Below are positions 1 through 64,000 of a stretch of 64,000 nucleotides of DNA, piece after piece; the first letter of the stretch is position 1, and every line of letters starts with the position of its first letter. The position numbers and the translations under genes were made by a program. Below the pieces are notes generated by a model that worked only from the letters and a program-made list of their open reading frames with translations, was not told where the DNA came from and ran no database searches. Source of the DNA: an uncultured Acidobacteriota bacterium (GTDB taxonomy: Bacteria; Acidobacteriota; Vicinamibacteria; Fen-336); NCBI GenBank assembly GCA_963744315.1, contig CAVUTB010000018.1, positions 74,147 through 138,146 on the forward strand. The letters are read 5' to 3'.

Positions 1-1979
1 GTGGCGGCGCTCGCCGATCCCGACACGAACGTGCGCCACGCCGCGGCCACGAGCCTGGGCCAGATCGGCTCGCAGGCCGCCGTGCCGCGGCTCGTCGAGG
101 CGCTGCGGGGCGAGCCGTGGCTCCAGTACCCGGCGCTGCACGCGCTCGGCGAGATCGCCGATCCGCGCGCGGCCCCCGCGCTCGTCGCGCTGCTCGACGA
201 CGATCTCCTGCGCGGCCCCGCGCTCGACGCGCTCGCGCGGCTCGCCGGGCGCGACGCGCTGCCGCGGATCGTGCGCCACCTGCTCGACCCCGACCCGGGG
301 CTCCGCAACTCGGCGATCCGCGCCGTGGTCGAGATCGAGCAGCGCGCCACCGCCTCGGGCGAGAGCCTCGACCCCGCGGTGCAGGCCACGCTGAAGCGCG
401 AGGAGCTCGTCACCCACCTGGTGTCGATGCTGGCCGACGAGGACCCGCGCAACCGGCGCACCGCGGCGGTGACGCTCGGCTGGCTGCGCGAAGGCCGCGC
501 GACCGCGCCGCTCCTGGAGCTGCTCGCGGACGCTGCCGTGCGCGAGTTCGCGAGCCACGCGCTGGTGTCGATCGGCTTCCAGGACCGGGGGCTCTGGCAG
601 CGCGGCCTCGCGCACGCGGACGACGCCGTCCGGCTCGGGACGCTGCGCTGCCTGGCCTGGATAGCACCTGCCGAGGGCACGGCGCTCGCCGCGCCGCTCA
701 TCCACGACCCCTCGGCCGAGGTGCGCGCGGAAGCCGCGGCGGCGATCGGGCAGCTGGGCGACGAGGACGCGCCGATGCTGCTGTTCGAGCTGCTCGGCGA
801 CGAGAGCGAGCTGATCCAGGAGAGCGCGATGCAGGGCCTGGCGCGCATGAGCCCGGCGCGCGTGCTGCCGCTGCTGCTGCAGGCGCTCGCGAGCGGCGAC
901 GCCGACTGCGCGCGTCCGGGCCGCCCAGACGCTCGGGCTGCTGCAGGATCCGGCGGCCCAGCCCGCGCTGGTCAAGGCGAGCCGCGACGAGCGCGAGGCG
1001 GTGCGCGCGGCCGCGGTCCAGGCGCTCGGGGAGCTGGGCGGGCCCGAGACGCTCGAGGTGCTGCGCGGCTCGCTCGCGGACGCGAGCTCGCTGGTGCGGC
1101 AGCAGGCCGTGCTGGCGCTCGGGCGGCTGCGCGAGCCCGAGTCGGCGCCGCTGCTGCTGCCGCTCGTCCCGCCGAGGACCCGCGCCTGCGCTTCGCCGCC
1201 GTGCGCGCGCTCGGCCAGATCCGCAGCCCGATCGCGATCCCGCGGCTCCTGCCGCTGCTCGGCGAGGCGCGCAAGGAGCTGCGCTTCGCCGCGGTCGAGG
1301 CGCTCGGCCAGATCAGGGCGCCCGAGGCCGTGGCGCCGCTGGTGGCGGCGCTGCGCGAGCCGGACCGCAACCTGCGCCGCGCCGCCGCGGAGGGCCTCGG
1401 CGAGATCGCCGACCCGCGCTCGGCGCCGGACCTGCTGGTGGCGCTGGAAGACGAGCACTGGAGCGTGCGCTCGGCCGCGGCCACGGCGCTCGGGAAGGTG
1501 GCGAGCCCGAAAGCGACGCTCGCGCTGGTGGCGCTGCGCCGACGACTCCGACGATACCGTGCGCCGCGCCGCCGTGCTGGCGCTCGGCGAGCTGCGGGAC
1601 CCGCGCGCGGCGCCGCGGCTCGTCGAAGCACTCTCCGATCCTGCGCCTGCAGGCGGCCGCGCGCGAGTCGCTGCGCAAGCTCGGTCCGCAGGTGCTGGCG
1701 GAGATGGAGCAGGCGATGAGGCGCGGCGCCGTCTCCGCCGACGCCCGCAAGCTGCTGGTGGACCTGGCGGGCCGCTTCGAGGACCCGGCGGCGCGGCGGC
1801 TGCTGCTGCTCGGGCTCGAGGACGAGAGCCCCGCGGTGCGCGCCGAGGCGGCGGCGGCGCTCGGCGACGGCGGCTTCCGCGAGGCGCTGCGGCCGCTCGT
1901 GGACAGGAAGGCGAGCGACCCGTCGCCCGAGGTGCGCCAGGCCGCGGCGACCGCCCTGCGCAAGCTGCAACCGCGGTGA
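1..1979 (+). CDS. HEAT-repeat (PBS-lyase-type) protein, 5'-truncated by the window edge. The reading frame switches at least 4 times (1 to 2 to 1 to 2 to 3).
   Basis: Repeated ~30-aa units of the form RxAAxxLGxIGxxxAVPxLxxLLxD in ORFs 1..1719, 1001.. and 117..1979. Each fragment continues the repeat pattern where the previous one degenerates. Terminal TGA at 1977-1979. Confidence 0.7.
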   Translation, partial: GGARRSRHERAPRRGHEPGPDRLAGRRAAARRGAAGRAVAPVPGAARARRDRRSARGPRARRAARRRSPARPRARRARAARRARRAAADRAPPARPRPGAPQLGDPRRGRDRAARHRLGREPRPRGAGHAEARGARHPPGVDAGRRGPAQPAHRGGDARLAARRPRDRAAPGAARGRCRARVREPRAGVDRLPGPGALAARPRARGRRRPARDAALPGLDSTCRGHGARRAAHPRPLGRGARGSRGGDRAAGRRGRADAAVRAARRRERADPGERDAGPGAHEPGARAAAAAAGARERRRRLRASGPPRRSGCCRIRRPSPRWSRRAATSARRCARPRSRRSGSWAGPRRSRCCAARSRTRARWCGSRPCWRSGGCASPSRRRCCCRSSRRGPAPALRRRARARPDPQPDRDPAAPAAARRGAQGAALRRGRGARPDQGARGRGAAGGGAARAGPQPAPRRRGGPRRDRRPALGAGPAGGAGRRALERALGRGHGAREGGEPESDARAGGAAPTTPTIPCAAPPCWRSASCGTRARRRGSSKHSPILRLQAAARESLRKLGPQVLAEMEQAMRRGAVSADARKLLVDLAGRFEDPAARRLLLLGLEDESPAVRAEAAAALGDGGFREALRPLVDRKASDPSPEVRQAAATALRKLQPR

Positions 1980-2848
1980 AATACCGCCACAGCGACCACG
2001 ACACCGAGCTCAGCGAGGAGGAGTTCCGCCTGCTGCGCGACTTCGTGCACGAGCGCTTCGGCCTCTACTACGACGAGTCGCAGCGCGCGACGCTCCGCGC
2101 GCGGCTCGCGCCGCGCCTCGACCTGCTGGGGCTCGCGACCTACGAGGACTACCACCGCTACCTGCGCTTCGCGCCCGAGCGCGAGCAGGAGCAGCAGCGG
2201 ATGGTGAGCCACCTGACGAACAACGAGACCTACTTCTTCCGCGAGCAGCCGCAGCTCGACGTGTTCGCCGGCCACGTGCTGCGCGCGCTCAAGGATCGCA
2301 AGACCAAGCTGGGCGAGAAGCGGCTCTCCGTGATCAGCGCGGGCTGCTCCACCGGCGAGGAGCCGCTCACGCTCGCGATGATCCTGTTCGACAGCGGCCA
2401 GTTCTTCTGGGGCTGGGACCTCCGGGTGACCGGGCTCGACGTGGACGACGCCGCGCTCGAGAAGGCGCGCCGCGCCGTCTACCACCAGGGGTCGCTGCGC
2501 GCGGTCACGCCGACGCTGCTCGAACGGCACTTCACCAAGGACGGCACCGGCGTGCGCGTCAAGGAGTCGGCGCGCCGCAGCGTGAGCTTCAAGCGCGGCA
2601 ACCTTCTCGAGGCCGCGAGCTACGAGGAGCTGCGGCCGCTCGACGTCGTCTTCTGCCGCAACGTGCTCATCTACTTCTCGGACGGGGCGGTGCAACGCGC
2701 GGTGAGCCTGTTCCACCAGGTGCTGGCGCCCGGGGGCTACCTGTTCCTCGGCCACGCCGAGTCGCTCGCGCGCGTCTCGAGCGCCTTCGTCCCGATCCGT
2801 TTCCAGGGAGCGATCGTGTACCAGAAGCCCGAAGAGGCCGCGTCGTGA
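1976..2848 (+). CDS. cheR: Chemotaxis protein methyltransferase CheR
   Basis: GTG 1976 overlaps the upstream stop (GTGA). Motifs ETYFFREQPQLD, VISAGCSTGEEPLTLAMIL and VFCRNVLIYF are typical of CheR SAM-dependent methyltransferases. Confidence 0.85.
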   Translation: MKYRHSDHDTELSEEEFRLLRDFVHERFGLYYDESQRATLRARLAPRLDLLGLATYEDYHRYLRFAPEREQEQQRMVSHLTNNETYFFREQPQLDVFAGHVLRALKDRKTKLGEKRLSVISAGCSTGEEPLTLAMILFDSGQFFWGWDLRVTGLDVDDAALEKARRAVYHQGSLRAVTPTLLERHFTKDGTGVRVKESARRSVSFKRGNLLEAASYEELRPLDVVFCRNVLIYFSDGAVQRAVSLFHQVLAPGGYLFLGHAESLARVSSAFVPIRFQGAIVYQKPEEAAS

Positions 2849-3867
2849 GCGACAGGATCCGCGTGCTGGTGGTCGACGACTCGGCGTTCGTGCGCAAGGC
2901 CGTCGGGCGCATGCTCGCCACGGCCGACGACATCGAGGTGGTGGGCTTCGCGCGCGACGGCGAGGAGGGCCTGGCGCTCGCGCGCGAGCTGCGGCCGGAC
3001 GTGGTGACGCTCGACGTCCGCATGCCGAAGCTCGGCGGGCTCGAGACGCTCGAGCGGCTGATGGCCGAGCAGCCGGTTCCGGTGCTGCTGATGTCGACGC
3101 TCACGCAGGAGGGCGCCGAGACGACGCTGCGCGGGCTCGAGCTCGGCGCGATGGAGTTCGTCGACAAGTCCTCGGTCGAGCCGATGAGCATGCTGAGCCT
3201 GGCGGAGGAGCTGATCTCGAAGATCCGCGCGCTCGGCGGGGCGCGCGTGCGCTCGCGCCCGCGGACGCAGCCCAAGGGCGAGGCGGCGGCCGGCCGCGCC
3301 GCGGCGCAGTGCGTGACGATCGCGGCCTCGACCGGCGGGCCCTCGGCGCTGCAGGCGGTCGTCTCCGCGCTGCCCGCGGCCTTCCCCGCGGCGGTCGTGA
3401 TCGTGCAGCACATCCCGCGCGGCTTCACGCGCTCGCTCGCGGAGCGACTCGACGCCCGCAGCGCCATCCCCGTGCGCGAGGCGCGCCACGGCGACGCCGT
3501 CGAGCAGGGCCGGGTGCTGCTGGCTCCCGCGGGCATCCACACGCGCCTGGTGCGCTCACGCGCGGGAGTCGAGGTCTCGCTCGAGGAGGAGCCGAGCGAG
3601 GCGCTGCACCGGCCGTCGGCGGACGTGCTGATGTCCTCGGCTGCCGAGGTCTACGGCGCGCTCGCGGTGGGCGTGGTGCTCACCGGGATGGGCTCGGACG
3701 GCACGGAAGGCCTGCGCGCGATCAGGCAACGGGGCGGCCTCACGCTCGCCGAAGCCGAGGAGACCTGCGTCATCTTCGGGATGCCCAAGGCGGCGATCGA
3801 GGCGGGCGTGATCGAGCGCACCCTGCCGCTCGACCGCATCGCCGCCGAGATCCTGGGCGCGGTATAG
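2845..3867 (+). CDS. cheB: Protein-glutamate methylesterase CheB (REC + methylesterase)
   Basis: N-terminal receiver domain (VLVVDDSAFVRK ... DVRMPKLGG). C-terminal CheB catalytic domain (IAASTGGPSAL, VQHIP, GMGSDG). GTG start overlaps the cheR stop (GTGA). Confidence 0.9.
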   Translation: MSDRIRVLVVDDSAFVRKAVGRMLATADDIEVVGFARDGEEGLALARELRPDVVTLDVRMPKLGGLETLERLMAEQPVPVLLMSTLTQEGAETTLRGLELGAMEFVDKSSVEPMSMLSLAEELISKIRALGGARVRSRPRTQPKGEAAAGRAAAQCVTIAASTGGPSALQAVVSALPAAFPAAVVIVQHIPRGFTRSLAERLDARSAIPVREARHGDAVEQGRVLLAPAGIHTRLVRSRAGVEVSLEEEPSEALHRPSADVLMSSAAEVYGALAVGVVLTGMGSDGTEGLRAIRQRGGLTLAEAEETCVIFGMPKAAIEAGVIERTLPLDRIAAEILGAV

Positions 3868-3892
3868 TCCTCCCCGGAGACTGGAAGACCCT

Positions 3893-5726
3893 TTGGCTCT
3901 GCAAGGCAACCTGGAGGATCTGCCGCTCCTCGACATCATCCAGATCGTCTCCTTCAGCAAGAAGACCGGCTACCTCCACGTGCGGATGGAGGGCGGCGAC
4001 GGAGCGATCGTGTTCCGCGAGGGGCTCGTGGTTTCCGCGTTCACGGCGAACTCGCCGGCAGCCGACCCGCGCCTGGCGACGCTCGCGCCCGGGGCCAGGG
4101 ACACGGCCGTCAGGCGCAGGCTCGGCTTCGCGCTGGACGAGCTCGCGCGCCTGCGCGAGGGTGCCTTCGGATTCGAGCTGACCGACGCGGTTCCCGATAC
4201 CGTCGGCAAGCGCGACATCCGCCTGGAGACGCTCGTCGGCGGCATCAACCCGCAGGAGATGCTGCTCGCGCTGGCGCAGGGGATGGACGACGACCGCGCC
4301 CAGTCGGCGGCGGCCGTGGAGGCCTCGTTCGCGACGCCTGCCGAGGGCATGGTCGCCGCGGAGCTCGCCGCGCTCGTGCCGCCCGTGGTGCCGTCCGAAG
4401 CCGTGCGCACGGCGCTCGCCGCGCCGCCTTCGGCTCCCGCCGAACCTCCCGCGCCGCCGGCGCCAGCGCCCGAGGAGTTCGACGCGGCGCCGGCGCCTCG
4501 CTACGCGTCGGACACGCGTCCGCTTCCGAAGCTGCCGCGCCCGGAGCCGCCCGAGAAGGCGCCCGAAGAGGCGCCGCCGCCAGCCGCGCCTCCGCCGACG
4601 CGGCGCGAAGCCTCAGGCCGCCGAGCCTCCCGTCGCGGAAGCGCCCGCCGCGGAGCTGCCGCGCGCGGCGCGCACCATCCTGCTGGTCGACGACGAGCAG
4701 GACGTGCGCGAGGTGCTGGCCCGCCACTTCGGCGCGGCCGGCTTCGAGATCGTCGAGGGCGGGGATCCCGAGGAGGCCGCCAAGCTCGCGGCGCGCCTGC
4801 GCACCGAGGACAAGCTCTTCGTGCTGGTGACCGACCTCGGCATGCCGGCCTCGGGCGGGGCGTCGTTCCAGGGCGGCTTCGAGGTGGTGAAGCGGCTCTG
4901 GAAGATGAACCTGCGCCCGCCCGTGCTGATGATGACGGAGAGCCTCAACCAGTCGCTGCGGCTGCGCGCGCGCCAGATGGGGGTCCAGTCCTTCGTCTTC
5001 AAGCCGACGCTCAGCAAGCTCAACGCGCGCCAGTTCGAGGCCGACCTGCAGGCCTTCGCGGGCAAGCTGGTGCGCGACCTGCTGCCGCAGCTCGCCGAGA
5101 TCGCCGTGCTCAAGCAGCCGCAGGCCCGGCCGGCGCGCAAGCCGGAAGCGCGCGCCGCCGAGGCCGCACCCGTGGCGGAAGGCGCCGCCCGGCCCTTCGA
5201 GTTCCTCAAGCGCAGGCTCGTCGAGCTGCGCGAGGGCGGCGACGCCAACGAGATCGCGACGCTGGTGATGAAGGTGGCGCGCGAGTTCTTCGAGCGCGCG
5301 CTCCTGTTCCTGGTCAAGAACGAGGAGGCGCGCGGCCTCGGCGGCTTCGGGCTGGCGCCGCGCGAGGAAACCCTCAACCTGCTGGCGCGCCAGCTCACGA
5401 TCCCGCTCGGCGAGCCGTCGCTCTTCCGCCAGGTGGCGCACGAGCGCAGGGCGTTCAACGGGCCGCCACCCGCCGACCGCTGGCTCGGCCACGTGCTCGG
5501 CCGCATCGGCCGCTTCCAGTCGCACGGGATCGCGCTCTTGCCGCTGGTGGCGCACCGCGAGACGATCGCGATCGTGTTCGGCGACAATCCCGAGAGCGGC
5601 CGCGAGCCGGGGAACCTGGAGCCGCTCGAGGTGTTCGTGCAGCAGGCCGGGATCGCGCTCGAGAACGTGTTCCTGCAGAAGAAGCTGCAGGCGGCCGAAG
5701 ACAAGGACAGGGCGTCTCTGAGATAG
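3893..5726 (+). CDS. DUF4388-domain / Pro-Ala-rich linker / receiver (REC) / GAF-like C-terminal protein, with one +1 frame change near 4595-4605
   Basis: N-terminus LQGNLEDLPLLDIIQIVSFSKKTGYLHV matches the DUF4388 pattern. A Pro/Ala-rich linker continues in frame 3 (PQAAEPPVAEAPAAELPRAARTILLVDDEQDVREVL) into a receiver domain (ORF 4704..5726). The single 888-aa frame-2 ORF is an artefact. Confidence 0.65.
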
Positions 5727-5745
5727 AATCCCCGGGCGAGGTCCA

Positions 5746-6559
5746 GATGTCGCAAGACGAGCTGTCCCGCAAGGGCCAGGACATCCTGCAGATCGTCGGC
5801 AAGGCCAAGGAGTTCACCGAGGAGCTGCTCAAGGAGAACGAGCGGCTGCGCTTCAAGATCGCCTCGCTCGAGGCCTCGGGCGGGGCGCAGAAGGCCGACG
5901 AGCGCGTGAAGTCGCTCGACAGCCGCGTGCGCGAGCTCGAGAACAAGCTGGCCGAGCTCGACGCGCGCTACCGCAAGGTCGAGGAGGAGAACAAGGAGTT
6001 CGCCGACCGCTACATCGAGATCGAGGAGCAGAACAACAACCTGGCCAACCTGTACGTGGCCTCGTACCAGCTCCACTCGACGCTCGACTTCCGCGAGGTG
6101 GTGCGCATCGTCCAGGAGATCGTGATCAACCTGATCGGCGCCGAGGTCTTCCACGTCCTGATGGTGAGCGAGAAGACCGGCCAGCTCGAGATCGAGGCCT
6201 CCGAGGGCCAGACCCCCGGCCGCACGACGATCCCGGTGGGCGACGGCATCATCGGCAAGGCCGCGCAGTCCGGCGAGAACTTCTTCGCGGAGTCCGTGGC
6301 GCGGCGCGATCCGTCTCCGTTCGAGGAGCCGCTCGCGGTGATCCCGCTCAAGATCAAGGACTCGACGATCGGGCTCATCTCGATCAACAAGCTGCTGGTC
6401 CAGAAGACGCAGTTCACCTCGATGGACTACGAGCTGTTCACGCTGCTCGCCGGCCACGCCGCGACCGCCATCTTCTCCGCCAAGCTCTACTCGACCTCGG
6501 CCCGCAAGCTCACGACGCTCCAGGGCTTCCTGGACATGCTCAAGCAGAAGCAGAGCTGA
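5746..6559 (+). CDS. Coiled-coil + GAF-domain protein
   Basis: ATG 5746 after a GGGCGAGG ribosome-binding site. N-terminal heptad-rich region (LKENERLRFKIASLEA...RVRELENKLAELDARYRKVEEENKE) followed by a GAF-like fold (IIGKAAQSGENFF...IGLISINKL). Confidence 0.7.
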
Positions 6560-6643
6560 AGCCGTCCCGGGCGCCCCGCCGCGCCGCAGTGCAAAAGCCT
6601 GTAACCGCGCCCCGCGATTCCAAAGGCGCCGCGCGAGGCTTCT

Positions 6644-6649
6644 GCCTAT
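6644..6649 (+). promoter_or_regulatory. Possible sigma70-type -10 box (TATAAT) followed by a GGAGG ribosome-binding site for the ATPase gene
   Basis: ctgccTATAATctcagtcGGAGGtcccccccgtATG in the 115-bp gap after the GAF gene. No convincing -35. Confidence 0.3.
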
Positions 6650-6674
6650 AATCTCAGTCGGAGGTCCCCCCCGT

Positions 6675-8147
6675 ATGTCCCAACCGCGAACCCTCGGCGA
6701 GCTGAGGGTGTCGAAGGACCGGAGCGAGCGCGTTTCCGTCAGGGAGGAGATGCGCCGCAACCTGCTCCGCAAGCTGCAGACGAAGGGGCCGGTGTTCCCC
6801 GGGATCGTCGGCTACGACGACTCGGTGATCCCGCAGATCACGAACGCCGTGCTCTCGAAGCACAACATGATCCTGCTCGGCCTGCGCGGCCAGGCCAAGA
6901 GCCGCATCCTGCGCAGCCTCACCGGCCTGCTCGACCCGCTCGTCCCGGTGGTCGCGGGCTGCGAGATCAACGACCATCCCGAGGCGCCTCTGTGTCGGCG
7001 CTGCCGCGACCTGATCGCCGCGCATGGAGACGAGGCGCCCGTCGGCTGGCTGCGCCCGGAGCAGCGCTACGTGGAGAAGCTCGCCACGCCGGACGTGACG
7101 ATCGCGGACATCATCGGCGACGTCGACCCGATCCGCGCGGCGCGCGGCGGCTTCGATCTCGCGAGCGAGCTGACGATGCACTACGGGCTCTTGCCCCGCG
7201 CGCACCGCGGCATCTTCGCGCTCAACGAGCTGCCCGACCTCGCGGCACGCATCCAGGTGGGCTTGTTCAACATCCTCCAGGAGGGCGACGTCCAGATCAA
7301 GGGCTACCCGGTGCGGCTGCCGATCGACGTCTCGATGGTGTTCACCGCGAACCCCGAGGACTACACGGCGCGCGGCAAGATCATCACGCCGCTCAAGGAC
7401 CGCATCGGCAGCGAGGTGCGCACGCACTACCCGACGACGCTCGAGCACGGCGTCGCGATCACCTCGCAGGAGGCGTGGACCAGCCGCGGCACGGGCCTGC
7501 TGATCCCGCGCTGGGTGCGCGAGGTGGTGGAGGCGGTGGCCTTCGCGGCGCGCCGCGAGAAGAAGATCGATCGCAGGAGCGGCGTCTCGCAGCGGCTGCC
7601 GATCAGCGCGCTCGAGAACGCGGTGAGCAACGCCGAGCGCCGCGCGCTCGTCTCGGGCGAGGACCAGGTGGTGCCGCGGGTATCCGACATCTACGCGTCG
7701 CTGCCGTCGCTCACCGGCAAGTTCGAGCTCGAGTACGAGGGCGAGCTGGTGGGCGCCGAGAACGTGGCGCGCGAGCTGATCCGCGAGGCGGTCGGCGAGG
7801 TGTTCTCGACCTACCTGGGCGCCGCCGACCTGAAGCAGGTGGTGCGCTTCTTCGAGGAGGGCGGGACGCTCAGGATCCGCGAGGGCTCGCCGTCGGCCGA
7901 CGTGCTGGCGCAGCTGCGTCGGGTGCCGGACGTGCTCGAGAACCTGGGCCCGCTCGGGGTCGAGCCCGGCGCCACGCTCTCGCTGCAGGCGGCGGCGGGC
8001 GAGTTCGTGCTGGAAGGGCTCTGGGCCCAGAAGAAGATCGGCCGCAGCGACGACCGCGGCTTCGTGGCGCCCGAGCGGCGCCCCGAGCTCGAGGTCGACA
8101 TGGAGCGGCTCGAGCGCCTGCGCCGGCTCAAGAAGCAGGTGAACTGA
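6675..8147 (+). CDS. BchI/ChlI (Mg-chelatase)-like AAA+ ATPase
   Basis: Walker A-like segment LLGLRGQAKSRILRSL resembles ChlI GDRGTGKS. Walker B / sensor segments are IFALNELPDL and FNILQEGDVQIKGYPVRLPIDVSMVFTANPED. Confidence 0.8.
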   Translation: MSQPRTLGELRVSKDRSERVSVREEMRRNLLRKLQTKGPVFPGIVGYDDSVIPQITNAVLSKHNMILLGLRGQAKSRILRSLTGLLDPLVPVVAGCEINDHPEAPLCRRCRDLIAAHGDEAPVGWLRPEQRYVEKLATPDVTIADIIGDVDPIRAARGGFDLASELTMHYGLLPRAHRGIFALNELPDLAARIQVGLFNILQEGDVQIKGYPVRLPIDVSMVFTANPEDYTARGKIITPLKDRIGSEVRTHYPTTLEHGVAITSQEAWTSRGTGLLIPRWVREVVEAVAFAARREKKIDRRSGVSQRLPISALENAVSNAERRALVSGEDQVVPRVSDIYASLPSLTGKFELEYEGELVGAENVARELIREAVGEVFSTYLGAADLKQVVRFFEEGGTLRIREGSPSADVLAQLRRVPDVLENLGPLGVEPGATLSLQAAAGEFVLEGLWAQKKIGRSDDRGFVAPERRPELEVDMERLERLRRLKKQVN

Positions 8148-8154
8148 GGCCGCG

Positions 8155-9372
8155 ATGGCCGTCGTCCGCTACCACCGCTACACCGGCGAGCTGTGGGACG
8201 AGCTCGACCTGGACGCGCTCGTCGACGAGCTCTCCGACTTCTTCCTGCAGAGCGGCTTCGGCGAGGAGGCGACGGAGTTCGACGAGGACGCGCTGCAGGC
8301 GCTCCACGACGCGATCCTCGACGCGATGCTGAAGCGCGGGCTGCTCTCGCCCGAGGACCTCGAGAAGGTGATGGCGGACCAGGACGCGCTCGACGAGCTG
8401 CTGCAGAAGACGGTCGAGCGGCTGATGCGCGAAGGCTACCTGCGCGCGAGCGAGGCGCAGCCGTTCCACGACCCGACCGGCGGCGGCGACGGCCGGCCGG
8501 GGCCGCCGGTGCGCTTCGAGCTGACCGAGAAGACGGTCGACTTCCTCGGCTATCGCGCGCTGCGCGACCTGCTCGGCTCGATCGGCAAGTCCTCGTTCGG
8601 GCGCCACGACACGCGCGACCTCGCGACGGGCGTCGAGGCCTCCGGCCCCTCGAAGGGCTGGGAGTTCGGGGACACCATGAACCTCGACGTCTCGGCGACG
8701 CTGCTCTCGGCCGTCGCGCGCGAGGGCCTGAAGCTGCCGCTCGCGGTCGACTACCAGGACCTGCACGTGCGGCAGTCCGAGTACCAGTCCTCCTGCGCGA
8801 CGGTGGTGATGCTCGACTGCTCGCACAGCATGATCCTGTACGGCGAGGACCGCTTCACGCCGGCGAAGAAGGTCGCGCTCGCGCTCTCGCACCTGCTGCG
8901 CACGCAGTACCCGGGCGACAGCCTGCACCTGGTGCTGTTCCACGACTCGGCCGAGGAGATCCCGCTCTCGCGGCTGGCCCAGGTGCGCGTCGGGCCGCAC
9001 TACACGAACACGCGCGAGGGCCTGCGGCTCGCGCAGCGGATCCTGGCGCGCGAGCGCAAGGACATGAAGCAGATCGTGATGATCACCGACGGCAAGCCCT
9101 CCGCGCTCAGCGAAGCCGACGGGCGCATCTACCGCAACCCCTTCGGCCTCGACCCGCGCGTGGTGGCGCTCACGCTCAAGGAAGTCGCGAGCTGCCGCCG
9201 CCAGGGCATCCTGGTCAACACCTTCATGCTGGCGCGCGACCACGAGCTCGTCGCGTTCGTGAAGAAGGTGACGGAGATGTGCCGCGGCAAGGCCTACTTC
9301 ACGACACCGTGGAGCCTGGGCCAGTACGTCCTGATGGACTACCTGAACAAGAAGGTGCGGAAGCTCCACTAG
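8155..9372 (+). CDS. von Willebrand factor A (VWA) domain protein, partner of the preceding ATPase
   Basis: Starts 8 bp after the ATPase stop. VWA/MIDAS-like region [10 protein letters not shown]...[12 protein letters not shown]. An acidic N-terminal region resembles ChlD / CoxE-type partners. Confidence 0.8.
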
Positions 9373-9395
9373 CGGGGGCCGCTAGCGGGGGGCTC

Positions 9396-9415
9396 GGGGG
9401 GCGCTCAGCGCCCCC
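9396..9415 (+). terminator. GC hairpin after the VWA gene (GGGGGCGC-tca-GCGCCCCC), with no U-tract
   Basis: Perfect 8-bp inverted repeat 24 nt after the stop codon. Confidence 0.35.
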
Positions 9416-9533
9416 GAATACCAGTCCAGAACGTCCGTTGGCCTCTTAGTTCGTCGTTGCTTTCCTTGTTTGTTTCGCCGTGTCCTTGCCGTTGGATCCC
9501 TTGTTTGTCCCGGTCCGGCGAAGGTGCTACAAG

Positions 9534-10028
9534 GTGCCTGGGGAAGAGACCGTGGCCGAGGCCGAACCGCCGCAGGTGCTCCTGGTCGAAGACAATCCCG
9601 ATCACGAGGAGCTGATCCGCCGGGCGTTTGCCGAGCGGCAGCCGAGGGTCGCGCTCGCCGTCGCGCGCCACGGCGAGGAAGCGCTCGACTACCTGCACCG
9701 CCGCGGCAACTACCAGGACCCGCGCACGAGCCCACGGCCGCGCCTGATCCTGCTCGACCTGCGGCTGCCGCGCGTCGACGGGCTCGAGGTGCTGGGCGAG
9801 ATCAAGTCGACGCCCTCGCTGCGCTCGATGCCGGTGGTGGTGCTCACCACCTCCGACTCCGAGCACGACGTGCAGCGCGCCTACGCGCAGCACGCGAACA
9901 GCTACCTGGTGAAGCCGGCCGAGTTCTCGCGCATCCGCGAGCTGATCGACCGCGTCGAGGGCTACTGGCTCGACGTCAACCGGCTGCCGGGCGACGGCTC
10001 GCGCCCTGAGACTGGGGTCAGGTCTTGA
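9534..10028 (+). CDS. CheY-like single-domain response regulator
   Basis: VLLVEDNPDHEELIRRAF...LILLDLRLPRVDGLEVLGEIK...VVVLTTSD...YLVKP. In-frame GTG at 9534; the track ORF starts at 9480. Confidence 0.8.
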   Translation: MPGEETVAEAEPPQVLLVEDNPDHEELIRRAFAERQPRVALAVARHGEEALDYLHRRGNYQDPRTSPRPRLILLDLRLPRVDGLEVLGEIKSTPSLRSMPVVVLTTSDSEHDVQRAYAQHANSYLVKPAEFSRIRELIDRVEGYWLDVNRLPGDGSRPETGVRS

Positions 10029-10075
10029 AATAGCGCATTGCACCCGGACAATGCGTCAATTCAAGACCTGACCCC
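10014..10075. repeat. REP/MITE-like nested palindromic element, copy 1
   Basis: GGGGTCAGGTCTTGAA ... TTCAAGACCTGACCCC is a perfect 16-bp inverted repeat enclosing CGCATTG-N8-CAATGCG. It overlaps the regulator's stop codon and sits between convergent genes. A near-identical copy lies at 30110-30170. Confidence 0.6.
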
Positions 10076-10078
10076 TAC

Positions 10079-11926
10079 TCACTTTCCGGCGATCGGACCG
10101 CCGGGCACGTTCGCGGCACGGTCGAGGCCGTGGCCCGCGGGGAACAAGCCCGGCAGCGAGACGGGCAGGCGCCCGCCGATCGGAGCCTCGCCCAGGAGAG
10201 CGCGCACCGCGGCCGCCTCGGGCGCGTCGCCGATCTCGTAGGTGACGAGGATCGCCGGCAGCTTCGCGCCCAGCTCTCCCACGTAGGGACTGCCGAGCGC
10301 GACGGTGACGAGCGGGCGGCGCGCGTCGTCGCGCGCGAGCGCCTCGAGCAGCGACTGCTGCCCGGGCGACAGGCCCAGCTTGCCGTTCGGGTCGGAGGCG
10401 CGCGTGAAGGTCGCGGCCACGATCGCGTCCACGCCCTTCGCCATCGCGCGCAGCAGGTCCAGCTCGGAGGCCGTGGTGCGGTCCGTCACCTCGACCGCGG
10501 TCAGCCCCGGCAGCCGCTTGCGCAGCTCCGGGATCAGCACGCGGCCGGGCGCGGCCTCGCGCCAGCCGTTGGCGGAATCCACCACCGACAGCAGCAGCAC
10601 GCGCGCCTTCTGCGGCAGCGCCAGCGGCACCTGGCCGCGCTCGTCCTTGAGCAGCGTGATCGCGCGCGAGGCGATCTCGACGGCGACCGCCTCGTGCGCG
10701 CGCCCGCCCACGCTCGCCGGCACCGCCTCGACGTCCACGACGCGGGAGCGCTGGAGCCCGAGCCGCGCCTTCGCCCGCAGGATGCGCTCGACGGAGCGGT
10801 CGAGCGCGTCCTTCGCGATCTCGCCGCGCTCGACCGCCTGCCTGATCCCGCGCAGCGCGGCCTCGGGGTCGGGCGAGTCGAGCACCACGTCGGCTCCCGC
10901 CTCGACCGCGAGCGCCGCCGCCTCCGCGGGAGTGAAGCGCTTGCTGATCGCGTGCATCGACATCGAGTCGGTGAAGATGATTCCCTCGAAGCCCAGCTCC
11001 TCGCGCAGCAGGCCGGTGAGGATCGGGCGGCTGAGCGTCGCCGGCCGTCCCTCGGTCGGATCGAGCGCGGGCAGCCGGATGTGCGAGGACATCACGGCGT
11101 CGATGCCCGCGGCGATCGCCGCCCGGAACGGCACGAGCTCCACGGCGTCGAGCCGAGCGCGCGGGTGCTCGACCACCGCGAGGTCGAGGTGGGTGTCGGT
11201 CGCCGTGTCGCCGTGGCCGGGGAAGTGCTTGGCGGTCGCGAGCATGCCGCCTTGCTGGATCCCGCGCATGTACGCCGTCGCCATGCGCGCCACCAGCTCG
11301 GGGTCCTCGCCGAACGAGCGGATGTTGATCACCGGGTTCTGCGGGTTCACGTTCACGTCGACCACGGGGTAGTAGTCCACGTGGACGCCGAGCGCGCGTC
11401 CCTCGCTCGCGCCGACGCGGCCCGCGCGCTCCGCGAGTGCTGTGTCGCGCGTCGCGCCGAGCGCCATCGCGCGCGGCATGCGCGTCGCGCCCTCCACGAT
11501 GTAGCCGGCCCCGCCCTCGAAGTCCGCCGTGAACAGCAGCGGCAGCGCCGAGGCCCGCTGCAGCCGGTTGAGCAGCGTCGCGATCGCGAGCGCGTCGCCC
11601 TTGATCGCCCGTCCCCCGGCGAGGCCGTAGACGGGATTGAGCAGCGCCGGCGGCAGCGCCTCGCCGCCGCCGAAGACGTGGAAGCCGCCCACGCGGCCCT
11701 CGCGTACGAGCCGCTCCAGCTTCTCCGAGGCCTCGCTGTCGATCGGCGTGTAGACGCCGTTCAGGCCCGGGACCACGAGCTGCCCGACCTTCTCGTCGAG
11801 CGTCATCCGGGCGAGCGTCTTCTTGACCCAGGCCGCGGCCTGCTTGTCGCTCGGATTCGGATCTCGCGCGACGGCCGCGGACGCGAGCAGGGCCAGCAGC
11901 AGGGCGGGCGGCAGCCGTCGGAGCAT
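10079..11926 (-). CDS. Glycoside hydrolase family 3 (NagZ / beta-N-acetylhexosaminidase-like), secreted
   Basis: Signal peptide MLRRLPPALLLALLASAAVA. GH3 motifs KHFPGHGDTATDTH and IIFTDSMSM. Confidence 0.85.
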   Translation of the reverse strand: MLRRLPPALLLALLASAAVARDPNPSDKQAAAWVKKTLARMTLDEKVGQLVVPGLNGVYTPIDSEASEKLERLVREGRVGGFHVFGGGEALPPALLNPVYGLAGGRAIKGDALAIATLLNRLQRASALPLLFTADFEGGAGYIVEGATRMPRAMALGATRDTALAERAGRVGASEGRALGVHVDYYPVVDVNVNPQNPVINIRSFGEDPELVARMATAYMRGIQQGGMLATAKHFPGHGDTATDTHLDLAVVEHPRARLDAVELVPFRAAIAAGIDAVMSSHIRLPALDPTEGRPATLSRPILTGLLREELGFEGIIFTDSMSMHAISKRFTPAEAAALAVEAGADVVLDSPDPEAALRGIRQAVERGEIAKDALDRSVERILRAKARLGLQRSRVVDVEAVPASVGGRAHEAVAVEIASRAITLLKDERGQVPLALPQKARVLLLSVVDSANGWREAAPGRVLIPELRKRLPGLTAVEVTDRTTASELDLLRAMAKGVDAIVAATFTRASDPNGKLGLSPGQQSLLEALARDDARRPLVTVALGSPYVGELGAKLPAILVTYEIGDAPEAAAVRALLGEAPIGGRLPVSLPGLFPAGHGLDRAANVPGGPIAGK

Positions 11927-11935
11927 CAGCGGATT

Positions 11936-12619
11936 CTACTCACGCGCCTGCGCGGCCTCGAACTCGAGCGTGCCGAAGCAGCGGGGCAGGTGGAAGTTGC
12001 GCTCGTCGAGCGGAGACCACGAGGCCCAGTGCGGGTGCGAGGTCTCGTCGCCGCACTTGTAGAGGTTGCCGCGCCAGCGCTGTCCGCCGAGCGGCCCCAG
12101 CGGGCCCAGGTAGCGCTCGACGATCGCGAGCGGGATGAAGAAGGCGAGCTGCCAGTCGACGGGCTTCGCGAGCTCGGGCTCGACGCGCGACGGCAGCGAG
12201 GAGCGCACCTGGACCAGGCGGCCGTCGTCGGGCCGCAGGCGCTTGGCGGCCATCAGCTCTCCGCCCACGCGCCGCGGATCGGTCACGTGGCTCGCGAGCA
12301 GCGCGCCGCCGGCATTCATCTCGAAGTTCAGGTAGCCACCGGCCGGCCGCGGCTCGAGGAAGATCTCGACGCAGCTGTCCTCGTAGACGGGATCACCGAA
12401 GCGCCGGTGCCGCGAGCGCACGTAGCGGTCCTCGACGCGGAAGATGCCGGCGATGCCGTCGCCGGTGTGCAGCAGCCGCGCGCGCGTCCGCGGGCGGTGC
12501 GCGCTGCCCTCGGGCCGGAAGTGGGCGAGCTCGAGCGTCTCGGCGCCGGCCCAGGACGCGGCATCCCACTCGTCCTCGAGCCGCGGCCGTTCGCGCGCGG
12601 CGCGGACGAGCGCGCGCAT
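11936..12619 (-). CDS. CBM9-like (carbohydrate-binding family 9-like) domain protein
   Basis: ATG overlaps the upstream stop by 1 nt (TGATG). Shares the pattern xW...DxVEIFLEP...YLNFEMNAGG...LYKCGDE with the protein at 17406. Confidence 0.5.
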   Translation of the reverse strand: MRALVRAARERPRLEDEWDAASWAGAETLELAHFRPEGSAHRPRTRARLLHTGDGIAGIFRVEDRYVRSRHRRFGDPVYEDSCVEIFLEPRPAGGYLNFEMNAGGALLASHVTDPRRVGGELMAAKRLRPDDGRLVQVRSSLPSRVEPELAKPVDWQLAFFIPLAIVERYLGPLGPLGGQRWRGNLYKCGDETSHPHWASWSPLDERNFHLPRCFGTLEFEAAQARE

Positions 12620-13554
12620 CAACCGAAGTAGCTGGGCAGGCGCGCACCGCCCTGGGCTTCGGCGAGTGCTATGCGCACGGCGCCCATCGCAGGCTCGACC
12701 TCGAGCCGCTTCACCTGGCCGCGCGGCGCCGTCGCCGGCAGCCGGCGCTTCAGCTCCTCGGCCAGCCACGGCACGCCGGTGAAGACGCCGCCGGCGAGCA
12801 CGAACTGCACCGGCTCCTCCTGCATGTGCAGCCGCTCGACCACCGAGCGCGCCGCGCGCACGAGCTCGTGGGCCGCCTGCTCCAGGATCTGGGTTCCCAC
12901 CTCGTCGCCCTCGTCGCGCGCCTGCTGCACCAGGCGGGCGGTCTGCGCGAGCGCGTGGTGGGGGAGCTGGCGGTCGTAGACCTCGGGGATGAGGTCCTGC
13001 GGCTTCGACACCGCGAAGTGGTTGAGCAGGCGCGCGGTGAGCGAAGTGGCCGGGCCGCGCCCGTCCGCGGCGCGCGCCACGGCGCGCAGCGCCCGGCGCC
13101 CGATCCAGTAGCCGCTGCCCTCGTCGCCCAGGATGTGGCCCCAGCCGCCGGCGCGCGCGGCGCGATCGGCGCTGCGGCCGAAGGCGATCGAGCCCGTTCC
13201 GCAGATGATCACGACGCCCGAGGCGTCGCCGACTCCGGCCACGAGCGCGACCAGCGCGTCGTTCACGACCAGCGTGCGCGAGCGCGCGCCGATCCGGCGC
13301 ATGATGTCGGCGACCAGCGTCTTCTCGTCGTCGCGGTCGGCGCCCGCCATGCCGAGGCAGATCGCGCCCACGTCCAGGTTCCGCTTCCCGAGCGCCTGAT
13401 CCATCACCGTGTGCAGGACCTTCTCGACCGCGAGCTCGCCTTCGGCCTTCAGGTTTGCGCCCCCGGCACGCCCCTCGCCGAGCACCTTGCCTTCGCCGTC
13501 GGCCAGGTAGCCGATCGTCTTGGTGCCGCCGGCGTCGATGCCCAGGACGTGCAT
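12619..13554 (-). CDS. BadF/BadG/BcrA/BcrD-type ATPase (N-acetylglucosamine kinase-like)
   Basis: MHVLGIDAGGTKT ... IICGTGSIAFG ... ILGDEGSGYWIG are sugar-kinase / ASKHA-fold motifs. Confidence 0.8.
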   Translation of the reverse strand: MHVLGIDAGGTKTIGYLADGEGKVLGEGRAGGANLKAEGELAVEKVLHTVMDQALGKRNLDVGAICLGMAGADRDDEKTLVADIMRRIGARSRTLVVNDALVALVAGVGDASGVVIICGTGSIAFGRSADRAARAGGWGHILGDEGSGYWIGRRALRAVARAADGRGPATSLTARLLNHFAVSKPQDLIPEVYDRQLPHHALAQTARLVQQARDEGDEVGTQILEQAAHELVRAARSVVERLHMQEEPVQFVLAGGVFTGVPWLAEELKRRLPATAPRGQVKRLEVEPAMGAVRIALAEAQGGARLPSYFG

Positions 13555-13658
13555 GAGAGCTCCGCAGGCATCTTATCCGACGCCGGCTTTGTGTCCCTCT
13601 CGGACTCGCTGACGGCGCTCTACGGCCGTGGGATACTCGACTCGACGCCGGAGGCGAG

Positions 13659-13988
13659 ATGGTCGAGTCCGATCGCACGGAGAGGCGGCACGAGCGGCAG
13701 GCGCCTTCGCACACGGTGCAGGTCACCGCCGAGTTCGAGGGAGCGCTCGCCCTCGGCGAGGCGATCGACCTCTCCGCCGGCGGCGCCCGCCTGCTGCTCC
13801 AGTCGCGCGAGCTCGCGGTCGGCGACGAGGTGATCCTCTGGCTGAGCTTCGCGCGCCCGCGCCAGCCGGTGCCCGCGACCGGGCGTGTCGTCTGGGCCGG
13901 CGGCGGCTGGGACGAGCCGCTCTACGGCCTCGAATGGACCCACCAGGGACCCCAGCGCTCGTGGATCGGCTGGGCGGCGACGGCGTAG
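13659..13988 (+). CDS. PilZ-domain protein
   Basis: RRHERQ ... DLSAGGARL matches the PilZ RxxxR / DxSxGG signature. Confidence 0.6.
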   Translation: MVESDRTERRHERQAPSHTVQVTAEFEGALALGEAIDLSAGGARLLLQSRELAVGDEVILWLSFARPRQPVPATGRVVWAGGGWDEPLYGLEWTHQGPQRSWIGWAATA

Positions 13989-13995
13989 CGCTTCC

Positions 13996-15284
13996 TTGCT
14001 GATCCTGCGCTGGGCCCTCATCGCGGCCCTCGTGTTCTGGGCGTTCCGCCGGCGCTCGCTCACGACGTGGATCCTGGTGTCGATGGTCGTGGGCGCCGAG
14101 GTGGGCTACGACTGGCCCGGGGTCGCGGTCTCGCTCCGTCTGCTGAGCCAGATCTTCATCCGGATGATCAAGACGATCATCGCGCCGCTCATCTTCGCGA
14201 CGCTGGTCGTGGGCATCGCCGGACATCCGAACCTGCGCCACGTGGGCCGCATGGGCCTGAAGGCGCTCGTCTACTTCGAGGTCGTCACGACGCTCGCGCT
14301 CTTCATCGGCCTCGCCGCGATCAACCTGTCGCAGGCCGGCGCGGGGCTCCACGCGCCCGAGGCGATGCAGCCCTCGGGCACGCGCCCGCCGCCGCAGTCG
14401 CTCGCCGACGTGGTGCTGAGCGCGTTCCCCGAGAACGTGGCGAAGGCAGTGGCGGAAGGCCACGTGCTGCAGATCGTCGTCTTCAGCCTGCTCTTCGCGG
14501 TGGCGCTCTCGCTCATCGCCGAGGAGAAGCGCCGGCCGCTGCTCGCGTTCTGCGAGTCGCTCGCCGCCGCGATGTTCAAGTTCACCAACCTCGTGATGCT
14601 GTTCGCCCCGATCGGCGTGGGCGCCGCGATTGCCTACACGGTGGGGCACATGGGCATCGGCGTGCTGGTCAACCTCGCCAAGGTGCTCGTGACCCTGTAC
14701 GTGGCGCTGCTGGCGTTCCTGCTGCTGGTGCTGCTGCCGGTCGCGCTCGTCGCCCGCGTGCCGCTCAAGCGCTTCGCGAAGGCGATCGCCGAGCCCGTGT
14801 CGATCGCCTTCGCCACCACCAGCTCGGAAGCGGCGCTGCCGCTCGCGATGGAGCGCATGGAGCAGCTCGGCGTTCCGCGGCAGACCGTGGCGTTCGTGAT
14901 GCCGCTCGGCTACAGCTTCAACCTCGACGGCTCGACGCTCTACCTCGCGCTGGCGTCGGTCTTCGTGGCGCAGGCGGCGGGCATCCCGCTCACGTTTCCA
15001 CAGCAGCTCGCGATCGTGTTGACGCTGATGATCACCAGCAAGGGCGTCGCGGGCGTGCCGCGGGCGGTGCTCGTGATCCTGATGGGCACGGCGACGTCCT
15101 TCGGCCTGCCCGAATGGCCGATCCTCGGTCCTGCTGGGCATCGACGAGCTGATGGACATGGCGCGCACGTCCGTCAACGTGATCGGCAACTGCCTGGCGA
15201 CCGTCGTGATCTCCCGCTGGGAGGGCGACTTCGCGCCGGACGGCACGGATCAGGGATCCGCAGTGTCTTCCTAGCCGAGAGCCT
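13996..15284 (+). CDS. Dicarboxylate/amino acid:cation symporter (DAACS; GltP/DctA family), with a frame change near 15115-15130
   Basis: IRMIKTIIAPLIFATLVVGIAG, FEVVTTLALFIGL and ATTSSEAALP. The C-terminus (NVIGNCLATVVISRWEG...) lies in frame 3 and ends with TAG at 15282-15284. Start uncertain (TTG 13996, GTG 14032 or ATG 14083). Confidence 0.75.
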
Positions 15285-16167
15285 CGCGGGCTTCGGCCAG
15301 GAAACGGCGGACCTTCTCCTTCGGGTCGCCGGCGCCCAGGGTTTCGAGCGGAGCGTAGCCGCGGTAGCCGGAGCTCTTCAGGATGCCGAAGACCCGCCGC
15401 AGGTCGGTCTTCTCCTCGCGGTTGTGGCGATAGAGGAGCTCCTTGATCTGCCAGGTGCAGGCGTACGGCGCCAGGCGAGCCACTTCTTCGTACGGGTCGG
15501 CGGTGCGCAGGCTGCCGATGTCGACGTTCAGGCCGAACCACGGCGAGCCGACGCGCTCGCGGAGCGCGAGCACCTCGTCCGCCGTCTTGAGCAGCTCGTC
15601 GTGGTTCTGGTAGACGATCATCACTCCGCGCCGCTCGCCCGCGGCGGCGCACTCGCGGAAGGCCTCCGCCACCCAGCCCGTCATCTGCTCGCGGCTCGGG
15701 CCCTTGGCCTCGGCGCGGCCATCGAAGACGCGCAGAACCGGCGCGCCGAGCTTCGCAGCCACCTCGATCCAGCGCTTCACGTGCGCGACGTCGGCCGCGC
15801 GCTTGTCGGCCTCCGGCTGCGTGAAGTCGTTGCGGACGCCCGTGCCGCTCACCCCGAGGCCGTTCAGGAACGCGCGCCGCTTGATCGCGTGGAGGTAGTC
15901 GTCGGTCGGGACCGCGGGATGGCCGGGGAAGTAGTACCCGGTCGGATCGACCGCGTCGAAGCCCAGCTCCGCGCAATAGTCGATCGCCTGCTCGAGCGAC
16001 ATCGCCCCGCTGCGCAGCGGAGCGTTGAACGAGTAGAGGTTGCAGCTCAGCTTGATCTTCGGCGAGCGGGCCGCGGCGGGCGGCGGCGCGCCTTGCAGCC
16101 GCGGCAGCGCCAGCGCGACGGGGGCGGCGAGCAGGGCGACGAAGTCGCGCCTTGTCGTGTCGGCCAA
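15271..16167 (-). CDS. Sugar phosphate isomerase/epimerase (xylose-isomerase-like TIM barrel) with a Tat signal
   Basis: TRRDFVALLAAPVALA is a twin-arginine motif. AP-endonuclease-2 / xylose-isomerase-like fold (VYQNHDELLKT, GLNVDIGSL). Confidence 0.75.
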   Translation of the reverse strand: MADTTRRDFVALLAAPVALALPRLQGAPPPAAARSPKIKLSCNLYSFNAPLRSGAMSLEQAIDYCAELGFDAVDPTGYYFPGHPAVPTDDYLHAIKRRAFLNGLGVSGTGVRNDFTQPEADKRAADVAHVKRWIEVAAKLGAPVLRVFDGRAEAKGPSREQMTGWVAEAFRECAAAGERRGVMIVYQNHDELLKTADEVLALRERVGSPWFGLNVDIGSLRTADPYEEVARLAPYACTWQIKELLYRHNREEKTDLRRVFGILKSSGYRGYAPLETLGAGDPKEKVRRFLAEAREALG

Positions 16168-16189
16168 GAGCGTCTCCTGGCCGCCGAGT

Positions 16190-16417
16190 CTACTCCGGCG
16201 CGACGCTGCGCGGCGTGCTTCTCGCGGACCAGAGCGCGAGGAGCACGACGATCACGTTCGCGACGATGACGGGAGCCGCGTTGAGCGCGATGCCGTAGGC
16301 GAGCCACATCGTCGCCGCCGCCGCCTGGATCAGCCGGAGCGTCCGCGGGTCGCGGCAGAAGTACGAGACCGCGAAGGTCGCGGTCGCGGCCCAGCCGACG
16401 AGGTCGGGGCCGCTCAC
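16190..16417 (-). CDS. Small (76-aa) two-helix membrane protein
   Basis: GTG start overlaps the HAD stop (GTGA). Hydrophobic segments [12 protein letters not shown] and [26 protein letters not shown]. Confidence 0.3.
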
Positions 16418-17229
16418 GCCGGCGCCCCGGGCGTCTCGCGGATCGTCACGAAGTCGGTCGTCACCTTGTCCCACTCCTGGATCTGCAGGCCGTGGCGCTC
16501 GAAGAGCCCACGCACCGCGAGCGCATCGTAACCGACGATGTCCTCGAGCACGGGCACGAGCACGCTCAGCGCGTCGTCCGACAGGATCGAGCGCCGCGCG
16601 ATCGGCGCGATGTACGGGTTCTCCGAGACGGCGATCGTGTAGCCGTCGAGCCGGTTGACGTGGAGCATCACGTGCACGTCGGAGCTGCCGTCGCCGACGT
16701 AGACCACGTGGTCGTGGCTCACCTGCAGCTGCTCCTGCAGCTCCGAGAGCGTCGCCACCTTGCCGTAGCCGGCGCACACGCGCTCGACCCTGCGGATCTC
16801 ACCGGTCGCGGGGTCGTAGTCGAGGCGCGTGGCGCGGATCCGCTCCGGAGGCACGAGACCCGCGAGTGCTGCCTGCACCACCTCCTCGGGAGCGGCGGAG
16901 ACGACGTAGAACGAGAAGCGGTGGCCGTCGATGCCACGCTCCAGGATCTCCACCAGCCGCCCGATGTTCGGCTTCAGGCGGATGCGGCGGCCCACCTCGA
17001 CGAGGTGCTCGCGCCGCACCTTGCGGTACTCCGGATCGTGGAGCAGCAGGTAGGCGAGCTCGCCGCCCTGCTGGACGAGGTTGATGCGGGCGAGGCCCTT
17101 CACCTTCTCCTCGAAGCCGTGGGCGCCGAGCAGCTCGCCGAGCACGATGCCGGAGTCGTTGAAGCTCAGCGTCTGGTCGAAGTCGCTCGCGAGCAGGTAC
17201 TCCTTCTGGCCCCCGCGACGGGTCATCAC
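16414..17229 (-). CDS. HAD-superfamily hydrolase (phosphoserine-phosphatase-like, subfamily IB)
   Basis: DFDQTL (motif I) ... YVGDGSSD (motif IV). Confidence 0.75.
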
Positions 17230-17405
17230 GGCCTCCTTTTCCTCGACTCCAAGGTACGCCCAGTTCAGGCATGAGTCCAGTCGATAGAACTGATATCAGC
17301 AATCGACTACATTAATGAGCCAGCCATGCGACTGAGCCGCCAGGAGAAGGCGGATTCGCGCGCGGGCGCGACAGCCCGGCCGGCATCGGCTAACCTCCGC
17401 ACTTC

Positions 17406-18233
17406 ATGCCTCCCGCGTACGGAGTGGGCGAAGAGCGCCTGACCCACATCACCTGCCACAGGGCCTCGTCCCGCATCGTGGTCGACGGCGATCTCGCCAA
17501 GCCCGCCTGGCGTGACGCAGAGCGCTCGCCGCGCTTCGTCGACATGGTGTCCGGCGAGCCCGCGCTCTACGACACGCGCGTCGCCTGCCAGTGGGACGAC
17601 GAGCGCTTCTACGTCGCGTACTGGATCGAGGAGCCGCAGGTGCGCGCGACACTCACCGAGCGCGACAGCTTCATCTGGAACGACAACGACGTCGAGATCT
17701 TCGTGGCCGGCGACGACTGCTACTACGAGCTCGAGATCAACGCCTTCGGCACCGTGTACGAGGCGTTCTTCGTGTGGCAGGACGCGCTCGTGCGCGGCAG
17801 CCGCTTCGAGAAGGCCGGCCTCGACCCGATGAGCCGCAAGGTCGACCTGCTCGCCGGCTTCCAGGACGCGAGCCGCTACGGCAGGCACCCGCGCGGCCGC
17901 CGCTTCGCCTTCCTCGACTTCGACCTCGCCGGGCTCGAGACCGCCGTGCGCGTCGACGGCCGGATCAACGACCCGGCGACGACGGACCGCGGCTGGACGG
18001 TGGAGATGGCGCTGCCGTGGCAGAGCCTGGCGCTTCCTGTTCGACGGCCGCACGCTGCCGCCCTCGGAGGGCGAGACGCTGCGCTGCGACTTCTCACGCT
18101 TCGAGGCGGTGCGCGTCCACGGCAAGCCGCTCCCGGAGAACCCGGGCTGGAGCCTCAACCCGCACGGCGTCTACGATTCGCACATCCCGGAGAGCTTCAG
18201 CGTCGTCCACTTCGCGGAGAAGCTGGCCGGTTA
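17406..18233 (+). CDS. CBM9-like domain protein (paralogue of 11936..12619), with a frame change near 18030
   Basis: AWRDAERSPRFVDM...WDDERFYVAYWIEEP...DNDVEIFVAGDDCYYELEINAFGTVYEAFF. The C-terminus (FSVVHFAEKLAG) is in another frame. Confidence 0.5.
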
Positions 18234-18243
18234 GAAGGAGGGC

Positions 18244-19216
18244 TCAGGCGAGCGCGCGGAAGAGCCGTTCCTTGAAACGCGCGATGTCGATCTGCCACAC
18301 GACCGTGGCGTTCGGCGGGCCGGAGATCGCGGCCTCGGGCCAGCCGGTCGCGTCGCCGAGCTTTCGGGGAACCACGTCGAGCGAGTCGACGACCGTCATG
18401 CCGCGCGTCAGCGGGCTCTCGCACTCGATCTCGACCGCGTGGCGGCTGGTGCGCGTCGCGATGCCGGGCTCGAGCGCCACGGCCATCGCGACCGGGTCGG
18501 GCAGGCCGATGCCGGGGTCGTGGAACAGCCGTCGATTCGCCTCGAGTGCCGTCTTGTTGCAGTCGATCGTGAAGTGGGCGAGCGGGGTGTCGATCGTGCG
18601 GCAGCGCGCGATGTCGGCGTCGTCGAGGTTGGCCGGGCCGCGGCAGAGCTCCCAGCCCACCATCTCGATCGGCAGCCCCGATCGGAAGACGATGCGAGCC
18701 GCCTCGGGGTCGCACCAGATGTTGTACTCGGCCGCGGGCGTGACGTTTCCGACCGTGCACGGCCGCGCCGCCCATCACGACGCAGCGGCTCACCTGCGAG
18801 GCGATCCCGGGCGCCTTCTGCAGCGCGAGCGCCACGTTCGTGAGCGGGCCGAGCGTCACCAGCACGAGGCCCGGCCGCGCGCGGATGCGCTCGACGATCA
18901 CGTCGGGTCCGTAGCCCTTCGCCGGCGCCGTCTTCGGCGGCGGGTAGCCCTGATCGCCGAGGCCGTCCTGGCCGTGGAAGAAGCTCGCGTCGATCGGCAG
19001 CCGCGTGAGCGGCTTCGCCGCGCCCTCGTAGACGGGCACCGACGCTCCGCAGAGCTCCACGGTGTAACGCGCGTTGCGGCTACCCTGGGCGAGCGCGACG
19101 TTGCCGGCCACGGCGGTGATCGCGACCACCTCGAACGCCGGATCCTTGAGCGCCAGGATCAGCGCGACCGCGTCGTCCGAGGCCGTGTCGGTGTCGATCA
19201 GCAGCGGCGTGGGCAT
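18244..19216 (-). CDS. Inosine-uridine-preferring nucleoside hydrolase, frame-shifted near 18700-18780
   Basis: N-terminal DTDTASDD (DXDXXXDD) calcium-binding motif. The C-terminal half is in ORF 18244..18663 (WHAEWE-like region, CDP). Confidence 0.7.
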
Positions 19217-19261
19217 GGCGGGTCTCGGCGCGGCACATCCTACGACGGAAGCACAAGATCG

Positions 19262-19291
19262 TTGACACCAAGCTCGAACGCCGACTAATCT
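19262..19291 (+). promoter_or_regulatory. sigma70-like promoter (TTGACA-N18-TAATCT) upstream of the receptor pseudogene
   Basis: Perfect -35 hexamer at 19262-19267, with GGAAGGAG before ATG 19363. Confidence 0.35.
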
Positions 19292-19362
19292 CGCAGCCAG
19301 GTTTCACGCGCGCAATCAACAGTTTGGAGACACCGGACGGGACGCCGGAAGGAGACCTCCTG

Positions 19363-22239
19363 ATGAAAACGACCCTTCGCGCTGCAAGCCTCGCCGGCCT
19401 GGTGCTCGCGCTCGCGGCGTCCGCTCACGCGCAGCGCACGACCGGCAGCATCGCGGGCACGGTCAAGGACACCACCGGCGCCGCGCTGCCGGGCGTCACG
19501 GTCTGGGTGAGCGGCCCGAACATCGTCGGCACGCAGACCGCGCGTGACCAACGAGCAGCGGCTATCTACCGCTTCGCTCAACCTGCCGCCCGGCGAGTAC
19601 CAGGTCGCGCTACACGCTGACGGGCTTCAAGAGCATCACCGGCGCGGCGTGCGCGTGAGCGTCGGCGGCACGCATCGAGGAGAACGCGACCCTCGAGGTG
19701 AGCCAGCTCGCGGAGAACGGTCGAGGTGGTGGGCGAAGCCCCGGTCGTGGACACCACCTCCAACGAGGTGGGCACCAACTACGACCGCGAGTGGGTCGAC
19801 AACGCGCCGCTGCGCCGCAACAGCTTCTTCGACCTGGTGGCGGCCGCGCCCGGCTCGCTCGCAGGGCGGCGACTCCAACAACACCTCGCGCACGATGGTC
19901 TACGGCTCCTCCTACGACGAGAACTCGTTCCAGGTGGACGGCGTCGACATCACGGACAACTTCTTCAACGAGGCGCTCGGCCGAGCCCAACACGGACGCG
20001 ATCGAGGAGGTCGAGATCCTCTCGCTGGGCGCGCCCGCCGAGTACGGCAACCTGACCGGGCGCCGTCTACAACATCGTGACCCGGCAGGGCACGAACGAG
20101 TTCCACGGCGACGTCGGCTTCTACTGCCAGCGCGACGGCCTGACCTCGCAACAACACGGAGGGCATCACGCAACCCCGACGGCAGCTTCCTGGACGCCTG
20201 CCCGGACGGCGACGGCCGCTGCCCCTGGACGCGCGACAAGTACACCGACTTCAGCGCCCAGCTCGGCGGGCCCGATCATCAAGGACAAGCTCTGGTTCTT
20301 CGCCTCCTACGCGAACCAGCGCGACTACTACTGGGACGTGGGCGTGGACAACACCAACGACGCTGACGGCGGTCCGCGGCCGCACCGATCGCTACTTCGG
20401 CAAGCTGAACTGGCAGATCAACCCCAAGCACAAGCTGGTCGGCACCTTCCACCTGGACGACAAGGACGGACGACTTCGGCCTGGCGGCCAACTCGGCGCC
20501 CGAGACGGCGGTCACGCGCTCCGCAGAAGACGCCCACGCCCGGCCTCGGCTACACGGGCGTCCTGTCCGACAGGACGGTCGTGGAGGTCCGCTACTCGGG
20601 CTTCTACGGCGACGTGAAGCAGCGGCCCACCGATCCCGGCCAGCCCCGCGACCTGAACCGCTACTACGACATCGACACCGGCTTCATCTCCGGCGGCCAC
20701 TACTACTGGTACGACCTCGGCCCCGAAGCGCACGACGGTCACCGCCAAGGTCTCGCACCTGGCGGACAATTTCCTCGGCGCGAGCCACGACTTCCGCTTC
20801 GGCGTCCAGTACAGCGACGCCTAGGCCGGCGGCGCTCGTCGGCTACAACGACCTGATCTACACCTACAGCCAGAGCTACTCCCGACTACGGCTACGGCAT
20901 CGCCTACACGCCCTTCAGCTACAGCGGCGACACCCGCGCCGTCGGCGTGTTCCTCGACGACACCGTGCGGGTGAACGACCGGCTGTCGCTCAACCTCGGC
21001 CTGCGCTACGACTACCAGAAGGCCTTCTCGGCCGAGCACGGACCAGCTGGACGAGAACGGCAACCCGACCGGCACCACGTTCCCGCAGACCGACTACTTC
21101 ACCTGGAACACCATCTCGCCGCGGCTCGGGCTTCAACTGGAAGCTGACCGGCGACGGCAAGACCGTCCTCAAGGGCCACTACGGCCGCTACTACCGCGCG
21201 GTCGCGACCGGCGAGTACGCCAACAAGATCGGCCCCAGCATCACGCCCATCTTCGTCGGGCCCCTACGACATCCCGAGCCGGACAGCTTCGGGGACCTCA
21301 CGCTGTCCCGCTCGAACGAGAACCTGGGCTGTCGACCCGGACTACGAGAGCCCGTACACGGACCAGTTCATCGCTGAGCCTGGAGCGCGAGCTGGCGCGG
21401 GGCCTGGGCGCCCAGCTCAACTACGTCAACAAGCGCGGGCGACGGTTCGCCGGCTGGCAGGACATCGCCGGCGAGTACACGCGGGTGCCCTACGTGGACG
21501 ACGACGCTCGCGGACGCCGACGGGGCGCACGCATCGAGCTCTTCCAGCTCGCAGAGCGACCCCGAGCAGCGGCAGTTCCGGATCACGAACCCGGACGATC
21601 ATGAACTCCGACATCAACGCGGTGAGCCTCGCGCTCTTCAAGCGCATGACGGACAAGTGGCAGATGACGGCCTCCGCGACCTGGATGCGCGCCGAGGGCA
21701 CGCTGCAGGAAGGCCAGGGCGGCGCGGGCGAGGCGGGCTCCGGGGTCGGCATCATCCAGCGCGGCGGGCTGCAGTTCCGCCAGTTCGGCCAGAACCCGAA
21801 CAGCCTACGTGAACGTGGACGGGCGGCTGAAGAGCGACGTCGAGTGGCAGTTCAAGGTCCAGGCCGTGCTACCAGCTGCCGGCCGGGTTCCTGGTCTCCG
21901 CGAACTTCACGCAACCGCGACGGCGCGCACCTCGTGCGGCGCACGCGCGCGCTGCGCGACTATCACGCACGTCCCCGAGAACACGCCGATCCTGCTCCAG
22001 CCGCGCGGCGAGAACGGGCGCCTGGAGGACGTCACGATCCTCGACATCCGGCTGCAGAAGGACTTCCGCCTGGGCGAGAAGGTGCGTCTGGCCCTGATCG
22101 GCGACGCCTTCAACCTGCTCAACAGCGACACCACCGAGGGTGTCATGACCTCGCTCGTGGAGTCCTAGTCGTACCTGTACCCGCTCTCGCCGGTGAACCC
22201 GCGCCGCTTCATGCTGGGGGCGAAGCTCAAGTTCTGACG
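19363..22239 (+). pseudogene. Oar-like TonB-dependent receptor with an N-terminal carboxypeptidase-regulatory-like domain. Heavily disrupted (about 20 frame changes and an in-frame TAG at 22166-22168).
   Basis: Signal peptide MKTTLRAASLAGLVLALAASAHA. CarboxypepD_reg-like TGSIAGTVKDTTGAALPGVTV. Receptor barrel fragments fall across all three frames and end ...GAKLKF. Confidence 0.7.
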
Positions 22240-22247
22240 CACTCCGG

Positions 22248-22277
22248 GGAACGCGCCCGTCGAGCGCGCGTTCCTCG
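22248..22277 (+). terminator. GC hairpin (GGAACGCGC-N8-GCGCGTTCC) after the receptor pseudogene, with no U-tract
   Basis: Perfect 9-bp inverted repeat. Confidence 0.3.
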
Positions 22278-22313
22278 GAGATCTGACGTCCCGCCAACCC
22301 AGAATCGACCCTG

Positions 22314-24616
22314 ATGCGCCGAGCCCTCCTCGCCGCCGTGGTCGTGCTGGCGCTGGCAACCGCTGCCGTTCTCGGGCTGCGCCGCTCGGGTGTGGCCCCG
22401 AGCTGGCTCGGCGGCGGAGCGCCCAACCTCCTCGTCGTGACGCTCGACACGATACGGGCCGACCACGTCGGCAGCTATGGTTACGCCGCCGCGCGCACGC
22501 CCCGGCTGGACGGGCTCGCTGCCCGCGGACTGCGCTTCGAGCGCGCGGCGACGGTCGTGCCGCTCACGCTGCCGGCCCACTCCTCGCTCTTCACCGGGAC
22601 CTTCCCGGCGCGCCACGGCGTGCGTGACAACGGCGGCTACTACCTGGCCGCCGAGCAGACGACGCTCGCCGAGGCGCTCTCGGCCCGCGGCTACCGGACG
22701 GGCGGGTTCGTGTCCGCCTTCGTGCTCGACTCGCGCTGGGGGATCGACCAGGGCTTCGCGCGCTACTTCGACGACTTCGACCTGAGCCGCTACGAGCAGC
22801 AGGCCGGCATGGACGCGATCCAGCGGCCCGGCAACGAGACGGTGGACGAGGCGCTGCGCTGGCTCGGGCAGGACCAGCGGCAGCCGTTCTTCCTCTGGGT
22901 CCACCTCTACGACCCGCACACGCCCTACGCCGCGCCGCGGGACTACGCGGCGCAGTTCCCGCGCACGCTCGCGGGCGCCTACGACGCCGAGATCGCGTAC
23001 GCCGACGCGCAGCTCGGACGCATCCTGGATGCGCTGGAGAGCGACGGCCGCCTCGGCCGCACGGTGATCGCCGTGCTCGGGGACCACGGCGAGATGCTGG
23101 GCGAGCACGGCGAGCTGACGCACGGCTTCTTCGTCTACGACGCCGCGGTGCGCATCCCGGCGGTGGTCGTCGCGCCGGGCCTCGCGCCTCGCGTCGTCAA
23201 GGACCAGGTGCGGATCGTGGACGTGATGCCGACGCTGCTCGAGCTGCTGAAGCTCCAGGTGCCGTCCTCGGTCCAGGGGACGAGCCTGCTGCCGCTCGCG
23301 CGCGGCGAGCGGCTCAACCTGCAGGCGCTCTCGGAGAGCTGGTTCCCGCGCTTCCACTACGGCTGGAGCGAGCTCGTCGCGATCCAGGACGAGCGCTTCA
23401 AGCTGATCCGCGCTCCGCGCTCCGAGCTCTACGACCTCGAGCGCGACCCTCCCGAGCTCGCGGACCTCGCCGCCTCCGACGCGCCGCGGGCCGAGACGAT
23501 GCAGCGGGCGCTCGAGCGGATGCTCGCCGCGGTGGGAGGCGCCGGCAAGCCGAAGCCGCCCGAGACCGTGGACTCCGAGACGGCCGAGCGGCTGCAGGCG
23601 CTCGGCTACGTCGGCGGCTCGGTGAGCGCGCGCCACCTCGAGGACCGGCCGCGTGGCGACCCGAAGGACAAGATCGAGCTCTACAACCTGCTGAAGCAGG
23701 CGAGCACCGCCTCGGCGGGCGGGCGCTACGACGAGGCGATCGCGAAGGCGCGCCAGGCCCTTGTTGCCGACCCCGAGATCCTCGAAGGGCACATGCTGCT
23801 CGGGAACTTCCTCGAGCGGGCCGAGCGCCACGACGAGGCGATCGCCGCCTACAAGAAGGCGCTCGCGCTCGACCCGGAGCACCAGGAGTCGCTCTTCCGG
23901 CTCGCGCTCGCGTACAAGGAGCAGGGGCGGCTGGCGGACGCCCGCACGGGTTTCGAGCGCGCGCGCACGCTCGACCCGCGGAACGGCCGCGTGCTGTGGC
24001 AGCTCGCCGACCTCGAGATGCGCGAGCGGCGCTTCGACGCGGCCGCCGTGATCCTGAAGGACGCGCTCGAGCGGGAGGTCGATCGCGAGCGCTTCCTGCT
24101 CAAGCTCGCGGAGTGCGAGCTGGAGCTGAAGCAGCTCGACGCGGCCGAGAAGGCGCTGCGCGAGGCGATCGCGAAGCAGCCCACGCTCGAGACCGCCCAC
24201 TTCAACCTCGGCCTGGTGCACGAGGAGCGCGGCCTTCACGAGCAGGCGATCGCCGAGTACGAGCAGGAGCTCGCCACCCACGCCGGCGCGTACCGGGCCG
24301 CCTTCAACCTCGCGCAGCTGCTGCAGCGGTCGGGCCGCACGCGCGAGGCGCTCGAGCGCTTCCGGCAGGTGGCGAGCCTCGCGCCCGAGTTCGCGATCGG
24401 CCGGCTGTACCTCGCGAAGGCGCTGCTCGACGGCTCGGACCTCGAGGGCGCGGCGCGCGAGGCGAAGGCGGGGCTCGCGCTCGGTCCCGAGCCGGCGCTC
24501 GCCCCGCTGGGCCACTACGTGCTCGCCGACGTCTACAACCGGCAGGGCCGCTCCGCAGAAGCGCGCGCGCAGCAGCAGGCGGGCGACCGGATCGCGCGGG
24601 GCTTGCAGACCCCCCG

Positions 24617-24620
<4 letters not shown>
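22314..24620 (+). CDS. Sulfatase (arylsulfatase family) with a C-terminal TPR-repeat region, intact
   Basis: Signal/transmembrane N-terminus. Sulfatase motifs LDTIRADHVGSYG and GDHGEMLGEHG. About 300 aa of TPR repeats. Confidence 0.85.
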
Positions 24621-30056
<5,436 letters not shown>

Positions 30057-30109
30057 GAAGGCTCCTCGGAGGATCGAAAGGAAGCTCTGCGAATTCATTC
30101 TAGACGGAA

Positions 30110-30170
30110 GGGGTCGGGTCTTGAATCAGCGCATCGCCGTCGCAAATGCGTCAATCCAAGACCTGACCCC
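30110..30170. repeat. REP/MITE-like nested palindromic element, copy 2
   Basis: GGGGTCGGGTCTTGAAT...ATCCAAGACCTGACCCC, about 90% identical to copy 1. Lies in the divergent region between fadB and the YkuK-like gene. Confidence 0.6.
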
Positions 30171-30186
30171 GCATTCTCCTTGACAG

Positions 30187-30215
30187 GGCCTCGTTCGCTG
30201 CCTACCTTCTGGAAG
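30187..30215 (+). promoter_or_regulatory. sigma70-like promoter TTGACA-N17-TACCTT
   Basis: cTTGACAgggcctcgttcgctgccTACCTTctgg, with a consensus -35. Confidence 0.4.
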
Positions 30216-30221
30216 CTGTGA

Positions 30222-30434
30222 GAAGGAACGTGCGCCTTTATCGAGCGAACGCGACGCGGGCCGCGAGCCCACACGCGCCACGGGTCTGGTCCGGGCCAAA
30301 GAGCCGGGACTTGAACCGCGTGTGTGAGCTCGGCGTGTCCGGCGGGGAGGGGACGTCACCCTAGGCCTGAAACGAGGCAGTCGTTCGCTTCGAGGCCTTC
30401 CGGGGTGACCCCCGGAAGGCCTTTTGCTTTCTGG
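30222..30434 (+). ncRNA. Candidate ~210-nt leader RNA (riboswitch, attenuator or small RNA) ending in a strong intrinsic terminator
   Basis: Bounded by the promoter above and a 12-bp perfect GC stem (GGCCTTCCGGGG-tgac-CCCCGGAAGGCC) plus TTTTGCTTTCT at 30394-30434. The terminator is 57 nt upstream of the ATG of the next gene. Confidence 0.4.
30394..30434 (+). terminator. Rho-independent terminator
   Basis: 12-bp perfect stem, 4-nt loop and U-rich tail. It is strand-specific: the opposite strand has no U-tract. Confidence 0.7.
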
Positions 30435-30490
30435 CCTCCGGGTGGGGAGGGTGCGTTCGGGACGGAATCGAGAGAGGATTGGGGAGCCGT

Positions 30491-30956
30491 GATGACCGAC
30501 CTGAAGCCGGGCTGGAAGACGCTGACGGGGACGCCGATCGGTGACGTCGTGGACTTCGTGCGCGAGCAGTCGCGCGACGGCCAGATCGTCCACCTCGGGA
30601 CCGACTCGCTCCAGCTCGCGCGCCACACGCGCTTCGTCACCGTCGTCGCGATCCTGACGCCGGGCCGCGGCGGCCGTGCGATCTGGACGCGCTCGACGAG
30701 CCCGCGGATCCGCTCGCTGCGGGAGCGGCTGCTGCGCGAGGTGTGGCTGTCGGTCGAGCTGGGTCTGCGGCTCGACTCGGTCATCCCGGGCGAGCTGCAC
30801 GTCCACATCGACGCCAACCCGATCGCGCGGCACCGCAGCAGCGCGTACGTGCAGGAATTGGTGGGCCTGGTCGTGAGCCAGGGGTTCCGGGCCGTCATCA
30901 AGCCCGAAGCCTGGGCGGCGAGCCGCGCCGCGGATCGTCTCGTCCGCGTCGCGTAA
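30491..30956 (+). CDS. YkuK/DUF458-like RNase-H-fold protein
   Basis: GGGGAG ribosome-binding site then ATG. QIVHLGTDSLQ...FVTVVAILTPGRGGRAIW...LRERLLREVWLSVELGLRL resembles the DUF458 pattern. Confidence 0.45.
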
Positions 30957-31102
30957 CCGCGTCCGTCCCCCACGAACGAAGCCGATAGGCTCCCGGGCCG
31001 GCGGCTCGCCTCGCCTCACTCCGTGATCGGCGAGGCGTGTTCCGCGCACGGGTTCTGACGAAGGGAGGGTGTCGGCACACCCATGGCCACGAGAAGTGGA
31101 AC

Positions 31103-31177
31103 GGGTAGCTAGCTCAGTGGGTAGAGCGCCGAGCGGATAACTCGGAGGTCGCAGGTTCGAATCCTGCGGTTTCGTCG
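31103..31177 (+). tRNA. tRNA-like sequence whose acceptor stem does not pair (degenerate tRNA, remnant or assembly error)
   Basis: Canonical D arm (GCTCAGTGGGTAGAGC) and T arm (GCAGG-TTCGAAT-CCTGC). Anticodon arm CCGAG-CGGATAA-CTCGG. The 5' acceptor GGGTAGC is not complementary to the 3' GGTTTCG. Confidence 0.35.
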
Positions 31178-31450
31178 TTGACGTAAGGCCGTACCGGTTC
31201 TCGGGAGCGGGCGTCCACTCGCCGGCCCGGGTCCCGCGCCCGTCGAGGGCGGGGCCCTGGCGAGCGCGGAAGACGTCCTGCGACGCGCGACGCAGCCGGT
31301 CCCGATGTCCCGCTGGTCCGCACGACGGTGGGACGGAAGGCCCGGACGCCCGCGGGTCCCACGTCCGAGGCGTGGCGGGAGGCCGTTCCGCCCCGAGGGC
31401 CGTCTTCGTGCGAGTCGTTCGAGTCTTCGAAATGAGAGGAGGTCGTCGTC

Positions 31451-32551
31451 ATGCTGCGCCGTTTCAAGGTCCGTGAGCACGAGCGAGGGCTCCTGTTCCG
31501 GGACCGTGTGTTCCAGGACGTGCTGGGGCCGGGGGTCCACTTCTTCCTCGACCCGCTCTTCAAGCTGGCGTGCGAGATCGTGCCGGTGCGTTCGCCGTGG
31601 CTGGTCCACGGCGACCTGGACGTGATCGTGCGCTCGGGAGCGCTGCGCCGCGAGGCGCAGGTGCTCGACCTGAAGTCCCACGAGCGGGCGATCGTCTGGG
31701 TCGACGGCCGACTCGAGGCCGTGCTGAAGCCGGGGCTCCACGCGCTGTGGACGGTGTTCCGCCACGTCAAGGTGGAGCTCGTCGACGCGCGCGGGGCGCT
31801 CTTCGAGCACGAGCAGCTCGCGACGATCCTCGGGCTGCCGGGCTCGGCGCTGCAGCTGGAGACCGTGACGGTCGAGCCGGGCCACGCCGGCCTGCTCTTC
31901 CGCAACGGCCGCCACGAGGCGACGCTCGGCCCGGGCCTGTACGCGCTCTGGAAGGGCGTCGCCCGCGCCAAGGTCGAGGTCGTCGAGCTGCGCGAGCAGA
32001 CGGCCGACGTCGCCGGGCAGGAGATCATGACCGCCGACAAGGTCACGCTGCGCCTCAACGCGGTCGTGACCTTCAAGGTGGCGGATCCGCTGCGCGTCGT
32101 CTCGGCCGCCCCGGACTACCGCCAGGCTCTCTACCGCGAGGCGCAGCTGGCGCTGCGCGCCGTCGTCGGGGCGCGCACGCTCGAGGCGCTGCTCGGAGAG
32201 AAGGAGGCGGTGGCCCGCGAGCTCGACGGCGCGCTGCGGACGCGCGCGGCCGAGCTCGGTGTCGTGGTCGTCTCGCTCGGGATCCGCGACGTGATCCTGC
32301 CGGGCGAGATGAAGGAGCTCATGAACCGCGTCATCGAGGCGCAGAAGGCGGCCGAGGCCGCGCTCGTCACGCGCCGCGAGGAGACGGCGGCCATGCGCTC
32401 GCAGGCGAACACGGCGCGGCTGTTCGAGCAGAACCCGACGCTCATGCGGCTGCGTGAGCTCGAGACGCTCGAGAAGGTGGCCGAGAAGGGCCGCCTGTCG
32501 GTCGTGGTCGGCGAGGGCGGCCTCGCCGGCCGGATCGTGAAGATGGTGTAG
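31451..32551 (+). CDS. SPFH/band-7 (stomatin/slipin-like) protein
   Basis: GAGGAGG ribosome-binding site. SPFH core (QEIMTADKVTLRLNAVVTFKV...RELDGALR...LGVVVVSLGIRDV) with a C-terminal coiled coil. Confidence 0.8.
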   Translation: MLRRFKVREHERGLLFRDRVFQDVLGPGVHFFLDPLFKLACEIVPVRSPWLVHGDLDVIVRSGALRREAQVLDLKSHERAIVWVDGRLEAVLKPGLHALWTVFRHVKVELVDARGALFEHEQLATILGLPGSALQLETVTVEPGHAGLLFRNGRHEATLGPGLYALWKGVARAKVEVVELREQTADVAGQEIMTADKVTLRLNAVVTFKVADPLRVVSAAPDYRQALYREAQLALRAVVGARTLEALLGEKEAVARELDGALRTRAAELGVVVVSLGIRDVILPGEMKELMNRVIEAQKAAEAALVTRREETAAMRSQANTARLFEQNPTLMRLRELETLEKVAEKGRLSVVVGEGGLAGRIVKMV

Positions 32552-32556
32552 CCGGT

Positions 32557-32590
32557 GGCCGGGGGCGCTCGCCGCCCCCGGCCGTTTTGG
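32557..32590 (+). terminator. Rho-independent terminator after the SPFH gene
   Basis: GGCCGGGGGCG-ctcgc-CGCCCCCGGCC followed by GTTTTGG. Confidence 0.55.
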
Positions 32591-32750
32591 AGCCCTCGCG
32601 CGTGGCCGAATTCACGACTCCACGCAAAGCGGGCTCGAGCCCCGCACGCAAAAGGCCGCCTTTGCAGTGACTTGCAGGCTCCAGCCGCGCGGCATGACTG
32701 TTGTATATCGATCCCGTCGGGAGGGCGCGATCAGCGCGTCAGTCTCGACA

Positions 32751-35536
32751 TGGGGAGCACGACACAGGAACGATGCGGTCGTGTACGGAACGCCGGATCC
32801 GTCCCGCTACTCCGGCCGAGCCGGGGACCCAGCCCGCCCTCGACTCCCAGGCCTTCCGTCGGGCTGACGGCCATCGCCGACGGCACCCGGATCGGAAAGT
32901 ACGAGGTCGTGAAGCTCCTCGGGCGGGGCGGCATGGGCGCCGTGTATCGGGCGTTCGATCCCGTGCTCGAGCGCGAGGTCGCGCTCAAGGTGATGCTGCC
33001 CGAGGCGGCGGGGGACCCGGAGCACAAGCAGCGCTTCGAGCGCGAGGCCCGCGCCGTCGCGCGCTTGAGCCACCCCGCCGTCGTGACCGTCTTCGACCTC
33101 GGGTACCACACCGACGGCTCGCCCTACATCGTGATGGAGCTGCTGCGGGGGCTCGACCTCTACGGGCGGCTCAAGCAGGAGCCGGCGCTCTCGCTCGCCG
33201 AGAAGACGTCGATCGTCGCCCAGGTGCTGGACGGCCTCGGCCACGCGCACAAGGCGGGGATCGTCCACCGCGACATCAAGCCGGCGAACGTGTTCCTGAC
33301 CGAGGACGGCTCGGCGCGGATCATGGACTTCGGCATCGCGTTCTGGACCTCCACGGGTGCGACGAGCCGGACCGTGCTCGGCACGGCCGGCTACATGTCG
33401 CCCGAGCAGGTCCACGGCGAGCGCGTGGACGGCCGCAGCGATCTCTTCAGCGTCGGCACGCTGCTCTGCGAGCTGGTGACCGGGCGGCGTCCGTTCGACG
33501 GTGAGACGCCGATGGCGACCTTCTACAAGATCGCCATGGGCCACTCCACGATCGAGATGCCGGCGGGCCCGGAGTACGCCGGCTTCCTGCCGATCCTGCA
33601 GCGTGCGCTCGCGACCAAGCTCGAGGAGCGCTACGCGACCGCGGCGGAGTTCGCGGCGGCGCTGCGCGCCAGCGCGATCAGCGGAGCCGCCGTGCCCCAG
33701 GTGGTGACCGCCAGCGACTCGGCGCCCAGCCGTCGCGCCGAAGGCGGCCAAGGCGGAGGCGGTACCCGAGGCCCCGCAGACGCCGGCCCCGCGTGCCGAT
33801 CCGAGCCAGCTGCTGAAGCTGCTGCGCGAGGCCTACGTGGGCGGCAAGTCGGGCCACCTCCACCTGGCGGTGGACGGCGGGCGCAAGAGCCTCCGCATCC
33901 GGCAGGGCCAGATCGTCCACGGCACGAGCGACACGGACGGGCGAGCACATGGGCGACGTGCTCGTGCGCTACGGCCTGCTGAGCCAGGCCGACCTCGAAC
34001 GGGCCGTGGCGATCGTGCTCAAGGAGCGCAAGCGTCTCGGCGTCGTGCTCGTCGAGCTCGGCCTGCTGGAGCGCGACCGCGTCGAGGAGGCGATCGGCCT
34101 CCACGCGCGCGAGATCCTGTTCAACGCGCTCGGCCGGCCGGGGCTCAGCTGCGTGTTCGAGGAGCTCTCGGACTCGTTGGTCGAGACCGACGCCGTCTGC
34201 CCGTACTCGACCGGGCAGCTGATCCTGGAGGCGACGCGCCGGATCCTCGACCCCGAGATGGTGCGGACGGTGCTGGGCGACCTCGGCCGCGTGCTGGTGC
34301 TCTCGTCCGACCCGGCGCTGCGGGCCCAGAAGATCACGCTCACGCCGGCGGACGGCTTCGTGCTCTCGCGCATCGACGGCAGCTCGAGCGCCCGCGACGT
34401 GATGGCGCTCGTTCCGCTGCCGTCGGACGACGTCGAGCGCAGCCTCTTCGGCCTGCTGTGCACGGGCATCGTGGACTATCGCCGGGAGACGACCTCGGCG
34501 GCCCGGGCCGCGGCGCGCCGCCGCAAGCCCGCGACGGATGCGGGGAGCACGCCGATGCCGGCCGCCGCCACGAGCGCCACGCCGACGCCGTCGCACGAGC
34601 GCCACGCCGACGCCTCGCAGGCGACACCTCCGCCCTTCACGCCCGCGCCCCCCGCGCCAACGCCGCGCCCGGAGCGCAACGTCGAGGAGCTGCGCGCGCT
34701 GATCCTGAGCCTGCACGACCGGCTGAGGCTCGATCACTTCGAGGTGCTCGGGCTCGAGCGCTCGGCGACGGAGGCCGAGATCCGCGAGACCTACGCCGGC
34801 TACGCGCGCATCCTCCACCCCGACGCGTGCCTCGATCCGGCCCTCGACGACCTTCGCGAGAAGCGCGAGGCCGTCTTCATCCGTCTGTCGGCGGCGCACG
34901 AGACGCTCCGCCACCCGGATTCGCGCGCGAGCTACGAGCGCGCCTTCGAGCCTTCGAAGCTGCGCTTCCCCAGACCCGCGCCGCCACGTCCGGAGCCGAA
35001 GCCGACGGTGCCGCCGCCACCGCAGCCGCCGCCTCCTCCGCCCGCTGCGGCCAGCCCGGCGCCCGTCCCGCAGCCGGCGCCGGCACCGGCGCCGGAGCCG
35101 GAGCGGCCCACCTTCGATCCGAGGCTCCTGCCGGAGTCCATCCTGGCCACGGCCGACGAGCTGTTCAGGCAGGCGGCCTACTGGGAGGCGATCCAACAGC
35201 TCGAGCCGATGATCCCGCGCGCGACCGGAGAAACGCGCGAGAGCGCGCAGCTGCTGCTGGCGCAGGCCTACCTCAAGAACCCGAAGTGGACGCGGCGCGC
35301 CGAAGGGGTGCTGCAGGCGCTGCTGGCGAAGAACCCCCGGCACGTGCCGGCCCACCTCCAGCTCGCGGAGATCTATCGCGCCTCGGGGCTCCTGTCGCGG
35401 GCTCGGGCTGCGTACGAGAAGGTGCTCGAGATCGAACCCGACCACGTGCCAGGCCAGCAAGGCGCTCGACTTCCTGGATTCGAAGGCGAAGGAGCCGCGG
35501 CAGTCGGGCCTGGCGTCGCTCTTCCGCCGCCGCTGA
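32751..35536 (+). CDS. Ser/Thr protein kinase with a C-terminal Ala/Pro linker, DUF4388-like domain, J-domain and Pro-rich TPR-like region. Frame changes lie near 33710, 33940 and 35455.
   Basis: Hanks kinase motifs GRGGMGAVYRA, HRDIKPANVFL, DFG and GTAGYMSPE in frame 2. Frame 3 continues PAVAPKAAKAEAVPEAP...LLKLLREAYVGGKSGHLHLAV. Frame 1 carries the J-domain (ILHPDA, HPD motif), a Pro-rich stretch and TPRs. True end ...LASLFRRR, TGA at 35534-35536. Start uncertain. Confidence 0.6.
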
Positions 35537-35554
35537 GCTCGGGCCGCCGCGCGC

Positions 35555-36070
35555 CTACGGCTTCTTGGCGTCCTCGGGCGGATCCGAGACCGGGACGTCC
35601 AGCACGACCTTCCAGCTTCCCTCGCTCTGCTTCTGCCAGACGACCACGTAGTGGCCCTTCTCCGTCGCGGCCTTCTTCTTGGCGTCGCTGAGCGTCATCG
35701 AGTAGGTGCCGGTCTCGTAGGCGATGTCGCCCGAGCGCGCGACCACGACCTTGTCGGCCGCGAACGAGAGCGCGAAGTTCGCATCCTTCATCATGCCGCC
35801 GATCGCCTCCCGGATCGCCGCCTTGCCGCTGGGATCGGGCAGGTTCGGCAGCATCACGGTGGCGTCCTCGGCGTAGAAGGAGGTGAACTTCTCCGGGTCC
35901 TTCGCCGCGGCGGCGGCGGCCCAGTCCTTGACGGCCGCGTGGATCGCCGCCTCGTCCTGCGGGCGCGTGTCGGGTGGCGGCGTGGGCAAGGGCGGCGCCG
36001 GCTTCTCCTGCATGCAGGCGACGAGCGTCAGGAGCAGGACGACCAGTCCGGATCGGCCGTGACGGAGCAT
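35555..36070 (-). CDS. Lipoprotein with a SnoaL/NTF2-like (DUF4440-like) fold
   Basis: Signal + lipobox MLRHGRSGLVVLLLTLVAC, with NTF2-like residues downstream. Confidence 0.5.
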   Translation of the reverse strand: MLRHGRSGLVVLLLTLVACMQEKPAPPLPTPPPDTRPQDEAAIHAAVKDWAAAAAAKDPEKFTSFYAEDATVMLPNLPDPSGKAAIREAIGGMMKDANFALSFAADKVVVARSGDIAYETGTYSMTLSDAKKKAATEKGHYVVVWQKQSEGSWKVVLDVPVSDPPEDAKKP

Positions 36071-36139
36071 GGATTCCTCCTCGGGTGGAACGCGCAAACT
36101 TGCTCCCGAAGGGCGTGCCTGTCAACCGGGAGAAGAACG

Positions 36140-36566
36140 TCAGCGCGAGCGCTTTCGGGAGCGCTTTGGCTTCCGCTCTGCGCGCGGCCCCGTCCAGCTC
36201 GGCGAAGACCTCGGCCGCGAGGTGGAAGGCCGAGTTCGCGGCGGGCAGCCCGCAGTAGACGGCCATCTGCAGCAGGACTTCCTTGATCTCCTCGCGGCTG
36301 ACGCCGTTTCGCAGCGCGGCCCGAAGGTGCAGCCCCAGCTCCTCGCTGCGGCCGAGCGCCACCATCGCCGCGAGCGTGATCAGGCTGCGCGTGCGTCTCG
36401 GCAGCCCGGGGCGCGTCCAGATCTCGCCCCAGGCGTAGCGGGTGAGCAGGTCCTGGAACTCGCGGTTGAAGGAGCTGCGCCCGCGCAGGGTCTGCTCGAC
36501 GTAGGCTTCACCCAGGACAGCGCGGCGCACCGCGAGCCCTCGTCGCGACCGCAGGCGCTCGTCCAC
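36140..36566 (-). CDS. pcaC: 4-carboxymuconolactone decarboxylase PcaC (3' end uncertain, probably a frame change)
   Basis: GTG 36566 is 1 bp after the pcaD stop. VRRAVLGEAYV...FQDLLTRYAWGEIWTRPGL...KEVLLQMAVYCGLPAANSAF is a near-canonical PcaC. The ORF has no stop until it overlaps the lipoprotein gene. Confidence 0.7.
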
Positions 36567-36567
36567 G

Positions 36568-37365
36568 TCAGTGGGCTCGCTCGCCGGTCAGGAACCCGAC
36601 GAGCTCCAGGTTGAAGGCGGCCGTGGCCTCGAGGTTGGACAGGTGCGCGGCCGGGAGCTCGACGTAGCGGGCCCCCGCGATGGCGCTCGCGAGCGCCTGG
36701 CCGTCCGCGGGCGGTGTCGCCGGATCGTGGCGGCCCGCGATCACCAGGGTGGGGGACCGGATCGCCCCGAGATCCGCGCGCTCGTCCGCATCGCGCAGCG
36801 CCGCGCAGGCTGCCGCGTAGCCGTGCGCCGGGGTTCTCTCGATGAGCCTTCGCACTCCCGCGACCACCTCGGGCGCCGCCCGGCGAAACTCGGGCGTGAA
36901 CCAGCGCTCGAGGATGGAAGCCGAGACGCTCCTCATGCCGCCCTCGCTCACGCTCTTGATGCGCGCGTTCCAGCTCTCGGCGGTGCCGATGCGCGCGCCC
37001 GTGTTGCTCAGCACGAGCTTGTCGATCCGCGAGGCGGCGTGGGCGCCCAGCCAGATCCCGATCAGGCCGCCCATCGACAGGCCGCAGAAATGGGCGCGCG
37101 CCACGCCGAGGACGTCGAGCAGGCCCAGCACGTCGTTGGCGAGCATCGCGAGCGTCCACGGCTCGGCGGCGAGCGAGGTGCCACCGTGGCCGCGCGTGTC
37201 GTAGCGCAGCACGCGAAAGCTCCGGGCGAGCACCTTCTCCTGCGGATCCCACATCGTGTGGTCCGCGCCGAGCGAGTGGGACAGCACGACGACCGGCGCC
37301 AGCGCCGGACCCGAGAGCTCGTAGAGCACCTTCAGGCCGGAGACCTCGGCCACCGACCTCGTCAC
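36568..37365 (-). CDS. pcaD: 3-oxoadipate enol-lactonase PcaD (alpha/beta hydrolase)
   Basis: GTG overlaps the pcaB TGA (GTGA). VLSHSLGADHTMWDPQ and GLSMGG nucleophile elbow. 266 aa. Confidence 0.8.
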   Translation of the reverse strand: MTRSVAEVSGLKVLYELSGPALAPVVVLSHSLGADHTMWDPQEKVLARSFRVLRYDTRGHGGTSLAAEPWTLAMLANDVLGLLDVLGVARAHFCGLSMGGLIGIWLGAHAASRIDKLVLSNTGARIGTAESWNARIKSVSEGGMRSVSASILERWFTPEFRRAAPEVVAGVRRLIERTPAHGYAAACAALRDADERADLGAIRSPTLVIAGRHDPATPPADGQALASAIAGARYVELPAAHLSNLEATAAFNLELVGFLTGERAH

Positions 37366-38733
37366 GAAGGGGTCTCCTCGGGCGCCCTCGCGCGCACCGC
37401 CGCGTGGCGCGCCAGCACGCGCTCGACCAGCGCGTCGGCGGCGCCGATGTAGCGGCGCGGATCGAACAGGCGCTCGAGCTCCTCGGGGGTGACGTGCCGC
37501 CCGACCGTCGGGGTCGTCGGCGAGCACCTCGCGCAGATGCCGCCCGTCGGCCTGCGCCCGGCGGCACGCCGCCTCCAGCAGCCTTTGCGCTGCGGCGCGC
37601 CCGGCCTTCTCCGCGACCGCCATCTGGACGGCCTCCGCGAACACGAGCCCGTGCGTCGCCTCGAGGTTCGCGGCCATGCGCGCCGGGTCGACGCGCAGCC
37701 CCGCCATCGTCTCGGTCAGGTGATGGAGCGCGCCGGCGGTGAGCCCGACGAGCTCGGGCAGCGTCTCCCACTCGGCGTGCCAGCCGCCGAGCCCGCGCTC
37801 GTCCTCCTGGATCATGGCGCCCAGCATCGTCGCGACGAGGCCGGGAGCGCGCGCGGCGGCCGCGAGGACGACCGCGGCGGAGACCGGGTTCTGCTTGTGC
37901 GGCATCGTCGAGGATCCGCCGCGTCCCTCCGCGACGGGCTCGGAGAGCTCCGCCACCTCCGTCTGGCTGTGCAGCGCGACGTCGCGCGCGATCTTGCCGA
38001 GCGAGCCGGCGAGCAGGCCGAAGGTCGTCGCCACCTCCGCGATGCGGTCGCGGTGGGAGTGCCAGGCGATGTCGGGGAGCGGGAGCCTGAGGTCGTCGGC
38101 GAGCGCCGTGGCCACCTCGCCGCTCCTGGGGCCGAGCGCGGCGAGCGTCCCCACGGCGCCGCCGAGCTGGAGCACGAGGGCGCGGCGCCGCAGCTCGTCG
38201 AACCGCTCGCGGTGGCGCAGGATCGCGTCCAGCCAGCCCGCGGCCTTCAGGCCGAAGGTCGTGGGCACGGCGTGCTGCATCCAGGTGCGGCCGGCGATCG
38301 GCGTCGCCCGGTGCTCGCTCGCGAGGGCCGCGAGCGCGTCCGCCAGCCGGTCGAGCTCGCCCTCGATCACGTCGAGAGCCGCGCGCAGCTGCAGCACCAG
38401 GCCGGTGTCGATCGCGTCCTGGCTGGTCGCGCCCCAGTGGACGAAGCGGGCCGCCTCCGCGTCCTGCTCGCGCACGTGCGCCGTGAGCTGCCGGATCAGC
38501 GGGATCACGAGATTGCCGGCGTTGGCCGCTTCGCGGGCGAGCGCCGGCACGTCGAATCGGTGAACGGCGCAGGCGGACTCGATCATCGAAGCGGCGGAAG
38601 CGGGGATGACGCCCGCCTGCGCTTCGGCGCGCGCGAGCGCGGCTTCGAAGTCGAGCATCGCCTGCAGGCTCGCCCGATCCGAAAAGCTTTCCTGGACGTC
38701 GTCCCAGCGGAACAGCGGCCCGAGCAGGCTCAA
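37362..38733 (-). CDS. pcaB: 3-carboxy-cis,cis-muconate cycloisomerase PcaB (fumarate-lyase superfamily), with a frame change at 37470-37480 from an extra C in a CCCC run
   Basis: LFRWDDV...LQAMLDFEAALARAEAQAGVIP and GSSTMPHKQNP (lyase signature). The corrected C-terminus reads ...LADDPTVGRHVTPEELERLFDPRRYIGAADALVERVLARHAAV. Confidence 0.8.
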
Positions 38734-38740
38734 GGGCACC

Positions 38741-39304
38741 TCAGCAGTCGAAGAATACAGTCTCTCCGGCTCCTTGCAGTACGAGGTTCCACTCGAGCGA
38801 TCCGTCGGGCCGCTTCGCGGCCACCAGGCTCGACCGGCGCGCGGCCGGGGCGAGGCCGAGAACGTGGTCGGTCGCATTGGCGGGCTCGTCCGGGAAGTAC
38901 AGGCGCGTGACGAGCCGCTTCATCAAGCCTCGCGCGAAGACCGAGACGGCGATGTGCGGGGCCTGCATCCCGCCGCGTGGGCCGGGCACCGGTCCCGGCT
39001 TGACGGTCGTGAACTGGAAGCGGCCGGTCGCGTCGGTGCCGACGCGACCGTAGCCCCGGAACGCTGGGTCGACGGGCTTCGTCTGGGTGTCCTCGGGGTG
39101 GGCGTAGCGGCCGTCGGGGTTCGCCTGCCAGAGCTCGAGCACGGCGTCGGGCACGCCCTGGCCGTCGCCGTCCAGGATCCGCCCGCTCACGCCGACGCGC
39201 TCGCCGCGCACGCCGCCGGGCGCGAGATCGTCGCGCAGCAGCCAGTCGAGCCCGATCGAGTAGAACGGCCCGACGGTCTGGGAGGTCGTGGCGACGAGCC
39301 CGCG
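38741..39304 (-). CDS. pcaG: Protocatechuate 3,4-dioxygenase alpha subunit PcaG
   Basis: TTSQTVGPFYSIGL...LELWQANPDGRYAHPED...PHIAVSVFARG. In frame with pcaH with no intervening stop. Confidence 0.75.
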   Translation of the reverse strand, partial: RGLVATTSQTVGPFYSIGLDWLLRDDLAPGGVRGERVGVSGRILDGDGQGVPDAVLELWQANPDGRYAHPEDTQTKPVDPAFRGYGRVGTDATGRFQFTTVKPGPVPGPRGGMQAPHIAVSVFARGLMKRLVTRLYFPDEPANATDHVLGLAPAARRSSLVAAKRPDGSLEWNLVLQGAGETVFFDC

Positions 39305-39990
39305 TCCGGCCTCCATCGGCGTCGCGTCACGGCCGCTCAGGATCATGTCGAAGCGGTAGCCGAGCGCGTGTCCGGGCAGCGTCGTGTCCCAGTCGAACTC
39401 GGAGACCAGCCGGCCGCGGGCCGTCTCGTCGGCCGTGCAGTTGAAGATCGGGTCGGCGGCGAGCAGCGGATCGCCGGGGAAGTACATCTGGGTGACGAGG
39501 CGCGTGGCGAAGGCGGGGCCGAACACCGAGAAGTGGATGTGCGCCGGCCGCCACGCGTTGTCGTGGTTGCCCCACGGATAGGCGCCGGGGCGGATCGTGA
39601 CGACGCGGTAGCGGCCCTCGTCGTCGGTCAGGATGCGGCCGGCGCCGCTGAAGTTCGGGTCGAGCGGAGCATCGTGCTGGTCGACGGCGTGGAGGTAGCG
39701 GCCCGCCGCGTTCGCCTGCCAGACCTCGACGAGCGTGCGCGGCAGCACCTTGCCGTCCTCGTCGAGCACGCGTCCGGCCACGACGATGCGCTCGCCCAGC
39801 GGGGGCTGGGCGTGCTGGCGCGTGAGGTCGCAGGCGCGGATCTCCCGGACCTCGCTCTCGAACGACGGGCCCGTCACCTCGGTGAGCCCGTGCGGGAGCG
39901 GCACGAGCGGCTGCGCCGGCGCGCGCTTGACGGACGACTTGTAGGGCGGGTGCAGGTACTCGGGCTGCGTGCCTGGACGCGGGCGCCGGT
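39305..39990 (-). CDS. pcaH: Protocatechuate 3,4-dioxygenase beta subunit PcaH (start codon not identifiable)
   Basis: PPYKSSVKRAPAQPLV...GERIVVAGRVLDEDGK...EVWQANAAGRYLH...AWRPAHIHFSVFG...MYFPGDPL match the intradiol dioxygenase beta chain. No ATG/GTG/TTG between the receptor stop and the conserved core. Confidence 0.75.
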
Positions 39991-40004
39991 AGCCCGAGAC
40001 GTCG

Positions 40005-42960
40005 CTCAGAATCTCACCCGAAGCCCGATCTGCATCTGGAACGGATTGAAGAGAGCCCGCGGCGTCAGGAAGCCGAGCAGCGGGTTGGGCGTCGCGTTCG
40101 GGTCGTCGCTGCCGAAGTTGGTGTTCAGGTCCTTGACGTTCTCGCGGTTGAAGAGGTTGAAGGCGTCGACGCTCAGCTCCGCGCGGACGCGCTCGCCGAG
40201 CGGGAACTCGCGCGCCACGCGCACGTCCACGGTCGCGTAGGACGGCCCGACGATGCGTGTTGCGGCCCAGCAGCCCGGTGCGGTCGGAGTTCGGGTTGCC
40301 GTCGCCGTTGGCGTCGCTGCCCGCGTACTGCGTGAAGCGCCGCCCGCCCTCCGCGGAGACCAGGAAGCTGAACTTGAAGTCCTTCAGCACCGGCACGTCG
40401 CCCGGCAGCTGGCTCAGGAACGACAGCGTGAAGCGGTGCGGCACGTGCTGGCGCGAGTAGGCGTCCTCGGCGGCGCCGTCGGGGCTCTGCCAGAGGTCGG
40501 CCAGGTTCGCGACCGAGTCGCTGCGCGAGCGCGTGCGCGAGTAGGTGTAGCTCGCGTGGAAGCCGATCCGCCCGCTGAAGCGCTTCTCGAGCTCGAGCGT
40601 CCCGCCGTGGTAGGTCGAGAAGCCCTGGTTGGTCGTGACGAAGAAGTCGCCGAGCGCGGGGTCGCGGCGGCCGCCGGCGAAGCTCGGCTTGCCCGAGGCG
40701 GTCGTCCCGGTCTGGACGGCGTTGAGGTTGGCGCCGTGGATCGGCACCTCGCGCGCCCCGACGTAGAGGTAGCTCGCCGAGACGGCGAGCCCGCTGCCGA
40801 GCTCCTGCGAGAGCTGGACGCTCGCCTGGTGCGCGTACGGGTTCTTCATGTTGCCGTCCATATTGTCCGCGAGACCGGCGCCGGTCGCGGCCGGGACGAC
40901 TCCCAGGGTCAGGAAGGCGAGCGCCGCCGGCGGGGCCGCGGGCCCCGCGACGGTGTTCTGGAAGAAGAGCCCGTGGACCGGCGCTACGCCGGGGAAGAGC
41001 GAGTCGGCGCTCGCGAGGTCGCCGCGCGCGGACCACTGGCTGGCCGTGAGCAGCTGGCCGACGCTGCTCGCGAGACGGTCGGTGAAGAGCCCGTAGCCGG
41101 CGCGGATCACGCCGCGCGGGCTGTAGGCGTACGCCGCGCCCACGCGCGCCTGGATGTTGTTCGTGTCCTTCGAGAGGATGAAGGGCTCCGGGTAGCTCTC
41201 GACGTCGTAGCGCAGCCCGTAGGTGAGGGTCAGCTTCGGCGTGGCTTTCCACTGGTCCTGCGCGAAGACGCCGAAGAGCGAGTGGCTCTCGTCGAAGCGC
41301 GCGTCGTCCTGCCACTGGGACGGGACGGCCTGCGACCACGAAGTGTCGTACAGCGGGCGGACGGGATCGTCCTTGAGCGTCGGCCACCAGAAGACGACCG
41401 GAGTGAAGCTGGCGTACGCGGTCAGGTTCGGAAAGATGATGCGCGCCGGGAAGAACAGGTTCCAGACCGCCTCGTCCTGGATCCGGTTGTAGTCGAGCCC
41501 GAGCTTGAACTGGTGGTTGCCGCGCGTCCAGAGCAGGCTGTCCGTGAGCTGCAGGCGCCGCTCGCGGTAGTGGTCCATGTCGGACGTGGTCTTGCCCATG
41601 ATGATGAGGTTCGAGATCTCGAGCGCCGGCTCGTTGACGGTCGCGTCGAAGTCGTAGCTGCGCTCCGCCCACTGGACGCGCGCCTCGTTGACGAGGCGCG
41701 GTGAGATCACCGACACCAGGTTCGCGACGACGGCCTGGTCGCGCACCTGGTTGTCGCGTGCCGCGCTCGACGCCGGCGAGGCGCGGCCGCCGCCGCCCGG
41801 GAAGTTGAGCGCATCCGAGTTCAGGTAGTTGTAGCGCACCGAGAGCCGGTTGTCGGTCGTCAGCTGGTGGTCGAGCTTGACCAGGAACTGGTCGTAGTCG
41901 TTGGTCTTCACCTGGTCGAGCGTCTCGGGCCGCAGGCCGAAGCGGCTGCGCACGCTGTTGAGCGTCGCGATGTTGTCGATGATCACCTGCGAGAAGCCGT
42001 TCGACTCCTCGCGCCGCTGCCCCTCGTAGTTCAGGAAGTAGAAGTGCGGTCCTTGACGAACGCCCCGCCGAGCGTCGCGCCGTACTGGTGCTGGCGGAGC
42101 ACGTCGGACTCCGGCTGGACCAGCGGCGAGCGCGCGGCGAGCGCGTCGTTCATCCCGAAGTAGTAGCCGGAGCCGTGCGTGTCGTTCTGTCCCGACTTCG
42201 TGACGATGTTGACGAAGCCGCCGAGCGCGCGGCCGTACTCCGCGAGGTAGGTGCTGTTCAGGATCCGGAACTCCTTCGCCGCCTCCTGCGAAGGCGTCGC
42301 CCGCGGCAGGCCGGTGAAGGTCTGGACGTTGTCGGCGCCGTCCACCTGGATGAGCGTGTTGAGCTCGGACTGCCCGCCGAACGAGAGGCGCGGCGCGGCC
42401 GCGACGCCGACGCCGGTGTCGGGCTCCTTGAAGGCTCCGCCGCCGATGTTCTCGCGGCCGATCGCGACGCCGCTCGACAGCTTCACGAAGTCCACGAAAT
42501 TGCGGCCGATGTTGGGCAGCCCCTCGATCTCGCTCGTGCCGACCACGCGCGACAGCTCGGCCTTGGAGCTCTCGACGAGCGAATCCTGGTTGACGACCGT
42601 GACTTCCTCGCTCATCTGGCCCACGCTCATGGTGACGTCGGCGACGCCGAAGCCGCCGACGCTCAGCACGACGCCGCTCCGCACCACGGTCTTGAACCCC
42701 GAGGCTTCGACGCGCAGCTCGTAGCCGCCGGGCTCGAGGTTGGCGAGGCTGTAGCGGCCGGCGGCGTCCGTCGTGTCACGGCGGGTGACGCCGGTCGCGG
42801 GATTGCGCGCGCTGACCGTGGCGCCCGTCAACACGGCGCCCGACTCGTCGCGCACGACTCCCGTGAGCGTGCTGGTGGCCGTCTGGGCCGAGGCGACTCC
42901 CGCCGCCAGCGTCCAGCAGAGGGTGAGGGCCGTCGCCGCGTGAGTCGATCGGAGCGCCAT
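40005..42960 (-). CDS. Oar-like TonB-dependent receptor, first gene of the pca operon, with one frame change near 41990-42030
   Basis: Signal peptide MALRSTHAATALTLCWTLAAGVASA. CarboxypepD_reg-like N-terminal domain (GVVRDESGAVLTGATVSARN). Barrel ending ...FQMQIGLRVRF. Confidence 0.8.
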
Positions 42961-43046
42961 TGCAGCCTCCTAGCACTTGCCCAGGGCGGGAACTCTCGCC
43001 GAAGTTACCGCCACGCCGTCGAGGCTGTCAACCCGAATATCGTTTG

Positions 43047-43068
43047 ACTGGTGCGATAATCGACCAGT
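43047..43068. promoter_or_regulatory. Candidate operator in the divergent pcaR / pca-operon intergenic region
   Basis: ACTGGT-gCGATAATCGa-CCAGT. The 9-bp palindrome CGATAATCG is flanked by 6-bp inverted arms. Confidence 0.35.
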
Positions 43069-43114
43069 ACTGCGGAAGAAGGCGCCGGCCCGGCGGGCGA
43101 GCGACCCGGACTAC

Positions 43115-43865
43115 ATGCTGTCGCTGGCGCGCGGGCTCCAGGTGATCCGCGCCTTCGGCCGCGAGCGGCCGGTGCTCGGGGTCGCCGAGGTGGCGCGGCT
43201 CAGCGCGATGTCGCGCGCCGCCGCCCGCCGCTGCCTGCACACGCTGGGCGTGCTCGGCTACGTCGCGGGAGAAGGCGGGCGCTACGCGCTCGCCCCTCGC
43301 GTGCTGGCGCTCGGCCACGCGTACCTGGGCTCGGCGCCGGTCGCGCAGGCCGCCCAGCCCGTCCTCGAGCGCGTGGCGGAGCGCCTGCACGAGTCGTGCT
43401 CGCTCGCGGTGCTCGACGCCGACGAGATCGTCTACGTGGCGCGCGCGGCCACGCGCCGCATCATGGCGGTGGGCCTCGCCGTGGGCAGCCGCCTGCCGGC
43501 CTACTGCACCTCGATGGGCCGCGTGCTGCTGGCGTTCGCGAGCGACGCCGAGCGCTCGGCCTATCTGCGCCGCGTCAAGCCCGTGCGGCACACGCCCCAC
43601 ACCACGGTCGGCCGGCGCGCGCTCGCCGCCGAGCTCTCGCGCGTGCGCTCGGCCGGCTACGCCATCGTCGACCAGGAGCTGGAGCTGGGCTTGCGCTCGA
43701 TGGCGGTCGCCCGTGCGGCGGCCGGACCAGGCCGTGGTCGCGGCGATGAACGTGGGCGTGCACGCCGCGCGCGTCGAGAGCGAGACGATGCGGCGCGAGT
43801 ATCTGCCGGTGCTGCTGGAGGCGGCCGAGGAGGTGGGGCTCGCCCTCGCGCACCGGCTGTCCTAG
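43115..43865 (+). CDS. pcaR: IclR-family regulator PcaR/PcaU-like, with a frame change at ~43715 from an extra base in a CCC run
   Basis: DYMLSLARGLQVIRAF ... LGYV... is an IclR HTH followed by an effector domain. The corrected C-terminus reads ...MAVPVRRPDQAVVAAMNVGVHAARVE...LALAHRLS, TAG at 43863-43865. Start at ATG 43115 is tentative. Confidence 0.7.
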
Positions 43866-43907
43866 GTGCGCCGAGCCCCCGAGTACTTGGCTTTATCATC
43901 TCCCTCG

Positions 43908-45008
43908 ATGCCGGCACCCTATCGCGCCGACCAGGTGGGCAGCTTCCTGCGGCCGGGCGAGCTGCTCGCGGCGCGCAGCTCGATGGCCGCCGAGCCGGAG
44001 AAGCTGCGGGCGCTCGAGGATCGCCACGTGCTGCGCGTGATCGAGAAGCAGAAGGAGCTCGGCTTCGAGGTCTTCACCGACGGCGAGCTGCGGCGCCGGA
44101 ACTTCATGAGCGACTTCACGGACGCGGTGGAGGGGTTCGACCTCGGCGACGCGGTCGCCCGCTCGTGGCAGGCCGACGTCGCCAAGGCCGCAGCCACCAG
44201 CAAGGTGGCCGGCATCGTGACGGGCAAGCTGCGCGCCGTGCGGCGGCTGACCGGCCACGAGCTGCCGTTCCTGAAGGCCCACAGCCCCGGCCCGATCAAG
44301 GTCACGCTGCCGAGCGCCACGCAGTTTCCTGCGATCTCCTGGAAGCGCGGGATCACGGATGCCGTCTATCCGGACCAGCTGGCGCTGCTCGCCGACATCG
44401 TCGCGATCCTGAAGGCCGAGCTCGCCGCGATAGCCGCGGAAGGTGCCAGCTACATCCAGATCGACGCGCCGCGCTACAGCTACTTCATCGACCCCAAGTG
44501 GCGCGAGTGGATCGAGACGGAGATGCGCATCGCGCCGGACACGCTGCTCGACGCTTCGATAGAGGCCGACAACGCCTGCCTCGAGGCCGCGCGGCGCCCG
44601 GGCGTCACGCTGGCGATGCACCTGTGCCGCGGCAACAACCGCAGCCACTGGTACGCCGAGGGCGGCTACGACGGGATCGCCGAGCGGCTCTTCTCCCGGA
44701 TGGCGGTGGACCGCTTCCTGCTCGAGTACGACGACGCGCGCTCGGGCAGCTTCGAGCCGCTGCGCTTCGTGCCGAAGGGCAAGGCCGTCGTGCTCGGCCT
44801 CGTGAGCAGCAAGCTGCCGCAGCTCGAGGATCCCGACCAGCTCGCGCGCCGCATCGACGAGGCCGCCCGTCACGTGCCGCTCGAGAACCTCGCCTTGAGC
44901 CCGCAGTGCGGCTTCGCCTCCACCATGGAAGGCAACCTGCTCACCGAGGACGAGCAGTGGGCGAAGCTGCGGCTCGTGGTCGAGACGGCGCGGCGCGTCT
45001 GGAGCTGA
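43908..45008 (+). CDS. Cobalamin-independent methionine synthase (MetE C-terminal / UroD-fold) family protein
   Basis: ADQVGSFLRP...IQIDAP...HLCRGN... resemble the MetE catalytic-domain zinc-site context. 366 aa, between pcaR and pobA. Confidence 0.7.
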   Translation: MPAPYRADQVGSFLRPGELLAARSSMAAEPEKLRALEDRHVLRVIEKQKELGFEVFTDGELRRRNFMSDFTDAVEGFDLGDAVARSWQADVAKAAATSKVAGIVTGKLRAVRRLTGHELPFLKAHSPGPIKVTLPSATQFPAISWKRGITDAVYPDQLALLADIVAILKAELAAIAAEGASYIQIDAPRYSYFIDPKWREWIETEMRIAPDTLLDASIEADNACLEAARRPGVTLAMHLCRGNNRSHWYAEGGYDGIAERLFSRMAVDRFLLEYDDARSGSFEPLRFVPKGKAVVLGLVSSKLPQLEDPDQLARRIDEAARHVPLENLALSPQCGFASTMEGNLLTEDEQWAKLRLVVETARRVWS

Positions 45009-45024
45009 GCCGGGGGCGGATCAG

Positions 45025-46206
<1,182 letters not shown>

Positions 46207-46224
46207 GCCGAGCTCGTGCCGGCG

Positions 46225-47086
46225 CTAGCCCGGCGCCAGGCCGAGCAGGCGTGCCGCGTTCTCCTTCAGGATCAGCGGCCGCACCTCGTCCTTGACGGCG
46301 AGCGTCTCGAAGTCCGCGAGCCAGCGGTCGGGCGTGAGGAGCGGATAGTCCGATCCGAACAGCACCTTGCGCTTGAGCAGCGTGTTCGCGTACTGCACGA
46401 GCGTCGGCGAGAAGTACTTCGGCGACCAGCCCGAGAGGTCGATGTGGACCTGCGGCTTGTGCAGGCAGATCGAGATCGCCTCGTCCTGCCAGGGGAAGGA
46501 CGGGTGCGCCAGGATGATCGGCAGGTCGGGAAAGTCGACCGCGACGTCGTCGATCGGCATCGGGTCGCCGTACTTGAGGCGCACGCCGCCCCCGCCGCGC
46601 ATGCCGGAGCCGATCCCGCTGTGCCCGGTGTGGAAGATCACCGGCAGCCGCGCCTCGGCGAACACCTCGTAGAGCGGATACGCGAGGCGATCGTTCGGGA
46701 CGAACTGCTGGAGCGGCGGGTGCAGCTTGAGCCCGCGCACGCCGCCCCTCGCGAGGAGCCGGCGGGCCTCGTCGACCGCCGCCGTGCCGCGCGTCGGATC
46801 CAGGCTCACGAAGGCGAGCGCCACGTCCGGCGTTCTCGGCCGCGAAGTCGAGCACGGCGTCGTTCGTCACCTGCGGGCGCCCGCTCAGCCGCTCGTCCAC
46901 GGTGAACACGACGCAGGCCATCCGCCGCGAGCGGTAGTACTCGGCGACCTTGTCCCAGTCGGGGTCGGCGTCGCTTCCGAAGTACTTGCGCGGCCGCCTC
47001 GTCGGTCGCGCCGCGGTCGCCGGGGGCGTGCAGGTGCACGTGGACGTCGATCGCCGCCAGGCGGGAGACGTCGAGTGCCTGGCCCA
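46225..47086 (-). CDS. Amidohydrolase-2 family protein (LigW/ACMSD-like metal-dependent hydrolase/decarboxylase), with frame changes
   Basis: N-terminus MGQALDVSRLAAIDVHVHLH. C-terminal KLHPPLQQF...IFHTGHS...ILAHPSFPW...LFGSDYP. Confidence 0.6.
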
Positions 47087-47101
47087 TCGGCCGCGGCTCG
47101 C

Positions 47102-48977
47102 TCACGCGCCTGCCTCGAGGACGATCACGTGGGCAGCGGCGCGGGCGGCGTAGAGCCCCTCGACCCAGCGCCGCGCGGTTCTCGAGCACCGCCTTCTGGT
47201 TGACCGAGCCCTTGTCGGTGAGCTCGCCGGCGTCGAGCGAGGGCGGCTGGTCGAGCAGGACGGCGCGCGCGACGAGAGTCGTGCTGCCGGTGCTCTCGCC
47301 CGCGACCGCCTGCAGGATCTGGCGGAACCTCGAGAGCACGCGCGGATCGTCGAAGAGCGTCCGCGCCGGGGCCGCGGCCTCGAGCTCGGGGCACAGTCCG
47401 CGGCACAGCGCGCGGTTCGGAAACACGAGCGCCGACACGAACGCCCGATCGTGGCCCGCGATCACGACATCCTGTACGTAGCCCGCCCCATGCGCCAGGA
47501 TCCGCGCGCGCAGCGCGCCGACGTGGACCCACGTTCCCGTCGAGAGCTTGAAGTCCTCGGCGAGCCGGCCGTCGAAGACGAGCCCCTTCGCGGGGTCGCC
47601 CGCGTCGACGCAGCGCATCGCGTCGCCCAGCCGGTAGAAGCCCTCCGCGTCGAAGGCCGCCTTCGTGAGCGCGTCGTCCCCGAAGTAGCCCGGAGTGACG
47701 TTCGGGCCGCGCACGCGGGCCTCGAGCTTCTCGGCCACGGGAGCCAGCTTGAGCTCGAGGCCCGGGACGGGAAAGCCCAGGAAGCCGGCCCAGGCGCCGG
47801 CGCGGGCGGTGCAGAGCGCGAAGGGCGCGGTCTCGGTGGCGCCCATGCCCGTCACCCAGAGCAGCTCCTCGCCGCAGCTCTCGACCGCCAATCCCTGGAG
47901 CTCGTCGAAAACCCGCTGCGTCAGGCCGGCCGCGGCGTAGAAGAACAGCTTGAGCTTCGCGAAGAAGCGCTCGCGCAGCACCGGGTCCGCGCGCAGGTGC
48001 GGCAGCAGCATCTCGTAGGTGCGCGGCACGGTGAAGTGCGCCGTGGCGGACACCTCGCGCAGGTTCCGGACCGTGGCGTCGAAGAGGCCGGGCAGCGGAC
48101 GGCCTTCGTCGATGTAGAGCGTGCCGCCGTGGTGGAGCACGATGCCGAAGTTGTGGTTGCCGCCAGCCGTGTGGTTCCAGGGCAGCCAGTCGCAGAGCAC
48201 GGGCGGCTCCTCGGCCAGGAACGGGAACACGGCCTCGAGCATGGCCTGATTGGAGCAGAGCATCCGCTGCGTGTTGACGACGCCCTTCGGCCGGCCGGTC
48301 GAGCCCGAGGTGTAGAGGATCTTCGCGATCGTGTCGGGGCCGACCCTCGCGCGAGCCTCGTCGACGGCGGCGGTGACCTCGGTCTCGGCGAGCGCCGCGA
48401 ACGGGGTCGCTCGCATCCCCTCGGGCGCCGACACCGACGTGACGAGCTCCGCGCCCGCCGGCAGCACGGCGGCGAGCGCCCGCTCGAAGTCCCGGCCCTC
48501 TGCCGCGAACACGAGCCCCGGGCTCAGGCGGCCCACGATCTGGCGCAGCGTGGCGTGGTCGCGCGCCTGCAGCGAGTAGGCCGTCGCGAGCGGGGCGTAC
48601 GGCACTCCGCAGTGCATCGCCGCGAGCGCGAGCAGCGCGTGCTCGATGCTGTTCCCCGAGAGGATCACGAGCGGCCGCTCGGCCGAGAGCCGCCGCTCGA
48701 GGAGCGCTGCCGCGATCCGCCGCACGGCTGCGAGCGCCTCGGCGTACGTGAGCGTGCGCCAGCCAAAGGCGGCGTCGCGCTGCGCCAGGAAAGCGCGATC
48801 GCCGGCGCGCTCGGCCCAGTGCTCGAGCCGTTCGGTGATCCGCCTCGGGTAGGGCCCGAGCGTGTGCCGCGACTGCAGGTAGAGGACGCCGTCCGAGCCT
48901 CGGCGCACGGCGGTGTCGGCTGCCGCGACGTTCACCGGCCGCACGCGCCGCGCGGTCGCGGGCGCGTTCGAGCTCAC
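47102..48977 (-). CDS. Feruloyl-CoA-synthetase-like AMP-dependent acyl-CoA ligase (Fcs type), with a frame change ~47150 in a GGG run
   Basis: GTG start overlaps the upstream TGA (GTGA). AMP-binding motif ILYTSGSTGRPKGV. C-terminus TDKGSVNQKAVLENRAAL(V)EGLYAARAAAHVIVLEAGA. Confidence 0.7.
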
Positions 48978-51125
48978 GGCCGCGCCTCCGCCGCCTCGAG
49001 CCTCCGGTCGTGCTCGCGGAAGCTCGAGCCCTCGCGTGCGAGGCGCGCGAGGAGCGGCGCCGGCTCGAAGCGCGGGCCGTGATCGCGCTGGAGCGCCAGC
49101 AGCCGCTCGTGGATCCTGCCGAGCCCGACGCTGTCGGCGTAGTAGAGCGGACCGCCGCGGAAGGCGGGGAAGCCGTAGCCGGTCAGGTAGATGACGTCGA
49201 TGTCCGCGGCACGCTGGGCGACGCCCTCGCCCAGCACGCGCGCGCCTTCGTTCACGAGCGCGTAGATCGTCCGCTCGAGGATCTCCTCGCGGGAGATCGC
49301 GCCGTCGCTCGATGCGGTTCGCGCGGGCGACCGACTCCACGAGCGCCGTCACCTCGGGATCCGGGATCGGCTTGCGATCCTCTCCGTAGCGGTACCAGCC
49401 CTTGCGGACCTTCTGACCCAGACGGCCCAGCTCGACCAGCAGGTCGGCGACGAGGGGCTTGCGCCCGTCCTCGCCCTCGAACTGGCGCAGCTCCTTGCGG
49501 ACGCGCCAGGCGACGTCGAGCCCGCCCATGTCGTCGACCGCGAAGATCCCCATCGCCATGCCGAAGTCCGTGAGCACCTGGTCCACCTGCTCCGGCGAGG
49601 CGCCTTCCTCGGCCAGGAACTGCGCCTCGTACATGTACGGGAACATGATGCGGTTGCCGACGAAGCCCGGCGCGTTGCGCACGACCACGCCCACCTTGGA
49701 GAGGCGCTTCGCGAACTGGAGCGCAGCCGCGACGACGCCTTGGCCCGTGGCCACGCCGCGCACGATCTCGACGAGCCGCATCACGTGGGCCGGGCTGAAG
49801 AAATGCAGGCCGATCGACCGACTCGGGCACTCCCGAGACCGCGCCGAGCTGGTCGATGTCGAGCGTCGAGGTGTTGCTGGCCAGGATGGCGCCGGGCCGC
49901 GCCTGACGCCCGATCTCGCCGAACACCTCCTTCTTGATCGTCATGTTCTCGTACACCGCCTCGATCACGAGGTCGGCCGACGCGCAGCCGTCGTAGCCCG
50001 AGACGCTCCGGATCCGCGCGAAGCGCTCCGCGGCCGCGGCGGCCGTCAGGCGTCCGCGATCCACCGACGACTGGTAGCTGCGCTGGATGGTGGAGAAGCC
50101 GCGCGTGAGCGCCTCCGTGCTGCCGTCGCTCAGGCTCACGCGCAGGCCGGCGTTGGCGCAGGCCATCGCGATCGACGCGCCCATCGTGCCCGCCCCCAGG
50201 ATCGCCACCTGCTCGATCGCGGCCGGCGTTCCGTTTCCCGCGAGTCCCGGCAGCTTGGCGGCGCTCCGCTCGGCCAGGAACCCGTGCAGCATGGCGCCGG
50301 GCCTGCTCGGACCGCACGCAGCCGAGCGCCAGCGCGCGCTCGTGACGGCAGCCCTCGTCGAAGGGGAGCGTCGCCGCGGCCGCGATCGCCTGGATCGCCG
50401 CGAGCGGCGCGGTCTGATGGGCGCGCGTCTTGCGCGCCTGCTCGCGAGCCGCGGCGAAGAGCGGCTCGTTCGACGCGGCGTCGCCGAGCTTCTCGGTCCG
50501 CTCGCGGGTCCGCGGGTGGGGCGCGCCGCGCCGTGCCGCGTCGCGGGCGAAGGCGACCGCGCTCTCGATGACGTCGCCGTCGAGGACGGCGTCCACGAGC
50601 CCGGCGCGGCAGGCGTCCTCCGCCCCGATCGGCTTGCCGCCCACCACCATCTCGAGCGCTTTCGCGACGCCGACGAGGCGAGTCAGCCGTTGCGTTCCCT
50701 CCGCGCCCGGAATGATGCCGAGGTTCACCTCGGGCAGGCCCAGGCGCGCCTCGGGATCGGCCAGGCGATAGTGCCCGGCCATCGCCAGCTCGAGGCCGCC
50801 GCCGAGCGCCGTGCCGTTGAGCGCGATCACGATCGGCTTGCGCGAAGTCCTCGACGAGCTGCAGCAGCCCGTGGAAGTCGGGCGGCTCGACGGCGTGGTC
50901 GAGGACCGCCGCCTCGAGCTCGCGGATGTCGGCGCCGGCCGCGAACGTCCGCCCGCTGCCCGTGATCACGACCGCGCGCAGCTCCGGATCCGTTCCCAGG
51001 CGGCCGAGGGCCGAGGCGAGCGCGCTCCGCACCGGCTCCGCGAGCGCGTTCACGGGCGGGTGGTCGATGCGGACGACGGCGACGTCGCCCCGGCGCTCGA
51101 GCTGGACGAGCTCAGGCGAGCCCAT
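48974..51125 (-). CDS. Bifunctional enoyl-CoA hydratase / 3-hydroxyacyl-CoA dehydrogenase (FadJ/FadN-like), with at least 4 frame changes
   Basis: Crotonase N-terminus (VVRIDHPPVNAL...FAAGADI...LNGTALGGGLELAMA). NAD-binding VAILGAGTMGASIA. C-terminal dehydrogenase dimerisation domain ...RLVEIVRG... Parts fall in ORFs 50136..51131, 49781..50830, 49252..50292 and 48974..49255. Confidence 0.7.
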
Positions 51126-52416
51126 GGCCACCGTGCATCAGCGCGTAGTCCCTGCGGTAGGGGCGCCACGTCGCGAAGAAGAGGATCGCCGAGACGAGCG
51201 ACGCCGTGCCGACGGTCAGCGCGAGCGACCAGCCGACCATCTGCCCGCTCCGGAACACGTAGTCGTTCAGCAGTCCCGGCAGCGCGGGGCCGAGGATCAG
51301 GCCGCCGAGGTTCAGCGTGAAGACCTGCAGCGCCCCGATCTGGCCGCGCACCTGGTTCGGCAGGATCAGCTGCAGCGAGGCGTAGACGCTGCCGATCGGC
51401 ATGGCGAGGAAGAAGAAGGCGGGGCCCAGCAGCGCGAGCTGCATCTCGAGCGCGCGGCATCGACAAGGACAGCGTGAAGAAGGCGCCGGCGCAGAGCGTC
51501 GCCAGCACGCCGACCCGCAGCGGCGCTTCGGCGATCCCGCGGCGCTGCCAGTAGTCCGCGAGCCGCCCGCCGCTGTAGGACCCGAGCGAGGCCGGTGGCG
51601 AGAGAGATGACGCCGAGCGTCACGCCGGCCTGGCGGAGCGACCAGCCGTGCACGCCGCACGAAGTAGGTCGGCAGCCACGCCTGCTGGGCGTAGTTGCAG
51701 AGCGCCTGGGCCGCGAAGCCGAAGCAGATCCCGGCCACCGAGGCGAGCCGCAGCTTCACCTCGCGCGCGACGTCCGCGAGGCGGAGCCGCGCCGGCTCGC
51801 CGCCCGTGGTGCGCAGCAGGTCCTTTCGCGGCGGCTCGCGGATCGTGAGGGCCAGGAGCGCCACCAGCAGGCCCGGCAGCCCGACGATCAGGAACGTGAG
51901 CCGCCAGGAGCCGACGGCGCCGATGATGAGCCCGCCCAGGATCAGGGCCAGCCCGGAGCCGAAGAAGATGCCCATCGAGAAGATGCTGAGCGCGGTCGCC
52001 AGCCGCCCCTTGGGGAAGTAGTCCGAGAGCAGCGAGAAGGCGGACGGCGAGAGCGTCGCTTCGCCGATCCCCACGCCCATCCTCGCGAGGAACAGCGTGG
52101 CGAAGCTGCGCGCTCCCGCGCAGAGCGTGGTCATCAGGCTCCAGCAGAAGATGCCCGCGGCCACCAGGTTGCGCCGGTTCTTGGTGTCGGCGATGCGGCC
52201 CATCGGAATCCCGAGCAGCGTGTAGAAGACGCCGAACGCCAGCCCCTGCAGCAGGCCGATCTGGGTGTCGCTGATCCCGAGCTCGAGCTTGATCGGCGTC
52301 ACCAGCAGGCCGAGGATCTGGCGGTCGATGAACGACAGCGTGTTGCACGCCATCAGGACGATGGCGACGTACCAGGCGTGGCGCAGCTCGCGGTCGGCTT
52401 CGACGCTTGTTTCCAT
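51112..52416 (-). CDS. MFS transporter, with about 3 frame changes between 51360 and 51700
   Basis: Twelve-transmembrane pattern. MFS motif A-like GRIADTKNRR. N-terminus LSFIDRQILGLL. Confidence 0.65.
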   Translation of the reverse strand: METSVEADRELRHAWYVAIVLMACNTLSFIDRQILGLLVTPIKLELGISDTQIGLLQGLAFGVFYTLLGIPMGRIADTKNRRNLVAAGIFCWSLMTTLCAGARSFATLFLARMGVGIGEATLSPSAFSLLSDYFPKGRLATALSIFSMGIFFGSGLALILGGLIIGAVGSWRLTFLIVGLPGLLVALLALTIREPPRKDLLRTTGGEPARLRLADVAREVKLRLASVAGICFGFAAQALCNYAQQAWLPTYFVRRARLVAPPGRRDARRHLSRHRPRSGPTAAGGSRTTGSAAGSPKRRCGSACWRRSAPAPSSRCPCRCRALEMQLALLGPAFFFLAMPIGSVYASLQLILPNQVRGQIGALQVFTLNLGGLILGPALPGLLNDYVFRSGQMVGWSLALTVGTASLVSAILFFATWRPYRRDYALMHGGHGLA

Positions 52417-52456
52417 GCTGCCGGGTCGCGCCGCAAAGCCGGCGCTCGGCCCGGCA

Positions 52457-53067
52457 TCATAGACGATGGGCGATCTTGTCGGCCATGCGCACCAGCTCGG
52501 CGAGCGAGTGGGCGCCCATCTTCTGCATCACGCGGGAGCGGTGCACCTTGACGGTCTTCTCGGTGGTGCCGAGCCGGGCGCCCACCTGCTTGTTGAGCAG
52601 GCCCGTGACGATCAGGCCGAACACGTCGCGCTCGCGCGGAGTGAGCGTGCCGAGCCGCTCCTGCAGCTGCGCGCGCTCGGCGCGCTGGATGCGGCGCTCG
52701 CCGTCCTGCTCGAGGCCCCGCGCCACGGCGGCGAGCAGCGTCTCGTCCGAGACCGGCTTCTCCAGGAAGTCGACGGCCCCGCTCTTCATCGCCTGCACGC
52801 CGCTCTGCACGTCGGCGCGGCCGCTGATGAAGACGAGCGACAGCTCGATGCCGCGCTCGAGCAGCAGCTCCTGGAGGTCGAGCCCGCTCAGGCCGGGCAT
52901 CTTCAGGTCGACGACCAGGCAGGCGGGGAGATCGTCGAGCTCGACGCCGATCAGGAAATCCTCGGCCGTGCCGAACGCGGTCGTCTGATATCCCGCGTTG
53001 CGCAGGACGCGCGTGAGCGCGCGTCGCACGCCGGCATCGTCGTCGACGAGGTAGACACGCGTGCCCG
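52457..53067 (-). CDS. LuxR/FixJ-family response regulator (REC + HTH)
   Basis: TTG 53067. VYLVDDDAGVRRAL...VVDLKMPGLSG. C-terminal LTPRERDVFGLIVTGLLNKQVGARLGTTEKTVKVHR. Confidence 0.7.
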
Positions 53068-53195
53068 GCTGAGCCAAGTCTCTTCCCCGACCCCATACTA
53101 GCACCGGGCTCGCCCGTGAACGGATCGCGGACGCCCGCAGGACAGAACGCTCAGGACCTGAACGCGCCAGTCGACGCAAGGGCGGCTAAGTCCTG

Positions 53196-55910
53196 TTACG
53201 GCGCCCTGGCGTGGGCTGGCCTCGCCTCGACGAGCGGCAGGGTGAAGGTGAAGCGCGCGCCGCGTTCCCGGTCCGCGTCGACCGTGATCGTGCCGCCGTG
53301 CGCCCCGAGAATCGACCGTGCGATCGAGAGGCCCATGCCCATGCCCTTGGCCTTGGTCGTGAAGAAGGGCTTGAAGATCTCGTGCCGGACGGGCGTGGGC
53401 AGCCCCGGCCCCGTGTCTTCGACGGACACCCGCGCCATTCCGCCCGGAGCCCGCTCGGTGCGGATCCCGATCCGGCGGTCGCCGTCGGTCTCGGCCAGCG
53501 CCTCGAGCGCGTTCACCACCAGGTTGAGCAGCACCTGCTGCAGCTGGACGCGGTCTCCGCGGGTGGTGAGCGACTCCTCCGTCAGCTCCGAGCGCATGCT
53601 GACCCCGCGCAGCATCACGTCGTTGCCGAGCAGGCGCAGGACGCCGCGCACGAGCGCGTTCACGTCGAGCTCCTCCTGCGTGCCCTCGCCCTTGCGGAGC
53701 AGCTCGCGCAGCCCCCGGATCACCTCGCCGGCGCGCCGGTCCTCGTCGATGATGTCGGTGATGATCTCCTGGACCTCGCGGCGGCCGTCGGCGGTGGCCG
53801 GCGCGGCCAGGATCTTCCGCGCCGTCTGGGCGTTCGCCAGGATCGCCGCGAGCGGCTGGTTGAGCTCGTGGGCGATCGAGGTCGTCATCTCGCCGATCGT
53901 CGACACCCGCAGGTAGTGGGCGAGCTCCTGCCGGCTCTTGTCGGCCTCCGCTTCCGCGTCCCGGCGCTCGGTGATGTCCGTGTGGGACACGACGGCGCCG
54001 CCCTCCGGCCGGTCGAGCGGCACGGCCGTCATGTGGAACCAGCGCTCGCCGTCCGGGCCGGGGCAGCCGTAGTCCTGGCCGAAGCTCGGAAGGCCGCGCT
54101 CGAGCACGCCCTGGATGCCGACGGACGCCTCGCGCGCGAGCTCGTCGCCGCTCTCGGCCGCGCGGCGGCAGACGTCGAGATAGCTCTCGCCGGGGCCCAC
54201 GATGCTCGCGGCCGGCGAGTGCAGGCGGCCGAAGCGCGTCCAGCTCTCGTTGACCGCGATGATGCGGCCGTCGCGGTCGAGCACGGCCACCAGGCTGGTG
54301 AGCGACGACAGCACGGCCGACTTCATGCTCTCGCTGGCGCGCAGCGCGTCCTCGGCGAGCATGCGCGCGAGCGCCCCGGCCAGGACGTCGGCCACGAGCC
54401 GGCTGTTCGCCACCACCGGCTCCGGCCAGCTGCGGTGCGTCGTGGTCGAGACGAGCGCCAGGCCGCCGAGCACCTCGCCGCCTGCCACGAGCGGCAGCGC
54501 CAGCAGCGACCGCGCGCCCATGCGCCGTAAGCGCTCCCGCTCCTCCGGCCGCGTCGGCAGCGCCTCGACGTCCGAGCTGACGATCGGCAGCTGGCTCATG
54601 ATGCGTTCGGCGCACCATCCGAAGGACTCCCGCCCGACGCGCGAGGGTGCGCGGCTCGCGCTCGGTCCGTGCCAGGCCACCGGCTCGAACGCCCGGCCCT
54701 GGCGCGTGAGCAGCCAGAGCCCGCACGCGTCGAGCTCGAAGAACCTCGCGAGCCGCTCGAGCGAGGCCTGGAACTCGAAATGCATCTTGTGGCTCGGCAG
54801 GTGGACGAACGCCCCCGAGAGCTGGGAGAGCAGCTCCTCGAAGCGAAGCCGCTGCCGCAGCGTGTCGGCGATCTGAGCGCGCTCCTTCATCAGCGCGCTC
54901 ACGAACAGCAGCGGCACGCCTACCACGATCAGGAACACCTGCAGCGCCATCACGCGCTGCTCGGCCGGAAGGTCGGTGAGCGGCGAGCGGCCCGACAGCG
55001 CGGTGCCGATCGCCAGCAGCGCCGTGACCAGCAGCGAGAGGCTTGCGCCGAACGGCCCGAAGCGGACCGCCGCGACGATGATGAGCGGCATCAGGAACGG
55101 CAGCGCCGTGTAGGGCCCCCCCGGCAGGAACGGATGCGCGCGCTGGGAGTCGCTGAAGACCATCCAGCCCACGGTCACGAGCGCCAACGCCAAGAGCGTC
55201 GCCTCGAGACGCTTGCGGCGCGTGGAGGCCCGCAGCCACTGGGGCCACTGGCGCACGAGCAGGACGGCGGACGGCACCAGCGTCAGCTGGCTGAGGCTGT
55301 TCGACAGCAGGCGCCGGACGCAGACGAGGCCGTAGGGGTCGCCCTGGAAGTAGTTCACCGCCGCCGCGTCGGGAAACGTCGAGACGAGCGGCCCGAGCAC
55401 GACGGCGCCGCCGACGAAGGCGAGCGCCCGCTGCAGGCTGTCGAAGCGGTTCGGGTCGTCGCTCCACGCGCGCACGAGGCCCGCGGCCACGACCGCCTCC
55501 AGGCAGTTGGTCCCGAAGAGGGTGACGACGAAGGCCGGCGCGAATCCCGCTTGCGCCAGGGCGAGCCAGTGCGCCGGAAACGCAGCAGCGAGGCAGAGCC
55601 ACCAGCGCGTGGGAGGCGTCAGCAGCAGCGCTGCCGTCAGGAGCGAGTTGGGCGGCCAGATCACGGAGGTGACGGCCGGAGGAAAACGCAGCACGGACCC
55701 GATCTGCGCACCCAGGTAGTAGGTGGCCGCCACCGCCAGGGCCAGCAGCGCGCCCCGGGCGAGCGGCGAGCGCGTGTGGAGCGCGATCCCGGATCGGCCT
55801 TCCGCACTGCGCCTCAGGCATCTCGGATACAGGCCGGTGGTTTCCTGGCTCCCGACCGTGCCGAATAGTAGCGCATAGGACGTTGGTCCAATACCCAACC
55901 GGCTCGACAA
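53196..55910 (-). CDS. Sensor histidine kinase (MASE1 membrane domain / GAF / PAS / HisKA / HATPase)
   Basis: MASE1 helices (AATYYLGAQIGSVLRFPPAVTSVIWPPNSLL). H-box SIAHELNQPL. HATPase motifs NLVVNALEA, DTGPGL, GMGMGLS. Start uncertain: ATG 55910 would overlap the divergent regulator start. Confidence 0.75.
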   Translation of the reverse strand: MSSRLGIGPTSYALLFGTVGSQETTGLYPRCLRRSAEGRSGIALHTRSPLARGALLALAVAATYYLGAQIGSVLRFPPAVTSVIWPPNSLLTAALLLTPPTRWWLCLAAAFPAHWLALAQAGFAPAFVVTLFGTNCLEAVVAAGLVRAWSDDPNRFDSLQRALAFVGGAVVLGPLVSTFPDAAAVNYFQGDPYGLVCVRRLLSNSLSQLTLVPSAVLLVRQWPQWLRASTRRKRLEATLLALALVTVGWMVFSDSQRAHPFLPGGPYTALPFLMPLIIVAAVRFGPFGASLSLLVTALLAIGTALSGRSPLTDLPAEQRVMALQVFLIVVGVPLLFVSALMKERAQIADTLRQRLRFEELLSQLSGAFVHLPSHKMHFEFQASLERLARFFELDACGLWLLTRQGRAFEPVAWHGPSASRAPSRVGRESFGWCAERIMSQLPIVSSDVEALPTRPEERERLRRMGARSLLALPLVAGGEVLGGLALVSTTTHRSWPEPVVANSRLVADVLAGALARMLAEDALRASESMKSAVLSSLTSLVAVLDRDGRIIAVNESWTRFGRLHSPAASIVGPGESYLDVCRRAAESGDELAREASVGIQGVLERGLPSFGQDYGCPGPDGERWFHMTAVPLDRPEGGAVVSHTDITERRDAEAEADKSRQELAHYLRVSTIGEMTTSIAHELNQPLAAILANAQTARKILAAPATADGRREVQEIITDIIDEDRRAGEVIRGLRELLRKGEGTQEELDVNALVRGVLRLLGNDVMLRGVSMRSELTEESLTTRGDRVQLQQVLLNLVVNALEALAETDGDRRIGIRTERAPGGMARVSVEDTGPGLPTPVRHEIFKPFFTTKAKGMGMGLSIARSILGAHGGTITVDADRERGARFTFTLPLVEARPAHARAP
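55878..55895. promoter_or_regulatory. Recurrent 18-nt motif, instance D (AGGACGTTGGTCCAATAC)
   Basis: See instances A-C. Lies 42 bp upstream of the regulator gene at 55937. Confidence 0.35.
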
Positions 55911-55936
55911 GTGAGAGGTTACGTCCGAGAGCGCGC

Positions 55937-56308
55937 ATGACTCGCGGGACCGTCTTTCTCGTCGACGACGACGCTTCGGTCCGCAAGGCCCTGCAGCGCC
56001 TGATCCGGGCCGCGGGGTACGACGTCGAGTCGTTCGCGGACGCGGCGGGCTACCTGGCGTCCCCCGTGCCCTCGCTGCCCGCCTGCATCGTGCTCGACAT
56101 CCGGATGCCGGCGATGAGCGGCTTCGAGCTGCAGAGCGCCATCGCCGGCACGCCGCGCTCGCTGCCCGTCGTCTTCATCACCGGCCACGGCGACGAGGCC
56201 GTGCGCAGCCAGGCGCTCGAGGCCGGCGCCGTGGACGTGCTGTTCAAGCCCATCGACGAGGAGGAGCTGGTGTCGGCCATCGAGAAGGCGCTCGAGACGC
56301 GCCACTAG
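55937..56308 (+). CDS. CheY-like single-domain response regulator
   Basis: ATG 55937. MTRGTVFLVDDDASVRKAL...VLDIRMPAMSGFEL...VVFITGHGD. Confidence 0.75.
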   Translation: MTRGTVFLVDDDASVRKALQRLIRAAGYDVESFADAAGYLASPVPSLPACIVLDIRMPAMSGFELQSAIAGTPRSLPVVFITGHGDEAVRSQALEAGAVDVLFKPIDEEELVSAIEKALETRH

Positions 56309-56317
56309 GGAGGCCCG

Positions 56318-57142
56318 GTGCGCCTTCGCCTGCTCCTGGTCCTGACGCTGCTGGAGGCGGCCGTCGTGCCGTCGGCCGACGTGAGGGCGCAGCCCGCCAA
56401 GGATGCCGATCGAGAGCAGTTCCTGCTGGAGGCGCAAGTGGTGCGCGCGCGTCAGGCGCCCGGCGGCATCACGGGCTCGCGGCGGGCGACGCTGCGCCGG
56501 GGCGGCGTGACGCACGACGCCGACATCCAGGTGATCGACGAGTCGAGCCCGGAGCGGACGCTCGCGTCGACGACCGAGCTCGACTTCCGGGACAGCTGGC
56601 GCAACAACGTGGCGGCCTACCGCCTCGACCGCCTGCTCGGCCTCGGCATGGTCCCGGTGACGGTGATCCGCGACTACGACGCCAGGCGCGGTGCGTTCAC
56701 CTGGTGGCTCGACAACCGGCTCATGACCGAGAAGGAGCGCCACGAGACGCGCCAGGAGGCTCCGGACGTGGAGGCGTGGAACCGACAGGTGCACGTGGTG
56801 CGGATCTTCGACCAGCTCATCTTCAACTTCGATCGCAACCTCGGCAACCTGCTGATCGACAAGAGCTGGCAGCTCTGGATGATCGACCACACGCGCGCCT
56901 TCAAGGTCTTCAAGGACCTCCGGGACCAGAAACAGCTTCCGGAGAATTGCCCGCGCCGGCTGCTGGCGGCGCTGCGCAGGCTCGACGAGCCGACGCTCAA
57001 GATGCGCGCGGGCGGCCTGCTGAGCATGGGCCAGATCGAGGGATTGCTCGGACGCCGCGACCGCATCGTCGCCCACTACGACCGCCTGATCGCCGCGCAC
57101 GGCGAGGCGGCGGTGCTCTACGACCTGCCCGTGCGGCGCTGA
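56318..57142 (+). CDS. Secreted hypothetical protein with PI3K/PI4K-like catalytic-loop motifs
   Basis: Signal peptide MRLRLLLVLTLLEAAVVPSADVRA. FNFDRNLGNLLID (DRxxxN) and WMIDHTRAF (DFG-like) resemble the atypical-kinase catalytic and activation segments. Confidence 0.4.
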   Translation: MRLRLLLVLTLLEAAVVPSADVRAQPAKDADREQFLLEAQVVRARQAPGGITGSRRATLRRGGVTHDADIQVIDESSPERTLASTTELDFRDSWRNNVAAYRLDRLLGLGMVPVTVIRDYDARRGAFTWWLDNRLMTEKERHETRQEAPDVEAWNRQVHVVRIFDQLIFNFDRNLGNLLIDKSWQLWMIDHTRAFKVFKDLRDQKQLPENCPRRLLAALRRLDEPTLKMRAGGLLSMGQIEGLLGRRDRIVAHYDRLIAAHGEAAVLYDLPVRR

Positions 57143-57173
57143 GGCTCGCCGCCTCGGGCGCCCGGAAAGCAGT

Positions 57174-57201
57174 CCGGCCGGGACTTCGAAGCCCCGGCCG
57201 G
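57174..57201. terminator. GC hairpin between convergent genes (CCGGCCGGGAC-ttcgaa-GCCCCGGCCGG)
   Basis: 10-bp stem with one mismatch and no clear U-tract. Confidence 0.3.
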
Positions 57202-57220
57202 ACCAGCGGTCAGGAGAGTC

Positions 57221-57901
57221 TCAGAAGCGGAAGACGATGCCGCCCGAGAACTCGAACTGGTTCGAGTACTGCGAGTCGCCGACGACGTAGCAGCCCCAGT
57301 ACGGATCGCACCACCAGCCTTCGGCGTCGGACTTGATGTAGGTGGGCGTCCAGCGTACGGCGAGGTTCAGGCCGACCTTGGGGGCGGGATAGAGCTTCAC
57401 GCCGAGCGCCCAGGTGGTGGAGAACTGGGTCGCACTCCCGGTCTCGCCGGCGATGTTCCCGACACTGAAGGGCACTTTGCCATAGCTCGTCGCCCCGGCG
57501 CCGCCCAGGAAGTAGGGCCGCGCCTTGGCATCGGGGTCGCCGAAGTGGTAGGCGATGAACCCGTGGTAGTTGTTGACGCTCATGTCGCCGATCTCGCGCT
57601 CCTGCGTCCCGCCGACCGTGAGCGTGCTCTTCTGCTGGCCGAAGAGGAACCCGATCTCCAGGTTCGGATTCACGAAGAACCCTGCCTGGAGGTTGTACGA
57701 GAACGAATCCTTGGGCTCGATCGAGTTGTAGACGTTTCCGTCGCCGGCGATGACGCCGTCGAACGTCACGCCGTCGCTGAGCGTCCACCCGGCGCTGCCG
57801 CCGATCTCGATGCGCGGGTCCTGTGCCTGGGCCGGCGCCGCCGCCAGAAGCCCCACGCTGGCACACACACACGCGACCTGACGAATCACCGCTCGAGTCA
57901 T
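57221..57901 (-). CDS. Outer-membrane beta-barrel protein (OmpA/OmpW-like)
   Basis: Signal peptide MTRAVIRQVACVCASVGLLAAAPAQA. Alternating amphipathic beta-strands, C-terminal ...GGIVFRF. AGGGGG ribosome-binding site. Confidence 0.65.
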   Translation of the reverse strand: MTRAVIRQVACVCASVGLLAAAPAQAQDPRIEIGGSAGWTLSDGVTFDGVIAGDGNVYNSIEPKDSFSYNLQAGFFVNPNLEIGFLFGQQKSTLTVGGTQEREIGDMSVNNYHGFIAYHFGDPDAKARPYFLGGAGATSYGKVPFSVGNIAGETGSATQFSTTWALGVKLYPAPKVGLNLAVRWTPTYIKSDAEGWWCDPYWGCYVVGDSQYSNQFEFSGGIVFRF

Positions 57902-58004
57902 TACTTCCCCCTGTTCGGATCCCCCATCAAACACAATACGGCATCTCTTACTTGATTCATACGACCGTGCTCCCATCGTACGCAGGGGCGGGCCGAGCCG
58001 ATAT

Positions 58005-58022
58005 GGGACCAAGGTCCAATAG
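58005..58022. promoter_or_regulatory. Recurrent 18-nt motif, instance A (GGGACCAAGGTCCAATAG)
   Basis: Contains the palindrome GGACC-AA-GGTCC followed by AAT. See B-D. Confidence 0.35.
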
Positions 58023-58079
58023 CTCGAAGGCGGGAGCTCGCAGGAACCTGCGATAGGAGCCGAGGCCGTGCCTCGAGGC

Positions 58080-58500
58080 GGAGACCCGTAGCCATCTTCC
58101 GTCGCGCGTTCCTGGGGGCGGCGGCCCTGCCCTCTCGGCGCCAAGGTCTTCGGAGCGCCCGGCAAGCTGCCGATCGCGGCGTTCGGTGCCACGGGCGTCC
58201 AGGTGCCGCTGCTCGCCTGCGGCTGCGGCAGCCGTCCTGGCCTACAAGGACGACGACGAGGCGGTGGGCGTGCTGTCGCGCGCGATCGACCTCGGCTTCA
58301 GCTACGTCGACACCGCGAACAACTACGGCAACGGCAAGAGCGAGGAGCGCGTGGGCCGGCTCACGCCGCGCCGCGGCGAGGTCATCCGCCGACCAAGCTC
58401 GCCGCGCTGGCCAAGGCGAAGCTGCCAGCTCGAGGCGAGCTTCTGCGACCGGTCGACGTTCCAGCGCGGTGCCGAACTGATGCGACAGGCGCTGTGCTGA
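58080..58500 (+). pseudogene. Decayed partial duplicate of the aldo/keto reductase gene at 60482 (N-terminal ~100 codons, frame-shifted)
   Basis: 58137-58420 aligns at nucleotide level with 60535-60800 (estimated 80-85% identity). One 30-mer, ctacaaggacgacgacgaggcggtgggcgt, is identical. The reading frame is broken at ~58235 and ends prematurely. Confidence 0.5.
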
Positions 58501-58784
58501 AGGTCGTGCACGGGCCGCGCAGGACTTCAAGGCTGCCGGCACTCGACCTCGGGAACGATCGCAGGCGGCCCTGGAGCGCGACTTCGGCTGCAGTGGCGCG
58601 AACGTGCGGCGCGCGCATGAAGCTCGACGCAAGATGGGCCGCAAGCCCGGCCAGATGGCGATTCAAGCTGGCGCTCGCGCTCGTGGAGGCCGTCCAGTCG
58701 AACGGCGGCGCCGAGGCCGCTCAGCTGCTGGCGACCGCCCTCGAGTAGGGAGCCTCCACCCCCATCCCCGGGGGCAAGCGCCGT

Positions 58785-58802
58785 AAGACCAAAGGCCAAT
58801 AG
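58785..58802. promoter_or_regulatory. Recurrent 18-nt motif, instance B (AAGACCAAAGGCCAATAG)
   Basis: 34 bp upstream of the NarL-type regulator start. Confidence 0.35.
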
Positions 58803-58835
58803 ACACGCCCGCCGGCCGTGTGAAGGATTGCAGGC

Positions 58836-59477
58836 GTGAGGCCCCGCGTCGTGCTGGCCGATTCGCAGGCCGTGCTCGCGGAGGCGCTCGCGTGCCTGCT
58901 CGAGCCGGACTTCGACGTGGCCGGCGTCGTCACCGACGGGATCGAGCTGGTGAAGCAGGCGACGCGCCTGTCGCCCGCGCTCGTAGTGACGGACGTGTCG
59001 TTGCCGCGCCTGGGCGGCCTCGCGGCTGCGGGCCGCGTGCTTCAAGCGCGGCCCGGCACGCGCGTGGTGTTGCTGACCGCCTGTGAAGACCTCCAGGTGG
59101 CCGCCCAGGCGTTCGAGCTGGGAGCGGCAGGCTATGTGCTGCGGAGCACCGGCGCCCGCGAGTTCCTGCGGGCCCTCAGGACGGTCCTGCGCGGCGGGCG
59201 CTGGCTGTCGGTCGCTCTCGCCGGGGGCGATCCCGACGCGCTCGAGCCCCAGCCTCCCGCGCTCGAGCCTCTCGGGCGCCTCAGCCCGCGCAAGCGCGAG
59301 GTCGTGCGGCTGCTCGCCGAGGGGCATTCCATGAAGCAGGCAGCGGCGGTCCTGGGCATCAGCACCCGGACTGTGGCCTACCATAAGTACCAGGCGATGG
59401 AGGCGCTGGCCGTGCGCTCGTCCGCACAGCTCGTACGCTTCGCGGTCGAAAGCCGGCTGATCGGAGCGGGCGTCTAG
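58836..59477 (+). CDS. NarL/LuxR-family response regulator
   Basis: VVLADSQAVLAEAL...VVTDVSLPRLGG. C-terminal LSPRKREVVRLLAEGHSMKQAAAVLGISTRTVAYHK. Confidence 0.75.
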   Translation: MRPRVVLADSQAVLAEALACLLEPDFDVAGVVTDGIELVKQATRLSPALVVTDVSLPRLGGLAAAGRVLQARPGTRVVLLTACEDLQVAAQAFELGAAGYVLRSTGAREFLRALRTVLRGGRWLSVALAGGDPDALEPQPPALEPLGRLSPRKREVVRLLAEGHSMKQAAAVLGISTRTVAYHKYQAMEALAVRSSAQLVRFAVESRLIGAGV

Positions 59478-59500
59478 CGCCTCTTACCGAGGCTAGAGCC

Positions 59501-60361
59501 GTGAAGAAGCTGCGCGGCATCCAACGCAGCGTGGACCGCCACTGGGTGGGCAACGGCTTCCCGGTGCGGACGCTCTTCGCCTACCCGAACGAGGGGGAGC
59601 TGCTGAGCCCCTTCCTGCTGCTCGACTACGCCGGGCCCACCGAGTTCACGCCCACGACCGAGCGGCGGGGCGTCGGACCTCACCCGCACCGCGGGTTCGA
59701 GACCGTCACGATCGTGTATGCCGGCGAGGTCGAGCACCGCGACTCGTCGGGCGGCGGCGGCCGCATCGGCGAGGGCGACGTGCAATGGATGACGGCCGCC
59801 TCGGGAATCGTGCACGAGGAGTTCCACGGGCGCGAGTACGCGACGCGAGGCGGACCCTTCGAGATGGTCCAGCTCTGGGTCAACCTGCCGCGCAAGGACA
59901 AGATGGCGCCTCCCGGGTACCAGGCGATCACGGACAGCCGGATTCCATCCGTGCCGCTGCCCGGCGGGCTCGGCACGGCACGCGTGATCGCGGGGGAGCT
60001 CGCCGGCGCGAAAGGCCCCGCCCGCACCTTCACGCCGCTGCACGTCGTCGACCTCAAGCTGCACGGCACGAAGCGGGAGCAGATCGCCGTGCCGGACGGC
60101 TGGACGACGGCCGTCGTGGTGCTGCGTGGCTCGCTGCGGGTGGAGGGCTCGGACCCGATCGAGGAAGCGGAAATCGGGCTGTTCGACCGCGAGGGCGCGG
60201 ACATCGCGATCGACGAGGCGAGCGAAGCGCGCGCGCTGCTGCTCGCGGGGGAGCCGATCCACGAGCCGATCGTCGGGATGGGCCCGTTCGTGATGAACAG
60301 CCCCGGTGAGATCCGCCAGGCGATGATCGACTTCGAGAGCGGTCGGATGGGACGGCTGTAG
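59501..60361 (+). CDS. Pirin-family (cupin) protein
   Basis: GTG start. HPHRGFETVTIVYAGEVEHRDSSG...VQWMTAASGIVHEE. Bicupin with a metal-binding His cluster. Confidence 0.8.
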   Translation: MKKLRGIQRSVDRHWVGNGFPVRTLFAYPNEGELLSPFLLLDYAGPTEFTPTTERRGVGPHPHRGFETVTIVYAGEVEHRDSSGGGGRIGEGDVQWMTAASGIVHEEFHGREYATRGGPFEMVQLWVNLPRKDKMAPPGYQAITDSRIPSVPLPGGLGTARVIAGELAGAKGPARTFTPLHVVDLKLHGTKREQIAVPDGWTTAVVVLRGSLRVEGSDPIEEAEIGLFDREGADIAIDEASEARALLLAGEPIHEPIVGMGPFVMNSPGEIRQAMIDFESGRMGRL

Positions 60362-60481
60362 AGGCAGGCCCAGGCCGCCGAGAGGGTCCTTGGCGAGGGA
60401 TCCGATAATGGGAAGCGCCGCCAAGTCCGAACCGCGGTACGATCCCCGGCGAGGCAGGTCACGCCTCGAAGGAGGAGCCAC

Positions 60482-61447
60482 GTGAGCATCTCCCGCCGCG
60501 CGTTCCTGGGGACAGCGGCCCTCGCTCCGCTCGGTGCCAAAGTCTTCGCCGCCGTGGGGAAGCTCCCGACGCGCGCCTTCGGCAAGACGGGCGTCAAGGT
60601 GCCGATCCTCGCCTTCGGCTGCGGCAGCCGCTACCTCGCCTACAAGGACGACGACGAGGCGGTGGGCGTACTGTCCCGAGCCATCGACCTCGGCTACACC
60701 TACCTCGACACCGCCAACAACTACGGGAACGGGAAGAGCGAAGAGCGCGTCGGACGGCTGATGGCCAGCCGTCGCGGCGAGGTCTTCCTGCAGACCAAGA
60801 TCGCCGCGCGCAAGGGCGACGAGGCGCAGCGCCAGATCGAAGCCAGCCTGAAGCGCCTGCAGACCGACAGGCTCGACGTGCTCCACATTCACAGCCTGAC
60901 GAGCATGGATGACCTGGCCGCGATCGAGGCGGCGGACGGCGTGCTCAAGGTCGTCCAGCAGGCGAAGGAGCAGAAGATCGCGCGCTTCATCGGCATCACC
61001 GGCCACGCGAACCCGGCGGCGATGCAGGCCGCCCTCGAGCGGCACGATTTCGACTGCGTGCAGATGGCGCTGAACGCCGCCCGCGCCCGCATGGAGTTCG
61101 ACGACAAGGGGCCGAACCCGGTCCCGATGGCGGATGCGAGCTACGAGACGCTCGCGCTGCCGGTGGCGGTCCGCAAGAAGATGGGCATCATAGCGATGAA
61201 GGTGTTCGGCCAGGATCGGCTGCTGGACAAGAACGCCCCCGACAAGCTGATGTATTACGCGCTGTCGCTCCCGGTCAGCCTCGGCCACCGTGGGGATGCC
61301 GAAGCCCGACCTGCTCGAGAAGAACGTCGCGCTCGCGCGCTCGTTCGCCCCGCTCGCGCCGGGAGAGATGCAGTCGCTCCGCGCCGCCGTCGGCGAAGCG
61401 AAGGGAAGGGAGCTCGCGCAGTTCTTCGCACACCACCAGGACGCGTA
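60482..61447 (+). CDS. Tat-exported aldo/keto reductase, with a frame change ~61290
   Basis: SRRAFLGTAALAPLGA is a Tat motif. LDTANNYGNGKSEE and IGITGH. The corrected C-terminus reads ...LSLPVSLATVGMPKPDLLEKNVALARSFAPL...FFAHHQDA, TAG at 61445-61447. Confidence 0.75.
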
Positions 61448-61563
61448 GCCGCACGCGGAGGCCCTGGTCGACGCGGCCGGAACCAACTACGGGATGCTGC
61501 GGATGCAGGACGCCATGAAGCGGCTGAAGCACGTCGAGAGCATCGCGCCTCCGCGCAACTGAT

Positions 61564-61959
61564 TCACGGATTCGAGGAAGGAGCCGCGCCGGCGAGAACC
61601 CGCGCGCAGGTCTCGAGCAGGGCGTCCACGCCGAGCAGCTTGTCGTGGCGCGCCCGCACCAGCGGCGAGTCGAGGAAGCCGTGGCGAATCTCGGCGGTCA
61701 TCAGGACCACCGGGACGTCGATGCCCTCGGCCTCGACCCGCTCCAGGAACTCGCTGCCGTCCATGACCGGCATCCGCAGGTCGAGCAGGACCAGGTCGGG
61801 TCGGCGCCGCCGGACCTCCGCGAGGGCCTGCTCGCCGTCGGCGGCGACGACGAGGTCGTAGGTGCGGGACAGGACCCGTTCCAGCATGTGCCGGATCGAA
61901 GCGTCGTCGTCGACGGCGAGCACTCTCTTCCTGATGTCGGTCGGCTTGCTGTTGTCCAT
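61564..61959 (-). CDS. CheY-like single-domain response regulator
   Basis: RVLAVDDDASIRHMLERVL...LVLLDLRMPVMDGSEFL...VVLMTA. Confidence 0.75.
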   Translation of the reverse strand: MDNSKPTDIRKRVLAVDDDASIRHMLERVLSRTYDLVVAADGEQALAEVRRRRPDLVLLDLRMPVMDGSEFLERVEAEGIDVPVVLMTAEIRHGFLDSPLVRARHDKLLGVDALLETCARVLAGAAPSSNP

Positions 61960-62012
61960 CCGGGTTGTCGTCCATCCTCCGTCGCGCCGCCAAGGATAGG
62001 CCAGGCCGGCCT

Positions 62013-62030
62013 AGGACCAAAGTCCAATCG
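62013..62030. promoter_or_regulatory. Recurrent 18-nt motif, instance C (AGGACCAAAGTCCAATCG)
   Basis: Lies in the divergent region between the regulator gene (start 61959) and the HAD gene (62107). Confidence 0.35.
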
Positions 62031-62106
62031 ACGCTGCCGGACCGGGCTTGTAGAGTTCGCGTGGCGGAGCCTGTCGGGACGCCTGCCCCAAGGAGAAATC
62101 CAGATC

Positions 62107-63096
62107 ATGCCGAGAATGCAGCGAACGTCCCTCGTCCTTGCCGCGGCACTCGTGTCGGCCACGGCGGCCGCGCAGACCACGGACCCGCTGGCGTCGTGGA
62201 ACGACGGGCCGGCGAAGCAGGCGATCGTCAAGTTCGTGGCGGAGGTGACGAGCGAGGGCGCCGCGTTCGTGGAGCCGGCCCAGCGAATCGCGGTCTTCGA
62301 CAACGACGGCACGCTCTGGTCCGAGCAGCCGATCTACTTCCAGCTCGCCTTCGCGCTCGACCGGGTGAAGGCGATGGCGCCCAAGCACCCCGAGTGGAAG
62401 ACGCAGGAGCCCTACAAGACGCTGCTCGCCGGAGACGTGAAGGGCGCGCTCGCGCAGGGCGAGAAGGCGATGCTCGGGATCCTGGCCGCGACGCACAGCG
62501 GCATGACGACCGAGGAGTTCGCCTCGAGCGTCGAGGCCTGGGCGGCGAGCGCCAAGCACCCGAAGAGCGGTCGGCTCTACACCGAGATGGTCTACCAGCC
62601 CATGCTCGAGCTGCTCCGCTACCTGCGGGGGAAGGGCTTCAAGACCTTCATCGTCTCCGGCGGCGGTGTCGAGTTCATGCGCGCCTGGGCCGAGAAGGCC
62701 TACGGCATCCCGCCGGAGCAGGTGGTGGGAAGCAGCGGCGTCACGAGGTTCGAGCTGCGGCCGAACGGTCCCGTGCTGCTGAAAGAAGCCAAGATGGAGT
62801 TCGTCGACGACGGGCCGGGCAAGCCGGTCGGCATCAACCGCTTCATCGGGCGGCGTCCGATCCTGGCGTTCGGCAACTCCGACGGCGACCACCAGATGCT
62901 GCAGTGGACCGCGGCCGGATCGGGGCGTCGCTTGCTCGGGCTCGTGCACCATACCGACGCCGAGCGCGAGTGGGCCTACGACCGGCAGTCGCACATCGGC
63001 AAGCTCGACAAGGCGCTCGACGAGGCGCTGCAGCGGGACTGGGCGGTCGTCGACATGAAGAAGGACTGGAAGCGCATCTATCCTTTCGAGAAATAG
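62107..63096 (+). CDS. Secreted HAD-like hydrolase (subfamily IB; phosphatase-like)
   Basis: Signal peptide MPRMQRTSLVLAAALVSATAAA. VFDNDGTLW (motif I) ... FGNSDGD (motif IV). Confidence 0.65.
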   Translation: MPRMQRTSLVLAAALVSATAAAQTTDPLASWNDGPAKQAIVKFVAEVTSEGAAFVEPAQRIAVFDNDGTLWSEQPIYFQLAFALDRVKAMAPKHPEWKTQEPYKTLLAGDVKGALAQGEKAMLGILAATHSGMTTEEFASSVEAWAASAKHPKSGRLYTEMVYQPMLELLRYLRGKGFKTFIVSGGGVEFMRAWAEKAYGIPPEQVVGSSGVTRFELRPNGPVLLKEAKMEFVDDGPGKPVGINRFIGRRPILAFGNSDGDHQMLQWTAAGSGRRLLGLVHHTDAEREWAYDRQSHIGKLDKALDEALQRDWAVVDMKKDWKRIYPFEK

Positions 63097-63174
63097 CAGG
63101 GTCGGGGCCGTTCCGGCCACGTCGCCGACCTCGACATCCAGCCACCGGATGCGCTACACCTGACAGGGAGGCCC

Positions 63175-64000
<826 letters not shown>

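What the first reader, a model, noticed from the sequence alone, without database searches (positions are those of the whole stretch)
55878..62030. An 18-nt motif (consensus AGGACCAAAG-TCCAAT-G) recurs four times upstream of response-regulator genes
The four instances are A 58005-58022 GGGACCAAGGTCCAATAG, B 58785-58802 AAGACCAAAGGCCAATAG, C 62013-62030 AGGACCAAAGTCCAATCG and D 55878-55895 AGGACGTTGGTCCAATAC. Each contains a GGAC...GTCC palindrome followed by CCAAT. All lie in intergenic DNA within a 6.2-kb stretch, 34-54 bp upstream of regulator gene starts (58836, 61959 on the minus strand, 55937). One also faces the OmpA-like and HAD genes. This looks like a shared operator or promoter element that defines a small regulon of two-component genes. 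The LuxR-type regulators or an alternative sigma factor are candidate binders.
Basis: seen in the sequence. Interest (0 to 1): 0.65.

Follow-up and report, generated by a model that had tools for sequence, protein, structure and literature searches.

The report
Conserved operator of an acidobacterial two-component system
The four repeats are real copies of a 20-bp palindromic DNA site, conserved across related soil Acidobacteria, where a two-component response regulator most likely docks to switch on neighbouring regulator, outer-membrane and stress genes; it is a solid but ordinary kind of bacterial control element.

Summary
Four sites, at 55874-55893, 58002-58021, 58782-58801 and 62010-62029, are the only matches in 64 kb (0 expected by chance). 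The real unit is a roughly 20-bp palindrome, yATnGGAC-CWWG-GTCCnATr; "CCAAT" is the outer part of one half-site. The sites are conserved at orthologous intergenic positions in related Acidobacteriota contigs while their flanks diverge. The motif follows the neighbouring MASE1-GAF-PAS histidine kinase and its FixJ-type response regulator (52457-53077). There are 57-63 sites in 242 kb around kinase orthologues down to 44% identity. There are none in 753 kb around homologues of the NarL-type regulator (58836) in other contexts. A -10-like hexamer (nAnnnT) lies exactly 31-32 nt from the palindrome centre in 48 of 113 independent contexts (background about 3 per offset). This places the site at about -43.5, overlapping the -35 position, which is activator geometry. 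The core fits the EL222 consensus RGNCYWWRGNCY, and the FixJ-type regulator shares EL222's recognition helix (EKTVKxHR). Best reading: it is the operator of that FixJ-type regulator, activating the REC-only gene, the OMP gene, the NarL-type regulator-pirin operon and the HAD operon. Binding itself is untested. New member of a known kind.

The parts
55874..55893 (.). Site D: palindromic operator CATAGGAC-GTTG-GTCCAATA, in the 116-bp gap between the histidine kinase start (55820, minus strand) and the REC-only gene (55937, plus strand)
   Evidence: Conserved in L001, L002, L006, L051, L053-55, L083, L133 and L135.
58002..58021 (.). Site A: TATGGGAC-CAAG-GTCCAATA, upstream of the beta-barrel OMP gene (start 57911, minus strand) and of an aldo/keto-reductase remnant (plus strand)
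   Evidence: The orthologous site is a perfect palindrome in L001 (CTATTGGAC-CAAA-GTCCAATAG) and L002 (GTATTGGACC-AA-GGTCCAATAC).
58782..58801 (.). Site B: CGTAAGAC-CAAA-GGCCAATA, 34 nt upstream of the GTG start of the NarL-type regulator gene (58836)
   Evidence: GACCAAAGGCCAATAGACA is an invariant block in an otherwise diverged intergenic alignment. It fits RGNCYWWRGNCY at 12 of 12 positions.
62010..62029 (.). Site C: CCTAGGAC-CAAA-GTCCAATC, between the REC-only gene 61564-61959 (minus strand) and the HAD gene 62107 (plus strand)
   Evidence: Conserved in L001, L006 and L051.
55915..55920 (+). -10-like hexamer GAGGTT, 31 nt from the centre of D, facing the REC-only gene 55937
   Evidence: fixed-offset class, 48 of 113 independent contexts.
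57975..57980 (-). -10-like hexamer TACGAT (minus strand), 31 nt from the centre of A, facing the OMP gene
58823..58828 (+). -10-like hexamer AAGGAT, 31 nt from the centre of B. It predicts a transcript starting at or next to the GTG at 58836 (near-leaderless). TAGACA at 58800-58805 is a -35-like hexamer 17 nt upstream.
62051..62056 (+). -10-like hexamer TAGAGT, 31 nt from the centre of C, facing the HAD/MoxR operon
61993..61998 (-). -10-like hexamer TATCCT (minus strand), 21 nt from the centre of C, facing REC2. In this geometry the operator would lie between -35 and -10.
   Evidence: conserved in L001, L006 and the diverged L051.
55865..55870 (-). -10-like hexamer TACTAT (minus strand), 13 nt from the centre of D, facing the kinase operon
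   Evidence: TACTAT/TACCAT at offset 13 in the window, L054, L055 and others.
53196..55820 (-). Sensor histidine kinase, MASE1-GAF-PAS-HisKA-HATPase
   Evidence: Pfam. The start is taken from the orthologue annotations. The motif tracks orthologues of this gene.
52457..53077 (-). FixJ/StyR-type response regulator (REC + GerE HTH), the proposed binder. The longest ORF reaches 53179, but homologues are 206 aa.
55937..56308 (+). Single-domain receiver (REC1), a target of site D. It is followed by a 274-aa gene at 56318-57142.
   Evidence: REC1 is the most consistently motif-linked gene across loci.
57210..57911 (-). Outer-membrane beta-barrel protein, a target of site A
   Evidence: No Pfam hit for the window copy. 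Orthologues hit PF13505 OMP_b-brl.
58836..59477 (+). NarL-type response regulator (REC + GerE), a target of site B and the alternative candidate binder. It is followed by pirin at 59501-60361 and an aldo/keto reductase at 60482-61448.
61564..61959 (-). Single-domain receiver (REC2), next to site C
62107..63096 (+). HAD-family hydrolase, first gene of a HAD-MoxR-DUF58-VWA (Bat-like) operon and the predicted target of site C

Best explanation
The four repeats are operators for a dimeric GerE (LuxR-type) helix-turn-helix response regulator. The most likely binder is the FixJ/StyR-type regulator at 52457-53077, partner of the adjacent MASE1-GAF-PAS histidine kinase (53196-55820).

Each operator is a 20-bp palindrome, yATnGGAC-CWWG-GTCCnATr. 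On phosphorylation the regulator dimer would bind it. At most promoters the palindrome is centred about 43.5 bp upstream of the transcription start, abutting the -35 position of a promoter that has only a -10-like hexamer. There it would recruit RNA polymerase (class II-type activation).

In this window that geometry applies to:
- the REC-only gene 55937 (site D);
- the OMP gene 57911 on the minus strand (site A);
- the NarL-type regulator-pirin-AKR operon 58836 (site B, predicted near-leaderless);
- the HAD/MoxR operon 62107 (site C).

On the REC2 side of C and the kinase side of D the -10-like hexamer is only 21 and 13 nt from the centre. There the same bound dimer would sit inside the core promoter and more likely repress.

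What is shown: the sites, their conservation, their linkage to the kinase/FixJ-type pair, the fixed spacing to a -10-like hexamer, and the fit to the consensus of a homologous HTH.

What is inferred: the identity of the binder, the transcription starts, and the sign of regulation.
For: 1. Non-random and local. There are four sites and no others in 64 kb.

2. Conserved at orthologous promoters while flanks diverge. Orthologues of site A are perfect 22-bp palindromes.

3. Linked to the kinase system.
- 57-63 sites lie in 242 kb around full-length kinase orthologues (44-87% identity).
- 0 sites at thresholds of 16 bits or more lie in 753 kb around NarL-type regulator homologues in other contexts.
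- 0-3 sites lie in 428 kb around weak kinase homologues. Shuffles give about 0.
- The CWWG spacer was not used to select sites, yet it is conserved.

4. Intergenic. 59 of 79 sites are intergenic although 67% of the DNA was called coding. Among the 20 called coding, the window's sites D and C and the orthologues of D lie at the 5' ends of over-extended ORF calls; the remainder were not checked individually.

5. Binder.
- The only GerE HTH found in distant motif-bearing loci is the FixJ type, with recognition helix EKT[VI]K[VI]HRxRVM conserved at 49-52% overall identity.
- Loci fetched independently through FixJ-type homologues carry sites without any NarL-type regulator within 10 kb (L133 and L134). 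L133 has a site 40 nt upstream of the FixJ-type gene itself.

6. Specificity by homology.
- The best solved-structure match of this HTH is EL222 (E = 2.4e-14), with recognition helix EKTVKMHRG against EKTVKVHRS here.
- EL222 binds RGNCYWWRGNCY (PMC10521638). Sites A, B and C fit 12 of 12 positions and D fits 11 of 12.
- The NarL-type regulator has TRTVAYHKY at these positions.

7. Geometry.
- nAnnnT lies at offset 31/32 from the palindrome centre in 61 of 140 oriented contexts. After removing contexts more than 70% identical this is 48 of 113, against a background of 2.9 per offset.
- An EL222 site overlapping -35 activates a sigma-70 promoter, and one placed between -35 and -10 represses it (PMC5001607).
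- StyR-P dimers activate from an inverted repeat at about -40 (PMC2442086).
Against: - No binding or expression data exist. Transcription starts are inferred only from a degenerate -10-like hexamer.
- The general PWM was trained on the sites it then counts, so the counts in the kinase loci are partly circular. The seeds did come from a consensus defined only on the window's clade, and controls were scanned identically.
- The kinase and the FixJ-type regulator are nearly always adjacent, so linkage cannot separate this regulator from an unlinked factor controlling the same neighbourhood.
- Several motif-bearing contigs (L060, L061, L067, L068, L077) show no GerE regulator at all within the contig.
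- The NarL-type regulator also has a GerE HTH whose best structural match is EL222 (E = 4.6e-10), and it has a site at its own promoter.
- Many hexamers at the fixed offset are poor -10 elements (for example GAGGTT, AAGGAT). AAGGAT could instead be a ribosome-binding site.
- Gene calls in metagenome loci were made with a crude GC3 rule.
Confidence: 0.62

Rival explanations
1. The operator is bound by the NarL-type response regulator encoded at 58836-59477. It would autoregulate through site B and control the neighbouring receiver, OMP and HAD genes. The FixJ-type regulator would be irrelevant or act elsewhere.
For: - It has a GerE HTH, and site B lies 34 nt upstream of its start, conserved in L001, L002, L006, L051, L054 and L135.
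- Its HTH also matches EL222 best (E = 4.6e-10).
- Its recognition helix RTVAYHKYQAME is invariant in the clade that carries the cluster.
- The core GGAC-N4-GTCC resembles the box of DosR, another NarL-family regulator.
Against: - Homologues at 62-70% identity with nearly the same recognition helix (L003-L005, L007, L050, L052) have no site within 10 kb, and there are 0 sites in 753 kb overall.
- Many motif-bearing loci have no such regulator within the contig.
- Positions equivalent to the DosR base-contacting residues K179/K182/N183 (PMC4082495; the mapping onto these regulators rests on my recollection of the DosR sequence) are R/A/Y here. They are K/K/V in the FixJ-type regulator and K/K/M in EL222.
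Confidence: 0.13
2. The palindrome is the operator of some other transcription factor encoded elsewhere in the genome. It would control the same envelope/stress neighbourhood, including the kinase operon, and the linkage to the FixJ-type regulator would be incidental.
For: - Five motif-bearing contigs of 9-17 kb show no GerE-type regulator.
- Linkage analysis cannot separate co-regulated neighbours from the regulator itself.
- Palindromes of this size suit many dimeric HTH families.
Against: - The fit to the consensus of a close HTH homologue (EL222), with the recognition helix conserved.
- The AC-CWWG-GT centre is typical of GerE-type dimers (DosR box).
- Sites lie directly upstream of the FixJ-type gene or its operon in the window, L079, L133 and L134.
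- No other DNA-binding gene was noticed among the conserved neighbours, but those loci were not systematically screened for DNA-binding domains.
Confidence: 0.15
3. The repeat is not a protein operator but a promoter for an alternative sigma factor, an RNA hairpin, or a dispersed repeat (REP/MITE-like).
For: - All four window copies are on the same strand and lie upstream of plus-strand genes.
- Sites A, C and D can form a 4-bp hairpin.
- No sigma-70 consensus promoter is found nearby.
Against: - The element is symmetric, and in relatives it works in both orientations, with the -10-like hexamer on either or both sides.
- The distance from the proximal half-site to the hexamer (about 25 nt) does not fit -35/-10 spacing.
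- Site B does not fold, and fold z-scores are about 0 for three of the four sites.
- Sequence rather than pairing is conserved.
- There is no Rfam match.
- Copies are confined to promoters of one gene neighbourhood and are not dispersed.
Confidence: 0.04

Closest known systems
EL222 (LOV-HTH of Erythrobacter litoralis) and its 12-bp consensus RGNCYWWRGNCY
   Same: - Its GerE-type HTH is the best solved-structure match for the FixJ-type regulator's HTH (E = 2.4e-14).
- The recognition helix is nearly identical (EKTVKMHRG against EKTVKVHRS).
- The motif core GGACC-WW-GGTCC fits the consensus. The high-affinity C120 core TAGGTAGCCTTTAGTCCATG even resembles sites such as TGTAGGACTTTGGTCCCATG in L060.
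- It activates when overlapping -35 and represses when placed between -35 and -10.
   Different: - EL222 is switched by a LOV domain and light, not by a receiver domain and a kinase.
- The acidobacterial sites carry extra conserved outer positions (AT-n...n-AT) and a stricter GGAC/GTCC.
- The organism and the regulon are unrelated.
StyR/TodT/FixJ subfamily of NarL/LuxR-type response regulators (StyS-StyR of Pseudomonas)
   Same: - The whole protein is most similar to StyR (PDB 1YIO, E = 1.6e-46) and FixJ.
- StyR dimerises on phosphorylation, binds inverted repeats, and activates from a high-affinity site at about -40. It uses several sites per promoter with opposite effects (PMC2442086).
- From memory, not verified here: the STY/Tod boxes ATAAAC-CATG-GTTTAT share the AC-CWWG-GT centre.
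   Different: - The half-site is different (nGGAC rather than TAAAC).
- The sensor is a MASE1-GAF-PAS kinase, not StyS/TodS.
- The targets are envelope/stress and signalling genes, not aromatic catabolism.
DosR/DevR box of Mycobacterium tuberculosis (TTSGGGACTWWAGTCCCSAA)
   Same: - It is a 20-bp palindrome for a GerE-type response regulator.
- It has the same GGAC-N4-GTCC core and an A/T-rich centre (PMC2275270).
- The regulator's base-contacting lysines K179 and K182 (PMC4082495) are matched by lysines in the FixJ-type regulator here.
- There are multiple sites in a stress regulon that includes the regulator's own operon.
   Different: - The outer positions differ (ATn against TTSG).
- The regulator is only distantly related to DevR (E about 1e-12).
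- The kinase has HisKA (PF00512) and a MASE1 membrane domain, not the DosS/DosT architecture.
- The phylum is different.

Membership tests
Operator of a GerE/LuxR-type (NarL/FixJ family) response regulator | Inverted repeat of two half-sites spanning about 18-20 bp with an AC-N4-GT centre | tested here: met
   PWM from 51 distinct sites: y-A-T-n-G-G-A-C-C-W-W-G-G-T-C-C-n-A-T-r. Orthologues of site A are perfect palindromes.
Operator of a GerE/LuxR-type (NarL/FixJ family) response regulator | Sites lie in promoter regions of the regulated genes and are conserved at orthologous promoters | tested here: met
   59 of 79 sites are intergenic against 67% of the DNA called coding. Conserved blocks sit in diverged intergenic alignments.
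Operator of a GerE/LuxR-type (NarL/FixJ family) response regulator | A GerE-HTH regulator co-occurs with the sites across genomes | tested here: met
   A FixJ-type regulator is present in the motif-bearing loci L054, L055, L057, L062-64, L079, L085, L086 and L133-135. It was not found on five contigs of 9-17 kb.
Operator of a GerE/LuxR-type (NarL/FixJ family) response regulator | Direct, phosphorylation-dependent binding of the regulator to the site | not testable with these tools
   Needs EMSA, footprinting or DAP-seq.
EL222-type DNA specificity (RGNCYWWRGNCY) | Sites conform to the 12-bp consensus | tested here: met
   A GGACCAAGGTCC, B AGACCAAAGGCC and C GGACCAAAGTCC fit 12 of 12; D GGACGTTGGTCC fits 11 of 12. 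Consensus from PMC10521638.
EL222-type DNA specificity (RGNCYWWRGNCY) | The candidate binder shares the recognition helix of EL222 | tested here: met
   EKTVKVHRS against EKTVKMHRG. The NarL-type regulator has TRTVAYHKY.
EL222-type DNA specificity (RGNCYWWRGNCY) | LOV-HTH one-component architecture | tested here: not met
   The candidate has a receiver domain plus GerE and no LOV/PAS domain. It works like EL222 at the DNA but is not a member of that protein family.
DosR/DevR regulon box | Full consensus TTSGGGACTWWAGTCCCSAA | tested here: not met
   Only the core GGAC-N4-GTCC is shared. The outer positions are A-T-n, not T-T-S-G.
DosR/DevR regulon box | DosR orthologue with DosS/DosT-type kinase | tested here: not met
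   DevR is a distant match (E = 6.5e-13 and 2.2e-12). The kinase is MASE1-GAF-PAS-HisKA.
Class II activator-dependent promoter | Activator site at a fixed position overlapping or abutting -35, with a -10 element but no -35 consensus | tested here: met
   nAnnnT lies at 31/32 nt from the centre in 48 of 113 independent contexts, against 2.9 per offset. No sigma-70 -35/-10 consensus pair is found.
Class II activator-dependent promoter | Mapped transcription start about 41-44 nt downstream of the site centre, and activator-dependent transcription | not testable with these tools
   Needs 5'-RACE, dRNA-seq or reporter assays.
Alternative sigma-factor promoter | Asymmetric -35/-10 pair with 16-19 nt spacing and a single orientation relative to the gene | tested here: not met
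   The element is palindromic and is used in both orientations. The proximal half-site is about 25 nt from the hexamer.
Structured RNA / terminator hairpin | Stable fold with pairing preserved by compensatory change | tested here: not met
   Site B does not fold. Z-scores are +0.5, -1.9, +0.6 and -0.1. There is no Rfam hit and no terminator-like site.

The most novel reading that the evidence does not exclude
The motif marks a previously undescribed envelope/stress two-component regulon conserved across Vicinamibacteria-like Acidobacteriota. One FixJ-type regulator with EL222-like specificity would use a single palindrome in two registers: centre at about -43.5 to activate, and at about -33.5 or -25.5 to repress. 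It would sit at the top of a cascade that switches on a second-tier NarL-type regulator and two single-domain receivers, which feed back on the same kinase.
Probability: 0.3. Interest if true: 0.5.

Novelty: new member of a known kind. Interest (0 to 1): 0.38.

Why it matters
Almost nothing is known about transcriptional regulation in soil Acidobacteriota, most of which are uncultured. This result provides:
- a ready-made regulon prediction, comprising an operator, a promoter architecture, a candidate regulator and sensor, and target genes for outer-membrane, lipid-asymmetry (Mla), stress and signalling proteins;
- a motif conserved over kinase orthologues down to 44% identity, so it can be used to annotate many MAGs;
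- a natural set of EL222-like operators at defined promoter positions, of some interest for people who engineer that HTH.

It does not change any general concept, because palindromic operators of LuxR-type response regulators are textbook material.

Tried and rejected
1. RNA hairpin or riboswitch-like element. Rejected: site B does not fold, z-scores are near zero for three of the four sites, and there is no Rfam hit.

2. Sigma-70 consensus promoter or terminator at the sites. None was found.

3. Sigma-54 or ECF promoter, by inspection of GG-N10-GC and GGAAC-N16-CGT patterns. No fit, and the palindromic symmetry argues against it.

4. First hypothesis: an autoregulatory operator of the NarL-type regulator at 58836 (DosR-like). 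Weakened because its homologues elsewhere lack the motif and the motif occurs without it.

5. Exact look-up of the window's NarL-type regulator in the assembly index. It is not on record.

6. P0012 contigs could not be read because the files were too large.

7. Literature search for the motif strings returned only unrelated primers. The StyR/TodT box sequences could not be verified in the held library and are cited from memory only.

Full report
**Observation**

The region 55700-62300 was read directly. Sites A (58005-58022), B (58785-58802) and C (62013-62030) are exactly as reported.
- A search with the consensus and up to 3 mismatches finds 3 sites, against 0.00 expected in 100 dinucleotide shuffles.
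- The 8-mer GKCCAATM occurs four times in 64 kb, and these are exactly the four sites.
- A PWM from the four sites scores them 25-29 bits. The next unrelated position scores 10; two intermediate scores are sites A and D read on the other strand.
- The window has about 72% G+C, so this A/T-containing motif is not compositional.

**Gene context**

Pfam gives the following genes:

| Coordinates | Strand | Product |
|---|---|---|
| 52457-53179 | - | REC+GerE regulator, closest to StyR and FixJ (E = 1.6e-46 and 1.4e-35); homologues are 206 aa, so the start is probably near 53077 |
| 53196-55820 | - | MASE1-GAF-PAS-HisKA-HATPase kinase |
| 55937-56308 | + | receiver only (REC1) |
| 56318-57142 | + | 274-aa protein |
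| 57210-57911 | - | outer-membrane beta-barrel; orthologues hit PF13505 |
| 58836-59477 | + | REC+GerE regulator of the NarL/VraR/DevR type |
| 59501-60361 | + | pirin |
| 60482-61448 | + | aldo/keto reductase |
| 61564-61959 | - | receiver only (REC2) |
| 62107-63096 | + | HAD hydrolase, followed by a MoxR/Bat-like operon |

With the kinase start placed at 55820, as annotated in the orthologous loci, site D is intergenic.

**What the repeat really is**

Homologues of the NarL-type regulator were collected and their contigs fetched. The window comes from an Acidobacteriota MAG lineage. CAVRVE010000006.1 is 95-96% identical in nucleotides, and more distant relatives are labelled Vicinamibacterales or Vicinamibacteria.

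The motif is present at the orthologous positions in every locus that carries the whole cluster: L001, L002, L006, L051, L054 and L135.
- In L001 and L002 the orthologue of site A is a perfect palindrome: CTATTGGAC-CAAA-GTCCAATAG and GTATTGGACC-AA-GGTCCAATAC.
- The unit is therefore a 20-22-bp inverted repeat.
- D carries TT at the centre where the others carry AA, so it is the same site in the inverse orientation.
- In alignments with the more diverged loci, the motif is an invariant block in otherwise poorly conserved intergenic DNA. Examples are GACCAAAGGCCAATAGACA at site B and TATnGGACCAAnGTCCAATA at site A.

**Which system the motif belongs to**

Homologues of the NarL-type regulator at 62-70% identity that sit in other gene contexts (L003-L005, L007, L050, L052) have no site within 10 kb. 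I therefore fetched loci through the kinase instead.

The motif appears, usually several times per locus, around full-length kinase orthologues down to 44% identity. A symmetrised PWM from 51 distinct sites gives y-A-T-n-G-G-A-C-C-W-W-G-G-T-C-C-n-A-T-r. The C-W-W-G spacer was not used for selection, yet it is strongly conserved.

Site counts at 14-18 bits:

| Group | DNA scanned | Sites |
|---|---|---|
| Kinase orthologues | 242 kb | 57-63 |
| Close cluster loci | 73 kb | 13-14 |
| This window | 64 kb | 4 |
| NarL-type homologues in other contexts | 753 kb | 0 (4 at the loosest cut) |
| Weak kinase homologues | 428 kb | 0-3 |
| Shuffled sequences | - | near 0 |

The PWM was trained on sites from the first groups, so those counts are partly circular. 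The seed consensus, however, came only from the window's clade, and all groups were scanned identically.

Of 79 sites, 59 are intergenic although my crude gene calls label 67% of the DNA as coding. Among the other 20, the ones I checked (the window's D and C and the orthologues of D) lie at the 5' ends of over-extended ORFs.

**Regulon**

In the window the sites face REC1, the OMP gene, the NarL-type regulator-pirin-AKR operon, and the REC2/HAD gap.

In distant loci the genes next to sites encode:
- OmpA-family proteins (three);
- MlaA and MlaC;
- a LolA-like DUF2092 protein;
- a glycine-zipper lipoprotein;
- DUF308 membrane proteins;
- an MMPL transporter;
- a GH63/MGH1-like hydrolase;
- 6-phosphogluconolactonase (two);
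- single-domain receivers;
- the kinase itself;
- a FixJ-type regulator.

Inference: this is a cell-envelope/stress regulon with feedback on its own signalling proteins.

**Who binds**

The only GerE-type HTH found in distant motif-bearing loci is the FixJ type. Its recognition helix EKT[VI]K[VI]HRxRVM is conserved even at 49-52% overall identity.

Loci fetched independently through FixJ-type homologues confirm the link:
- L133 (a 4.7-Mb MAG contig) has five sites. One is in the REC1/kinase gap and one is 40 nt upstream of the FixJ-type gene. No NarL-type regulator lies within 10 kb.
- L134 has one site, in the REC1/FixJ-type gap, again without the NarL-type gene.

The HTH domain of the window's FixJ-type regulator matches EL222 best among solved structures (E = 2.4e-14), with EKTVKVHRS against EKTVKMHRG.
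- EL222 binds the 12-bp consensus RGNCYWWRGNCY (PMC10521638).
- Sites A, B and C fit it at 12 of 12 positions, and D at 11 of 12. This also explains why the "degenerate" site B (AGACC-AA-AGGCC) is tolerated.
- The core also resembles the DosR box TTSGGGACTWWAGTCCCSAA (PMC2275270).
- The DosR base-contacting residues are K179, K182 and N183 (PMC4082495). Their equivalents are K, K, V in the FixJ-type regulator but R, A, Y in the NarL-type one. The alignment to DosR rests on my knowledge of its sequence.

I therefore favour the FixJ-type regulator. The NarL-type regulator or an unlinked factor cannot be excluded. Five motif-bearing contigs of 9-17 kb show no GerE gene, and kinase and regulator are almost always adjacent, so linkage alone is not proof.

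**How it most likely works**

I oriented all contexts from the palindrome centre outwards. A -10-like hexamer nAnnnT then appears at offset 31 or 32 in 61 of 140 contexts. After collapsing contexts more than 70% identical beyond the palindrome, this is 48 of 113, against a background of 2.9 per offset. Examples are TACGAT, TAGAGT, TACGCT, TAAATT, CACAAT and GAGGTT.

If this hexamer is the -12 to -7 element, the palindrome is centred at about -43.5 or -44.5. It then abuts the -35 position, where no -35 consensus is seen. That is the class II activator layout.

Precedents:
- An EL222 site overlapping -35 activates a sigma-70 promoter, and the same site between -35 and -10 represses it (PMC5001607).
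- StyR-P dimers activate from an inverted repeat at about -40 (PMC2442086).

In the window the canonical hexamers are:
- GAGGTT 55915-55920 (D, towards REC1);
- TACGAT on the minus strand 57975-57980 (A, towards the OMP gene);
- AAGGAT 58823-58828 (B, towards the NarL-type regulator). Here the predicted start coincides with the GTG at 58836, giving a near-leaderless mRNA, and a -35-like TAGACA is also present;
- TAGAGT 62051-62056 (C, towards HAD);
- a weak GAACCT 58044-58049, which faces the reductase remnant.

On the REC2 side of C, a conserved TATCCT lies at offset 21. It is kept in the diverged L051, where REC2 is the only gene that site can serve. On the kinase side of D, TACTAT/TACCAT lies at offset 13. 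In these two cases the bound dimer would lie within the core promoter, which suggests repression. This last step is inference only.

**Alternatives rejected**
- RNA hairpin: site B does not fold, and z-scores are +0.5, -1.9, +0.6 and -0.1.
- Known RNA families: the only Rfam hit is a tRNA at 31110-31167, far from the sites.
- Terminators and sigma-70 consensus promoters: none.
- Alternative sigma promoter: excluded by the symmetry, the use in both orientations and the spacing.

**Comparison and novelty**

The element works like the operators of EL222, StyR/TodT and DosR. The regulator is a member of the FixJ subfamily of the NarL/LuxR-type response regulators. It is not an EL222 (no LOV domain), and the system is not DosRST (different flanks, different kinase).

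The motif strings do not occur in the searchable literature except as unrelated primers. It is therefore a new member of a known kind: a well-supported in-silico regulon for an uncultured acidobacterial lineage, with a defined promoter architecture.

Interest is moderate. It is useful for annotating Acidobacteriota and as a set of testable hypotheses, but it is not conceptually surprising.

**Limits**
- There are no binding, expression or transcription-start data.
- Gene calls in metagenome loci are crude.
- The taxonomy of the metagenome contigs is unknown.
- The whole source genome could not be scanned.

Noticed in passing
window 58088-58444 (degraded tail to about 58750): Remnant of a second aldo/keto-reductase gene between sites A and B. 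It is broken into three reading frames and covers only residues 20-142 of the protein. The close relative L006 has the intact gene at this place (8923-9935).
   Followed up: partly
window 60482-61448: The aldo/keto-reductase gene changes reading frame near 61285-61295 (tblastn pieces in frames 2 and 3). This is either a genuine frameshift or an assembly error.
   Followed up: partly
window 50000-64000 against L001 and L006: Nucleotide identity is mosaic. The regulator-pirin segment is 96% identical to L006 but 85% to L001, whereas the reductase segment is 94% identical to L001 but 84% to L006. This suggests recombination between related strains.
   Followed up: no
L006 11527-19375: The closest genome has about 6.6 kb more DNA between pirin and REC2 than the window has. 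Its content was not analysed.
   Followed up: no
window 61993-61998 and 55865-55870 (minus strand): Conserved -10-like hexamers lie at non-canonical distances from the operator centres: TATCCT at 21 nt facing REC2, and TACTAT at 13 nt facing the kinase operon. These point to a second, probably repressive, register of the same operator.
   Followed up: partly
window 52457-53179 (minus strand): The longest ORF of the FixJ-type regulator is 240 aa, but nearly all homologues are 206 aa. The true start is probably near 53077, and there is no ATG at that position (the codon there translates as L).
   Followed up: partly
window 31104-31176: A tRNA-Ile (GAT) gene. Rfam matched only positions 8-63 of its tRNA model.
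   Followed up: no
L005 11076-11095 and L050 8708-8727: Two loci with NarL-type regulator homologues share the sequence TGTTTGAGGGGTGTCCCATAGG next to a LysR-type gene. It may be a different, unrelated operator.
   Followed up: no
L003 and L134: Both contigs come from the same assembly (ERZ25039492). One carries a NarL-type regulator homologue with no motif nearby. The other carries the kinase/FixJ-type pair with a motif. If they belong to one genome, this is a within-genome dissociation of the motif from the NarL-type regulator.
   Followed up: no
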